Shown here: positions 1-64,000 of the stretch, piece by piece
Layout: each line of letters opens with the position of its first letter
Numbering within the stretch: position 1 is the stretch's first letter
Origin: Entomortierella parvispora E1425
Taxonomy: Eukaryota; Fungi; Mortierellomycota
NCBI GenBank assembly: GCA_020891255.1
Contig: BQFW01000013.1
Span: forward strand, 2,108,001 to 2,172,000
Direction of reading: 5' to 3'
Length of the DNA stretch: 64,000 nt
The notes under the pieces: generated by a model
The model's database searches: none
What the model saw: only the letters and a program-made list of their open reading frames with translations
Told to the model about the DNA's origin: nothing
Position numbers and translations under genes: made by a program

Positions 1-428
1 ATTCTGGCAGCGTGGCCATTGACAGAACCGATGAAAGTGAGCAGTTGGCTCTCTGCCTTTTGGACAGTGAATTCGTGTAGGCGAATCGCACGACGCTTCA
101 ACTTCTTCAACTGACTTTTGGACAGAGGTACACTAGGTGCCGGCGGTACAGCGAGAGGGTCCGGTTCATCTGTATCGGAGGATCTAGGTAGAGGAGCGGA
201 CAGGGCAACTGGAGCGGGCGAGGCAACAGGTTTTTTGGTTTGGTTTTGGTTTCGGTCCGATAGAACAACCAGAGCATCGTGGATGTGAGTTCGCTTGTCA
301 TGATTGGAGTCATGTTTCTGAGGTGTAGAATCAAGTGAAGTTTTATTTGAGGTACTTAGCTCAGGGTTGTTGGCTACAGTTTCGACAACTGGGGTCCGGA
401 CCGACCCTAGTTGCCGGAGGCTTTTCCC
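1..428 (-). CDS. pol: 5' part of Ty3/gypsy pol (spacer plus start of aspartic protease), runs off the window edge
   Basis: The -1 frame relative to gag is stop-free from 428 to the edge. It ends ...QLLTFIGSVNGHAARI, the usual segment just before a retropepsin D(S/T)G motif. Confidence 0.75.
386..428 (-). promoter_or_regulatory. -1 programmed ribosomal frameshift signal
   Basis: G_GGA_AAA heptamer in the gag frame (422-428), 8-nt spacer, then hairpin CAACTAGGGT / 8-nt loop / ACCCCAGTTG (9 of 10 pairs). Confidence 0.7.
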
Positions 429-1327
429 GAATCAGGGGATTCACCCGCGGTTACTTGATTAATTCCTCGGCTGCCGTTGCCGTACTTAGGGCAATTGGGA
501 CTGATGTGACCCAATTCGCGGCAGCGGAAGCAGCCACCGTTACGTACAAGGTACTCTCGGTCGGCGGCGGTCAGGGGTGCGGGGCGATCTCGAGAAGGGT
601 TGTTAGTACCGTTGGTGGGGCGGTTCTGTAAGGAGCGGTGAAGGGTGCCGAGTTGCTTATGGATATTGTTGAGTTGGATATGAATATTGTCCACTTCCAT
701 TGCGTTGGGGTCGGTGATACCAGCAGAGGATCCCGAGGCAGCCAGTGCTTTGGCACCGAGTGATGGGTCTCCAGTGTGGAAGATACGACCGAACTCCTCC
801 GCGGCCTTGAAGAGTCTGGGCAGATCTATGGTGTCGTTGCCTGCATTAACAATGGCCACTTCCAGCATCTGGCGAAGCTGAGTAGGTGCACCACTGAGAA
901 AGGCAGTACGGATAGTATCGTTGAGAACTGCGTTGTCGGCGTAGTAAGACTGGAGGAGCAGGTGGTATTCACGGGCTTTGGTAATATAGGCCATGACGTT
1001 GGAGATGTTCAATGGTAGTGTCATTTTCATTTGCATTGTGAGGGCGAGAATGTGCTCCTTAAACTTCGCAGGACTGAACTCGGTGGCAAGGAGCTCGCTG
1101 AAATCCGGGAATGAGGTGTCGGATGGCTTGTTTAAGAGTGCCCACCAGCCGATAACCTCATCGCCGGCAAAGGCAAGGGTAACCCCGACCTTGCGAGGTT
1201 CGGCAATTCCAGCGCCATCGAAGAAAAAGGTCATGCGTTTCAGAAAACCGAGAACAGAGAATCCGTCGCGCTTGCCGTTGAACGGTGTTGGATGAGGGAA
1301 TTTGAATGACGGTGTCGCGGGGTCCAT
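407..1327 (-). CDS. gag: Ty3/gypsy Gag with CCHC zinc knuckle
   Basis: Retrotransposon gag-like capsid region (FNGKRDG...WW) and CFRCRELGHISPNC knuckle. First ATG is at 1327; the ORF track opens at a TTG at 1450. Confidence 0.92.
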   Translation of the reverse strand: MDPATPSFKFPHPTPFNGKRDGFSVLGFLKRMTFFFDGAGIAEPRKVGVTLAFAGDEVIGWWALLNKPSDTSFPDFSELLATEFSPAKFKEHILALTMQMKMTLPLNISNVMAYITKAREYHLLLQSYYADNAVLNDTIRTAFLSGAPTQLRQMLEVAIVNAGNDTIDLPRLFKAAEEFGRIFHTGDPSLGAKALAASGSSAGITDPNAMEVDNIHIQLNNIHKQLGTLHRSLQNRPTNGTNNPSRDRPAPLTAADREYLVRNGGCFRCRELGHISPNCPKYGNGSRGINQVTAGESPDSGKASGN

Positions 1328-1433
1328 GTTGGGTGAATTGTCGAGGGAGAGTTGATCGAAGAGGGATACGAGGGGGTCCAGGGTGTAAGTGTGTCGGAGG
1401 GTCAGTGGGTCAGTGAGGTCAGTGGATCGAAAA

Positions 1434-1445
1434 CCTTTGCTACCA
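1434..1445 (-). promoter_or_regulatory. primer-binding site, tRNA-iMet type (TGGTAGCAAAGG)
   Basis: Follows ...TATTGCA (LTR-like CA end) directly and precedes gag. TGGTAGC is complementary to the initiator tRNA 3' end GCUACCA. Confidence 0.8.
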
Positions 1446-1556
1446 TGCAATAGGAGTATCGAGGGTGGAGTGGAGACAAGAAGTGAGTTTTATTATATTG
1501 CAAGTTTCTAGCTTTTGTAGGTACACATCGCGTGATGTCACCGTATTCCTGTTACA
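1446..1556 (-). mobile_element. LTR R-U5 end; minimal LTR if TGTAACA at 1556 is the start, true 5' boundary unknown
   Basis: Ends TTGCA next to the PBS and contains AATAAA (1489-1494). TGTAACA preceded by GGAGGG at 1556. The same R-U5 sequence recurs at 47920-47975. Confidence 0.6.
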
Positions 1557-1814
1557 CCCTCCGGCTCATCAGATCCCTTGAAGCCGGCACCGCCGACGCA
1601 AACCTTCAGGATACTCCGGATCCAATGAATAAGTCCCTCATTAGAGGCTTTCAGCCTCTCTGAATAAATCAGTTTTATCTTTCTTTTCATACAACTCATC
1701 TTCCTTCCCCTTTGCATGCTAAGCTCTCCCATATCCTGGGCGTTCCTTTACATTGCTGTCCTGTTCCTTGCCTTCCTTGTTGATCTTGCCTCAAGTGGCT
1801 TCCCTCGCACCTTC

Positions 1815-3902
1815 TCAGACGCGTCCCCGTCTCCCTGTTGCTCTTCCAGTGACTACTTCTTGCCCCATACAGCGCTGTGTGGCGCCACTGTGGGGTGGAT
1901 CTTGTGACTGCCAACTAGTTGTGTTTCCCTCCGGGGTCACTGTGGCCGTTGGGCTGGCCGATGAAGGGAAAGTAGTGGTCGTAGTTGGTTGGGGAGTTGT
2001 TTCTGTCTCTACTTGTGTCGCGTACACCTCGCTGGTATCAGTTGTGGTGATGTCTTCACTCATCGTAGGGGATGGCGTGTAGAGAGAGTCAGAGGTTTTG
2101 AAGGTTGATAGAAATGGAAGTGTTGTTGCCGTAAAGGTCAAGAAAGGGGCGGTTGTAGTGGAAATAATTGAGAAGGGGATCGTAGTAGTAGCTGTTTCTT
2201 GATGAATGTATGGAGTTTCTGAAGACTGAGACTCGGACATAGACTCTGGGTAAGAGGGAACAGCGGTGGTTGTTGTTGAGAAAGCTGAGATGGCGGTACT
2301 GACTAGATCACTCGTGGTCGAAGAGATTGTGGAGGCGGACAAGGATGTAGTGACTGTAGTAACGGAGGAGTTCTGAGTAGTGGTCTTCAAAGTTGCTGAA
2401 GGTGATAGAGATGAATTTGAGGGCGAGTCTGGCAACGGCGAGGGTAAGGGAGAACTTGAGGACAGCGACATTCCAACGGAAAACGACTCGAAGTATCTCC
2501 TTACTTCTGAAAACCAGCTGATAGGAAAAAGCGATTGTAACCAGAAGAAAAAGGATGACGAGAACAACCAAAACCAGTGGATCAACCACGAGGGAGAGAA
2601 GGTCAGGCCAAGTTGGAGTAGAAAGAGTGCTAGGAAGGTACCGATGAATGTAAGGGAGGATCGAAAGTGAGAGGGTGATGATCCAAAGAGCTTTCTTGTA
2701 TGCAATCGACGCGACACTTGCCAAGATATGAACGAGAGGAATAGAAAGTCGAGCGAGGCGGAGTACCAACGCAAGGGCGGCAGTGAAGAGTCGCCAAGTG
2801 GTTCGGATGAGTTGGCCGGTCTTTTGGACAATGAACAATAGGTTGTCGAAGGTGCTTCGTAGAAGAAGATAGACGAGAGGAAACACGACAAAGATTGGGT
2901 GTAGTCGATATAAGAAAAGAAATACAGGGCGTAGAGACTGAGGAACAGGATACATAGGGCAATTGCACTCAGGACTACGGTCTTAGCGATGCCACGAACT
3001 TGTCGATAACCGTTCACCAGTAGAACAGAGAAAGTCCTAGGACGCGCCCGTTGTAGTTCAGTGACCAGATATGAATAACCGTAAAAGAGGAATATCTGGA
3101 AGTTCCAGACAAGAGAAATGAAGAGGAAAAAGTGGTACGAAATGGATTGCAGGAAATTGTTGAACTTCTGTTTGGTGACACGCCAAAATCGGTAATCTGA
3201 TGTAGCGTACGAAAGGGCGTATGAGAAGAAAGAGGGGACGTGTTGGACGTGGTAAAGAATAAGGTAGATACGTCTGATCAAAGGTGAAAGGACTCTAACG
3301 AGGCGATCGAAAATGATGGTAGCAGAATAGTAGAGACTGAGAGTTATAAGGAGGGCGAGAGAAAAAAGAAGGACAATGATGAGAAGAGTGCTCATAAGGT
3401 ACTCCAGATAGGGCAGCTTTTCTCGGATTTTGAAGTTGTACTGAAGCCAGTCAGTGAGGTAGAAGGTAGTGTCGTTGATGAGTCTTTGAATGAAAGGGAT
3501 GGCAACGAGGAAACTGCAGAGGATGATAAAACTCAAACCAATGGTTGCCTCAGGAATTGCGTATGGTCCGAGTAAGAAGAAGTAGATAGAGGAAACGGCG
3601 AGAGCGACAGCAAAGGTGATGAACGCCCACCTAAATCCCAGGCTATCGAAAGCTCTCTCTTGCTCCTCGGTGTAAAGACGGGGTAGAGTTAATGGAATGA
3701 TGAAAGTTGGTCTGTAGACGAAGAAGTGAAGAAAGCAGAGTACGATCGCTTGACAGTGTAAAAGTAACTGTACTTTGTTGTGGATGTACTCGTGCGTGGT
3801 TTTGTGAAGATGAACGGGAAGGGGTGGAGTTCTTGACTTAAAATTTGTAGTACGAAGGTGCTCGATTTTCTTTATTTTTCTTGTGCTTTTCTTTATATGT
3901 GC
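1815..3902 (-). CDS. intronless multi-transmembrane protein with Ser/Thr-rich mucin-like C-terminal half, function unknown
   Basis: Frame is stop-free from 3902 to 1815 (about 695 codons) with first ATG at 3395. Many hydrophobic stretches N-terminally and an S/T/P-rich C-terminal region. Confidence 0.6.
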   Translation of the reverse strand, partial: AHIKKSTRKIKKIEHLRTTNFKSRTPPLPVHLHKTTHEYIHNKVQLLLHCQAIVLCFLHFFVYRPTFIIPLTLPRLYTEEQERAFDSLGFRWAFITFAVALAVSSIYFFLLGPYAIPEATIGLSFIILCSFLVAIPFIQRLINDTTFYLTDWLQYNFKIREKLPYLEYLMSTLLIIVLLFSLALLITLSLYYSATIIFDRLVRVLSPLIRRIYLILYHVQHVPSFFSYALSYATSDYRFWRVTKQKFNNFLQSISYHFFLFISLVWNFQIFLFYGYSYLVTELQRARPRTFSVLLVNGYRQVRGIAKTVVLSAIALCILFLSLYALYFFSYIDYTQSLSCFLSSIFFYEAPSTTYCSLSKRPANSSEPLGDSSLPPLRWYSASLDFLFLSFISWQVSRRLHTRKLFGSSPSHFRSSLTFIGTFLALFLLQLGLTFSPSWLIHWFWLFSSSFFFWLQSLFPISWFSEVRRYFESFSVGMSLSSSSPLPSPLPDSPSNSSLSPSATLKTTTQNSSVTTVTTSLSASTISSTTSDLVSTAISAFSTTTTAVPSYPESMSESQSSETPYIHQETATTTIPFSIISTTTAPFLTFTATTLPFLSTFKTSDSLYTPSPTMSEDITTTDTSEVYATQVETETTPQPTTTTTFPSSASPTATVTPEGNTTSWQSQDPPHSGATQRCMGQEVVTGRATGRRGRV

Positions 3903-4311
3903 CTACGAGGTGTGTGTTGATCATTGAAGTGGGGCCTCTAGGCGGCAGTTGTTCCTTGTTTCTGTCTTTGTTCCATTGTTTCCCTTGTTCTTTGTTTTCC
4001 AGCTGCTATTCTTGACGCGAGTCCCTTTCCATTTGCTTCAGCCTGTGGGGCGAGTCGATTGCAACCTAAATTTGGACACGGCCCGCGTGTGGCAAATCTG
4101 GCTTGATCTGTGCTGTAGATCAGTGGCACTCACTTCTGTGACGTTGCGGCTCCCAAGGCCAAGCCACACCGCTTGTCTCGCCCTTATTCTTACATACTGC
4201 TTTCGAATGCGCGCTACCAAAATGAGGAAATTAGTCCTTTTCCTCCACCATCCACATCACCTCCCATTCCTCCATTCACAAACTCGCTTTTCCTCTACAA
4301 CCGCATCCACC

Positions 4312-7286
4312 ATGGCGACAGACACACTCACACTCTTCTGTCTCATCAGCGGCGAGTCCACGTCCAAATCCTTCAAAGTCAGAATTGTGGACAAAGATGC
4401 GGACGTCAGTGATCTCAAGGATGACGTCTTCAAGGTGATTTCAAATCCATCTGGACAAATCAAAGCTAAGGACCTGGTGCTATGGAAAGCCACGATCCCT
4501 GTCGGAGAGGAGCGCATAATCGAGCTTGGTAGTTTGGGCGACAAAATAAAGCTTGACAATCCAAGGACAGGCCTTTCCAAGCTGTTCCCTGAGAGTCCTG
4601 ACGACAACACATACATCGTTGTTGAGAAACCCGAAGGTATGCCCCTAGCTTTTCCGGATGGACGCGTGTGAGTTTAGCCGGTGGCCAGATTGCAGAGGAG
4701 CTCTCTAAGAAAGACTTTTCCCTTCTGGTCCTATGGTCCGTGCTCGCTGACTAATCACTGTTTTAAAAACTAGGTACAGCCACTGCTCAGCTAGAGATGC
4801 CTCGCCTTGCTCGAAGGCCGTCGAATGGTGAGTGTGGGCCCCTTTTCCTCTGATGAAATCGGTATTTGAATTGCGGTTCGCGTGCCTTTGTTCCAGCTGA
4901 GTTTATTTTAACTGGACAGACCAACATCGCTTGTCAACGTATTTCTGCTAGATCTCATGCACGTCATCAAGGAAATACAGGATAGTTTTCATCCACGAGG
5001 CCGAGGATCAGATTCAGCGCCTAAAGTATCAAGCCTGATGCCTATGCTGGAGCGTCCCTTGGATAAAGCCGCTAACAGAGTTATTAAGAATGTCATAAAC
5101 TGCTTGGATTCGCAGAAAGACGAGCAAGTTGCAAAGGCATTGAGTTCATTCCTTGTTTGCAGTGGCACAGCTGGGACTGGTATGGATGCTCATCTTTGTT
5201 ATATCATACGACAGCCTTTGATTACAATCATACTAATAACTCGCTTATGATAGGAAAAACGCGTTACGGTCAGGAGCTGAGCAGTTACTTGCGACGTCAT
5301 CTTTCGGAAAAAGTCAAAGAGAAGGGTCTCAGTTACACGCCTCTCCAGTACTACATGTTGCTCGATTTCTACAAAGATGCTAGTTTGCGCCAGGTTGAAT
5401 CCAAGCTCGATGCGGAAAACATTCTTGGTTTGCGCATGGCGTATTTTCATTTCTTCCAAGGCAAATACCTGGAGGCTTATCCAGATTTCTACCACCAAGT
5501 CGCAGACTGCCGCGGGCTTTTCACCATCACCAATGTCATCATCGCTATTCGCAAGGATTTGAAGCTTCCGGCAGAGAGACCATTCTTCCTCTTCCTTCAC
5601 ATCGATGAATTTCAAAAAATCTTTGATCACCGCTGGGAAGGAACTCCCGCACGCCGCCGTCCATCTCTGTCTAAGGGCGGAATTTATCTGGCTGGTGACA
5701 AAACTGAAGGTCACACAGAGGAAGGTCTCAGTCTGTTCAAGGATATAATGCACACCCTAGGGAACTTCATGAGCGGTGCCAGCAATCCTGATATAATCCA
5801 GACCTTTCTCTCGGGAACTGCTCGGAGGGAAGTAACTTTGGCAGCCAAACCGACGTTATATTCCTTTGAGTTTTTATCGTGTCCGCCGTTGTCCTTGGGA
5901 GCCTGCTATGACATTATGGGCAGTTTCCTGAGGCCTGAATCAGTCCATGCCTGTCAGTGGGTACCAAAGAAGGGGATTCTTTACCTTCTATCGGCCACAG
6001 GCGGTCTTCCACGTGCTCTGCAGCTTTTATTAGAAGAGTTTTTTGGAAGTCGGCTCGAGAACCACGCCAGTTTTCTAGAAGCACTCTCTAATATCGACGA
6101 GGATACGGATACCATTTTCGGCGAAGTCGAAATGCAGCTTGACAATTTGTACGCAATCACCGACTTCGCCAAAAAGCACAAAGGTCTTATTTGTGCAATT
6201 GTCCGGTTGTGCCTTCTTCAACAACCGGTCGAGCGTGATCATGTCCCATCCGATCTCTTCCCAAAATACACTATGGATGTTTTGGAGCGCGAAACACACA
6301 CGATTTTGGAAGACAACGAGGATAATGATGGAAGAATATTGGTCCGAATACCCTTTTTTTTCCTATCCCGCTACAACAAAGTCGTCGAAGAGGTTCGGAA
6401 TCATCTTAAAAAGATATTTGTGGAGGACTGGGAGTCTAGCCGAGGATGGAGCTTTTTCGAGGGCATTGTCGCTGATTTCGAGGCATTGCGGACGAACCTT
6501 CTTTTTGGCGACCGTCAAACAGCGACTCTTCGGGAAATCTACTGTGGGGCTATGGGACAGCCGGAAACCTTGGACCGCATTGTCAAACTCAAGGAACTAT
6601 CGGTTGTCAAGTTAATACACCGCTTCCCATCATCAGGAAGGCCAACAGTGGCCGGGGGGGAACAGCTGGACTGGAGATCTGATAAAGTGTTTGTAAATGC
6701 AGCTGGAGCATCATTCGCAGATGTATTCGTTTGTCGCGAGAGCTCGAACGGCAACGGCGAAAACATCCTCTTTGGACTGCAGGCGAAGAAGTTGACGACG
6801 GCTACTCTTACTCTGGAGACTATCAAGACTGAACACAAAAAAAACGAAGAGGCAATTAAAGGAGTGCCTGCGGGCTCGCTCTTGGATGAGGATAACATCA
6901 AAAACGCAAAAGTCATCACCGTCCTCATCACCACCGCGGACATAAATGACAAGAACTTCCAGCTGCTCAACAGTTCGTTTCCTCCCAACTGTCTCTTGAT
7001 ATACCAAGGGAACTTTACCAAGTTCTTCGGTCAAGCATTTAGCGTATCCGCTGCGCTCGCTCTTTCGGAGGATCTCAATTGGAATTTTGCAACCAAGGAT
7101 ACCCTTAAAAAAAAGCACCATCTCGACGACAGTGAGGTCGAAGATATTCTGGCCAATTTGCCTTATCGTTCATACGATGACCTTATTCAAAAGGTTCCTA
7201 CGATGAGCAGCAAGGCTACTGCCGCGGAGATGGGTTTCTTTCCATACCAATATTTTCGGGCGGAAAAAAGGCGTCGACTCTTTTAA
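4312..7286 (+). CDS. Crinkler (CRN) effector: ubiquitin-like header, P-loop NTPase, restriction-endonuclease-fold nuclease, HhH-like tail
   Basis: MATDTLTLFCLISGE...YIVVEKP header. Walker A SGTAGTG/KT is rebuilt across intron 5180-5253. Walker B LHIDEFQ, TGGLPRAL, FADVF...LQAKK. Four exons splice in frame. Confidence 0.88.
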
Positions 7287-7829
7287 ACGTTTTGGGCTTG
7301 TTCATAGTTTGAGTACAGAGCACTAAGAACGGTGGAGAAATAAATGATAGCTCTATTCTGACGCCTTTCACTGGTTTCGTCCACGGACCGCCTCGAGTAC
7401 AGGACTCGAGACTGAAGGACATCGTCTGGCGGACTGTGTGACCTATGAGGAAAATGCGCTCGGGGATCTCAGTGCGCGAGCCTAGGAGCAAAGCTGAAAA
7501 AAAAACAATCACAATCACGTCGTTAACGCATCTAATCTCATCTCCTCACCATCCAGCGGACACGAAAAGGTCTATGGTGGTCTCCGCCTGCTATTTCTTC
7601 GCTTCCTATTCCTGATACACTGAACCATGACCGTCATTAAGTCCTTCCCAACATGCCCTCCGCTTCTTTTGAAAAACTCTCACAAACCTCTAACGCGAGC
7701 GTGTCGAACCGCCATAGACAAGCCATAAAAGGGTGGAGCCGAAAGCTCTGGACCCACGCGTTCGATACGAAGGAATCTGCGTTTGAGGTGCTTGCAGTGC
7801 AACTGGAGGCTGTCTAACTAGAACGGAAC

Positions 7830-8245
7830 TTGAAACTGGATCTCGAAGGCACAAATGACGACCTTGCGTCTGCACAGGAGGAGCTTGAGGACACCCGCAC
7901 AAGGCTGGACAAGACGGAGCTCGAGCTGCAGAACACCCAGAGCGCTCTTGCTGTGAGTGAGGCTGCGCGCCGCGCTGCGAACCGTGAACGCGTATCGCCT
8001 GGCCTGAGAATAAGTAAGAGGTCTTTGCCGTTCTGGAATTCAGAAATCCTCAGGCGCTCCCTGTCGGCGCGTTTCGTCTCTTCACTCTGCAGCGAAAAGC
8101 TGTAACACGCGGTTACATGGGCTGCCTCTACGCCTATGAGGCCAACGACAAACTGCAACAAAGCAAGCGCCAGGCTCCCCACAATCGCATATGGAGTCTG
8201 ATAAAGATCGTCTTGACCGGCAAGGATCTCAGCGACAGAAAACTT
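7830..8245 (+). pseudogene. relic of coiled-coil + T5orf172-family gene
   Basis: Coiled-coil fragment, then GCLYAYEANDK...WSLIKIVLTG..RK, closely matching 24760-24890. Truncated at the pyrimidine tract. Confidence 0.65.
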
Positions 8246-8713
8246 GAGCACGTTGTCCCTTTCTTTTCCTTGCCCTTTCTTTTTCCCAGCCCTTTCTTTC
8301 CTGTCCTTTCCGTTTATTTTCCCTCCCCTCTCTTCTTTTTTCTCCCCTTAGTTCTTTTCTCTCCTCTTTCTTTTTCCCCTGTCCTTTCTTTTACCCTCCG
8401 TTTCTTGTCCCTCCCCTTTCTTTCCTTTGTTTTTCTTTTCCCCGTCCTTTCTTTTCCCCGCCCTTTCTTTTCCCCATTCTTTTCTTCGCCCTTTCTGTTC
8501 CTTGCCCTGGCTCATCCTTGTCTTCACTTTCCCCTGCACTGGCATTCCTCTGTGCTCACTACTCTCAGCCCCTTCTTTTCCTCCTCATGTATATAAAGAA
8601 GTGACACCTACACATCATCTTGCGCCAACACACTTCTGATCCTACCTCAAGACTCAACGCTCACAGCAAATTCACAAAGCCTGAAAGGAAGAAACATCAA
8701 AGCAGCCTCACTA

Positions 8714-9232
8714 ATGACTTGCCTTCGGAAACCTGCATGTGTCGTCATTTCTGTCTTTGTGCTGCTGAATGTTCTGATAACTGCCCATGGCCAGGCATGT
8801 AAACCTGCCTGCTGTGACGTCCTTGTCACGGCGTATGACTCCAGCATTGTTGGAATCCATTGCACAGCAGGTGGAATTGATTGCCCATTCTCAGGACAAA
8901 TCACAGCTTGCTGCGGATCCGTTAACCCTCTTACACATGTTGGACATGCCTGCAAGAATTCGACCACTTCGTTAAATAAAAAGTTGAAGTCCAGACCCCC
9001 CCCCCCTGCGTGTTACGGTGGCTCTTGGGTAAGAATCAAATGCCTCTTATCTGCAACAACTGAAAGAGACAAAAAAGAACAAATCTGTAGAACAATGGGC
9101 TTAATCTCAGCAGATCGTAGCAACAAGGCTACTTACTCTACTGCTTACTGTACAATACCCCGTTCAGTTAAAGTTCTGCAATGGATCTATCTCTTCCAAT
9201 ATTTGAAATTAACATTGACAGGAGCCTCATAA
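8714..9232 (+). CDS. hydrophobin-like secreted 8-Cys protein with C-terminal extension caused by stop loss
   Basis: Signal peptide, then C-x3-CC-x15-C-x6-C-x8-CC-x12-C. The stop present in the 33136 copy is deleted here. Confidence 0.65.
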   Translation: MTCLRKPACVVISVFVLLNVLITAHGQACKPACCDVLVTAYDSSIVGIHCTAGGIDCPFSGQITACCGSVNPLTHVGHACKNSTTSLNKKLKSRPPPPACYGGSWVRIKCLLSATTERDKKEQICRTMGLISADRSNKATYSTAYCTIPRSVKVLQWIYLFQYLKLTLTGAS

Positions 9233-9518
9233 AGCCTTTTCGCTCTACAAGACCACCCCACGCAATATGATTCAAGAACCGAGGCTCGATTCGTATTCAA
9301 AAGAAAAGGCGGTAGTCGTCGCGTTCTAGCACGGATTCTGACTTAGAGGCGTTCAGGCATAATCCAACGGATGATAGCTTCAGGCCAGTGCCTGCTCAGA
9401 CAGGCCCAAATACCAACTATCTGAATAGAGTGTTTCTCCAGCACTATTTAACTTCGATTACTATTGCAACAACATTTCATCAGTAGGGTAAAGCTAACCT
9501 CTCTCACGACGCTCTCAA
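9079..9518 (-). pseudogene. degenerate 3' end of 25S/28S rRNA gene
   Basis: Reverse complement matches conserved LSU rRNA stretches (GTAGCCTTGTTGCTACGATCTGCTGAGATTAAGCC, GAACGCCTCTAAGTCAGAATCC, TTTACCCTACTGATG) with many substitutions. Confidence 0.9.
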
Positions 9519-9599
9519 TTTTGTGGAGCAGGCTGTATCAGGAGATCATGTTCCTCTTCATCTGACACGCGTGACGCGACCAACCTCTTCCCCCGTCCG

Positions 9600-11575
9600 T
9601 CTTCCCTCATCGCTCTTGGCATCGATTCTCTGCCCTCTTTCCCTTTGATCCCTTCACCGCTCCCCTTCTCTTGATTACGTCTAAACTGCTGTTCATGGAA
9701 TCACCCCCACCCCTGCCACTGCCTGATTGTCTTCATGTCTGCGATGCACGAGCTCTAACTTTGGACATGTTCTGTACTCTGTCCGTACCTTCTCATTCTC
9801 ATGGCCCATGCTGGCCAAAGACCACAACAATTAATGTTCCTGAATATAGGAGAAATTATCAGATTTGCTCTGTCTCTTTTGTATTTCAGACCAAATCCAA
9901 TCATGAAGACTCGTTGCTTCTTTACTTTGTTATAAGAGTCGACTCTGCAATACTCAACTTTGCAAGATCGCCTCCGCCAATGACAATAAGACTGTGCGAG
10001 TGGGGGATGCTCAGACTGGCTCTCTTTGGCGCCTGGATTCATGGGCGAACTGGACCAACCTCGGGATTCAGCATGCATGTAATGGTTACAGGAGGAGGCA
10101 TTACCACAGACTTACTTGCAGTCGGGATCTTTCAAGAACATCACAAATTTCTTGCGGGACCATATCGTTTGTGGCGCTGTTTTCTTGGCAGTGGCGCCAA
10201 CAGATAGGAGCATGGCGAGGTAATACTCAGACTGAAAGTTTGGATTCTGTGTATCGTGGATCAAATCAGTCCCATCAATACCTGCTGGCCTGGATGGAGT
10301 TCGTACAACTGGCATTCAACTCGGGATCTGGAATGCGTCAGTTGCCACCCTCGGACAAGGATTGCTTTTATTCTTTGACGCAGGGATGATCAGAAAAGTC
10401 TGGTCCAAAGAGCACAAAAAAAAAATTGTTCGAACAATAGGACTCGGTCGTACATCCGCATATCAGGACGTGATACCACGAACCCATGGAGCAGAAGGAT
10501 GATATGTAAGGCATGCTGCTAATCTGCCTATTCGCAGCTACTCGATGCCAGCTGGGCCGAGGGGATTTTCAATTTATTTTTTCTAGCATCGTTGCGACCC
10601 GGGCGACAAACAGGGACTCAGATGTCGTCATACTCGAATGTAGGAAGTTTGATTCGTTTGGAAAAGTAAAAAACAAGGCGCGTCTGTATTCATACAGGCA
10701 TTTTTTTATGGCGACAATTACGAAGATGGCGGTGCAATCCTTGCAATGCTGCAGGTGCCCGCTGTCGAAGGGATTGCCGATGAGGATTGCCGATGCCCTT
10801 CTTCTCCTGCAAGTATGTTTGTCGCTCTGGGATCTTGACTAATTTACCGGGTCCTTTGGATTTTGCTACACGTGTCCAGAAAGTGCAGGGACGAGTCTCG
10901 ACCAGCTTGTGAAGTGATCATGAAGTGCTGCTTTGGGTTGCCTGATTACTGCCCACATCAATAAACAATCTACCACACTGCAAAAATATAAGAATAGCAG
11001 GCTCCTGGATATCGTTGCAAAAAATGTCCACGATCTAAACGGAACAAGCAATAATAAATTGGCAGAAAGTTGCCCCAGCACCATTCACCGCTTGATGAAG
11101 AGCGCGACAATCGTTTTCCAGCTTTCGCTTCGTGATTCGGTTGCAGAAATACTCATTCTCAAGGTCCTTATGAAGATTCTTGGCCCATGCTTTGTTTAGT
11201 CTTCTCGCCGTCTCCAGAATCTGAATGTTGCTCCGTTGCATATGTGCTATTGCATTTCTCCACTCCGCTCTTTCTTTGGCCTTGCCCAAGATCTCTTCTT
11301 TCGTCCACGTCAAAAAAGAGCTATACTGGAATTCCTCTGGTCGGGCGCATGAGCTCAGATATGGCCACGCGTAGAGACTTCTCAGACCTTGACGCCATGC
11401 TCGACGCGTCGACATGGTGGCATGTATCTAACCATTCAAACCACAAGATATCGACCGAAGTTAGACGTTCATAATATCACCCATTCACTTCAGATACATC
11501 TTGCGGAAAGACTCAATATCCGACAGTCTTGCTTGATAACTTCAAAATACCAGGTACCAATGACAGTCATGCTGA
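9600..11575 (-). pseudogene. degenerate gene of unknown family containing an RNAIAH (HEPN-like) segment at 11242-11259
   Basis: ORF 11035-11415 reads EWRNAIAHMQ. Downstream frames are broken by stops and frameshifts. Paralogous to 34000-36100. Confidence 0.55.
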
Positions 11576-11599
11576 TGAAAAGATGAAGGGAAACATTAA

Positions 11600-12560
11600 T
11601 AAAGCTCCAAGTGGAGTTGGTGCTGGTAGTAAATTCCATGGTGGGCAGCCGTAGACTCGACCTAGTGGCTTCCCTGGGTGTTGGACTCCATCCAATGCTT
11701 CCGCTGCTGGATCCTATTTCCATGACATGAACCTCGGCAACTTGTGTTCTGTCGCGTGGCAAAGAGGTCCACCTGTTTTGGCCTCCGATCCGTCTCCAAT
11801 GTCCGAAAGTACTGTGGATCTATCGACCATTCCAGTTGCGACTGAAGACGATGAAATGGCGCAACCGCTGGGTGGAATGCGGAAGGAACGTACGTTGTCT
11901 GTAGGCGAGTGTTCTTTTGCGTTCATAATTTCCAAAGTTCTGCGGCTGTTGACATTAGAGCAGGCGAGCGCGTTCCTCCGAAGTGATTTACGTAGGCGAT
12001 TGTTGTCATGTTGTCCGAAACTATGTTGAGCATCTTGCCCTTGCAGCAAGGGAGCTGTGCTGCGATGAGTACTGTAATCAATTCCTTCTGGTTGATGTGC
12101 AAATGGCGCTGAGTTGACGACCATTGTCCCGTCCACGGTTGATGGTTGATGATCACGTCCAGCCTGTGTCGCTTGCGAAGAAGGACATCAAGCAACAGAA
12201 TAAACTGATATTAAGAGATCCTCCTCACCCTGACTGCCGCCATGATCGTAGAGTCGTTGATATCCGGTATCGGAAGTCTCACTGGGGCCACTACGTCATC
12301 CAATGCGCTGCCAAAGACAAGAAGCATGCGGGGTGTAGGGATATGCGGTGCGAACACTCCGATCAATGCCCTGGGCATTGGAAACATGATTAGCTACGGG
12401 GGCGTTGAAGCAAAGAATCGAGTGGCAGAGTTGACGAAGCAAATACTTACATCGCATCTGCAATCTCCATTTTTCTCAGTTCTCCAGATTCCAGTGCGTC
12501 AATACAATCCCCTTGGTAAAGCTGGAATAGACAAGCAACGCAGTTTTCTCCAACTTTCCA
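11600..12560 (-). mobile_element. DIRS-type retrotransposon relic (RNase H plus methyltransferase-like domain)
   Basis: ASDTGW, HINQKEL, SDNMTTIAYVNHFGGTRS, LQTTYVPS (DIRS RNase H), then HKLPRFMSW...YGCPPWNLL (DIRS MT region). Contains frameshifts and stops. Confidence 0.85.
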
Positions 12561-12589
12561 CTGAATAAGAAAATGACTATGGTTAATAA

Positions 12590-14110
12590 GCACAATCAAC
12601 GGCTCAAAGACAGTAAGAAAGAAGATGGCATACGTACATCACATTCGTTGTGGGTGACTTCCGCCAGATTGGCTCTCAGATCTTCAAGTTCGAGCTTGTT
12701 CAGCTGTCCTTCATCAGTCTCCACCTCATGGTCTTCCCGCTCGTCCATCTCACACGGGTCTTCCTGTTCCTCCTGCTCTATTTCATCCCGCGCATCATGG
12801 TTTTCTAGAATAGATGCATTAACGTACACAGGTTGTCCAACGCCATGCACAAGCATTGTATCAATAAATCAAACTACTAGAGAATGCAAAACAATAAAAT
12901 CCTTTTTGATCACTTACCTGATGACAGAGCTGAGTCCAGGATATCCTCCTCCACCCTATACTCGAGTCGGCTCCGTTTTGTGAGAACACTATCCACCGCT
13001 TGATGAAGAGTGTGGCGATCGTTTTCCAGCTTTCGCTTCGTGATCAGGTTGCAGAAATGCGAGTTCTCAAGATCCTTACGAAGACTCTTGGCCCATGCTT
13101 TGTTTAGTCTTCTCGCCGTCTCCTTCAGAATCTGAATGTTGCTCCGTTGCATATGCGCTATTGCATTTCTCCACTCCGCTCTTGCTTTGGCCTTGCCCAA
13201 GTTCTCTTCTTTCGTCCACGTCAAAAAAGAGCTATACTGGAATTCCTCTGGTCGGGCGCATGAGCTCAGATATGGCCACGCATAGAGACCTCTCAAGTCT
13301 TGACGCCATGCGACGCGTCGACATGGTGGTATATTTCTATACATTCAAAACACAAGATATCAGCTGAAGTTAGACGTTCATATTATCACACATTCTCTTC
13401 AGATACATCTTGCGGAAAGTCTCAATATCCGACAGAGTCTTACATGACAACGTCAGAATACCAGGTACCAATAACAGTCATACTAGGCAGAACTTCTCGC
13501 AATAACGAAGGTTCTGCACAGTGCTGAAATTCGCAAGAAACTCAAGCACTGAACGTCAAAGGACACGTCACATTTGTCTTTGAGCGACCAATGTGCAGCA
13601 GAGTGACCTCAACATGACCCAACAGACACTGCTAGTGAACGTTGAGATGCCAGGAACCGCCGACAGAATGCTGTGCAGAGCTTTCTAGCAATGACGAAAA
13701 CTATGCACAGTGTTGAATGCTTTTTACAGAACCCGCAATGGGAGATTCCATAGGAATGCTGCTTCCAACGCTAACGCCGATCAGACACACCTTACCATTG
13801 ATCTTTGCAATGACAAGGAGGCATGATGGTAAAGCCTCGCGCTTCATACAAGAGAGAAGGAGGGAGAAACAGAATGTGGAGACTCACTTACCGAGAGACC
13901 AAGGACTTATTCACACTGGCGAGCATAAGTCCTTGGACTGGAGACCTGGGGCTAGATAAATCATCTGTAAGAACCTGAGGAAGCTGGGCGCAGAAGCGAG
14001 ACTCTGTTGAGTAACAGCGTGGCAAGGAGCATCGCTTTTGACAACGTACCTCCCGTGGACATGACAGTATTATTCACATATTAGCCGCCCTCCTTTCTTG
14101 TGTGCCCAAG
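12590..14110 (-). pseudogene. second copy of the RNAIAH (HEPN-like) gene, with acidic C-terminal piece
   Basis: ORF 12910-13344 (RPEEFQY...EWRNAIAHMQ). Upstream region is homologous to 36100-36720. Confidence 0.55.
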
Positions 14111-14599
14111 AGAATCACTTTTTTGATTCTCTCTGGAAATCAGCTTCTTTCTGCTTTCCAGCGGGAAGCAAAGAAGGGCCAATCAATTCAAACAATCAAG
14201 AAAGGGATTCTTGGCTTCGAGGAAAGGAAGAAAGCGAATGAAATGGAGTAGGATGTGAAAGTGGACAGCGGAAAGATGTCTACGCGGAGTGACTCGAGAT
14301 TGGCTGAGGATGCAAAGGCCATCGTTGGCGCAAAGGCAGGTGTTGATGGAAGGGAGCAAGGGCGAGTGTTGCGAACGAAGGGATGGGTGGATGACCTGCA
14401 GGGTGAATGGATGACCAAGCCTGGCTCACCCTGCCCTGGAGGGATGACTGTGTCCAGGAATTATTTTCTTTTCTTAACCTCTTGTCCCTTTCCCCTCCCT
14501 CTTTTCTTTTCCTCATCGCTCTTGGCGTCTGCTTTTTCTCTTTGCTTCTTTTACCGCTACACCACCGATCAAGGAATCTCCCCCACCCCTGCGGCTGCT

Positions 14600-15960
14600 T
14601 GATGTCGACACCCCTTATTATCTTAATGTCGACATGTTCTCTACTTTGTCCGTACCTTCTTATTCTCATGGTCCTTACTGGCCATGGCTATAGCAATTAA
14701 TGTCCCTGAATGGAGGGGAAATGGTCAATCTTGCTTCATCTTGCTTTCACTCTTTGTCATCAGGCCAAATCCAATCAGCTTGAAGACTCATTGCTTCTTC
14801 TTTACTTCGTTATGGAGTCGGCTCTACAATTCTCAACTTTGCAAGATCGCCTCCGCCAGTGACAACAAGACTGAGGGATGCTCAGACTGGCTCTCTTGGT
14901 GCCTGAATTCATGGACGAACTGGGCCAACCTCTTGCGCTATCGTGGGAGCATGCATGGTGATTCAGCAGACATGTAATTGAGTACAGGGTGGGGCATGGC
15001 TACAGACTTACCTGCAGTCGGAGTCTTCTTCAAGGGCGCCTTGGACTTTATACAGGACCATATCGTTTGTGGTGCTGTTTTCCTGGGCAGTGGCGGCCGA
15101 TAGACGGGAGTATGGCAAGGTAATCTTCATACGGAAGTTTGGACTTTGTGCGTCGTGGATCAAATCAGTCCAACAATACCTGCTGGCCTGACTCCAGTTG
15201 ATAACTCAGCCATGGATCTGCAATGTTCTGTACTGGTAGTCGCCCTAGGACGAAGGCTGACTGAGATCATAGGGAGTCTAGTCCAAGAGCAGGAAAAAAT
15301 TGTTCGAGCAACAAGACTTAATCCCCCATCCACTAATCAGGACATGATACCACTAGAAATGGAGCAGCTGGATGATCGGTAAACATGCTCCTAGTCTGAT
15401 TCGCACTTGCTCGATGACTGGTGTAGGTGGGCTTCGGGGGTTTTTTTCATTTTTATTTTTCATTTTTTTTTCTAGCATGGTTGCGACTCAGGCGACAAAC
15501 AACGCCTGACAGGACTCTGTGTTAGTCAGAGCAGGCGTCATGCTCGAAAATGGGGAGTTCGAATCATTTGGAACAATAGAAGACAAGACGCATGTTTGTA
15601 CATCCGAATATCTATGGCGGCCATCGCGAAGATGTCAGAGAGGTCCCTCTAGCCTGTAGCATTGCTGCAGTCGTTAAGTTCCTTCTGCTTGTGTAAGTAA
15701 TCTTCCTCTTGGATTCTCATTAACACCAGATCATTCTCGAACCCCCCGATTCTTTCTTCGCAGCACAGGGTGTATTCTCCGTTTCCAGCTGCGACTTTCA
15801 TGTTACTCATTATGGTACAAGATTGGCAAGTCCTTTTTGGAATCTGCCGTAATTTCGTTAAGGTAAGGTGAAGGCATACATCAAGAATCTCATGCGGACG
15901 AAATGATGGCGCACTGGATTAGTCATTGAACTCCTTTCAAGATCTGGATGATATCCCAAC
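14600..15960 (-). pseudogene. degenerate paralog of the unknown-family gene at 9600-11030
   Basis: Recognisable DNA similarity to 9700-10850, 37300-38620 and 59600-60300. No long ORF. Confidence 0.45.
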
Positions 15961-18635
15961 CTTAAGGTCCAGGTGATTGCAGCATGGAATGAGAAATGGC
16001 ATGAAGAATGGTGGCGTCAATGTTTTCAGGGAGGGATTTCGTGGCGTTTGATCTCCAGTAGCCTTACTCTCTATTGCTCCTATACGGGAGTTTCTTTCTT
16101 CAAAATGCGGAGAACACTTGTAGGAACTAGTTCAATCACGGACTTTGGAGGGAAATTAAGAGAGGATTGTTCATAGTCCTGGGCCACCACTCCCTCTTCC
16201 CCTTCCTCATGCCTGAGCTCGTCCCTGCCGACTACTGCTGTTGTCTCCAGCAGATGCGCCACGTTTTCCTTTGCTCTCGACTTTTTTTTCTTTAAGCTTC
16301 AATATAGGACCATGGCAACAGAGATTCCTGAGGTTGGTGCAATCGCCTGTCATAAAAGGGACCTCAGTCCACAGACATCTGAAGGTCCGGATCCACTTTG
16401 CATCCTGCGGATGAGCTCGACTTAGGCAGGCATGAGGGAACCCTACATGTTTAGGGACTTGACCACATGCCACTGAGCAGAGTTGCATGCTGCGGCCCAT
16501 TTCTTGTATGTGCGTCTGCAATTGCAGTCGGCGTAGGTCAGACTGTTGCTAATGAGATTGCCGAAGAGAGGGATCTCAAGACAGAGATTGGATTGAGTGA
16601 ATGCATGGGACAGAATGAACGCAGAGGGAAGTTGAGAGAAGGGGCTGAACAAAGGGGGGTTTTTTTTGTGATCAGACACAAAGGGTCCTGTCCTGCGTGC
16701 GCCTCGCCCCTTCGAGATCTGGACTCTCTTTCCTCTCTTCAAGCCAAGCATGACCAACGGGAAGGGAACGGATGGCGAACATCGCGAGCAATCCGCACAA
16801 TACAGTTTGTAAAGCGCAACGAGGCCCATTCCGCCCTTTGCCTGCTTCTTTCCAGACACAGCTCTTCGCACGAGCCATAACACGCGCAGGACTGTCCGAT
16901 GTGCTCTTCCCGATCTTGTCTTTGACTTTTGAAATTCACTAGGCTCCTCCCTTGTCACGCTTGCTCCCCTCGGTCATCAACTTGCAAAGACCACCCCCCT
17001 TTCTATCAATAAAAGCTTTGTGGCACTTTTTTTCTTCAGTGATTGCAGTTTTTCTGTCGTCGACCCAGACGCGAGTGAATACATCCTCGAGTGCATCCCT
17101 GGGCAATAGCCAGCTTTTTCTCAACACACAACTTGGGCACACCGATCCGCTGGTAAAGTTATCTATTGACCCAGTGTCAGAGTGCACACCCGGGACTAAG
17201 GGCTACGACCACGTACCCTCGGCTGTCCTGGGAATTCGATTCAACATTGAATGTGTCGAGTTTTCGGAATGGTCACCTTGCTTTACATGCATGGATGCAT
17301 GAACCGGCACTGACAATGCAACGCATGCAGGGAATGCCTGGACGGACGGAGTCTGAACACAGTTGACACGCGCCGAAAAACCAAAAAATCAAAAAAGCCT
17401 GGAATGAAATCGACGCGCTTCTTCCTGACAGGATTGCCGAGCTTTTTGCGTTACACAAGCATGTCCACCGTTGCTAACGTGTCCCCTCCTGCCCTTGCTT
17501 TCCTGCTTCGAGTGACCGCCTCTCGACTCGACAGGTATAAAAGGTGGCCTGGGGACCAAGTTTTCTTTTTTCTTCTTCATTGCAATATTATTAGTTGACC
17601 TGCCCACACGGGTCGGAAAATGCGCGCTCCAAGGGAGAACCCCACTCCCAGTACAGGACGGGCAGTCAGCTAAACCCATTATTTTTGGCCACGGTATACC
17701 GCGGGTGTTCTACACACTCGTACCGTTGGAAATATCTTATTTTACAAACAAACAAGAAAAAAGGAGGGAGGGGAGCAGGGGAGCAGGGGAATGGGGACAT
17801 GGACACTGCGAGATGCATTCGCTGGCACATGGGCCATGTTGGTCGCATGGAATGCATCTCGCTACACTTGCATTGAGGGAATGGACACCCAGGGGGTCTG
17901 TTCCATTCCATGCGTGGGACTGAAGACATTCGTCCACTCGCACTGCGACTCGCGCTTGCACTGACAGAAACAGAACAGAACACGTTTGAGCCCTGATTTT
18001 TGGCGCACTGACGTTGTGCCCATTTCCCCACAACGGCCGTGTGCTTGGCCTGCTGGCGGGCTCACAGACCAGCACCCCACCTCATGGCTCATGGCTGGGG
18101 CAAATGGAGTTTGACATTGCTGGCTTGGTGCACTCCATTTCCATGACTCCATGCACGCGTTGCATCTAAGTCGACTCATTCTGACATTGGAAGTTTCACA
18201 AATGCATTGATTAGCGCGACAAGACAATGAACAGGCCCGTCGTGCCAGATGGACTCTGCTTTTCATTTCACCAATTTTTGATGTTAGTATGATCACTCTT
18301 CTCCTATATGAACGTAACTGTTGTGCTCATTCATCAAGAGGGTGGAGTTGCGTCTTCTGAGGATGCAGTGCTCACAGCCATTTGTACTCCGGAGTCTTTC
18401 CAGCCTAGTACATCTCAGGATCAAAAACTAAACCCCGCGCACCGTGTACTCCAAAGAGCGGACAATGTAGAGTCGTATCAGCCGGCGCATGGTTCGGACG
18501 CACCAGACCGATCGACCGGTCAGAGACAGGCCATCTCCCGCACAATTCCAGGTACAAGAGGTTTCGAGCGTGGAGAAAGAACAGTTGATCAGAAAAAATG
18601 TATATCTTTAATGGAATTCACGCCATAGAAACACC

Positions 18636-19214
18636 TCATCGCATGGATACGAGATCCGCACGCATGTTAAAATGCTGGTTGCAGACAGGCTTTCCTCCAG
18701 CCCGGATTTCTGAAGGGTACGAGCACGTTCTTGTGCACTGCTGTCTATTCCTTTTGATTGCAAGGCATGTCAAGTCGGCATTTCGTGGATCATGCTGATA
18801 GCAGAAATATTCCTCTCTCCTTTCAACAAGAAGAAAGTTGGTGCCGTCCCTTTTGCAATTCTCTCCCCGCTTGGTCAGTCCAAAGCAAGCGGGCAGTCCG
18901 TTGGGGTTTCTTCGGATGTCTGGCAAATGGTTCTTTTCATTAGGAGTGCCTCTACTTCGGCTGCTGCTGCCGCTGCCGCTGCCGATGGGTTCATTTTTAG
19001 GCTGAACTTCCCTAACCGAGATGGCGCTGAACTCTTTCTCCAACTTTGACACTTCATCATCTGACCAAAGATCGATCAAATCACCCATCTCTGACTTTGG
19101 TGCGGGTGAAGGGGGGCTGACGGGGGGCGTCAATCTCGGTCTACGCTGCGATGTCGACCCATTTTGAACATTGTTGATATGGCTCACTTGTGTTGAAGTT
19201 TGACGGCTCATCAT
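18636..19214 (-). CDS. protein with two C-x-G/A-x(n)-C...C-x2-H zinc-finger-like repeats
   Basis: CFGLTKRGENC...FCYQHDP and CLAIKRNRQQC...VCNQH after a disordered N-terminus. Confidence 0.75.
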   Translation of the reverse strand: MMSRQTSTQVSHINNVQNGSTSQRRPRLTPPVSPPSPAPKSEMGDLIDLWSDDEVSKLEKEFSAISVREVQPKNEPIGSGSGSSSRSRGTPNEKNHLPDIRRNPNGLPACFGLTKRGENCKRDGTNFLLVERREEYFCYQHDPRNADLTCLAIKRNRQQCTRTCSYPSEIRAGGKPVCNQHFNMRADLVSMR

Positions 19215-19671
19215 TTTGAGAAAACCCAAAAAAAAGGGCGGAGAAACAAAGATGGGCGTGACAAAGTCAGAGCGTGTGAGTTGAAAGGGGATCTTGATGG
19301 GTGGGCGTTACTTGGTGGAAAGGAAAAGAAGGTGCAGAAACAAAAAGTGCTTTGCCTTGATCTCTTTTTTTTTTTTCTTTGTGACCAGTTGCACAAACAT
19401 GATGAGTTCCCCTGAATTTTTCTTCGGGAAGCCCATCAACCATTATTGGCAGCTCCAGGCAAACATGAACACAAAGGCAAAGCAATAGATGAAAACGGGT
19501 GAGCCGGAACAAAGGCATTTGAAGGGAGAGCACCAGAGACAACAGCAACAGCCCTCTTTGCGATACTGTTGTGGCTACAAATGGCAGTGCTGTGCGCCTC
19601 AGTCGTATCCATAAAAGAACTTTGAACCTTGCAGCACTTCATCTTCTCACCTCTCTTCCCTTATTGAAAAA

Positions 19672-21632
19672 ATGCCTGCTTCTGGTAAGTACTACACTGC
19701 ATCTTTGCTTGATATGAAACCCTGCTAAACTCTTCGCCTTCCTGTTCCTCTCTCTCTCTCTCCCCCCCTCCCCCTCTCTATACCTTTATTATGTATGGTC
19801 CCTATCATGACATTTTGCCTCACAGATGAAAGGGATCATGATGATGGCCAAGTTCCTTCCCTCCCTCCAAGTCCAAAGACTACCATCAACTCCAGCATTG
19901 TGACAGAGGCTCCGGATGTGGAAAACCTAGTCCCGAATGATTCGAGTGAGGTGCCTGATCACGACGACAGCACCTTAGCCCTTAAGGAGGATGGACTAAA
20001 TCAAGCAACCGAAAAGGAGTCTGAGAGCGAACATCGGGTTAGCACTTTGGACGTGACTGACCCACATCTCAAGAAAAAGGTTACAGAAACTGACAAGACT
20101 GAAGCAGAGGACAGTGGTGACCGTCCACCATTGTGTGACCATGTTGATTCCGGATATCCACCTTCGACATCAAGCAGTCATGACATCCTTCAAGAAGAAA
20201 TCGACAAGCTGACCACACAGCTGCACGAATCGCAACTTCTGGCAGAACGTCTGAAAAATGAAGTGAAGGAAACCAAAGAAGAGCTACAGGGACGAGACCA
20301 GATGATCGTGAAACTCAATGAGGATCTGGAGGTAGCCAAGTGTAAGTTTTTGCCATTTTGTTGTCGAGTTGTTTTTTTTCGAGGAAATGAAATTATTGAC
20401 GTTCACTTGTGTGCATTGTTCTAAAGACAGTTCTTCTTTGAATCCTGCCATCAACATTTCTTAGATTCTCTCCCTGATCTGTCGCCAAATCCCGACTTTT
20501 GTCTCGCGTTTTGGAAAGACACATTCATGCCCTGCAAAAATCAACCCAAAGAAGGAGCCATGATGTGCGTTGACCATATCAACTTTCCTCTCTTCATCTC
20601 CTCGCTCGACAAAGATAAGAAGAAACGAATATATTGTTTCCCCGACAACTACGAGATTCCCACGAAATTCAAGTATGCCATGGGAAGGAAGTACCTCAAG
20701 AAAGACCGAGAGGAAAAACAAATTCCGAAAGGCACGAAATGCTACCTCGGCGGTTGTGGTCGTGATGCAAAAGTGATCATTTGTGATGGCCCAGAAGACG
20801 AGCCTACTCCTCTCTGCGAATACCATGACGACGAAAAACCTCTCTCGAGCTGCATTCCCGAGCTCTATGGTGGCATAGTGTACGGTCGTCTTTTCCCAGG
20901 TAAAAAAAAACACCCTCGCTTTTGTTAACTCGTGGTGTGTACGTCCATCCGTTTTCTCACTACATCCCAAATTCTTCTATTATATTTGATTTCACAGAGC
21001 ATGGTATCTACGATCATCTACCTGCGGGGCGACTCATTCGCCAACGCTACCGACACTCAAGCCCCGTTACCGCCAAAGATTATATTGGTTACCTCTACGC
21101 CTATGTGCCTAACAGCAGACGAAACCAACATGAAAAGCAGAACAGTGCTGAAAACCGAAAATGGAACTTAGTGAAGATTGGGCTGGCCACCGATCTCAGT
21201 TCCAGAAAACGACAGCACGAATATGCTTGCGAAAAGGATATTGAGGTTTTGAAAAACTTTTCCCCTTTCGTCGAGGACACAACGGCCATCAAAGAGATCA
21301 AAAAGGGCAAAGAGATAAGGAAGGGCATGCCCTGCCGTTATGCGGGCCTCTTTGAGGGCCTCCTCCATGGGATGTTCGTGCGTGCTAAAGTCTACGATTG
21401 CCCGGTAAAGTGTGGAAAAAAGCATACCGAATGGTTTCATTTTGGGAAATATGATCCTGAATGGTCCATTACAGCAGTTATTGAAAGGGGTGATGGTTTG
21501 GTGAAGCGATTGATGGAGTTTTATCCCGTACCAGAAAACTCAAAAAGTGGACCAGGAAAATCGTATCTTGCACCCAAAGATCGCATTTTTTACTTTGACT
21601 ACTTAGAGCTTTTTGCACAAATTGAGGAGTAA
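19672..21632 (+). CDS. coiled-coil + Cys/His domain + T5orf172 (GIY-YIG-like, Mug113) protein
   Basis: Four exons splice in frame (introns 19685-19825, 20342-20464, 20900-20997). GYLYAY...VKIGLA..RKRQHE..C...EGLLHG...CPVKCGKKHTEWF. Confidence 0.85.
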
Positions 21633-21884
21633 ACAAAATAAACACGATCTGAACTGCTGCAGTTTTGGAGAAGAAATGCCATTGCGCGGTACGAGCACAT
21701 TTGGATCGATTGAGTTCTGAACAGGTTACAGGAATCATGAGCTTCGATTGAATCAACTATGATTCGCAAGACAGATATCGCCTTCTTCTAGCTATTTGCT
21801 TTGCAGAGAATGAATGATTCGCATTTATTGCTCGGTTGGTTTAGTGCTACTTATAAACGCCTAAGAAAAGTTGGTAACCATGTT

Positions 21885-22783
21885 TCATACAGACACGAGC
21901 CTCGCGTTCATCTTGAAATGCTGGTCGCAAATAGGATGTCCTCTAATACGGATTTCCTTGGGATCAGAGCATTTTTTTTTCACATTGCATCCCGTTTCCC
22001 TTCTTGATTGCGAGGCATCTCCGATGGGTGGCAATGGTATTTATCGTAACGCCCCAAATCCTGAATGGCGTAATTACCGTCCCTATTGCACGGCGCGTTG
22101 CTTGTAGTCGTACCAAAGCAGGCAGGAGATCCGTTGGGGTTCCATCGGGTATTCGACGGGGATTTCCCTCCGCTTTGAGAAGTATCATGTCCATTACGGA
22201 CGCCAAGCCGAGCAGTGTTGGCAGGCGGACCAGGTGGATGGTAGTTGGTGGGTTGACAGCTATTTCCTCGCTGGCTGTAGCGTCCTCGCTGACTGCTGTT
22301 TCCCTGTTGACTGTAGTTTCCCCGTTGGTTGTTTCCAGGTCGATGGAGACCACTGGACTGATGGTTATTCCTGGGTCGATTGCTGTCTCCAGGCGAGCTG
22401 TTGCTACTTCTAGGTTGTCCATTCTCGGCAGATCGATGATCACTATCAACTGGCTTGTTCTTACCCGACCGATAGTTCTGATTTTTATTTTTATTTTTGT
22501 TGGCTCGATTGTGAGGTTGACTGTTTCCACTCGGGACGACACTGTCGAGGCTTAGACCCCTCATTTCAAAGAGCTCGTCTTCCGACAACTGAGATAAAGC
22601 AGGGTCCGGCCCCTGGATCGGCTCAGCATCTGAGAAATGGATCAAGTTGATTCCTTTCTCTGAATCGGTGTCGGACACGGGGAACTCACGAAACGTCGCT
22701 CAGTGTTAGCTCCGTGATGTTGTAAAATTGCGAACACCATTGACGCGCATGGGTTGTTTTTGGAGACCTTGGTGACGGCTCAT
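21885..22783 (-). pseudogene. frameshifted paralog of the 18636 zinc-finger gene
   Basis: RWNPNGSPACFGTTTSNAPC. The second finger CLAIKKGNGMQC...ICDQHFKM is recovered only across two frameshifts, one in an A9 run. Confidence 0.7.
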
Positions 22784-23442
22784 CTCTGTGGGTGGTGTAT
22801 TAATAAGATACGTGAAAAAAACACGAAGATCAAGAGGGGGAATGCTATGGTCGAAAGAATGAGTTTCGCGGAGAAAAGCAAAAGTGCGTGGTAAGAGGCG
22901 AAAAACTGAGAGAGAAGAAGATGCAAGAGTCCATCGAGATGAAGGGTCGATGATGGCTGGATGGGGAGATAGGGGGTGTGAATACAATGTGCCCTGCGCC
23001 TTTTTTGCACAAACGGGACCGCGGCAGCATTGTGATCCTCTTTGTCTGGCAATGCTTGCTTGTCGACATAAATGGCGAAGCAGTTAATCGTGACAAAGAC
23101 GTTCGCGTTGAAATTTGGACGCTTGACGGGAAAATATAGAATAGGGGAAGGCAACAAAGACAACATCCTGGTCACTACGCCATGCATCGACTAAAAGAGA
23201 GAGAGAGAAAAAAACACGACCACTTTCCAAGTGACACAAGACCTGGGAACGTGCGCGCCTTGTGACAATATCCACAAAAGTGTGGAAACAGGACCACCGC
23301 AAGGTACAGCCCACAGCTAGATCTCTCGTTTGATATTAAAGCAAACGTAATTGACCAAGCTTTCCTCATCTCCACTCTCTATTCTCACTCTCACTCACAC
23401 TCGCACTATCACGCACGCCTCCTGTCTTTCTGCTCCTTCCAA

Positions 23443-25035
23443 ATGGCTTCTCTCTCTGCGCACAAAGATAACATTGACGACGGTCAAGTCCCTTCGCTCT
23501 CAGACAAGATGAAAGAGGCTACCGCCCCTGGCGGTGACCATCCAGAGGATGGAGATTTAAGCAAGGTGCCTGACGACAAGGACAACGCTGTGATCGAGGA
23601 CCATCCAGTTCACACTCTGGGCGTGACCGATCCCGTCAAGAAAGAAAAGCTTCCAAGAGGTCAAGACACCTTGAAGGTCCAGGTCCAAGAGTTGACAAAA
23701 GTGATTGCAGACTTGAGGCTGCAGGTCAGAGAAAGAGACGCCAAGATAGCTCGTTCGGAGTCGCAAGCAAGAAAAAAAGACGCCGAGATAGCTCGTTTGG
23801 AGTCGCAGGCAAGAGAAAATGATGACCAGATGGCGCAGGCAGCGCGTTCGGAGAAGAAATTGAGGAAGTCTGGGGAAAAACTGCGGGATCAAGTCGAGGA
23901 AATGAAAACGAACGAAGCAGAAAAAGTCAAAGAGATCAAGGACTTGAAGCTACAACTACAAAGTGCCCAAGACAACCTGAAAGAAACAATGCAAGAGAAT
24001 GAAAAGCTTGGAATCAAAGGTAAGTTGCATCCTTCCAACCTGCAGATCTTCACTTTTTTTTTCATCTTTTGTGTATTTTTAACAATTTTATATCTGAACT
24101 GACCAATCTAATACCAGGACCTGACCACTGCTTCGCCTTTTTGAACCACTCTTTCGAGCCCTGTAAAGGAAAACCAGGACTGGGGAAATTGATGTGCGAT
24201 GCACATACCGGTTTCCCATATCTCCAATCTACAAAACCCAAGAATACAAAGTGGCGATCCTTTGCTCTCCCTGAAGGGTACGAAATACCAAAAAAATTCA
24301 AATATGCACTGGGAAGGGAATATTCTCAGGAGCATCACCATAAACTGAAGGCTAAGGATCTCTGCATGTTCAAGTTCAGGAATGAAGAGACAGCGAACAT
24401 GGATAGGTGCCGTAAGAAAGCGACAGTGGTCATTTCTGAAGGCAAGAAGGACAGACCTGTCCTACTTTGCAAAGAGCACGACGATATCAAACCCCCTTCA
24501 AGTTACTTTCCCGAACGCTTCGGAAAAGAGGTCTATGGTCGCCTTTTTCCAGGTAAAGAAAAAAAAGAAAAAGAAGTTATAGAAGTCATTTTTTTTTCTT
24601 GGATGCCTTCTAGTGCTCGCTAATCTCTTTCTTAACTCAAACTACTCACCTCCCGTTGGATTTAACCAGAAAATGGCATCTACAATAATCTTCTCGCTGG
24701 ACAACTTCTTCACCAGCGCCTCTGTCACTCCTGCCCTGTGACAAAAGGTGACTATATGGGCTACCTCTACGCCTACGAAGCCAATAACAAGGCCAAACAG
24801 AGCGCGCACCAGGCTTCCTGCAACCGGAATTGGAGTCTGATCAAGATTGGCTTTACCGGCAACAGCCTTACCGTCAGAAAACGTCAGCTCAAAAGTGAAT
24901 GCAAAAAACGCAATGCCACTGCCACTGCCACTGCCGATGCCGATGCAGATACCGATGCAGATGCAAAAGACGAAGACGAAGATGAAGAGGATGGCGATGA
25001 AGCTGAAGATGAGGATGAGGACGATGAACAAGGGA

Positions 25036-25129
<94 letters not shown>

Positions 25130-25481
25130 TAATGATGATGATGATGATGATGACGAGGACTCGCCTTTCAAAGTATTTTTGCCCCTCATGAGGAACGCCG
25201 AGCAAGCCCTTCGACTTAACGCGAAAGAGAATGGCAAACTCTGTCGATATGTCATGCTCTTTGAAAAACTTGTTCATGGGCTGTTCATCAAAGTCGAAAA
25301 TTACAAGTGCGGAGGAGGTTGCGAGGTAGCCCACCGCGAATGGTTCAAGGTTGAGAAGAACTGCCCCATTTAAGATGCTATCAACCCGGGTGCTGACTTG
25401 CTCGACCGATTGCAATTGTTTTATCCTGCTCCAGTGGCTGGCAAGAACAACTCGGCTCCTGAACTCAAAGATCGCATTTGA
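23443..25481 (+). CDS. T5orf172-family protein with poly-Asp insertion and in-frame premature stop at 25371-25373
   Basis: Introns 24020-24117 and 24553-24669 give an in-frame product. GYLYAY, IKIG and HREWF are present. The paralogous tail continues in frame after TAA. Confidence 0.75.
25038..25130 (+). repeat. (GACGAT)n microsatellite encoding 31 consecutive Asp
   Basis: Direct reading of the sequence. Confidence 0.95.
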
Positions 25482-25819
25482 CCTTCATTCTTGCACCATA
25501 TCACCGAAACCGAAAGCGATGAGCAATACATATGTCAATAAAAGAAATAAACACACCTTCAAAATGGATCAAGGCTCTCACATCTCCTTGCTTTTGATTA
25601 TAGCGCATTCGTTAGCCGCTGGGGTTGGAGTGATTTTTTTCCTATCATGCCTGTGACAAAAATGACGTTGCAAGACGTCGTCTAGCATGCCTTTATTGTG
25701 AATACAAGACGCGAGTGTTCCTGATGCTGTACGCGAGATCGAGATCGAAAGAGGGCAATCCCTGATTTTTTTTTTCCTTCTTTCGCCCGCAATCATCCTT
25801 TTTGGTCGTCACCTGGTTC

Positions 25820-27260
25820 TTACTTGCCACCCAGCTTGAATCCACCTCCAAAGGGAGAAGCCGTCGCAGCTGGTGCACCAAAGAGACTCGACTCACCCGC
25901 TGCAGGGCCAGCTGGAGGCGCCGTGAGCGAAAAGGTGGGTGCAGAAGTCGGGGCCGCTAAAGCCGCTTGTCCAAAGCCTCCAAATGCTCCTGTTGTAGCC
26001 GCAGGCGCAGCCGTCGAGGTCGCAGGGGTGGCTCCAAAGCCTCCAAATCCGCCCATGCTGCTGGCTGCTGGCTGTCCAAAGAGAGAGAATCCAGCTATTG
26101 AAGTCGCTGGTGCAGTCGATCCAAAGAGACCGCTCCTAGCAGGTGCAGCGGTGGTTGTGGTCGTAGATCCAAAGAGTCCTGAGGTAGCAGGGCAGCCGAG
26201 GTGGAGGAGACTCCACCAAACAAACTACCGCTAAAGGCAGGTTTGACCGCTGTGGAGGTCGCTGGGGCTGTAGTGGGAGGACTCGCACCTGCTGCTGATC
26301 CTGGTCGAAGTGTCTCCTTGGCGATATCTCTAAAGGACTTTTGACTGCTGCCACTGTTGATACTCTGACCCCTTTCTCCAACATCGCAGATCGTTGAACT
26401 TCAGAACCCCGCAGACCATTCTGGGCTCTCCTGTGCTTTTGCTGCTGCTGGTGCTGATGGTGTGCCTCGAAGGGATCCGATTTGTCATCAAAGAATTTCC
26501 GACGGAACACCAGGTATGCCTTTTCCCGATCCCTAATCTCATCATGGAGTACCTCCACACGACTGGCAACTGACAAGAATCCCTCGTGCTGATTCCTCAA
26601 AACTTTGGGCAATGGTAGTAAATGAAAAAAAGACCCGTGAATTTGTAAATAAAGAATCTTTGTGCTAGAACAACGCATACAGCAGCCCCAGTATGATATG
26701 CAGTCGCTACCATGTGACACCTGGGGGTTCTTGGACCCAAATGAGGCCATATGACGTTCAATTTCCTAATAGAAGCATACGAACCCATTATAACGCTCCA
26801 TAGATTAGCGCTCCATCCGCCGCATTGTTGAGCGTGTTGCTAAAACGCCTGATATCATCCAGTCCATACCTCGATAGTGCTCCGGACCTGTCTAATCTGA
26901 TCCTCAAATGCCTGGCACTGATCCAGAAAGTATCTGCGATGATGGTCAATGAAGCACTGTTAGCCGCCTGAAAAATCAAGTCAAGTGAATGACGATAACC
27001 TGAATTCAAAAATCCTTACTGTCCTGCCGAGTTGTTTCCAGCATATAAAAAATTGGCCTGTGATGTGTTGCTGTAGTCTTCGATGATTCTTCCTGCAGAA
27101 TCTGCCTGCTTCAGCTCTTGTCCGACCTTGCTCTGCAACGCCTCGATCACCTTTGTATCCCGACCCAAAGCGTCGTTCAATGTGCTCAATCTCTTGGACA
27201 GCTCCACTGTGTCTTTTGAAATCTTGTCCAGTGAATCTGATGGTCTGGAAGTCAATGTCG
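25820..27260 (-). pseudogene. 5'-truncated, frameshifted NUP58/NUP49 copy
   Basis: Colinear with 56772-58230, with the same introns and FG tail but frame breaks and no 5' exons. Confidence 0.85.
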
Positions 27261-28915
27261 CTTGGATATTTGTCGACTGAATTCGACAGTTTCCAGCTCC
27301 AGATCAATTGCTTGCGAGAGTGTACTGTCCACGCTGGATGGCCTCGACGTGACAACGACATATTGTTGTCCGGGGAGGGCCGTTAAGGATGTTCTAAAGG
27401 TCTTGCGGTCATCGTTCTTCGTATCTGCCACAATCTCATCCATGCCATCCAAGATGAAAAGATCTTTCCCTTTTAAGCGAAAGTCACAAGAGCAGCCAAT
27501 GCCGATTGACGCTGTTCGCGATTCTGGGCGATAATGACCTTTTTACGAAATAGGTCTTCCAGTGTGGTGCCCATTTATCCCCATTGGTTTCGTGATGGGA
27601 TCCACAGTACGATATCGAATACCCTCCGGAGTCCATTCCGATGTGCATGGACAAGCTTCTTGCAACGTGTCGTTTTACCAATCCCTGCTCGCCCTTGCAC
27701 CAAAATCCCTCTCGGAACGCCCTCACGTTCGTTGCTTTTGAGTGATGGTAGCTTGCGCTGGTAGAAAAGTTGTCTCAGAGAGATCAATGACTCCGTATTC
27801 GACTTTTCCACCTGCTCGAAGCTCCGCATCCGATTAAATACAGCCGCCTGCTCGTTGAGATCTTTCTGAAAATGCTGTGACTGGCAGATGGTGGGTGGCT
27901 ATGGGGAGGAGCCGAGAGTAGTCACTGTCGAGCACGGGAGCCAACTGGACAACTTCAGCCACCGCAGCAGCATCCTTGGTGCCATTGCTCCTGAATTTTT
28001 GGACGATCTGAACAGCTATCGTCTGCAAGCGGTCCTTCTCATCCAAGTTATTTCGAGTGCTGCGTCGCCACTGGAGATCTTCAAGTGAGATATCCTCTTC
28101 ATGGACTGAATCCTGCAAGAGCTGGAGACCGTAGCCAACTTGATATGTACTTTGTAATGGCTCGTCTGGACCTAGTAGCGTACACTGAACAGGAGCGGGA
28201 TTCACATCCTTGGTGAAGAACGTCGTAGATTCCTGAATATTGGTAGCCTCTGAACAGATAATTATTCGAGGGGTTGGCGGGAGCATCGGTCGGGGGCGTC
28301 GGTCGAGGGGTGGAGGAGATGTTGGCAGCGCATGTGGCAGAGGTTTTAAGAAAAAAGGTGCAAAGTCAACATTAATAAAGGTCGACGTGGAAGTGGTGTT
28401 GGTTGACAATAGGGACATACCTGCCAAAGAGACCGTGCGGGCAGCTTTTGTCTCGACTTCCTGAGAAATCACCGGTCCAGTCAAAGACGGCGAGGCGATG
28501 GACACACGAAACCTCCTGTTCTCGCCTAATTCTCTGCTAGCATGAATTGTCTTTCAGTTAGAGTCTTTCAAGCACCCGTCACACGTTGACGAGAATAAGG
28601 GTGCTTACTTCAAGGCATCTGCTTTCTGTCTGCACTCGACGGCCTTGCCCGTTTCTCCCAAGTGATCCAGCACCTCAGCGAGCTCTCGAAGTGCATCGAC
28701 TTTGCCAGTCAACGCATCAGCCTTCTTTTTGTCGATCTTTTTAAGAGCATGTCCCCAGCAGTACGTCAAGACCTTGAGTTTAGAACCCCTCAGCTTCTCG
28801 AGCAGATTGGATACGATCCTTTGCCTTCTCCAAAACCTCGTGTTCAGAAGGCGTCATGTTCACCGTGCTATATACAAAGCAAATATCAGTCTCTGTCTTG
28901 CTGAGCATTCATGAC
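27261..28915 (-). pseudogene. internally deleted NACHT NLR copy joined to the NUP58 relic
   Basis: GRAGIGKT Walker A and LDGMDE Walker B remnants. Colinear with 41930-42540 and 43830-44880, lacking about 1.3 kb between them and all HEAT repeats. Confidence 0.85.
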
Positions 28916-29857
28916 TTGCCGTAGCGGGCACAGTACCTTGGGAGTTGTCAGCTATTCTGGTGGTCGATAGCACGTAGAGTACGAGCGCAAAAAAAAAAGA
29001 TGGTGAGGAAAAGTGGAGAAGTGGAAAGAAATGAGAGGAGCTGCTTCAACCACGACAAGCGTGAGAGCATTGCCTTACCCTCTTTTCCCCATTTTTTTTT
29101 CTTCCCAGACTCCTGTGAGAACTCAAAAAGCCGCCGCCGTGCTCAAGAGATGGAAAAGAGAGGGCGAATACTTGTGCGACGCAGTGCTGCTTGCTTTGTT
29201 CTCAGTTGCACATGACGTTTAAAGTTCAATACAGCGAAGGTTTGTCCAATGCAGCCTGGACCCGATCGGAAGTGCATGGATGAAGGTGCATGTGATTGAA
29301 GCATGGAATGAGAAATGGCATGAAGAAGAGTGGTGGCGTCAAATTTCTCAGGCAGAGGGATTTGGTGGCGTTTGATCTTCAGCGTGTTCTCTGTTGCGTT
29401 TCCTGCGTTTTTTTTTTTTTTTTTTTTTTTTTCAGCAGGTTGCAGAGAACTCTCGCCTTGCTCCCACTCTTGCTGAGCGTTGCGTCTGCATGCTTGATCC
29501 AGGTCAAAAGCAACAGGGGCAAGTCTAGCAAACTCCACGCATGTAACGACACCCAAGAATGTTGTTGTTCCAGAACACAAAAACTGCCTCTATCCAATTA
29601 ACGATGCGGGGAATCGTCTACAATCGACGTCAGTTGTAGTAACAATAATAAGAGACAGATGTGCCTGGAAAGCTCTTTTTTTTTTTGATAGCTACTGAGT
29701 GCTGTGTTCATGTTTTTTTTATTCAGAAGCCTCTGGGCAATTGGAATGTGAGCATCGTCGTCATTTCAAAGAGGGAGGGAGTCGAGAGGACCGATCCGAT
29801 TGCAGCTCTGCGCCAAACCCTGGATCAAGAAGGGCACGCTTGGTCATTGAGAACAGC

Positions 29858-30559
29858 TTAATATCGCCAAGTCCTCCAATGGGGGACGTGGTATTCACAA
29901 TAAAGGATGGGAATCCCTCTCTTTTTACACTCGAGGGCTTCATCATAAGTGACGATTTTCTGGCACGGCCGGCCCTTCGACTTCGCGTATCCATTACATT
30001 TCAGATGCTTGTTATGAGGATCGTGTTGACCACAAAAGAAGCCAAACTGACCGGATGATAACTTCACAAGCTCGACATCAGTCCGCAGACAAGGTCCGTC
30101 CTTTGAGATGCAGTAGCCTTGGCAGGAATAGAGATCTTGACTGAAGCCACTTACTAACTGGAGATCATATTCCAAATAAGTGTCCTCATCCTCCTCTTCC
30201 TCTTCCTCCTCCTCCTCCTCTTCCTCCTCCTCCTCCTCCTCTTCATCACCTTCCTCTTCCTCTTCCTCTTCCTCTTCCTCTTCATCGTCATCGTCATCGT
30301 CGTCCTCATTCTCATCCTCATCCTCATCCTCATCCTCATCCTCTTTCTCATCTACTTCATCTTCTTCATCCTCATCTACATCTTGGTCATCGTCATCTTC
30401 CTCAACTTCTCTGTGGTCTTCTTGTTCCTTCTTTGACTCAGACTTCAGCTTTGACTCGGATTTTGGCAAGAGGGTGATGGGCCTCATGTTGTTCTTGTCC
30501 TCGTTGTTGTCTCGATTGTTCTTGTTTTTTAAAGGACGGCGGCTGATCGTCATTTTCAT
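29858..30559 (-). CDS. highly acidic protein with two C-x-G...C...C-x2-H zinc-finger-like repeats
   Basis: Long D/E tract, then CQGYCISKDGPC...FCGQHDP and CNGYAKSKGRPC...YCEYH. Confidence 0.75.
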   Translation of the reverse strand: MKMTISRRPLKNKNNRDNNEDKNNMRPITLLPKSESKLKSESKKEQEDHREVEEDDDDQDVDEDEEDEVDEKEDEDEDEDEDENEDDDDDDDEEEEEEEEEEEGDEEEEEEEEEEEEEEEEEEDEDTYLEYDLQLVSGFSQDLYSCQGYCISKDGPCLRTDVELVKLSSGQFGFFCGQHDPHNKHLKCNGYAKSKGRPCQKIVTYDEALECKKRGIPILYCEYHVPHWRTWRY

Positions 30560-31432
30560 TTTCGGACAAAGACAAAATAATGAAGAATGAGGAGACAATG
30601 AAGTGGGCATGGCCTATGATGAGAGCGATGGATGCAGAAGATACCACTCTCACATGGCAGCTCAACAAACACCCCTTGCTTGCTCACTATTTTTCTTACG
30701 TTGGACTTTGCTGAAAGGCACGCCAAGGCGCGGTGCAAGAGCATGTGAACAGGAAAGCAAAAGGACGAGGGGAGAGAGGAGTGTTTGGTTGAGGATTTTG
30801 AAGAAAGGAAAAAAAAAGTGTCCTCCTGACGTTGCTTGTCTTTGGACACAAAGCATACAGTAGCACCGGGAGAAGAGGCAAAGGGAAAAAAAAAAAAAAA
30901 AAAAAAAAAAAGTCTAAGTAGCAGAGCATGTTCCTCTCAACTTCCCTCTTGACCCTCTGTCCCTGTGCGCAAACAATGAGGGAGGGGATCGCCTGTGATG
31001 AGAGTGGTGGGTGTGAAAGATATCACTCCCACATGGAAGCTCAACAAAAACGGCTCACTTGTTCACCCTTTTCTTACTGGGACCTGTCTGAAGGAGAAGG
31101 GCAGGCCGAGGTGCGGTGCTGGAGGTGTGAACAGCAAAGCAAAAGGACGAGGGAAGAGAGGAGTGTTTGCTTGGGGATGTTGAAGTATCCTCCTGATGTG
31201 GTTTGTCGTTGGACACAAAGCGCACAGCAGAGAGGGAACAAAACACCCGCCATCTCCGGCGATGATTGGCCAAATCTTTTCCAGTGTGCCTGCAGGACAT
31301 CATGTTTCTCTCCTGACAGCACGCGTGGCGCGACCAACCTCCTCCCTCTTAACCCCGTCCCTGTGCACCTCTCTTCCTCTCCGTTCTTACCCATTCATTT
31401 GCCCTCTTCTCCTGCCCATCTTATTAAGCTCG

Positions 31433-31783
31433 ATGTTAGCCCTTACAAACATTTCAATCTTGCTCGCATTGTTGTCAGCCGGTGCCGCTTCGGTCAAGAC
31501 AGGAGTTCCTTGGTTGGACGACTGGGATAACGGATGGAATGTCAACTGGCACGGAGAACCGGTTGATCCAGCTGTTTCTTGCTTCGGGGAACCTTGTAAA
31601 CCGTTCAAACTCCCTGAACCGCACCCTCCCCTTATTTTCCCTGATTTATGCCAATCAGCCACTGGCCCTGGAATGATCCCTTGTTTCGATGACTTAAAAA
31701 ATCTTGATATGTTTCCCGAGGAAACCGACGAGGAATTTCAGGTTTCTCAGCTTTCTCCAGAGGACCTTCATTGCTATGAATGA
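31433..31783 (+). CDS. small secreted acidic protein (116 aa, 5 Cys), unknown family
   Basis: MLALTNISILLALLSAGAA signal peptide and an intronless ORF. Confidence 0.65.
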   Translation: MLALTNISILLALLSAGAASVKTGVPWLDDWDNGWNVNWHGEPVDPAVSCFGEPCKPFKLPEPHPPLIFPDLCQSATGPGMIPCFDDLKNLDMFPEETDEEFQVSQLSPEDLHCYE

Positions 31784-33135
31784 GGTCTTTTTCTGATAGC
31801 ACGCAGGATGCAGCATGACTAGTTTCATGTCATTGAAATGTGCTGGTCATCCGATTTTCACATGGTCTCTGGTAGTCTTGCTGGTAACGAAAGCAACTTC
31901 CTTACGCCGTCTCGCCAGTTCAAGTGAGCGAAAATAAAATAAAAGTCGGTTTAGTTGCAGTCCAAAAGCCGGTCAGAGATGCGCATGCAACGGCACGTTC
32001 ACACTCAGTGCTGAGGACTGTAAACCCACGTCTCGAGATGTGATTCGTGCGAAGAGGACTGAACACAAAAACTTGTGCATTGCTCTCTATCGCCCTGCAG
32101 CGTGCAACAAAAGGTCATTCCCTGGTACTGGTACTTCAACAAGGAAGCTGAATCTTATTGTTTAGTTTGTTACCTTTGCGGTTTTACCGGTACCGATGCA
32201 TGTTACTGTTTCTCTAAGAGAGGCACACGCCAATGTCGTTTACTCTCGCTTCAAGAAAGGTGTCCTCCTGACGTTGTTTGTCTTTGGACACACAGCGCAC
32301 AGCAGCACAGGCCAGTGGCCATATCCAGCCAGATTGGGAGATAGTATTAATACAGTGGACACCTAAATAGAATAAAAAATAAAAAAATCTGGTTCAGGCA
32401 CAAAGCAAGTCTGGTCCAAATCAAGGCGCCCAAGTCTTGCCAAGCATCTTCTCATCTCTCCCATTTCTCCCTTTCTTCATCTTCCTCCTTGAATCATTTT
32501 CCCCTGCTTGTTGTTTCCTTGTAATTTTAGTTCTGTGAGTGTCTCCTAATTTCTGCCCCATGCCTCTCGTTTGTGTTCGTGCTTGCCGCTTTCTCAATGT
32601 TGTGGAGCAGGCTACAGCACAGGCCAATGCTTAACGCATCCAGCCGGGGGAATATTAAAGGATCAAAGGCATCGTCGCCTTGGGGGTTGTAGCTTACGTT
32701 GGTCAGATGAGTTAATGGGTCGAAGGAGAGGGATCTTACTGTCGGAACACCTAGGCTGCTCTTCTACACCCCAGTCCGCTTTGGTGCCCTTTCTTTTTCC
32801 CTTTCTTTCCCCTGTCCTTTCTTTCTCCTCCCCTTCCTTCTTTTCTCTCCCCTTTCTTCCTTATTCTTTCCCTGACCTTCCTTTTCCCCGTTCTTTTCAT
32901 CGCCCTTTCTGTGCCTTGTCCTGGCTCATCCTTGTCTTCACTTTCCCCTGCACTGGCATTCCTCTGTGCTCACTACTCTCAACCCCCTCTTTTCCTCCTC
33001 ATGTATATAAAGAAGTGACACCTACACATCATCTTGCGCCAACACACATCTGATCCTACCTCAAGACTCAACACTCACAGCAAATTCACAAAGCCTGCAA
33101 GATCCGTCTCAAGAAACATCAAATCAGCCTCACTA

Positions 33136-33396
33136 ATGACTTGCCTTCGGAAACCTGCATGTGTCGTCATTTCTGTCTTTGTGCTGCTGAATGTTCTGAT
33201 AACTGCCAGTGGCCAGACATGTAGCACTGGTGAACCTGCCTGCTGTGACGTCCTTGTCATGGCGTATGACTCTAGCATTGTTGGAATCCATTGCACAGAA
33301 GGTGGAATTGATTGCCCATTCTCAGGACAAATCACAGCTTGCTGCGGATCCATTAACCCTATTACACATGTTGGACATGCCTGCAAGAAGTCCTGA
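33136..33396 (+). CDS. hydrophobin-like secreted 8-Cys protein (86 aa)
   Basis: Signal peptide, then C-x6-CC-x15-C-x6-C-x8-CC-x12-C and a stop three codons later. Confidence 0.75.
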   Translation: MTCLRKPACVVISVFVLLNVLITASGQTCSTGEPACCDVLVMAYDSSIVGIHCTEGGIDCPFSGQITACCGSINPITHVGHACKKS

Positions 33397-33516
33397 TACT
33401 CGACCACTTCGTTAAATAAAAAGTTGAAGTCCAGAGCCCTACCTGCGTGTTACGGTGGCTCTTGGGTAAGAATTAAAGTGCCTGTTATCTGCAACAACTG
33501 AAAGAGAAAAAAAAGA

Positions 33517-33932
33517 ACAAATCTCTACTGTAGAACAATGGGCTTAATCTCAACAGATCGTAGCAACAAGGCTACTCTACTGCTTACAATACCCCGTTCA
33601 GTTAAAGTCGTCTGCAATGGATCTATCCCTTCCAATATTTGAAATTAACATTGACAGGAGCCTCTTAAAGCCTTTTCGCTCTACAAGACCACCCCACGTA
33701 ATATGATTCAGGAACCGAGGCTCTATTCGTATTCAAATAAAAATCGGAAAAGGCGGTAATCGTCGCGTTCTAGCACGGGTTCTGACTTAGAGGCGTTCAG
33801 CCATAATCCAGCGGATGGTAGCTTCGGGCCATTGCCAACTATCTGAATAAAGTGTTCCTCTAGTACTAACTTCAATTTCTATTGCAACAACATTTCATCA
33901 GTAGGGTGAAGCTAACCTGTCTCACACTCTCA
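33517..33932 (-). pseudogene. degenerate 3' end of 25S/28S rRNA gene (second copy)
   Basis: Same LSU motifs as 9079-9518, with an internal deletion and a sarcin-ricin loop reading AGTACTAGAGGAAC. Confidence 0.9.
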
Positions 33933-33999
33933 ATTTTGTGGAGCAGGCTCTGACACGCGTGACGCGATCAACCTCTTCCCCCGTCCGTCCCCGAGCGCG

Positions 34000-36720
34000 C
34001 CCATTGTCCCCCCCGCCAAAAAAAATCGTGTCTCCTCTTCCCTCCTTCAGATCCCCTCTTGTCCCTTTCCCCCTCTTTCCTCCTCTCTCTTTTCCTTCCC
34101 TCATCACTCTTGGCATCTCTTCTCTGCCCTCTTTCCCTTTGATCCCTTCACCGCTCCCCTTCTCTTAATTACGTCTAGACTGCTGTTCATGGAATCACCC
34201 CCACCCCTGCGACTGCTTGAATGACTATCTTTATTTCTAGAATGCACGAGTTCTCACTTTGAACAATCCCAGCATTGCAGGGTCTATTCTGTTGTGTCTG
34301 TACCTTCACATTCTCATCTTGTCCATGCTGGCCAATGACTACATTGCAGTAATTATTGTCCCCGAATGTAGGGGAAATTGGCAGCCTTCCTTAGACTTGC
34401 TTCCTCTTCTGGTCGTCAGGCCAAATCCGATCAGCATGAAGACTCATTCCTTCTTTTCTTTGTTATAGGTTCGACTTTACAACGCTCAGCCTTGCAAGAT
34501 CGTCTCCGCCAATGACGACAAGACTGTACAAGTGTGGCATGCTCAGACTGGCTCTCTTGGTACTTGGATTCTTGAACGAGCTGGACCTACCTCGTGATTC
34601 AGCATGAGCATGCATGTAATGATTACAGGACGAGGCATTACCACAGACTTACTTGCGGTCAGGATCTTCAAGGACACCATAAACTTCATGCGGGACCATA
34701 TCGTTTGTGGTGGGTTTTCTTGGCAGTGGCGCCAAAAGATAGGAGCATGGCGAGGTAATACTCAGACTGAAGTTTGGATTCTGTGTATCGTGGATCAAAT
34801 CAGTCCCATCAATACCTGCTGGCCTGGATGGAGTTCGTACAACTGGCGTTCAGCTCAAGGTCTGGGTTGTGTCAGTAGCCACCCTCGGACAAGGATTGCT
34901 TTTATTCTTTGACGCAGGGATGATCAAAAAAATCTGGTCCAAAGAGCACAAAAAAAAATTGTTCGAACAATAGGACCCGGTCATACATCCGCACATCAGG
35001 ACGTGATACCACGAAGCAGAAGGATGAGATGTAAGCATGCTGCTAGTTTGCTTATTCGCAGCTACTCGATGCCAGCTGGGCCGAGGGGATTTTAAAATTA
35101 TTTTTTCTAGCATCGTTGCGACTCGGGCGACAAACAGGGACTCACAGGACTCAAAAGTCAGAGCAGGCGTCATACTCGAATGTAGGAGGTTTGATTCATT
35201 TGGAAAAGTAAAAGACAAGGCGCGTCTTTATTCATCCGAGTATTTTTTATGGCGACAATTACAAAGATGGCGGAGCAGTTCTTGCAATGCTGTAGGTACC
35301 CGCTGTCGAAAAAAATTGCCGATACCCTTCTTCTCCCGCAAGTATGTTTGTCGCTCTTGGATCCTGACTAATCTTATAGCTATATACCGTATCTGGTCCT
35401 TTGGATTTTGCTACATGTGACCAGAAAATGCAGGGACGTGTCTCGGCCAGCTTCGGAAGTCATCATGAAGTGCTGTTTTGAGTTGCCTGATTACTGCCCA
35501 CATCAATAAACAGTCTACCACTCTACAAAATAAGAATAGCAGGCTCCTGGATGCCGTCGCAAAAAATGTCCACAATCTAAACAGAAAGTTGCATCAGCAC
35601 TATTCACCGCTTGATGAGGAGTGCGACGATCGTTTTCCAGCTTTCGCTTCGTGATCAGGTTGCAGAAATGCTCATTCTCAAGGTCCTTAGGAAGATTCTT
35701 GGTCCATGCTTTGTTTAGTCTTCTCGCTGTCTCCTTCAGAATCTGAACGCGTTGCTCCGTTGCATATGTGCTATTGCATTTCTCCACTCCGCTCTTGCTT
35801 GGGCCTTGCCCAAGTTCTCTTCTTTCGTGCACGTCAAATGAAAGCTATACTGGAATTCCTCTGGTCGGGCGATGAGTTCTGATATGGCCACGCGTAGAGA
35901 CCTCTCAGATCTTGACGCCATGCTCGACGCGTCTACATGGTGGTTATGGTGGTACATATCTATACATTCAAAACACAAGATATCGACCGAAGTTAGACGT
36001 TCATAGTATCACACATTCTCTTCAGATACATCTTGCGGAAAGTCTCAATATCCGACAGAGTCTCGCTTGACAACATCAGAATACCGGGTACCAATGACCG
36101 TCATGCTGGTCAGAACTTCTCGCAAAAACGAGGGTTCTGTATAGTGCTGAAATTCGCAAGAAACTCAAGCATTGAACGTCAAAGGACACATCACATTTGC
36201 CTTTGAGCGACCAATGTGCAGGCAGAGTGACCTCAACACGACCCAACAGACACTGCTAGTGAAAGCTGAGATGCCAGGAACCGCCGACAGAATGCTGTAC
36301 AGACCTTCTAGCAATAATGAAAACTCTGCACAGTGTTGAATGCATTCTACAGAACCTGCTAAAAGGAGATTCCATAGGAATGCTGCTTCCAACGCTAACG
36401 CCGATCAGACACACCTCACCATTGATCTTTGCAATGACAAGGAGGCATGGTGGTAAAGCCTCGCACTCCAAACAAGAGAGAAGGAGGGCGAAACCGAATG
36501 TGGAGACACACTTACCGAGAGACCAAGGACTTATTCACACTGGCGAGCATAAGTCCTTGGACTGGAGATCTGGGGTCAGATAAATCATCTGTAGGAACCT
36601 GAGGAAGCTGGCCCAGAAGCGAGACTCTGTTGAGTAACAGCGTGGCAATGAGCATCGCTTTTGACAACGTACCTCCCGTGGACATGACAGTATTATTCAC
36701 GTATTAGCCGCCCTCCTTTC
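34000..36720 (-). pseudogene. degenerate long gene with RNAIAH (HEPN-like) motif at 35766-35783
   Basis: ORFs 35736-35978 and 35515-35832 overlap across a frameshift. Long protein-like stretches on either side are broken by stops. Confidence 0.55.
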
Positions 36721-37299
36721 TTGTGTGCCCAAGAGAATCACTTTTTTGATTCTCTCTGGAAATCAGCTTCTTTCTGCTTTCCAGCGGGAAGCGAACAAGG
36801 GCTAATCAACTCAAAGAACCAAGAAAGGGATTCTTGGCCTCGAGGAAAGGAAGAAAGCGAATGAAATGGAGCAGGATGTGAAAGTGGACAGCGGAAAGAT
36901 GCCTAGGCGGAGTGACTCGAGACTGGCTGATGATGCAAAGGCCAGCGTTGGCGCAAAGGCAGGTGTTGATGGAAGGGAGCAAGGGCGAGTGTTGCGAACG
37001 AAGGGATGGGTGGATGACCTGCAGGGTGAATGGATGACCAAGCCTGGCTCACCCTGGCCAACTCGCCCTGGAGGGATGCCTGTGCTCCCCTCCACGGCCA
37101 CGATGTTGTGTCCACGACAATCCACGCCACATTCACGTGTGTCTGCTGGGAATCATTTTGCCCCTGACTGGCAAACAGACGCGCGAACGCTCTTTTCTTT
37201 TCTTTCCCTCTTTTCCTCATCGCTCTTGGCGTCTGCTCTCTGCCCTTTTTCTCTTTGCTTCTTTCACCGCTCCCTTTCTCTTAATTACGTCTACACCAC

Positions 37300-38990
37300 T
37301 GATCAAGGAATCACCCCCACCCCTGCGGCTGCTTGATGTCGACACCCCTTATTGTCATGTCTGCGATGCACGAGTTCTCACTCTCTACTCTGTCCGTACC
37401 GTTTCATTCTCATGTCCATACTGGTCATGGCTGCAGCAAGTAATGTCCCTCAATGAAGGGGAAATGGTCAATCTTGCTTTCGTCTTGCTTTCACTCTTTG
37501 TCATCAGGCCAAATCCAATCAGCTTGAAGACTCATTGCCTCTTTACTTCAATACCTCAGACTGGCTCTCTTGGCGCCTGAATTCATGGACGAACTGGACC
37601 AACCTCTTGTGCTGCTATCGCGGGAGCATGCATAGTGATTCAGCAGACATGCAATTGAGTCAGGGTGGGGCATGGCCACAGACTTACCTGCAGTCGGACT
37701 GGACTTCATACAGGACCATATCGTTTGTGGTGCTGTTTTCTTGGGCAGTGGCGGCCGATAGACGGGAGTATTGCGAGGTAACCTTCATACTGAAGTTTGG
37801 ACCTTGTGCGTCGTGGATCAAATCAGTCCAACAATACCGGCTGGCCTGACTCCAGTTGTTAACTCAGCTATGGATCTGCAATGTTCTGTACTGGTAGTCG
37901 CCCCAGGACGAAGGCTGACTGAAATCATAGGGAGTCTAGTCCAAGATCAGGAAAAATTGTTCGAGCAACAAGACTTAATCTCCCATCCACTAATCAGGAC
38001 ATGATACCACTAGAAATGGAGCAGTTGGATGGTCGGTAAGCATGCTCCTGGTCTGATTCGCACCTGCTCGATGACTGGTGTAGGTGGGCTTCGGGGGGGT
38101 TTTTTAGTTTTATTTCTCAATTTTTTTTTTTAGTATGGTTGCGACTCAGGCGACAAACAACGCCTGACAGGACTCGGTATTAGTCAGAGCAGGCGTCATG
38201 CTCGAAAATGGGGAGTTCGAATCATTTGGAGAAGTAGAAGACTAGACGCGTGTTTGTACATCCGAATATTTATGGCGGCCATTGCGAAGATGTCAGAGAG
38301 GTCCCTCTAGCTTGTAGCATTGCTGCAGGCAAAGTTGTCGAGATCCTTCTACTTGTGTAAGTACTCTTGCTCTTGGATTCTCATTAACACCAAATCATTC
38401 TCGAACCCGATTCTTTCTTCACGGCACAGGGTGTATTCTCCGTTTCCAGCTGCGACTTCCATGTTACTCAATATGGTACAAGATTGGCAAGTCCTTTTGG
38501 AATCTGCCGGAATTTTGTCAAGGTAAGGCGAAGGCATGCGTCAAGAAGTTCATGCGGACGAAATGATGGTGCACTGGATTGCTATCATTGGATTCCTTTC
38601 AAGACCTGGATGATATCCCAACCTTCAATCTTTGCCACATGTGTGAGTCTAGGCAGTATAAAGAGATCATGAACTGCTGCTTTTTTAATAAACAGTCTAC
38701 CATATTGGATACCTGGAATGAAAAAAGCAATTGACCCTTAGATAGTACAGCAGGATATTGTTGCGAAGAAGCGTCCACGACCAAAGAAAACTAACAGCTA
38801 TATCTTGACGAAGAATCACATCGAGTGTTAGCAATAAAGACGAGAATTTACAGCTCTTTGCTTGCTCCAAGCTTGGTACTCTTCTCACCATGATCGCTCC
38901 TCCGCTCGTCCACTTTTTGATCACCCTCCTTCATCTTGTCCTTCTTCCTTTTCATATTTAGCATTCTTCCATTACATGGCCGCCTCAATT
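37300..38990 (-). pseudogene. degenerate unknown-family gene immediately downstream of the NLR
   Basis: Paralog of 14600-15960 and 59600-60720. Confidence 0.45.
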
Positions 38991-39026
38991 TCTGAGCACA
39001 AACCACTACAGTTGCGGAGTGTTCTT

Positions 39027-42000
39027 TTATTCACTCTGCTTATCACTGGAAGGTAGCACTGCTTGTAAAACATCACCGGTCAACCCTTGTTCATCCTGGA
39101 CGGCTCTGACCGCAGAAAATATTTTCTCCTGCACATCGCTGCCAATGGTCTCTGACATCTCGCGTGTCTCTGTGTAGATCCGCAATGTGCTGTCTTGTAC
39201 TTGTAAAGATAAAGCGCGACGGCAGCTATACTGAAATAGACAACGCTCATACACACTCATTATTTCATCTTTCGAGAGCTGTGGAAGAGCGATGCATATG
39301 GAATGGGAATGTTGTCGGAGAACTTCTAAAGCGTACGCACTGGCATCTCCGCGTCTGTCCTTGAGTAGAGCAATGAGAAAATGTACTGCTAATTCTGGCA
39401 ACACAGACTGCTTGCCCAATGCTACTACTGCTGTATGTCCAACACGGTAATATTCATCCTTGAGCGCGTCAACAAGGGATTTAACGGCTGATTCTGGCAA
39501 CTCAGATTGACTGCCCAGTGCCCTTGCTGCCGCCGATCTGACATCCTTATCTCCATCCTTGAGTGCGTCAACGAGGGATATAATGGCGGATTCTGGCAAC
39601 TTGGATTGATTACCCAAGGCATTTGCTGCTGCATATCTGACATTATACCCTCCATCCTTGAGTAAGCCGGCGAGGAATCCGACAGCTGACTCTGGCAACT
39701 CAGACTGATTACTCAACACACTTGCTGCCGCAGATCTGACATATCTATTCCTATCCTTGAGTGCATCAATGAGAGACCCGATGGCTGATTCTGGCAACTC
39801 AGATTGATTCCGCAATGCCTCTGCTGCTGAAGTCCTGACATAATCGATAGACACAGCTACATGCTTGAGTGTGTCAACGAGGGACCGGACGGCTGATTCT
39901 GGCAACTCAGATTGTTTGCCCAATGCATCTGCTGCTTGAGATCTGACATCGCCATCTTCATCCTTGAGTGCGTCAACAAGTGATTCAACGGCCGATTCTG
40001 GCAACTCAGGTTGATTGCCTAATACCATTGCTGCCGCAAATCTAGCATACTCATCTCCATCCTTGACTGTGCGAACTAGGGATCTAATGGCCGATTCTGG
40101 CAACTCAAATTGTTTGCTCAATGCTATTTTTGCTGTAGAGCTGACGCTCTTGTCTTCATCCTTGAGTGCGTCAACGAGGGATCCTACCGCTAATTCTGGC
40201 AATGCTGATTTTTTTCCCAATGCTTTTGCTGCTGCAAATCTGACATCCTCATTTTCATCTTTGAGCGCATCAACGAGGGATATAATGGCTGATTCTGGTA
40301 ACTCAGATTGATTGCTCAGTGCTTCTGCTGCCGCAGATCTGGCATTCTTATCTCCATCTCTGAGTGCGTCAACGAAGGATCCGATGGCAGATTCTGGCAA
40401 CTCAGATCGATTGCCCAATGCTACTGCTGCCAGAAATCCAACACCGTTATCTCCATACTTGACTGCGTCAACGAGGGATATAATGGCTGATTCTGGCAAC
40501 TCAGATTGATTTCTCAATACATTTGCTGCTGCAGATCCGACATACTTATCTCCATTCTTGAGTGTGTCAACGAGGGACCGTACGGCTAATTCTGGCAACT
40601 CAGACTGATTGCCCAATGCATCTGCTGCTGAAATCCTGAGAGTCCAATCCTTCTCATTCAGTGCAGCAACGAGAGGCAGGATCGCTGATTTTGGCAACTC
40701 AGATTGATTGCCCAATGCATCTGCTGCTGAAATCCTGAGAGTCCAATCCTTCTCATTCAGTGCAGCAACGAGAGGCAGGATCACTGATTCTGGGAATGGA
40801 GACTGCTTTCCTAATGCTGTGGCTGCTGAACACCTTACTCTCGATTTGTCGTCCTTGAGTTCACTGACGAGGAAGTTGATAGCTTTGTCTGAAATTATAG
40901 AGCGAGCTCCCAGTGTTCTTGCAAGAGTGTTCCTCCACGAGTTTTGAGAGCGCAAGGTCTCAATCAGAGTAGCCTCCGGGAATGAGAGCCGACTGCCCAA
41001 CCTACTCACACAATAGTCGTCATGTTGAAGTGTGTGCATCTCAAAACGAAGCCATTTCTGTAGCTCCTCGTCTATTTCGTTGGCATATTTTGAGTCCAGT
41101 CGACCACGTGTCTCGTTGAAGCATGATGCCAGTATCAGCTGATGCCGTCCTCCTATCAGATCGCGCAGCGCACCCTGTAAAAGCCCAAAGAATTCCACCA
41201 GAGCTTCTCCTTCCAACAACCCCGCTACCATCGTCCAAACAATCTCATACTGAGGGTTGTATTTATGTTGGTGAACATAGTCGGCCAATTGATTCTTGGA
41301 CATCATCTCGGCTGGGAGACCTTTTTGTTTGAGGTGAAAGTGGCGGACTATCCAGGTTGCGGCGAAATATTCCTGAAATGTCAGATGCAAAAAATGCCAG
41401 GATCGCTCAGAATTGGCCTTTTTAGAACTTAGATCCGCATCTGCTGTGTGTAAAAATGATGTCTTCTTCAGGATCTCGACGAGTTCGAGAGGAGCAAGTG
41501 GCCGGTCGCCTGTCCCATATCCGTCGAGCTCACCACACGCACGCCGTATGTCCTTGTCTTGGAATTCAATTTGGTGATTGCTGTTCATTCCTTTGAACGC
41601 GAGATATCCAAGATACATCAACTCGGTGGCCATCAGATTGTCGATTTCATGAGGTTCGAAATCGTCAAGATACTCCTTATTCAGAAGAATTTCGCCAGTC
41701 TTCTTCTTGAGTCGAATGGCATCCTTGCAGCATAGTCTGCGCACCATCAGTTGATACAGTCCGGTCATTGTAATTTGTGAGTCGTTTTTTGGAAGTGTAT
41801 CCCAACTGAAGCAGATCACGTCCAGCTGCACAGGAATGTTGACAAGTCCCTGGATCAATGGTGTTCGTCGAATGAAGTTCTGAACTGATGTTGCTGCTCT
41901 AGAATCGAGCACCTTGACCACAAAGTCTTGGACATTTTGCCGACTGAATCCGACCGTCTCAAGTTCCAGATCAGTTGATTGTAATAGTGAGCTATCCACG

Positions 42001-44884
42001 CCGGAAGGTCTCGAAGTAACGACGACATATTGTTGTCCAAGAAGGGTCATCAAGAGCCTTCTAAAAGTCTGGCGCTCCTCGCTCTCCGTATCCGCCACAA
42101 TCTCATCCATACCGTCCAAGATGAAAAGAACCTTTCCCTTTTCAGCGCAGATCACAAGAGCTTCCGCCAACGCCTCCTGACGCTGGACACGATCCTGGCC
42201 GATAAAAATCTTGTCACGAAATAGACCTTCTAGGGTGTTGCCTGTAAATCCCCTGAGGCTGCGCAGTGGGATCCACAATACGACATCAAACAGATCCCTC
42301 CATAATCCATTCTGATGGGCATGGACAAGCTTCTTGCACAGTGTTGTTTTTCCGATGCCTGCTCTTCCTTGCACCAGAATCCTTCTAGGAACGTCCTCTC
42401 TTTCATTATTGCGTAGTGGCAGCTTGCGCTTGTTGAAAAGTTGTTCCAGCGGGATCACTGCATCCGTATTCGTATTTTCCACACACTCAAAACTCTGCAT
42501 CCGATGAAAGACTGTCGCTTGCTCTTTAAGATCCTGCTTTTCCTTTTGCCGATGTGCTGGTGCTTCGACGATTGCTAGGTTGACAAAGCATGTCTCCAGG
42601 TCCAGTGTATCTCCTGACACTCGGCGGATGACGAGTTCTGGCGCATGATAGGCATTGAGCGCCCTGTGGATGCCATAAAGACGAGGTTTCCAAGGGTACT
42701 GAGCCTGGACACTTTTCATCAGTGTGAACTTTGCATCAGTGTAGCCAGTTGAAACCGATGGCCGACAATTGTTCCAAAGTGGCGACTGTAGATCGACTTT
42801 TAGGTCTAATTCTGGGCTATGTTTTCGTATCTCCTCTAGCAAAGACGTGGCGCCTAGTATTGTCAAATATGAAGAAAAAAAATCAGGAATGGGTTCCTTG
42901 ATATTAAGCTTGTTCCCAGACGTTACAACTGGGATGCAGTAATGCGAGATCGACATAAATACCTTCAAAGTTAGCCCCATCATTAGTAGTCACATTGGTG
43001 AGGACGTCAAAGACGACCTGATCAACTCCTTCTTGCCGATTCCAAAGTTCAGAATCCTTGTAGAGATCTCCAAGGAATACAATCGCTTCCCTCCGAGCTA
43101 CTAGACCCCACTGAGTGTCAATCGCGAATCGTCCAAGAAGCTGGCAAATCCCCCATTGAAATTCGAACTGGTGTCGGTATGACGCGGTAGTGACCAGATT
43201 TTTGAATTCTACAAGCCACCCAGCGTTGATACACATCTCCGCTCTGCGAAGGGCGTCGTACCATGCTTTCTTGAACTTGAGACCCTCCTTCATAGAGAAT
43301 GTCGGATGATCATTGTTCCTAATGGCTGAGCGGAGGTCTTTGAGCAACCTGGCGCCTCCTTTGCCAGATTCGTATAGATTTTCCAGAGCCTCGAGTGAGT
43401 CCTTTATCGCTGTTGGATCCAAGATGTTGGCAAAGCCCGCTACAACCTTCAGCCCGGACCATACTCGTCTAAACCCTGCCTTCAGGACAGTCTCGTCATC
43501 CGGAATGTTCAACAGTGCCTGCGCAGCATACTCGGCTTGGAATGTCAAGTAGGGATCATCGCTTGACTCTAACTCTCGAAGAAGATCTTTCAATGGCCCA
43601 TGGAGGGCGTCGCGATCAAGACTTCCGATATCAGCATCTGCCATTGTATCCAGAACCTGTGAAACTGCAAGCAATAGGTGATGTCGATCTCGTGTGCTCT
43701 CTGGATGAGTCGACTGGAGTTTCTTGAAAAGGGATTGAAGGACGACTACAAGGTCGTTTGAGCTGATAGATCCTGGAGCTGCTCCTTGAATCACTTTGAC
43801 CAGTCCTCCCACTAGGTGTACATGAAAATGCCGTGACTGGCAGATAATATCGGTGAAAGATGTGAGGAGGAGCCGAGAATACTCGCTGTCGAGTACTGGA
43901 GCCAGCTGGACAACCTCCGCCACTGCAGCAGCATCCTTGGTGGTATTACTTCTGAATGTTTGGACAATCTGAACAGCTATGGTTTGCAGGCGGTCCTTCT
44001 CATCCAAGTTATTTCGAGTGCTGTGACACCACTGGACAGCTTCAGGGGAGAGATCCTCCTCATGGACTGAATCCTGTAGGAGCTGGAGACTGTAGACAAG
44101 TTGATGCGTACTCTGTAATTGCTCATCTGGACCGGGCAGTGAACACTGAACAGACACAGGATTTACATCCTTGGTGAAGAACGTCGTAGATTCGTGGATA
44201 CTGGTTGCCACTGCTATAGAGATGATTGTCTGAGTGGCTAGTGGAGGCGTCGATCGAGGGGTGGAGGAGATGTTGGTAGCCCAAGTGGCAGAACCTTTGA
44301 AGAAAAAACGAGCAAAGGCAACATTAATAAAGGTCAAGGTGGAGTTGCAGGTAGACAATAAAGACATACATACCTTCTAAAGAGACCATACTGGCAACTT
44401 TTGTCTCGACTTCTTCCTGTGAGATCATTGGTCCAGTCAAAGACGGCGAAGCGATGGACATACGAAACCTCCTGCTCTCGCCTAACTCTCGGCTAGTGTA
44501 GAGTGTCGTTCAGTTAGGGACTTTCAAAACCCCGATGTACATTGACGAGAAACAAAAAAAAAATGCTTACTTCAAGGCATCTGCTTTCTGTCTGCACTCG
44601 GCGGCCTTCCCTGTTTCTCCCGAATGATCCAGCACCTCGGCGAGTTCTCGAAGTGCATCCACCTTGCCAGTCAACGCATCAGCGCAAGCCTTCTTTTTGT
44701 CGATTTTTTTAAGAGCATGTACAGCTGCCCAGTAGTATGTCAGGACCTTGAGTTTAGACCCCTCAGCTTCTCGAGCAGATTGGGCACGATCCTTTGCCTT
44801 CTCCAAAGCCTCGTGTTCAGAAGGCGTCATGTTCACCGTGCTATATACAAAGCACATATCAGTCTCTGTCTTGTGAGCATTCAT
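39027..44884 (-). CDS. NLR-like protein: helical N-terminal/ARM-like region, NACHT, about 16 HEAT (PBS-lyase-like) repeats
   Basis: GRAGIGKT, FILDGMDE, VVTSRP and WHFLHLTFQEYFAA. 33-aa repeats LGNQSELPESA..SLVDALKD....VR.AAA. Predicted exons join in frame, and the last exon starts at 42853. Start codon approximate. Confidence 0.9.
39400..40900 (-). repeat. 99-bp HEAT-repeat array with high internal DNA identity
   Basis: 15 ELPES-type linkers. 40606-40683 and 40705-40782 are identical at 99-bp offset. Confidence 0.92.
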
Positions 44885-47456
44885 GACTTGCCGTAGCGGA
44901 CACAGTACCTTGGGAGTTGTGGGATATTCTGGTGGTTGATAGCACGTATAGTACGAGCGCAAAAAAAAAAAAAGGATGGTGACGAAAAGTGGAAAAGTGG
45001 AAAGAAATGAGAGGAGCAACTTCGACCACGACAAGCGTGAGAGCATTGCCACACCCTCTTCTCCCCAAATTTATTTTCCCACACCCATCCCAGCGTTGGC
45101 AAAGGAGATTCCAGCAGTGAACGGTATGGAAAAGAGAGGGCGAACACTTGTGCGACGCAGTGCTGCTTGCTTTGTTCTCAGTTGCACATGATGTTTAAAG
45201 TTGTTTAAAGTACGATACAGCAGAGGTTTGTCCCATGCAGTGTGGACCCGATTAGAAGTGCATGGATGAAGGTGCATGTGATTGCAGCATGGAATGAGAA
45301 ATGGCATGAAGAAGAATGGTGGCGTCAATTTTTTCAGGCAGAGGGATTTTGATACGCTGATCACTCGCAGGAACCAGTTCGATCACGGACTTTGGAGAGA
45401 AAGTAAGAGAGGATCGTTCACAGTCCTGGGCCACTACTCTCTCTTCCCCTTCCTCATGCAGCTCGTCCTTGCCGACAACTGTTGCTGTCTCCAACAGATG
45501 CGCCACGTGTTCCTTTGCTTCGACTTTTTTCTTTCAGCGTCGATATAGGACCATGGCAATAGAGATTCCTGAGGTTGGTGCAATCGCCTGCCGTAAAAGG
45601 GACCTCGGTCCACAGACATCTGAAAGTTCGGATCCACTTTGCATCCTGCGGATGAGCTTGACTTGGGCAAGCATGAGGGAACCCTGCTTGTTTGGGAACT
45701 TGACTACACACCATTGAGCAGAGTCGAATGCTACGTCCCATTCCTTGCATGTGCGTCTGCAAATCCAAATGTCGGCATAGGTCAGTCAGACTGTTGCCAA
45801 TGAGACTGCCAAGGACAGGGATCTCAAGTTAGAGATTGGATTGAGTGAATGCATGGGCCAGAATGAACACAGAGGGAAGCAGAGAGAAGGGGCTGAACAA
45901 AGGGGGGTTTTTTTTGTGATCAAACACAAAGGGTCATGTCGCCTAGCCCCTTTGAGATCTGGACTCTCTTTCCTCCCTTCCAGCCAAGCATGACCAACGG
46001 AAGGGAACGGATGGCAAACATCGCGAGCAATCCGCACAATATATAGTATGCAAAGCGAAACAAGGCCCCATTCCGCCCTTCGCCTGCTTCTTTCCAGACA
46101 CAGTTCCTCGCACGAGCCACAACACGCGCAGCAGTTGTGATGGGGTAACAGAGCAAGAGAGGACTGTCTGATGTGCTCTTCCCGATCTTGTCTTTGACTT
46201 TTGAGATTCACCAAGCTCCTCCCTTGTCAGTCTGCTCCCCTCGGTCATCAACTTGCGAAGACCACCCCTCTGTATTAATAAAAGCTTTGTGGCACTTTCC
46301 TTCTCCAGTGATTATATTTTTTCTGTCGTCGACTCTGGCGCGAGTGAATACATCCTCGAGTCAACACACGGCCAGGCTTTGACACACCGATTCGCCTGTA
46401 AAGTTATTTATTGGCCCAGTGTCAGTGCTCAATAGGGCTCAGGGACATGGCCACGGAGCTGCTCCTAGCTGTTTTCACTCTCTCCATGAGTCGAGTTCTC
46501 GGAATGGCCACCTTGTTTACATGCATGGACGCATGAACCGGCACTGACAATGCAATGCATGCAGGGAATGCCTGGGCGGACGGAGTCTGAACACAGTTGA
46601 CACGCGCCGAAAACCCAAAAAAAATCAAAGAAGCCTGGAATGAAATCGACGCGCTTCTTCCTGACAGGATTGCCGAGCTTTTTGCGTTACACAAGCATGT
46701 CCACCGTTGCTAACGTGTCCCCTCCTGCCCTTGGTTTCCAGCTTCGAGTGACCGCCTCTCGACTCGACAGGTATAAAAGGTGGCCTGGGGACCAAGTTTT
46801 CTTTTTTCTTCTTCATTGCAATATTATTAGTTGACCTGCCCACACGGGTCGGAAAATGCGCGCTCCAAGGGAGAACCCCACTCCCAGTACAGGACGGGCA
46901 GTCAGCTAAACCCATTATTTTTGGCCACGGTATACCGCGGGTGTTCTACACACTCGTACCGTTGGAAATATCTTATTTTACAAACAAACAAGAAAAAAGG
47001 AGGGAGGGGAGCAGGGGAGCAGGGGAATGGGGACATGGACACTGCGAGATGCATTCGCTGGCACATGGGCCATGTTGGTCGCATGGAGTGCATCTCGCCA
47101 CACTTGCATTGAGGAAATGGACAACCGGGGGGTCTGTTCCATTCCGTGGGTGGGCTGACGACATTCCTCCTCTCTCCACTTCGACTCGCGCTTGCACTGA
47201 CAGAAACAGAACAGAGCACGTTTGAGCCCTGATTTTTGTCGCGCTGACTTTGTGCCCATCTCCCTGCAACGGCCGTGTGTGCTTGGCCTACTAGCGGGCT
47301 CACAGACCAGCACTCCACCTCATGGCTCATGGCTGGGGAAAATGGAGTTTGACATTGCTGGCTTGGTGCACTCCACTTCCATGACTCTATGCACGTTGCA
47401 TCTAAGTCGATTCATTCTGAGACGTCCCACGGGCCCGTCGAGCCAAATGAAGCCTG

Positions 47457-47487
<31 letters not shown>

Positions 47488-47749
47488 CATTTCACAATAT
47501 ATTTTTGATGTTTTGTACGATCACTCATATGATCCATCGCCACTTGTTGATTCGGGGTCTTTCCAGCCGAGCACATCTCAGGATCAAGGACTGGACTCTG
47601 CGCACTATTTACTCCAAACAGCGGACAATGTAGAGTCGCGTCAGCCGGTGCATGGTTTGGATCCACCAGACCGATCGGCTGGTCAGAGACAGGTCCATCT
47701 CTCGTGCAATTCCAGGTCCAAAAGGTTTCGAGCGTGGCGACAGAACAGG

Positions 47750-47984
47750 GGGATTCCGAGACGTGGAACAGTCATTAAGAGGCCGCTGAAAAGGTCGGTG
47801 AAGTTGTAGATGGGTCGAGGGGTTCTCTTGAGCACAGGATGGTGAGGGGTCAAGGGTCAAGGGTCAGAGGTCAGAGGTCAGAGGTCAAAGGTCACGGGAT
47901 GGAGGGTCCTTTGCTACCATGCAATAGGAGTACTGAGGACAGAATGAAGTGCCGTTTATTATAGTACTAGAGACTGAGTTACTA
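47750..47984 (-). mobile_element. truncated Ty3/gypsy 5' end: R-U5, PBS (47908-47919), TGACC-repeat leader, first gag-like codons
   Basis: TACTCCTATTGCATGGTAGCAAAGG is identical to 1434-1458. TATAATAAA..CACTTC also matches. Seven 7-bp TGACC units at 47847-47895. Confidence 0.8.
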
Positions 47985-48548
47985 TCACGTTTGACATGAC
48001 ATTCCGTGGCCAATCGCACAGCAATCACCGAAGAAGTTATCGTCTAAGCAACAAGTTGGAGAGGTGGTATCGACCTTTCCAGATTTTCCGGTTCTTTTCT
48101 TGATTTGCGCTCTTGTTTTTTTCATATCATCGTCCTCGATGTAAGCCATACCTGCGTTATATGCTGAGGGATAACCGGTATCATCTGCCCACACTTGACT
48201 AGGATCAGTCGGACCGCTTCCGCACGGTAATTTATTCCCCGAGTAGATTGCCTGTGCTGTCAAGACACTTGGCTCTCTGAAACAGTAGGCAAAAGCACAA
48301 GCAGAAGTCGCTCCAAATAGGCAAACATTGCCTGGCATGGCAACTCCATAGTCCATCTCGCAATAACTTTGTGCATTAAGCGCACATTTCAAAATAGCGA
48401 TAGAACCGCAATCTCCGACGAGCTCATGCGGCTTATGACCACCAGGCGTAGTGGCGTTGTGGCCAGACATCAGAGTGGTGTTGTGGCTAGATGCCTCTGT
48501 CAGCGAGAGAACTGCGAAAATTGACAGTATCTTGATCTTGAACAACAT
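47985..48548 (-). CDS. secreted Cys-rich preprotoxin-like protein A (187 aa, 12 Cys)
   Basis: Signal peptide MLFKIKILSIFAVLSLTEA, two N-glycosylation sequons, hydrophobic Cys-spaced domain, KKR site, then CC..CC..C tail. Intronless. Confidence 0.8.
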   Translation of the reverse strand: MLFKIKILSIFAVLSLTEASSHNTTLMSGHNATTPGGHKPHELVGDCGSIAILKCALNAQSYCEMDYGVAMPGNVCLFGATSACAFAYCFREPSVLTAQAIYSGNKLPCGSGPTDPSQVWADDTGYPSAYNAGMAYIEDDDMKKTRAQIKKRTGKSGKVDTTSPTCCLDDNFFGDCCAIGHGMSCQT

Positions 48549-49665
48549 GAAAGCGATACCTAAAGAAGAGAAGCGGGGATTAGATTGATACCGAAGAAAC
48601 AGCTGCATGCAGAAATAGGCAAAAACTGAATACTTATTTACTTTGGGAAGGGATTTGGAGAAGATGTGGAATTTATTAGCAATGGGCCCATGACTATTTA
48701 TATTAATTCTGGAGTTAACTTGTACTTGTTGGTGAGTTTCGTTACCACGCCACGAGAAGTAACTGTGATGGAGAACCCATTCTGTCCTGGAGACACTTCC
48801 CAGGGCATGGTGCAGGACCAGGACGTGGTACAAAACCAGAAGAACAACGGACAATAAAGGAGCATTGGGGGCAAATGGACGCTTCCGCCAAGGAAGGGGG
48901 CAAGTGGACACTTCCACCAAGGAAGTGTGCCAAGGATGATTCTATTTCTTGGCGCTGCAGCTCCTCGCCCGCTGCCCTGCGCCCGAATCATTGTCGCTCT
49001 GTAACCCATTTTGAATGAGCAACGTTCCGAGGGAATAGATTGCGGTATTCTAAACATCACGCAGCCAAGGATGACATGTTTATTTGTCGTCTGTGTTCTT
49101 CAGTCTACTCGACTTAACGATAGGCAACGACTAGTTGGCGGGCCCCCGGGAGACAAACAGACACGAGCTACCAACGCAGATAGATGGGAAACTAGAGAAT
49201 CGGATAACGGCAGAGCGGGATTTGTCTGTTTCTTGACAGTACGCGATTTTCAAGCAGGCACAAAAAATATAACACAGATAATAGGAGAAAACAGCTCAAA
49301 AATGATGGTTGTTTTGGATCACATTCCAGTGAATTTCTCACGCTCAGGGAGAGAGCGGTATCGCTACTGGGAACCTTTTCAGTGGGCGATTCGCTAATCT
49401 CGATATCAAGTAATTGGAAGGCAGCAGAACAGACGCGTCTATTTGTCCGCCGTTTCGACGGAGAAAACAAACAAACAAGAGCCAACCGCATGGATGGATG
49501 GATGGATGGAAAACAAGAGCATCGGATAACTGCCAAGAACGATCAAGTCGCACAACTTCTGAAGTGCTTTGCTGGACGCGTCTAATTGTCTGTTGACCCA
49601 ACATTTCCCTATTTGTCGTTCAAGGGTAAATTTCAAAATAAAGTTCAGAGGCACATGGACACTTC
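48419..49665. repeat. left arm of about 1.2-kb inverted repeat
   Basis: Reverse complement of 50090-51307 with few substitutions and one extra 29-bp tandem unit near 48903-48931. Confidence 0.95.
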
Positions 49666-49897
49666 TGGAAGCCTCAATTCGCAAAGGCGCACAAAACGAT
49701 CAAGCTCAGGAAGTTCAACACGAGAAATGCAATTGCGTCGGTGGATATGTAAAAAGATATGAACCAACGGCTTTATGGAACTTCTGAGACAGAGATGAAG
49801 GACGTCCCTAGGAGTGACCTTATGATCACAGTCGATAATCGATCGCATCCTGGTCATACAGATACTTACGAAACCGAAGTATGTTGCAGTGGGTAAC

Positions 49898-49947
49898 CAG
49901 GGCGCGGTGCATGGTCAGGGCGCGGTGCATGGTCAGGGCGCGGTGCA
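49898..49947 (+). repeat. 18-bp GC-rich tandem repeat x2.8 (CAGGGCGCGGTGCATGGT) in the palindrome spacer
   Basis: Direct reading. Confidence 0.9.
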
Positions 49948-50089
49948 GAAATCAAACGACAAATAAGAGACGACAATAAGAGCATCAGATGACAAGGAAG
50001 GAACTGTGGGGTCGGACGACAATAGACACCTCCGGTTTGCTCTTGTTTGTTTGTCTTCGTCGGAAGGGCAGAAAAATAGACGCATTCGT

Positions 50090-51307
50090 GAAGTGTCCAT
50101 GTGCCTCTGAACTTTATTTTGAAATTTACCCTTGAACGACAAATAGGGAAATGTTGGGTCAACAGACAATTAGACGCGTCCAGCAAAGCACTTCAGAAGT
50201 TGTGCGACTTGATCGTTCTTGGCAGTTATCCGATGCTCTTGTTTTCCATCCATCCATCCATCCATGCGGTTGGCTCTTGTTTGTTTGTTTTCTCCGTCGA
50301 AACGGCGGACAAATAGACGCGTCTGTTCTGCTGCCTTCCAATTACTTGATATCGAGATTAGCGAATCGCCCACTGAAAAGGTTCCCAGTAGCGATACCGC
50401 TCTCTCCCTGAGCGTGAGAAATTCACTGGAATGTGATCCAAAACAACCATCATTTTTGAGCTGTTTTCTCCTATTATCTGTGTTATATTTTTTGTGCCTG
50501 CTTGAAAATCGCGTACTGTCAAGAAACAGACAAATCCCGCTCTGCCGTTATCCGATTCTCTAGTTTCCCATCTATCTGTGTTGGTAGCTCGTGTCTGTTT
50601 GTCTCCCGGGGGCCCGCCAACTAGTCGTTGCCTATCGTTAAGTCGAGTAGACTGAAGAACACAGACGACAAATAAACATGTCATCCTTGGCTGCGTGATG
50701 TTTAGAATACCGCAATCTATTCCCTCGGAACGTTGCTCATTCAAAATGGGTTACAGAGCGACAATGATTCGGGCGCAGGGCAGCGGGCGAGGAGCTGCAG
50801 CGCCAAGAAATAGAATCATCCTTTGCCCCCTTCCTTGGCGGAAGCGTCCATTTGCCCCCAATGCTCCTTTATTGTCCGTTGTTCTTCTGGTTTTGTACCA
50901 CGTCCTGGTCCTGCACCATGCCCTGGGAAGTGTCTCCAGGACAGAATGGGTTCTCCATCACAGTTACTTGTCAGGGCGTGGTAACGAAACTCACCAACAA
51001 GTACAAGTTAACTCCAGAATTAATATAAATAGTCATGGGCCCATTGCTAATAAATTCCACATCTTCTCCAAATCCCTTCCCAAAGTAAATAAGTATTCAG
51101 TTTTTGCCTATTTCTGCATGCAGCTGTTTCTTCGGTATCAATCTAATCCCCGCTTCTCTTCTTTAGGTATCGCTTTCATGTTGTTCAAGATCAAGATACT
51201 GTCTATTTTCGCAGTTCTCTCGCTGACAGAGGCATCTAGTCACAATACCACTCTGATGTCCGGCCACAACGCCACTACGCCTGTTGGTCATAAGCCCCAT
51301 GAGCTCG
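50090..51307. repeat. right arm of about 1.2-kb inverted repeat
   Basis: See left arm. The ORF track shows mirrored identical peptides on both arms. Confidence 0.95.
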
Positions 51308-51768
51308 CGAGAGAATGCAAGGCCTCCAACCTTATAGCTTGTTCGACGGCTGTAGCAACATTCTGTACTGGTGCGGTCGGTGTTGAATATACTCCTATTT
51401 GTTGTGCAGGGGCGATTGCCTTTTGTGGAACATTACTGTGCGCCGCCAAGCCAGCTGTCACGACTGCTGTTGCGCTTTATAATGGTTGGAGACTATCATG
51501 TGATACTGGTCCCACTGATCCTGAGGCAGTCTACGGGGCGAACACTCCAGAGGCCAATGCATACAATTACGGTTACGCTTACGCTGAAGAACATAATCCT
51601 TGGGCTGACTATGCAAGACCGGTCAGAATCAAAGAAACACGAAGACTCCGAACGAAGACCCAAGGAAGAACATTAGGAGAGGTTGACACCACAACAAATT
51701 GTTGCCTAGCCCAGACTTACTTTGGTACATGCTGTGATATGGCCCACGGATTGGCGTGTCAAATGTAA
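51178..51768 (+). CDS. secreted Cys-rich preprotoxin-like protein B (196 aa, 13 Cys)
   Basis: First 43 aa near-identical to protein A, then divergent with conserved Cys spacing, GPTDP, AYN.G.AY and VDTT..CC..CC...HG..CQ. Confidence 0.8.
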   Translation: MLFKIKILSIFAVLSLTEASSHNTTLMSGHNATTPVGHKPHELARECKASNLIACSTAVATFCTGAVGVEYTPICCAGAIAFCGTLLCAAKPAVTTAVALYNGWRLSCDTGPTDPEAVYGANTPEANAYNYGYAYAEEHNPWADYARPVRIKETRRLRTKTQGRTLGEVDTTTNCCLAQTYFGTCCDMAHGLACQM

Positions 51769-51992
51769 ACAGATAGATAGTTCAACTCTCCGCCGATTTT
51801 GAGTGGGATCTTCGAGTCTATGAGATATTTTGTAACATCCACAGCCGTAGCTCTTCCTACTTTTTATTCTGCGACAGAGATGGAGGAGGACTGTAGTCAC
51901 TATCACTATTCTCATATTAAAGAGGCCGGCCATCTCTGCCGATTAAACCTCCTTCTTCGTGTCCTTGGCGCTTCAGGCACCAAACATTTCAT

Positions 51993-52236
51993 CTCCCGTA
52001 TATCCAGTCTATAGAGGACAGGAAAACAATGCGGCGATCCTTTGCTCTCCCTGAAGGGTACGAAATATCAAGAAAATTCAAATATGCACTGGGATGGAAG
52101 CATTCCAAGGAGCATCGCCATAAACCGAAGTCTAAGGATCTCCGCATGTACAAGGTCAAGCGAGATAAGAAAGCGAAAATAGGCATGTGCAGTAGGAAAG
52201 CGATAGTGGTCATTTCTGAAGGCAAGAAGTACAGAC
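51993..52236 (+). pseudogene. internal fragment of the T5orf172-family gene (Cys/His domain)
   Basis: FPYIQS...RRSFALPEGYEISRKFKYALG matches 24200-24460. Confidence 0.8.
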
Positions 52237-53050
52237 CTGAATTCAAAAATCCTTACTGTCCTGCCGAGTTGTTTCCTGCATATAAAAAGTTGGCCTGTGA
52301 TGTGTTGCTGTAGGCTTCGATGATTCTTCCTGCAGAATCTGCCTGCTTCAGCTCTTGCCCGACCTTGCTCTGCAACGCCTCGATCACCTTTGTATCCCGA
52401 CCCAAAGCGTCGTTCAATGTGCTCAGTCTCTTGGACAGCTCCACTGTGTCTTTTGAAATCTTGTCCAATGAATCTGATGGTCTGGAAGTCAATGTCGCCG
52501 AGAGGTGGATCTGGCTTTGCAGGAACTGATGGAATTGGCCCAGAGTCGACTTTGCATCCGCGGGGAGCTCTGTGTATTTTGTCGATCCAGCAATTGTATC
52601 GGGGGTAAGGGCACTATCATTTGAATTGAGAACATTTTACATAATATTAGAAGCCGCTTTGGACCATGATCTCGACCATAGGCCAGCTAAAAGACATACA
52701 CTGCTGCGGCTGTAGCTGTTGAGGCGCCAAAGGTGCTCTTTGTGGCAGCATTGATCAGGGCATTGGCGGCAGCGGTGGAGTTGGGTTGCTGAAAGCGATC
52801 CAGTGGAGAGAGTCGAAGTGGGGGCGGTTGATGTTGAGGTGGCAGGCTGAGCAGAAAACAAACGACCGCCAAAAGAGGGCTCAGAGGCGGCTGTATGAGC
52901 CGTGCTCGAGGTTGCAGCTGTTAAAGAGGGGAAAAGCGATGAGGATGTGGTGGCAGCAGCAGAGGCAGCAGGCGCGGTCCCGAAAAGTGAACCTGCCAAG
53001 GTCGCTGGTACAGATGTCGCAGGGGTTGATCAGAAGCCGGCAAAGGGATT
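52237..53050 (-). pseudogene. internal NUP58/NUP49 fragment
   Basis: Near-identical to 57960-58780 (FG exon part, intron, coiled-coil exon), with frameshifts. Confidence 0.85.
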
Positions 53051-53059
53051 TGTGTAATT

Positions 53060-54260
53060 TTTGTCAGGACTGGTGACGTGCATTGTAGCACGAAGGCCCA
53101 AGTTTGCATTGGTCCAGCACGACGCCACCAATTTGCGGCGACGCGTTGTGCGCGACCCTGTCACATCTATCAGGCTCTCACCAGGGTTGATCTTTCTTGA
53201 ATTGAACAAACAGCTCATCCATCAACTCATGCTCCATCTCGAACTCTTCATGTCATTTGGCAGATCTTTCATCCCTCCACGGGCACCAGTTCAACTATTG
53301 AAAGAAGGACGGACTTGCTATACTTGAGGACTGTACGCCACAGCGTCTCGGAGCAGCCATCCTGCACTTTATTTTTGATACTTTGATATTTTCAAATTAC
53401 GGATTTGGTGGTGCTGAATGTTGTAGCTATGCTGTTGATTGCCTCCAGTTCGGAGACTATACAAGTATTGTCGCTCTGTCGTTAAGAATTTGGGCTTGAG
53501 TCCGCGGCATGGGTGGATGCGCCAGCTGTTGCTGGGATTGAACTTTTGAAGTGCAAGTTTGGGCGACCATGGAGAATCTTAGCTGTCTTTCCAGGCGCCG
53601 CATGGCCCAGAACTCTGCGCCATAGTTTTTTCTGAACCTCGCGAAGCTCCATTTGCGCACTTTTAGCAGCCACGTTCCTTAAAGTTGCCTCAAGTAGCGT
53701 GAGGTAGTCCTGCTCCGCTTGTGCTTGGTCCTAGTAGCTAAAGTGAATTACGAAGTAGTATGGGAAGGTTGCTTTTTTTCCCATTTGCATCGACTTCGTC
53801 ATATCGAGGTGACATGTTGCCCACGTGCCGCTCCTCAGCCACATATCAGGCAACCAAATTTTGAAGCTACGCCCCTCCATTACGAACAATCACCTCTCTG
53901 GTTCTTGCCACCTTGGTCACAGCCATACTTCAAGTTTGGGTTGTCCCGGCCATTACCAATGTGCGTCTTAGCAACCTTAATACAATTCAACCCTTCTGGC
54001 CCTTGCTATGAATGTGGTGAATGCTATTTCCGCATTTATAGGCAACCTTGATAACAGGGACCTCCTCCTTGAAGAACTTCAACAATTGGCATAGGGCCCC
54101 GGAGTTACGAACAACGTAAGAACTTGGTACACGTCTCTACAGTGGTACTCGTATCCTATATCTGTATCCACACTCGTATCTAAGCACCGGGTATCCCTAC
54201 GACTGTAGTTACCCTTTGTAAGATCATTATCATCTCTCAGCCATACCACATGACCATGGC
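53060..54260 (-). pseudogene. degenerate coding relics unrelated to block A
   Basis: Protein-like fragments (EQDYLTLLEATLRN..., GGGPCYQGC, NCIKVAK...YGCDQ...DCS) are broken by stops. Confidence 0.35.
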
Positions 54261-54655
54261 TGAAGAAGGGTCTTGATGGGTGGGCGTTGCTTCGTGGAAA
54301 GGAAAAGAAGGTGCAGAAAAAAAAAGTGCTTTGCCTTGCTCTTTTTTTTTTTTTTTTTTTGTGACCAGTTGCACAAGCAGTTGCACAGATATGACCAGTT
54401 CCCCTGAAATTTTCCATCAACCATTGTCATTTCCATGCAAACATGGACACAGAGGCAAAGCAATAGCTGAAAATGGGTGAGCCGGAACAAAGGCATTTGA
54501 AGGGAGAGGAGCACCTCTTTTCGATGCTGCTGTGGCAACAAAAAAGGGAGTGTCTGTACGCGCTCATGGCGCTGGCGTCTATAAAAGAACCACTCCAAAT
54601 CAAACCCCTCCCATTCAACTTTCACCACCCTCCCTCCTTTCTCATCGGAAATAAC

Positions 54656-56513
54656 ATGCCCACCACCGGTAATCTACCCTTGCATCCCATGTTAGGTATT
54701 AAGCTTGCCGAACAAATTTATTAAACACCTCTCCACCTTTTCTTGCGCAGACGAAAAAGTCCCTGACGACGGACAAGTTCCTTCGCCTCCTACAGCCCCC
54801 AGCGCCAGCAACACGGGGACAGTCCATAATCCGAGTATTGAAGATCCGCACGAGGTTCCCGATGCAGACGACAATAGTGCGACCCTTGAGAACGAGTGTA
54901 GCCAAACGACCGGCGGTGAGGCTGAAGAGGGTTCCAAGATTGAAAAGGTGGTTGCTGCCCTGGACTTGACACACCGGGTGGAGAATGAAAAGGCTACAGA
55001 GGCTGCGGACCCCAAAGCAGAGTCCAGATCTGACCGTCCAGGATTATCATTGGGCCAACCTGACTCTGGTTTTTTTGGATCAACATCCAGCAGTGAAGAT
55101 GCTTCTCAAGCTGAAATTCACAGGTTGACCGAGCAGTTGTGCGAGTTGCAATTGAAGAAGGACCATGAGGTTGAAAGTTTAAAAAAGAAACTACAAGAAA
55201 AAGACCGGGAGATTGAGAGTATCAATAAGGACCTCGAAGCTGCCAAGGGTAAGTTTGTTCCTTGCAATGGTTGGCAACACCGATCCACCTTGGACTAATA
55301 ATCGCCTTTCCTCTTTGACGTTTTCAACGGAATATCCAGGCCAGTTTCCTGATCTATCCCCACGGCCTGACTTCTGTTTCGCCTTCTTGGACGAGACTTT
55401 TGAACCCTGCCCCAACAGACCTGAGCCAGATGCCATGATGTGCGCTGACCATCGCAAATTTCCACTTCTCGTTTCCACACCTGACAACCCTCCCACAAAC
55501 AAGGGACCACTTTTCAAGATCCCCAGTGGCGCGGCCCCTCAGGAATTCCCCTACGCCCTGGGCGTTGACCTTGTGGGATCGGATCCGACCAAGGAGGATA
55601 AAGAAAAGAAATTGAAATGCTACTACCCAAAATGTGGGGCTGTAGCGTACAAGATCTATTATGACGAAGACGAAGACAAGGAGGACGTGCGCACCCCGCT
55701 TTGCAGATACCACAACAAAGCGGGCGTCAAACCAATCTCAAGCTTCTCTCAAGAGCTTTATGGGAACAAGATCTATGGCCGTTTCTTCCCAGGTAAAAAA
55801 AAATTTGTAATTTGTGGATTTTGCGTTGGACACATGGGATCTCTCCTTACTCAAATCTGAGCCCTTCCATTATTCTGTCTTCATATCGTTCAGAGAAGGG
55901 TATTTATGATAGTCTCCCCGCCGGACGACTCCTCCAACAACGTTTCAGTCATTCAAATCCTGTAACCGCTGCAGATCATGTCGGCTACCTGTACATATTC
56001 CAAGTCCTCGAAAAACGACTCCAACAAGACCGTCAGAATTCCGAAAACCAAAATCGTAACTTGTTCAAGATTGGCAAAACTGCTCCCGGACTCGAGCGCA
56101 GAAAAAAACAGCACGAATGCAAATGCGAAAAAATCAGTGATTTTGTCCCTTTCACCAGAGGAGCCGAGGAGACAACTGTCCTTGAACAAAGTAATGGTGA
56201 GCTCTACCGTTATGTAGGTCTCTTTGAGCGCCTTCTCCACGGAATATACGTTCTCGCCAATGATTACAATTGCATATGTAATGTACGCCATGGTGAGTGG
56301 TTCAAACAGGGCGACTTTAATAATCCCAAATGGTCCCTTAAAGAAGCAATTGACATTGGTGTCCCCTTGCTCGAGCGGTTGAAAAAATTCTATCCTCTGC
56401 CAGAACACTTGAAGAAGGGTCCCAGAAATTCGGTTCTTGCTCCGAAAGATCGTATCTTGGCCTTTAACGCCATGCAAGATTTTTACAAAAGTCAAGAGTT
56501 GACACCAGAATAA
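54656..56513 (+). CDS. coiled-coil + Cys/His domain + T5orf172 protein (third full paralog)
   Basis: Same four-exon layout as 19672. GYLYIF, FKIGKT..RRKKQHECKC, ERLLHG and CICNVRHGEWF. Confidence 0.85.
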
Positions 56514-56771
56514 ACACAGCCTTCTAAAGCTCCATTTCAGCCCCAAGTCCAGAAAAAAAAAAAAACGGCAATTGCTCCTGCTTCTCTTCTTTCATTGTCT
56601 ATCTTCAAGGGGTTTCCAACGGTTGTCGAGATTTTTTCTATCGCGCCTGTTACATTTTTTTTGTAAGGCGTTTGGTATGCCTTTATTGTGAATACAAGAC
56701 GTGGAGGGCAATCCATGATTCTTTTTTCCTTCTTTCGCCCGCAATCATTGTTTTTTGTCGTCAACTGGGTC

Positions 56772-59006
56772 TCACTTGCCGCCCAGCTTGAATCCACCTC
56801 CAAAGGGAGAAGCCGTCGCAGCTGGTGCACCAAAGAGACTCGAGCCACCGGCTGCAGAGCCAGCTGGAGGAGCCGTGAGCGAAAAGGTGGGTGCAGAAGT
56901 CGGGGCCGCTGAAGCTGCTTGTCCAAATCCTCCAAATGCTCCTGTTGTCGCTGCAGGCGCAGCCGCAGAGGTCGCAGGGGTGGTTCCAAAGCCTCCAAAT
57001 CCGCCCGTGCTGGCTGCAGGCTGTCCAAAGAGAGAGGATCCAGCCGTTGAAGTCACAGGCGCAGTCGATCCAAAGAGACCGCCCGTGGCAGGCGCAGCGG
57101 TGGTTGTGGTTGTAGATCCAAAGAGTCCTGAGGTAGCAGGGGCAGCCGAGGTGGTGGAGGCTCCACCAAACAAACTACCGCCAAAGGCAGGTTTGGCCGC
57201 TGTGGAGGCCGCTTGGGCTGTTGTGGAAGCACTTGCACCTGCTGCTGATCCTGGTCGAAGTGTCTCCTTGGCGATATCTCTAAAGGACTTTTGACTGCTG
57301 CCACTGTTGATACTCTGACCCAAATGACCACTCTCCAACATCACAGATCGTTGGCTTTCTGAACCCCGGAGACCATTCTCGGCTCTCCTGTGCTTTTGCT
57401 GCTGCTGGTGCTGATGGTGTGCCTCGAAAGGATCCGATTCGTCATCAAAGAATTTCCGACGGAACATCAAGTATGCCTTTTCCCGGTCCCTGATCTCATC
57501 ATGAAGTACCGCCACACGACTGGCAACTGACAAGAATCCCTCGTGCTGATTCCTCAAAACTTCGGGCAATGCTAGTAAAATGAAAAACAGACCCACGAAC
57601 TTGTAAATAAAAAGATTCCTTGTGCTAGAGCAACGCACACATCAGCTCCAGTATGATATACGGTCGTTACCATGTGCCACCTGGGGGTTCCTAGACCCAA
57701 ATGAGGCCAAATGACGTTCAATTTCCTAATAGAGAGACAGACGCAGGTCATAACGCTCCATAGATTAGCGCTCCTTCCCGCTGCATTGTTGTGCGCGTTT
57801 CTAAAATCCCTGTTATCATCCAGTCCTTACCTCGATAGTGCTCCGGAACTGTCTAATCTGATCCTCAAATGCCTGGCACTGATCCAGAAAGTATCTGCGA
57901 TGATGGTCAATGAAGCACTGTTAGCCGCCTGAAAAATCAAGTCAAGAGAATGACGATAACCCGAATTCAAAGATCCTTACTGTCCTGCCGAGTTGTTTCC
58001 AGCATATAAAAAGTTGGCCTGTGATGTGTTGCTGTAGGCCTCGATAATTCTTCCTGCAGAATCTGCCTGCTTCAGCTCTTGTCCGACCTTGCTCTGCAGC
58101 GCCTCGATCACCTTTGTATCCCGACCCAAAGCGTCGTTCAATGTGCTCAGTCTCTTGGACAGCTCCACTGTGTCTTTTGAAATCTTGTCCAATGAATCTG
58201 ATGGTCTGGAAGTCAATGTCGCGGAGAGGTGGATCTGGCTTTGCAGGAACTGATGGAATTGGTCCAGAGTCGACTTTGCATCTGCGGGGAGCTCTGTGTA
58301 TTTTGTCGATCCAGCAATTGTATCGGGGGTAAGGGCACTATCATTTGAATTGAGAACATTTTTCATACTATTTAGAAGCCGCTTTGGTCCATCATCTCGA
58401 CCATTGGCCAGCTAAAAGACATACACTGCTGCGGCTGTAGCTGTTGAGGCGCCAAAGGTGCTCTTTGTGGCTGCATTGGTCAGGGCATTTGCGGCTGCGG
58501 TCGAGTTTGGATTGCTGAAGAGTGATCCCGTGGAGAGAGTCGAAGTGGGGGCGGTTGATGTTGCAGTGGCAGGCTGAGCAGAAAACAAGCTACCGCCAAA
58601 AGATGGCGCAGAGGTGGCTGCCGGAGCCGCGCTCGAGGTTGTAGCAGTTAAAGAGGGGAAAAGCGATGAGGATGTGGTGGCAGCAGCAGAGGCAGCAGGC
58701 GCAGCACCGAAAAGTGAACCTGTCGAAGTCGCTGGTGCAGATGTCGCAGGGGTTGATCCAAAGCTGCCAAAGGGATTCGCAGGTGCGGATGCAGCAGGCG
58801 CAGGAGTGGCGCCAAAAGGATTAGCGGGGGCAGAGGTTGCAGCAGGAGCAGCGCCGAATCTAGAGGGAGACAGGGGATGGGGGGATCATGGCATGTTAGT
58901 GGAGAGTGAGAAGGAAAGGGGGATGATCTACATGGCATTGTTGTTATGCAGTCGAGATGCAAAGCAAATGACAAAAAAGAAGGACTTGCCCCTGGAAGAG
59001 AGACAT
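56772..59006 (-). CDS. NUP58: FG nucleoporin Nup58/Nup49, apparently intact
   Basis: MSLFQG/FGAAPAA FG region, coiled coil, QYFLDQCQAFEDQIRQFRSTIE/EIERHL, LRNQHEGFLSVASRVAVLHDEI..AYLMFRRKFFDDESDPF and a C-terminal FG tail. Exons join in frame, and the first intron is GC-AG. Confidence 0.85.
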
Positions 59007-59599
59007 GCTAGAGAGATGAGGACGTGAAAAGACGAGGAAAGAGAAGGGAGGGACGCGTGCACTAGCTGCACTGATGAGTCCGAGAGGGAAAGTGAGGGGA
59101 CGGAGGAAGACAAGAAGTGGGGAAGGCCAAGAACACGAAATAGAAAGAAGGAATCAGGAGCGAGAATGCATGCGTGAATCCACTGCATCAGACAAAAAGA
59201 AACGCGCGAGAGGGACAGACAAGAAAAGAGAAAAAGAGCAAAGCCACTCTGTTCCGTTGCGCTTGCGATCGTGATTTCTTCCTCTTCTCGCAGCGCTGCC
59301 TCTTTTTGTTCTTTCCCTTTCCTCTCCATTCAGGACGACATGTTACAATAACATAGTGGGGCACTGACTGGACAGCGGACGGCGCTGAATGTCGCAAGGA
59401 CGTCGACATGTTGACCTGGCCTTGGACACCGTGATCGAAATGAAGGGGCCCAATGGACTTGCTTCCTGCTTCGCATGGATCATGTTGTCCCTGACCTCAA
59501 AATCTGGAACTACCCCTTGACTCAGAGCACTAAGGATTTAGTTCAAAGGCAGGGAAGAATGATCCAGCATCACACGAACCTTTCATGATCCTATCTCTC

Positions 59600-60720
59600 G
59601 TTCGTCGCAGGCACGAGGATATTATTATGAATATCCTCTGCACCACCCTAAAATTGCCAGAGTCGCAACCAGTCGCCCGTTGGGCCCGAATATGCAAACA
59701 CACCACTCACCATCATGCAGAAGGACAGGCTGTAATCATACTCAAAGTGCGGACATTTGCAGCTATTCGCTATTTCCATGCTATTCAAATTCGGGCCTTT
59801 TTTCATTTTCTATATTTTTTCTAGTATCAGTGTATCACTGGGCCGCCAGAAAAGGACAGAGCGGGTACTAGACTCGAGCGTGGAGAGATCAAATCATTTG
59901 GAAAAAGTTCAAAACAGGCGCCTCTTTGTTCATCCGAGCAGCGACAATTGTGAAGTTGCCGGAGAGATCCCTGCCAAGGTGCAGGCCGCGCTGTTGAGAA
60001 GATCACCGATATTTTCTCTTCCGCTCCGACTATATTTCTTGATCCTTGGATCCTGCTCAACTGTGCTTCTTCGTACTAGATCATCCTGTAACGCTATTAT
60101 TTCTATATATCACAGGATATCCTCCTTGTTTTCATTTCCAAGTCTCATATTCATTATAACACAAGATTGGCTAATCCTTGGACCAAGCAGCAATCTTGTT
60201 AAGGTAAGGCTAAGGCAGACACCAAGAAGTTCGTTGTGGAAGAAATGTTGGTGCGCTGGATTGCTGGATTGTTGTCATGGGACCCTTTCAAGATCTGGTT
60301 GATATCCCAACCTTCACATGTGTCCAAAAGGTGCATGTGTGAGTCTCAATTCTCTGAAGGGATCATGAAGCGCAATTTTAGACCTGCTTAATTGCTGCCA
60401 TATCGATAAACAATCTACCATATTGGACACCTGAAATGAAAAGCAGTTGGCCCTTGGATACCTCCGTACGATATTGTCGCAAAAGCACACAGGACCAAAG
60501 ACAGCCCACAACAATTATCACTTGACAGAGAAAGCATCAACTGTTAACAATAAAGAAGAGAGTTTCCAGCTCTTTGCTCGATACAAGCTTGACTCCTCTT
60601 CCTACCTTGATCGTCCCTCCGCTCGTCGCCTTGTTAATCACCCTTACCTTCGTCCTTCTTTTGATATTTGACATTCTTCTATTAAATAGCCTCCTCAGTT
60701 TTTAAGGTCGAATACAGTTG
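59600..60720 (-). pseudogene. more diverged copy of the unknown-family gene that follows the NLR
   Basis: Similar to 38050-39010. Confidence 0.4.
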
Positions 60721-60768
60721 TGGGGTGCCTTTATTCAATCTGCATATTAAAACGAACTGCATGAAACA

Positions 60769-61527
60769 TCACAGCTTCAACCCCTGTTGTTCCTGGACGG
60801 CTCTGATCGCAGATAATATTTTCTCCTGCCCATCGGTGTCAGTTCTCACTGAGACCTCCCCTTTCTCTGTGTAGATCTGCAATCTGTCCTCTTGTACTTG
60901 TAAAGATAGAACACGACTGCAGCTATACTGAAATAGACAGCTCTCATACACGCTCGTAATTTCATCTCTTGTGAGTTGTGGAAGAGCAATACATATGGAA
61001 TGGGAATGTTGCTGGAGAAGTGGTGAAACGTATATGCGGGTATCTTCGCCTACATTCTTGAGTAGAGCAATGAGAAAATGTATCGCTGATTCTGGCAACT
61101 CAGATTGCTTGCCCAATGCTTCTGCTGCCGAATATCTGACACCGTCAAATCTGCAATGACATCGAATTTGAGCGAAAAATCTGAGTTGCCAGAATCGCCC
61201 AGTAAATCCGTCGTCGACGCACTTAAGGATGAAGATAAGAGTGTCAGATCTGCGGATGCAAGAGCATTGGGCAATCAATCTGAGTTGCCAGAATCAGCCG
61301 TCGGACCCCTCGTTGACGTACTCAAGGACGGAGATGAGGATGTCAGATATGCGGCAGTAGAAGCATTGGGTAACCAATCTGAGTTACAGGGATCAGCTGT
61401 CATATCCCTCGTTGGCGCACTCAAGGATGAAAATAAGGATGTCAGATATGCAGCAGCAGAAGCATTGGGCAATCAGTCTGAGTTGCCGGAATCCGCTGTC
61501 GTATCCCTCGTTGACGCACTCAAGGAA
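60769..61527. pseudogene. NLR C-terminal relic with an inverted segment of HEAT repeats
   Basis: 60769-61150 (minus) matches the NLR C-terminus at 39027-39430. 61161-61527 encodes 3-4 HEAT repeats on the plus strand. Confidence 0.85.
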
Positions 61528-61769
61528 CAACTTTGCCCAGAAGGCTCTTCTTTTCGGTCGTTACTGAGTTCAAGTTCTTTTATTACCACAGAAACCTCTG
61601 TGCAATTGGAATGTGAGTATTGTCGTCATTCAACGGGAGAGTGAGTCAAGAGGACCTATCCGATTGCGTACTCTACGCCAAACTCTGGATCAAGAATGGC
61701 AAGCTTGGTCTTTGAGAACATCGCAATCTCGCCGGGTCCTTGTCAGTGTCCTAGTGTATACTGTGTCGA

Positions 61770-62357
61770 TTATCTTTCCTTATTCCACACCAGGGGGACG
61801 TGGTATTGACAATAGAGGGTGGAAATTCCTCTATTTTCACACACACGCTCCTCCCAGCTCTTGACGATTTTTTCGCACCGCCGGCACTCGGATTTGACAT
61901 ACCCATTACATTGCCGAGGCTTGTTTTCAGGGTTGTGTTGATAACAAAAGTTGCCAAACTGACCGGATGGTAGCCGAACTCGCTGGATATTAATTCCGTT
62001 ACAAGGATCGCTTTTTGAGATACAGTGGCCTTGGCAGGTAAGGCCTTCGAGAGACACTTGAATGAAGCCACTTGCCAACTCTTGGAAGTCAGATTCCGGA
62101 TCAGTATCCCACTCCCCTTGTTCCTCCTCTTGGTCTTCCTCCTCCACCTCCTCTTCATCTTCATCTTCATCCTCATCTACTTCTTCGTCATCTTCCTCAG
62201 CTTCTTCTCTGTAGTCTTCTTGTTCCTTCTTGGATTCAGATTTGAGCCTTGGCTCTGATTTGGGCAAGAGGTTGACGGGGTTCATGTTGTTCTTGTCTTC
62301 GTCGTTGTTCTCCCGATTATTCTTGTTTTTTGGTAAAGGACGGTGGCTCATCGTCAT
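61770..62357 (-). CDS. acidic zinc-finger-like protein, paralog of 29858
   Basis: D/E tract, then CQGHCISKSDPC...FCYQHNP and CNGYVKSECRRC...YCQYH. Confidence 0.75.
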   Translation of the reverse strand: MTMSHRPLPKNKNNRENNDEDKNNMNPVNLLPKSEPRLKSESKKEQEDYREEAEEDDEEVDEDEDEDEEEVEEEDQEEEQGEWDTDPESDFQELASGFIQVSLEGLTCQGHCISKSDPCNGINIQRVRLPSGQFGNFCYQHNPENKPRQCNGYVKSECRRCEKIVKSWEERVCENRGISTLYCQYHVPLVWNKER

Positions 62358-62819
62358 CTTAATTTTCGGAGGAAGAAAAAGTAATGAAGAATAACGAAAC
62401 AATGAGGTGGGGATCGCCTATGACAGGTCGATGGATACAAAAGATACCACTCCACACGGCTCTACAAAAACGTCTTTCTTGTTCACTCTTTTCTTACCGG
62501 GACTTGTCTGAAAGGCACAACGAGGTGCGGTGCTAGAGCGTGTGAACAGGGAGGCAAAAGGACGAGGTCGAGGGGAGAGAGGATTGTTTGGTTGGGGATG
62601 TTGAAAAAAACATAAAAAAAAAAAGAAAGTGACCTCCTGATATTGTTTGTGTTTGGACACAAAGCGCACAGCAGAGGCAAAGCAAGAGACAAAAGGAAAA
62701 GGACAAAGCACCCGCCAACTTCAGCGATGATGGACCAATCCTTGACCACTGTGCCTGCAGGACATCATGTTTCTCTCCATCTGGCAGCACGCAGGACGCG
62801 ACCAACCTCTCACACACTC

Positions 62820-63025
62820 CTCTTCCCTCTTCCTTTTTGACCCTGTCCGCTCTGACATTTCATCCGACATTGCGACAGGAGGAGTCCTTTATCAGATGCA
62901 TGAAGGCAAAAGACACCCAGTTGCCTATGAGTCACGAAAACTTAAGCCAGCCGAGAAGAACTACCCGGTCCATGAGAAGGAACTCCTCGCCATTGTTCAC
63001 GCATGCAGAGCATGGCGCACGTTTT
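62820..63025 (+). mobile_element. Ty3/gypsy RNase H fragment
   Basis: SDIATGGVLYQ....HPVAYESRKLKPAEKNYPVHEKELLAIVHACRAWR. Confidence 0.9.
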
Positions 63026-63068
63026 CATTTGGCCTCTCCTCTTATTAAATAACTTCTGGGCAGAATTT

Positions 63069-63510
63069 TCAGCCCAAAGTTCCTCTCCATAATCTTGTGT
63101 CAATAGGCGAGGGACTGGCAGATGTGAATTTTACAATAGAAGGGGATCCTACTATCTCTACATTTGCGGACGTACTCTGTTTGACAATTGACTCGCACTG
63201 CTGGTCCCTTGAATATGCATATCCTACGCATTTCAGGTGCTTGTTCGGAGGGTTTTGTTGACAACAAGAGCTGCCAAACTGACCAAGTGACACTTCAACA
63301 TGCCCGACATTATCCCGCTGACAACAGCCGTTCTTTGAGATTCAGAGACCTCGACAGAAAATTCTTGGGCGGGCAACGATCGACGCAAAACTGAAACTGA
63401 CTATCAAGTCTTCAGGATTCTGAATGCTCTTGTTTCTCCTTTTACTTTTTCCTCTTGTTCTTCTTTGTCGTCACCCTCAGCCTCCTCCTCCTCCTCCTCC
63501 TCGATGAAAA
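63069..63510 (-). pseudogene. degenerate fifth zinc-finger paralog
   Basis: SLGQFGSSCCQQNPPNKHLKCVGY..SRDQQC, preceded by an acidic GAG repeat. Confidence 0.65.
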
Positions 63511-63601
63511 GCGAACACGATGATTTATTCGAAAAATGAGGGTTTCTGAAGACCCTGCACGAATCAATCAGCTATGCGGCCAAATGCGGATCCTTCTTGA
63601 A

Positions 63602-64000
63602 CTACCCATTGTCCAACTCCCAAAACAATATCTGGCGAGATCCGATAACGACAACCAAATACGCTGCAACGTCGTTGTCCTCCTTCAACTTCATAATCTC
63701 TGGACTTTCGACATACTCCGCGAGCTGCTCACGTGGCGACTTTGTGTTGGCCCCCCTGATGGCGCCATTCAGAATCCGATCTCGGATGGTTTGCCCTGGT
63801 CTGCACACATCGTGCATAACAAATTTGAGATCAAGAACATCATCCACAGAGTCCATGTCTTTGAGATAGTCGGCCGTTTGTTCGATTCCCTTCAACCCGT
63901 TAATATCCAAGGAGTCAATCCGGATCATTTTCCACTCCAACAGTAGCACTTGTTTCTTTAACGGGATCAGGATCAACATGTCGATTCGACTGGAATTTCG
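63602..64000 (-). CDS. C-terminal PD-(D/E)xK nuclease-like domain of a gene entering from beyond the window
   Basis: SRIDMLILIP...LLLEWK (D...ExK) and terminal AYLVVVIGSRQILFW. Confidence 0.65.
   Translation of the reverse strand, partial: RNSSRIDMLILIPLKKQVLLLEWKMIRIDSLDINGLKGIEQTADYLKDMDSVDDVLDLKFVMHDVCRPGQTIRDRILNGAIRGANTKSPREQLAEYVESPEIMKLKEDNDVAAYLVVVIGSRQILFWELDNG

Follow-up and report, generated by a model that had tools for sequence, protein, structure and literature searches.

[quoted passage not shown] The first, A1 (47985..48548 including the stop codon, minus strand), encodes a putative secreted protein of 187 aa with 12 cysteines, which we designated type A. The second, B1 (51178..51768, plus strand), encodes a putative secreted Cys-rich protein of 196 aa, designated type B, which carries the 12 cysteines of the family and one extra. 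The leader coding segment of A1 (48420..48548, minus strand) specifies the signal peptide MLFKIKILSIFAVLSLTEA, the sequons NTT and NAT, and an end in HKPHEL. That of B1 (51178..51306, plus strand) specifies the same 43 residues except for the substitution G36V. The complete proteins were 49% identical and their mature regions 38% identical, and the motifs GPTDP, AYN.G.AY, and VDTT..CC..CC..HG..CQ, which had been predicted to be kept, were found in both. Genes for NLR proteins and mobile elements lie in the neighbourhood of this locus, which is on contig C13 and is hereafter called the C13 locus.

The two genes enter a palindrome from opposite sides. Repeat finding and our own alignment gave identical coordinates for its arms: the left arm (48419..49665, 1247 bp) contains A1 codons 1-43 and approximately 1.12 kb of upstream DNA, and the right arm (50090..51307, 1218 bp) contains approximately 1.09 kb of upstream DNA and B1 codons 1-43, so that 129-130 bases of each arm are coding. 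A single-copy spacer of 424 bp (49666..50089), delimited by the alignment, forms the centre. The arms differed at 10 of 1218 aligned bases and by one 29-bp insertion in the left arm. Overlapping repeat pairs and the alignment gap identified this insertion as a tandem duplication (48903..48931) present in the left arm only. Six of the 10 mismatches fell within the A1 leader coding segment, all of them singletons. Identity between A1 and B1 ended within approximately 3 bases after CATGAGCTC. The original prediction had described near-perfect inverted arms around a 424-bp spacer, each with about 1.1 kb of upstream DNA and the first 43 codons, an abrupt end of identity, and two divergent genes with a common promoter and leader but different mature parts; the alignment bore out all of these features, the arms at exactly the coordinates given above. 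An inverted repeat of 1.2 kb with 99% identity cannot have arisen by chance.

The assembly was built from 409x Nanopore and Illumina data (PMC8759367), and fold-back chimeras can occur in Nanopore-based assemblies. In contigs of an Illumina run, however, the collapsed arm had a depth of 148, as against 61-81 for the unique gene flanks and 65-74 for the spacer. Both arm variants and both unique junctions were also seen in these contigs, which report copy number and both junctions rather than orientation. The arm, at about twice the depth of the flanks and with both variants seen, is thus present twice in the reads. Furthermore, the arms differ at 10 sites and by the 29-bp indel, each of them enters a different unique gene, and a diverged paralogous locus on contig C5, described below, has the same architecture. 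A fold-back artefact of the assembly is therefore very unlikely indeed.

A putative secreted protein family with twelve conserved cysteines

A profile search of 1.84 billion representatives and 5.8 billion proteins matched three proteins only: P0001, P0002, and P0003. P0001 (EMPS_03897) is encoded at the C5 locus and is referred to below as B2; its partner at that locus is A2. We compared A1, A2, B1, B2, P0002, and P0003. From the sequences and the models, the family appears to be arranged as a signal peptide, a short N-glycosylated His-rich stretch, a helical, disulfide-rich hydrophobic domain with seven cysteines, a basic linker in which a dibasic site lies, and a C-terminal domain with five cysteines in the order CC-x8-CC-x7-C. 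The sequence thus contains the elements of the originally predicted layout: a signal, a glycosylated stretch, here with two N-glycosylation sequons, a hydrophobic domain rich in Cys, a dibasic site, and a small Cys domain at the C-terminus. All 12 cysteines (seven plus five) and the dibasic site before the C-terminal domain were conserved in six of six sequences, the site reading KR in A1, A2, P0002, and P0003 and RR in B1 and B2. The spacing C-x7-C-x7-C-x10-12-C-x7-C-x4-C-x19-23-C-x55-66-CC-x8-10-CC-x7-C was kept in all but P0002, in which the N-terminal spacings were shifted. The N-terminus is signal-like, and signal cleavage and dibasic processing are predicted from the sequence. Because the number of cysteines in each domain is odd, cleavage at the dibasic site would be expected to leave two disulfide-linked chains.

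AlphaFold2, run with the alignment of the six sequences, predicted an all-helical core at residues 47-143 with a pLDDT of 75-93, and a C-terminal domain with a pLDDT below 50. AlphaFold2 was also run on mature A1; the helical pattern recurred, at lower confidence. With the B1 model as the query, Foldseek found no match in PDB or in the viral BFVD at E of 0.001 or less. The best Z (5.3) in the wide VIA search of PDB belonged to unrelated helical proteins, and the Atlas fold search was without match. The weak matches to the B1 fold were generic helical ones, with TM-scores below 0.4; C3a anaphylatoxin, for example, gave a Z of 4.8, which is below helical-bundle noise. Sequence searches gave a similar result. 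No Pfam family was matched at E up to 10 by A1 and B1 or at E up to 0.01 by P0001-P0003, the PDB sequence search returned nothing (best E = 1.5), and ESM Atlas feature queries gave no usable match. Metagenome scans with the leader and with the B-type mature domain revealed no relatives, and no contigs encoding P0001 were on record. These results describe an orphan family of secreted 12-Cys proteins, which would be a new one and, as far as the databases show, appears to be restricted to Entomortierella.

P0001, the sole annotated protein among the four genes of the two loci, is named a hydrophobin in UniRef. Like fungal hydrophobins, the family members are small, secreted, and Cys-rich and have hydrophobic stretches. 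However, a regular-expression search for the 8-Cys hydrophobin envelope C-CC-C-C-CC-C was negative in seven of seven sequences, the Pfam match is absent, and the predicted core is helical, in contrast to the beta-barrel of hydrophobins. We rejected this assignment, and the label "Hydrophobin" is probably wrong.

Recurrent arm-to-arm gene conversion at two loci

The genome contains exactly four members of the family, all intronless, at two loci, and each locus is a divergent pair of one A and one B gene. The mature region of A1 was 71% identical to that of A2, and B1 was 76% identical to B2. At the C5 locus, the inverted arms are 1.9 kb long and 98.2% identical, take in codons 1-41, and stop at the same codon as the C13 arms, at CATGAGCT. 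Parts of the C13 spacer are homologous to sequence inside these longer arms. Arm DNA was confined to the two loci, with no dispersed copies elsewhere, and a transposon origin of the arms was rejected on that ground.

In the four-way alignment, the upstream DNA and the leader had 33 locus-specific sites and 0 type-specific sites, whereas the mature region had 4 locus-specific and 116 type-specific sites. The switch from one pattern to the other occurred within 3 bases of CATGAGCT at both loci. Within loci, nucleotide identity was 95-99% in the leader and 52-55% in the mature region. For the mature region, A compared with B gave a dS of 1.2-1.4, and the two loci compared with each other gave 0.24-0.28. 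The arms thus group by locus and not by orthology, as expected of concerted evolution. These site patterns, by locus upstream and in the leader and by type in the mature region, show that recurrent arm-to-arm conversion homogenises the promoter and leader within each locus, as the original prediction had proposed, and that A and B are paralogs that split in ancient times (dS above 1.2). The unit consisting of A, the two promoters, and B was duplicated to C5 after this split, and no conversion extends past the nucleotide that follows CATGAGCT, the point at which the DNA of A and B ceases to align.

The near-identity of promoter and leader could in principle reflect strong purifying selection, or one recent duplication, with no recurrent conversion. 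Indeed, dN/dS of the leader between loci was 0.15-0.24, which is lower than that of the mature domain. However, the 33 shared-derived differences are locus-specific, with none type-specific, and include a 6-bp indel in the signal peptide; this pattern requires copying between the arms once the loci had separated. Homogenisation within loci extended to synonymous and non-coding sites. A single duplication before the split predicts equal divergence within and between loci, but the arms diverged by 0.8-1.8% within a locus and by 17-25% between loci, and duplications that took place independently would have to share a breakpoint. We therefore consider an origin of the identity without recurrent conversion very improbable.

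It had also been proposed that the expression and secretion module is kept identical as a constant. This part of the prediction did not hold: the leader was 43% identical to that of E. lignicola, and the mature domain 43-48%. Since leader and mature domain have diverged to the same extent between species, the within-locus identity of the leader reflects conversion and not selection for a constant module.

Taken together, a real palindrome in the nuclear genome and an orphan secreted family, shaped by an ancient A/B split, duplication of the pair to C5, and recurrent conversion within each locus, is the reading to which we assign a probability of roughly 0.8. The sharp boundary may be self-maintaining, because conversion requires homology, whereas differences between the mature regions have reached saturation; selection against erasing the difference between A and B may reinforce it.

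The human Y chromosome carries ampliconic palindromes that are maintained by arm-to-arm gene conversion. The Entomortierella loci resemble them in having arms with 98-99% identity around a short unique spacer, and in evolving concertedly within a locus while the loci diverge. They differ in that the arm ends in coding sequence at codon 43, so that only the promoter and leader are homogenised; the mature parts are 38% identical, and the boundary is sharp to the codon at two paralogous loci. A constant signal and pro region combined with a divergent mature peptide on a Cys framework is found in conotoxin superfamilies and in the precursors of frog skin antimicrobial peptides. Those are large families with separate exons under strong diversifying selection, in contrast to the four intronless members found here, and we found no homology to them.

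Clustered paralogs of the SSSGP-1 salivary effector genes of the Hessian fly have highly conserved promoters, UTRs, and signal-peptide coding sequence but a highly diverged mature region; the authors proposed concerted homogenisation through short conversion tracts, which divergence of the mature region limits (PMC2955719). The present loci differ in having one palindromic pair each, two payload types, and omega below 1, and conversion was shown here by a site-pattern test across two loci. Families of the SSSGP and conotoxin type are marked by a near-identical leader and flanks before a diverged mature region, which we found, and by many payloads behind one leader with omega above 1, which we did not find.

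Gene conversion at these loci is thus limited, unusually cleanly, to the regulatory and leader portions of the paired genes; its boundary is sharp to within 3 bases and has held at two paralogous loci since their separation (dS of about 0.25). Comparison of the two loci provides an internal control by which conversion can be told apart from purifying selection, something seldom achievable. The loci also show how a palindrome can tie a pair of different secreted proteins to a single promoter and secretion leader.

Possible roles of the protein pair

According to the original prediction, the locus is a cassette resembling a killer preprotoxin, or a toxin with its immunity gene, in which selection preserves the constant module while the mature peptides become diverse or are exchanged at a fixed junction. 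The killer toxins K1, K28, and KP6 are encoded by dsRNA viruses and processed by Kex2, with an excised gamma segment, and K1 and K28 consist of disulfide-linked alpha and beta chains. The family described here shares with them the order of signal, glycosylated segment, hydrophobic domain, dibasic site, and second Cys chain, and a two-chain product is plausible, in that the seven-plus-five distribution of cysteines would link the chains after cleavage as in the alpha/beta pairs of K1 and K28. The raised omega of the mature domains (pairwise values of 0.55 and 0.76, from two sequences per type), the restriction of the family to one lineage, and the NLR and mobile-element genes nearby are also in line with a toxin.

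Other observations speak against this proposal. The family genes are chromosomal, their glycosylated segment is N-terminal and not an excised gamma segment, and their leader/mature junction in Entomortierella lacks KR. Membership in, or homology to, killer preprotoxins was not supported by the searches of Pfam, PDB sequences, Foldseek PDB/BFVD, VIA, and Atlas, in which no toxin resembled the family in sequence or fold. Swapping or diversification of payloads at a fixed junction was likewise unsupported. The genome contains four copies of the leader and four payloads, types A and B twice each; both types are ancient, and no further payload preceded by this leader occurs in the genome. The mature regions group cleanly by orthology, as the excess of type-specific over locus-specific sites shows, the leader is not conserved across species, and omega remains below 1. 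We consequently regard the toxin cassette as quite unlikely, and the more specific proposal that A and B are components of a new Mucoromycota secreted toxin system (a heteromeric or two-chain membrane-active killer protein, or a toxin and its partner), with promoter and leader kept identical by palindromic conversion so that the two would always be produced and exported jointly, and with the boundary selected because it keeps the payloads distinct, as distinctly improbable. Our leading guess, held with low confidence, is a role in extracellular interaction, either as antimicrobial or membrane-active proteins or as surface-active or cell-wall proteins. If they should prove to be antimicrobial, they would represent, speculatively, a new family of toxins from a fungal lineage with few known.

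With practically the same promoter and secretion leader, A and B are probably co-expressed and co-secreted. A scan for promoters and terminators gave fewer sites than shuffled sequences, and its models are of the bacterial type and irrelevant to a fungus. A further proposal is that A and B are subunits of one extracellular heteromer, the palindrome having been selected for 1:1 co-expression through identical promoters. Such a heteromer is compatible with recurrent conversion between the arms of a duplicated pair, to which it adds a functional claim. Each locus has one A and one B, the pair itself was the duplicated unit, and the promoters are near-identical. However, the E. lignicola contig, which ends 1 kb upstream of the gene, has a single B-type gene with no A gene within 1 kb upstream or 3.8 kb downstream, and we regard the heteromer as unlikely. 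Prediction of a complex of mature A1 and B1 gave a score of 0.01, which counts neither for nor against it. In the tree, B1 and the E. lignicola protein formed a group of moderate support.

Structure and reality of the palindrome

The inverted arms were delimited at 48419-49665 and 50090-51307 by our own local alignment, which joined two adjoining pairs from the repeat search. The arms showed 10 mismatches over 1218 aligned bases and were separated by a central spacer of 424 bp; the sole indel between them was a 29-bp insertion in the left arm alone (48903-48931), which is a tandem duplication. Two long ORFs leave the arms, both containing the signal-peptide-like start MLFKIKILSIFAVLSLTEA, and the gene starts were set at the ATG of this sequence, giving A1 (47985-48548, minus strand, 187 aa) and B1 (51178-51768, plus strand, 196 aa). 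Each arm contains 43 codons, referred to as the leader, and approximately 1.1 kb of upstream DNA. Residues 1-43 of A1 and B1 were identical except for G36V, and the identity was 49% over the whole protein and 38% past the junction. The repeat search, the alignment, and the ORFs reproduced every detail of the palindrome described in the original prediction.

The E. parvispora genome was obtained by 409x Nanopore assembly with Illumina polishing (PMC8759367). The window corresponds to C13:2108001-2172000 in an assembly comprising 38.9 Mb in 20 contigs. Read depth was checked by placing contigs of a 2021 run, presumably filed as DNA, on 47700-52000. The collapsed arm formed one contig with a depth of 148, and the depth was 61-81 in the unique flanks and 65-74 in the spacer. 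Both arm variants were present among these short-read contigs, some of which run from each unique gene into its own arm. The depths match an arm present in two copies; the sample is not independent of the assembly's own, and the contigs give no orientation. A fold-back artefact of assembly is nevertheless considered highly improbable, because the arms differ from one another and lead to different genes, and because a diverged second locus shows the same design.

A paralogous locus and arm-to-arm gene conversion

A six-frame genome search revealed exactly four family members: A1, B1, and a paralogous pair on contig C5, B2 (C5:1357863-1358441, minus strand) and A2 (C5:1371465-1372013, plus strand). 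Searching the genome with the leader only, or with a mature-domain profile (the mature domain being the protein past the junction), gave the same four places and nothing more. The B2 protein was identical to GenBank GJJ71547.1 (EMPS_03897, Entomortierella parvispora). A2 and B2 likewise form a divergent pair, with inverted arms of 1.9 kb and 98.2% identity that take in codons 1-41 of each gene. Further incomplete copies of the upstream segment lie in the 13-kb interior, together with a Ty3/gypsy-type retroelement, whose inserted ORFs account for most of the interior's length: a Ty3/gypsy chromovirus-type pol ORF with RVT_1, RNase H, integrase, and chromodomain (local coordinates L007:737-3631, minus strand) and a gag-like zinc-knuckle ORF (L007:4533-5576, minus strand). 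The repeats within C5:1357863-1372013 (L006 and L007) include a third, incomplete copy of this upstream segment, an internal inverted repeat (local 6185-7651 versus 10615-9123, 95%), and a duplication of the B2 3' flank (local 3102-3613 versus 10685-11194, 82%).

In the genome search, arm DNA was found only at the C5 locus and at that of the window (C13); a transposon or dispersed repeat was therefore rejected as the identity of the arm. Homology between C13 and C5 was confined to the gene pair, the intergenic DNA, and approximately 220 bp past the stop of B, and the comparison of the two loci revealed no further conserved gene beside the pair, for instance a candidate for immunity.

The leader starts were locus-specific, being MLFKIKILSIFAV in both C13 genes and MLFKILAIVTV in both C5 genes. 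In a four-way nucleotide alignment of A1, B1, A2, and B2, all informative differences in the upstream DNA and leader were common to both genes of one locus, and at most 3 bases past CATGAGCT this pattern flipped to differences common to the same gene type. The 250 bp upstream plus leader contained 33 locus-specific and 0 type-specific sites, and the mature region contained 4 and 116, respectively. A change that the two arms of a locus have in common, and that the other locus lacks, can only result from arm-to-arm copying later than the separation of the loci. Arm divergence was 0.8% (C13) and 1.8% (C5) within a locus and 17-25% between loci. The mature-region dS (Nei-Gojobori, two sequences per type) was saturated between A and B, at 1.2-1.4, and was 0.24-0.28 between loci. 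These results show that recurrent intra-locus gene conversion homogenises the promoter plus leader. The site patterns across both loci thus bear out the homogenisation of the arms proposed originally, and the type-specific pattern of the mature region does not support the proposed swapping of payloads.

The C13 arms were 95.3% identical in the leader and 99.6% in the upstream kilobase, and the six leader mismatches were all singletons. Homogenisation is less recent in the leader than in the upstream kilobase, in keeping with a position close to where the conversion zone ends. The E. lignicola ortholog was 43% identical to B1 in the leader and 43% in the mature domain. Because the leader is no better conserved across species than the mature domain, the within-locus identity of the leader reflects homogenisation rather than purifying selection.

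The conversion boundary was the same at C13 and C5; it is therefore older than the split of the loci and has not moved since. Past the boundary, A and B were approximately 52% identical at the nucleotide level. Because conversion needs homology and A and B are this diverged there, the boundary would sustain itself, and it may have been established by selection against loss of the difference between A and B.

Predicted features of the A/B proteins

The family proteins had no Pfam match. Profile searches of 1.84 billion representative proteins and of 5.8 billion proteins found only P0001 (B2), P0002 (E. lignicola KAF8954602), and P0003 (a JGI metagenome relative), and metagenome scans gave no further relatives, making the family an orphan. 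KAF8954602.1 is annotated as partial; an in-frame ATG lies 51 bp upstream with the signal-peptide-like start MLFAKIIAISVIPLLTQG, and the complete ORF encodes 200 aa (L008:1027-1629, contig JAAAUG010001738.1). The gene is preceded by 1 kb of this contig, and the short-read assembly could have been interrupted at that end by a repeat.

Twelve Cys residues were kept in all six sequences; the hydrophobic N-terminal domain contains seven of them and the C-terminal domain (CC-x8-10-CC-x7-C) the other five. The full spacing, C-x7-C-x7-C-x10-12-C-x7-C-x4-C-x19-23-C-x55-66-CC-x8-10-CC-x7-C, was found in five of them, the exception being P0002 with shifted N-terminal spacings. B1 has a 13th Cys at residue 76 (ICC versus LCG in B2) and hence an odd total, unlike the other five members. 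With an odd number of the family Cys in either domain (seven and five), complete oxidation would call for at least one disulfide between the domains. Ahead of the C-terminal domain, the basic linker carries a KR or RR dibasic site, and P0003 has an additional KR immediately preceding its first Cys.

From the alignment of the six sequences, AlphaFold2 predicted a confident all-helical core of five helices at residues 47-143 of B1 (pLDDT 75-93), with no confidence elsewhere; the A1 model was weaker and likewise helical. Fold searches against 48,161 PDB representatives with VIA (best Z 5.3) and against the ESM Atlas (TM below 0.4) gave nothing above noise, and Foldseek found nothing in PDB or viral BFVD at E <= 0.001. 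In the mature-domain tree, A1 grouped with A2 (81/77), and B1 and B2 grouped with E. lignicola (80/84); with this moderate support, the A/B split is probably older than the divergence of the two species. Omega between loci was 0.55 (A) and 0.76 (B), which is raised yet below 1.

Relation to known systems and neighbouring genes

P0001 is labelled 'Hydrophobin' in UniRef (UniRef100_A0A9P3H7N4). This label was rejected: the hydrophobin 8-Cys spacing and a Pfam hydrophobin match were absent, as was the expected beta fold in the predicted structure, and the name seems to be a misannotation. The likeness to killer preprotoxins, the identity originally suggested, was confined to the order of elements and found no support, as all homology tests run were negative.

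The A1/B1 structure belongs to a known kind, the palindrome with conversion between its arms. In the Hessian fly SSSGP genes, a conserved promoter and signal peptide with a diverged mature region were attributed to short conversion tracts (PMC2955719). The A/B locus differs in combining three features: the arm of the palindrome stops in-frame within coding sequence, the payloads number only two and are ancient, and conversion is proven by a paralogous locus. The pair represents a known evolutionary mechanism in a well-controlled variant that acts on a new orphan family of predicted secreted proteins.

The flanks of the pair contain a NACHT-HEAT NLR ORF (39027-42983, minus strand, 1318 aa) directly followed by an ARM-like ORF with an ARM_5 domain (42904-44367, minus strand, 487 aa) and, downstream of B1, a T5orf172-domain ORF (55812-56513, plus strand) and an FG-nucleoporin-like repeat ORF (56772-57638, minus strand). 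The flanking NLR, ARM-like, and T5orf172 genes are unrelated to the pair; the first two (39027-44367, minus strand) lie approximately 3.6 kb from A1.
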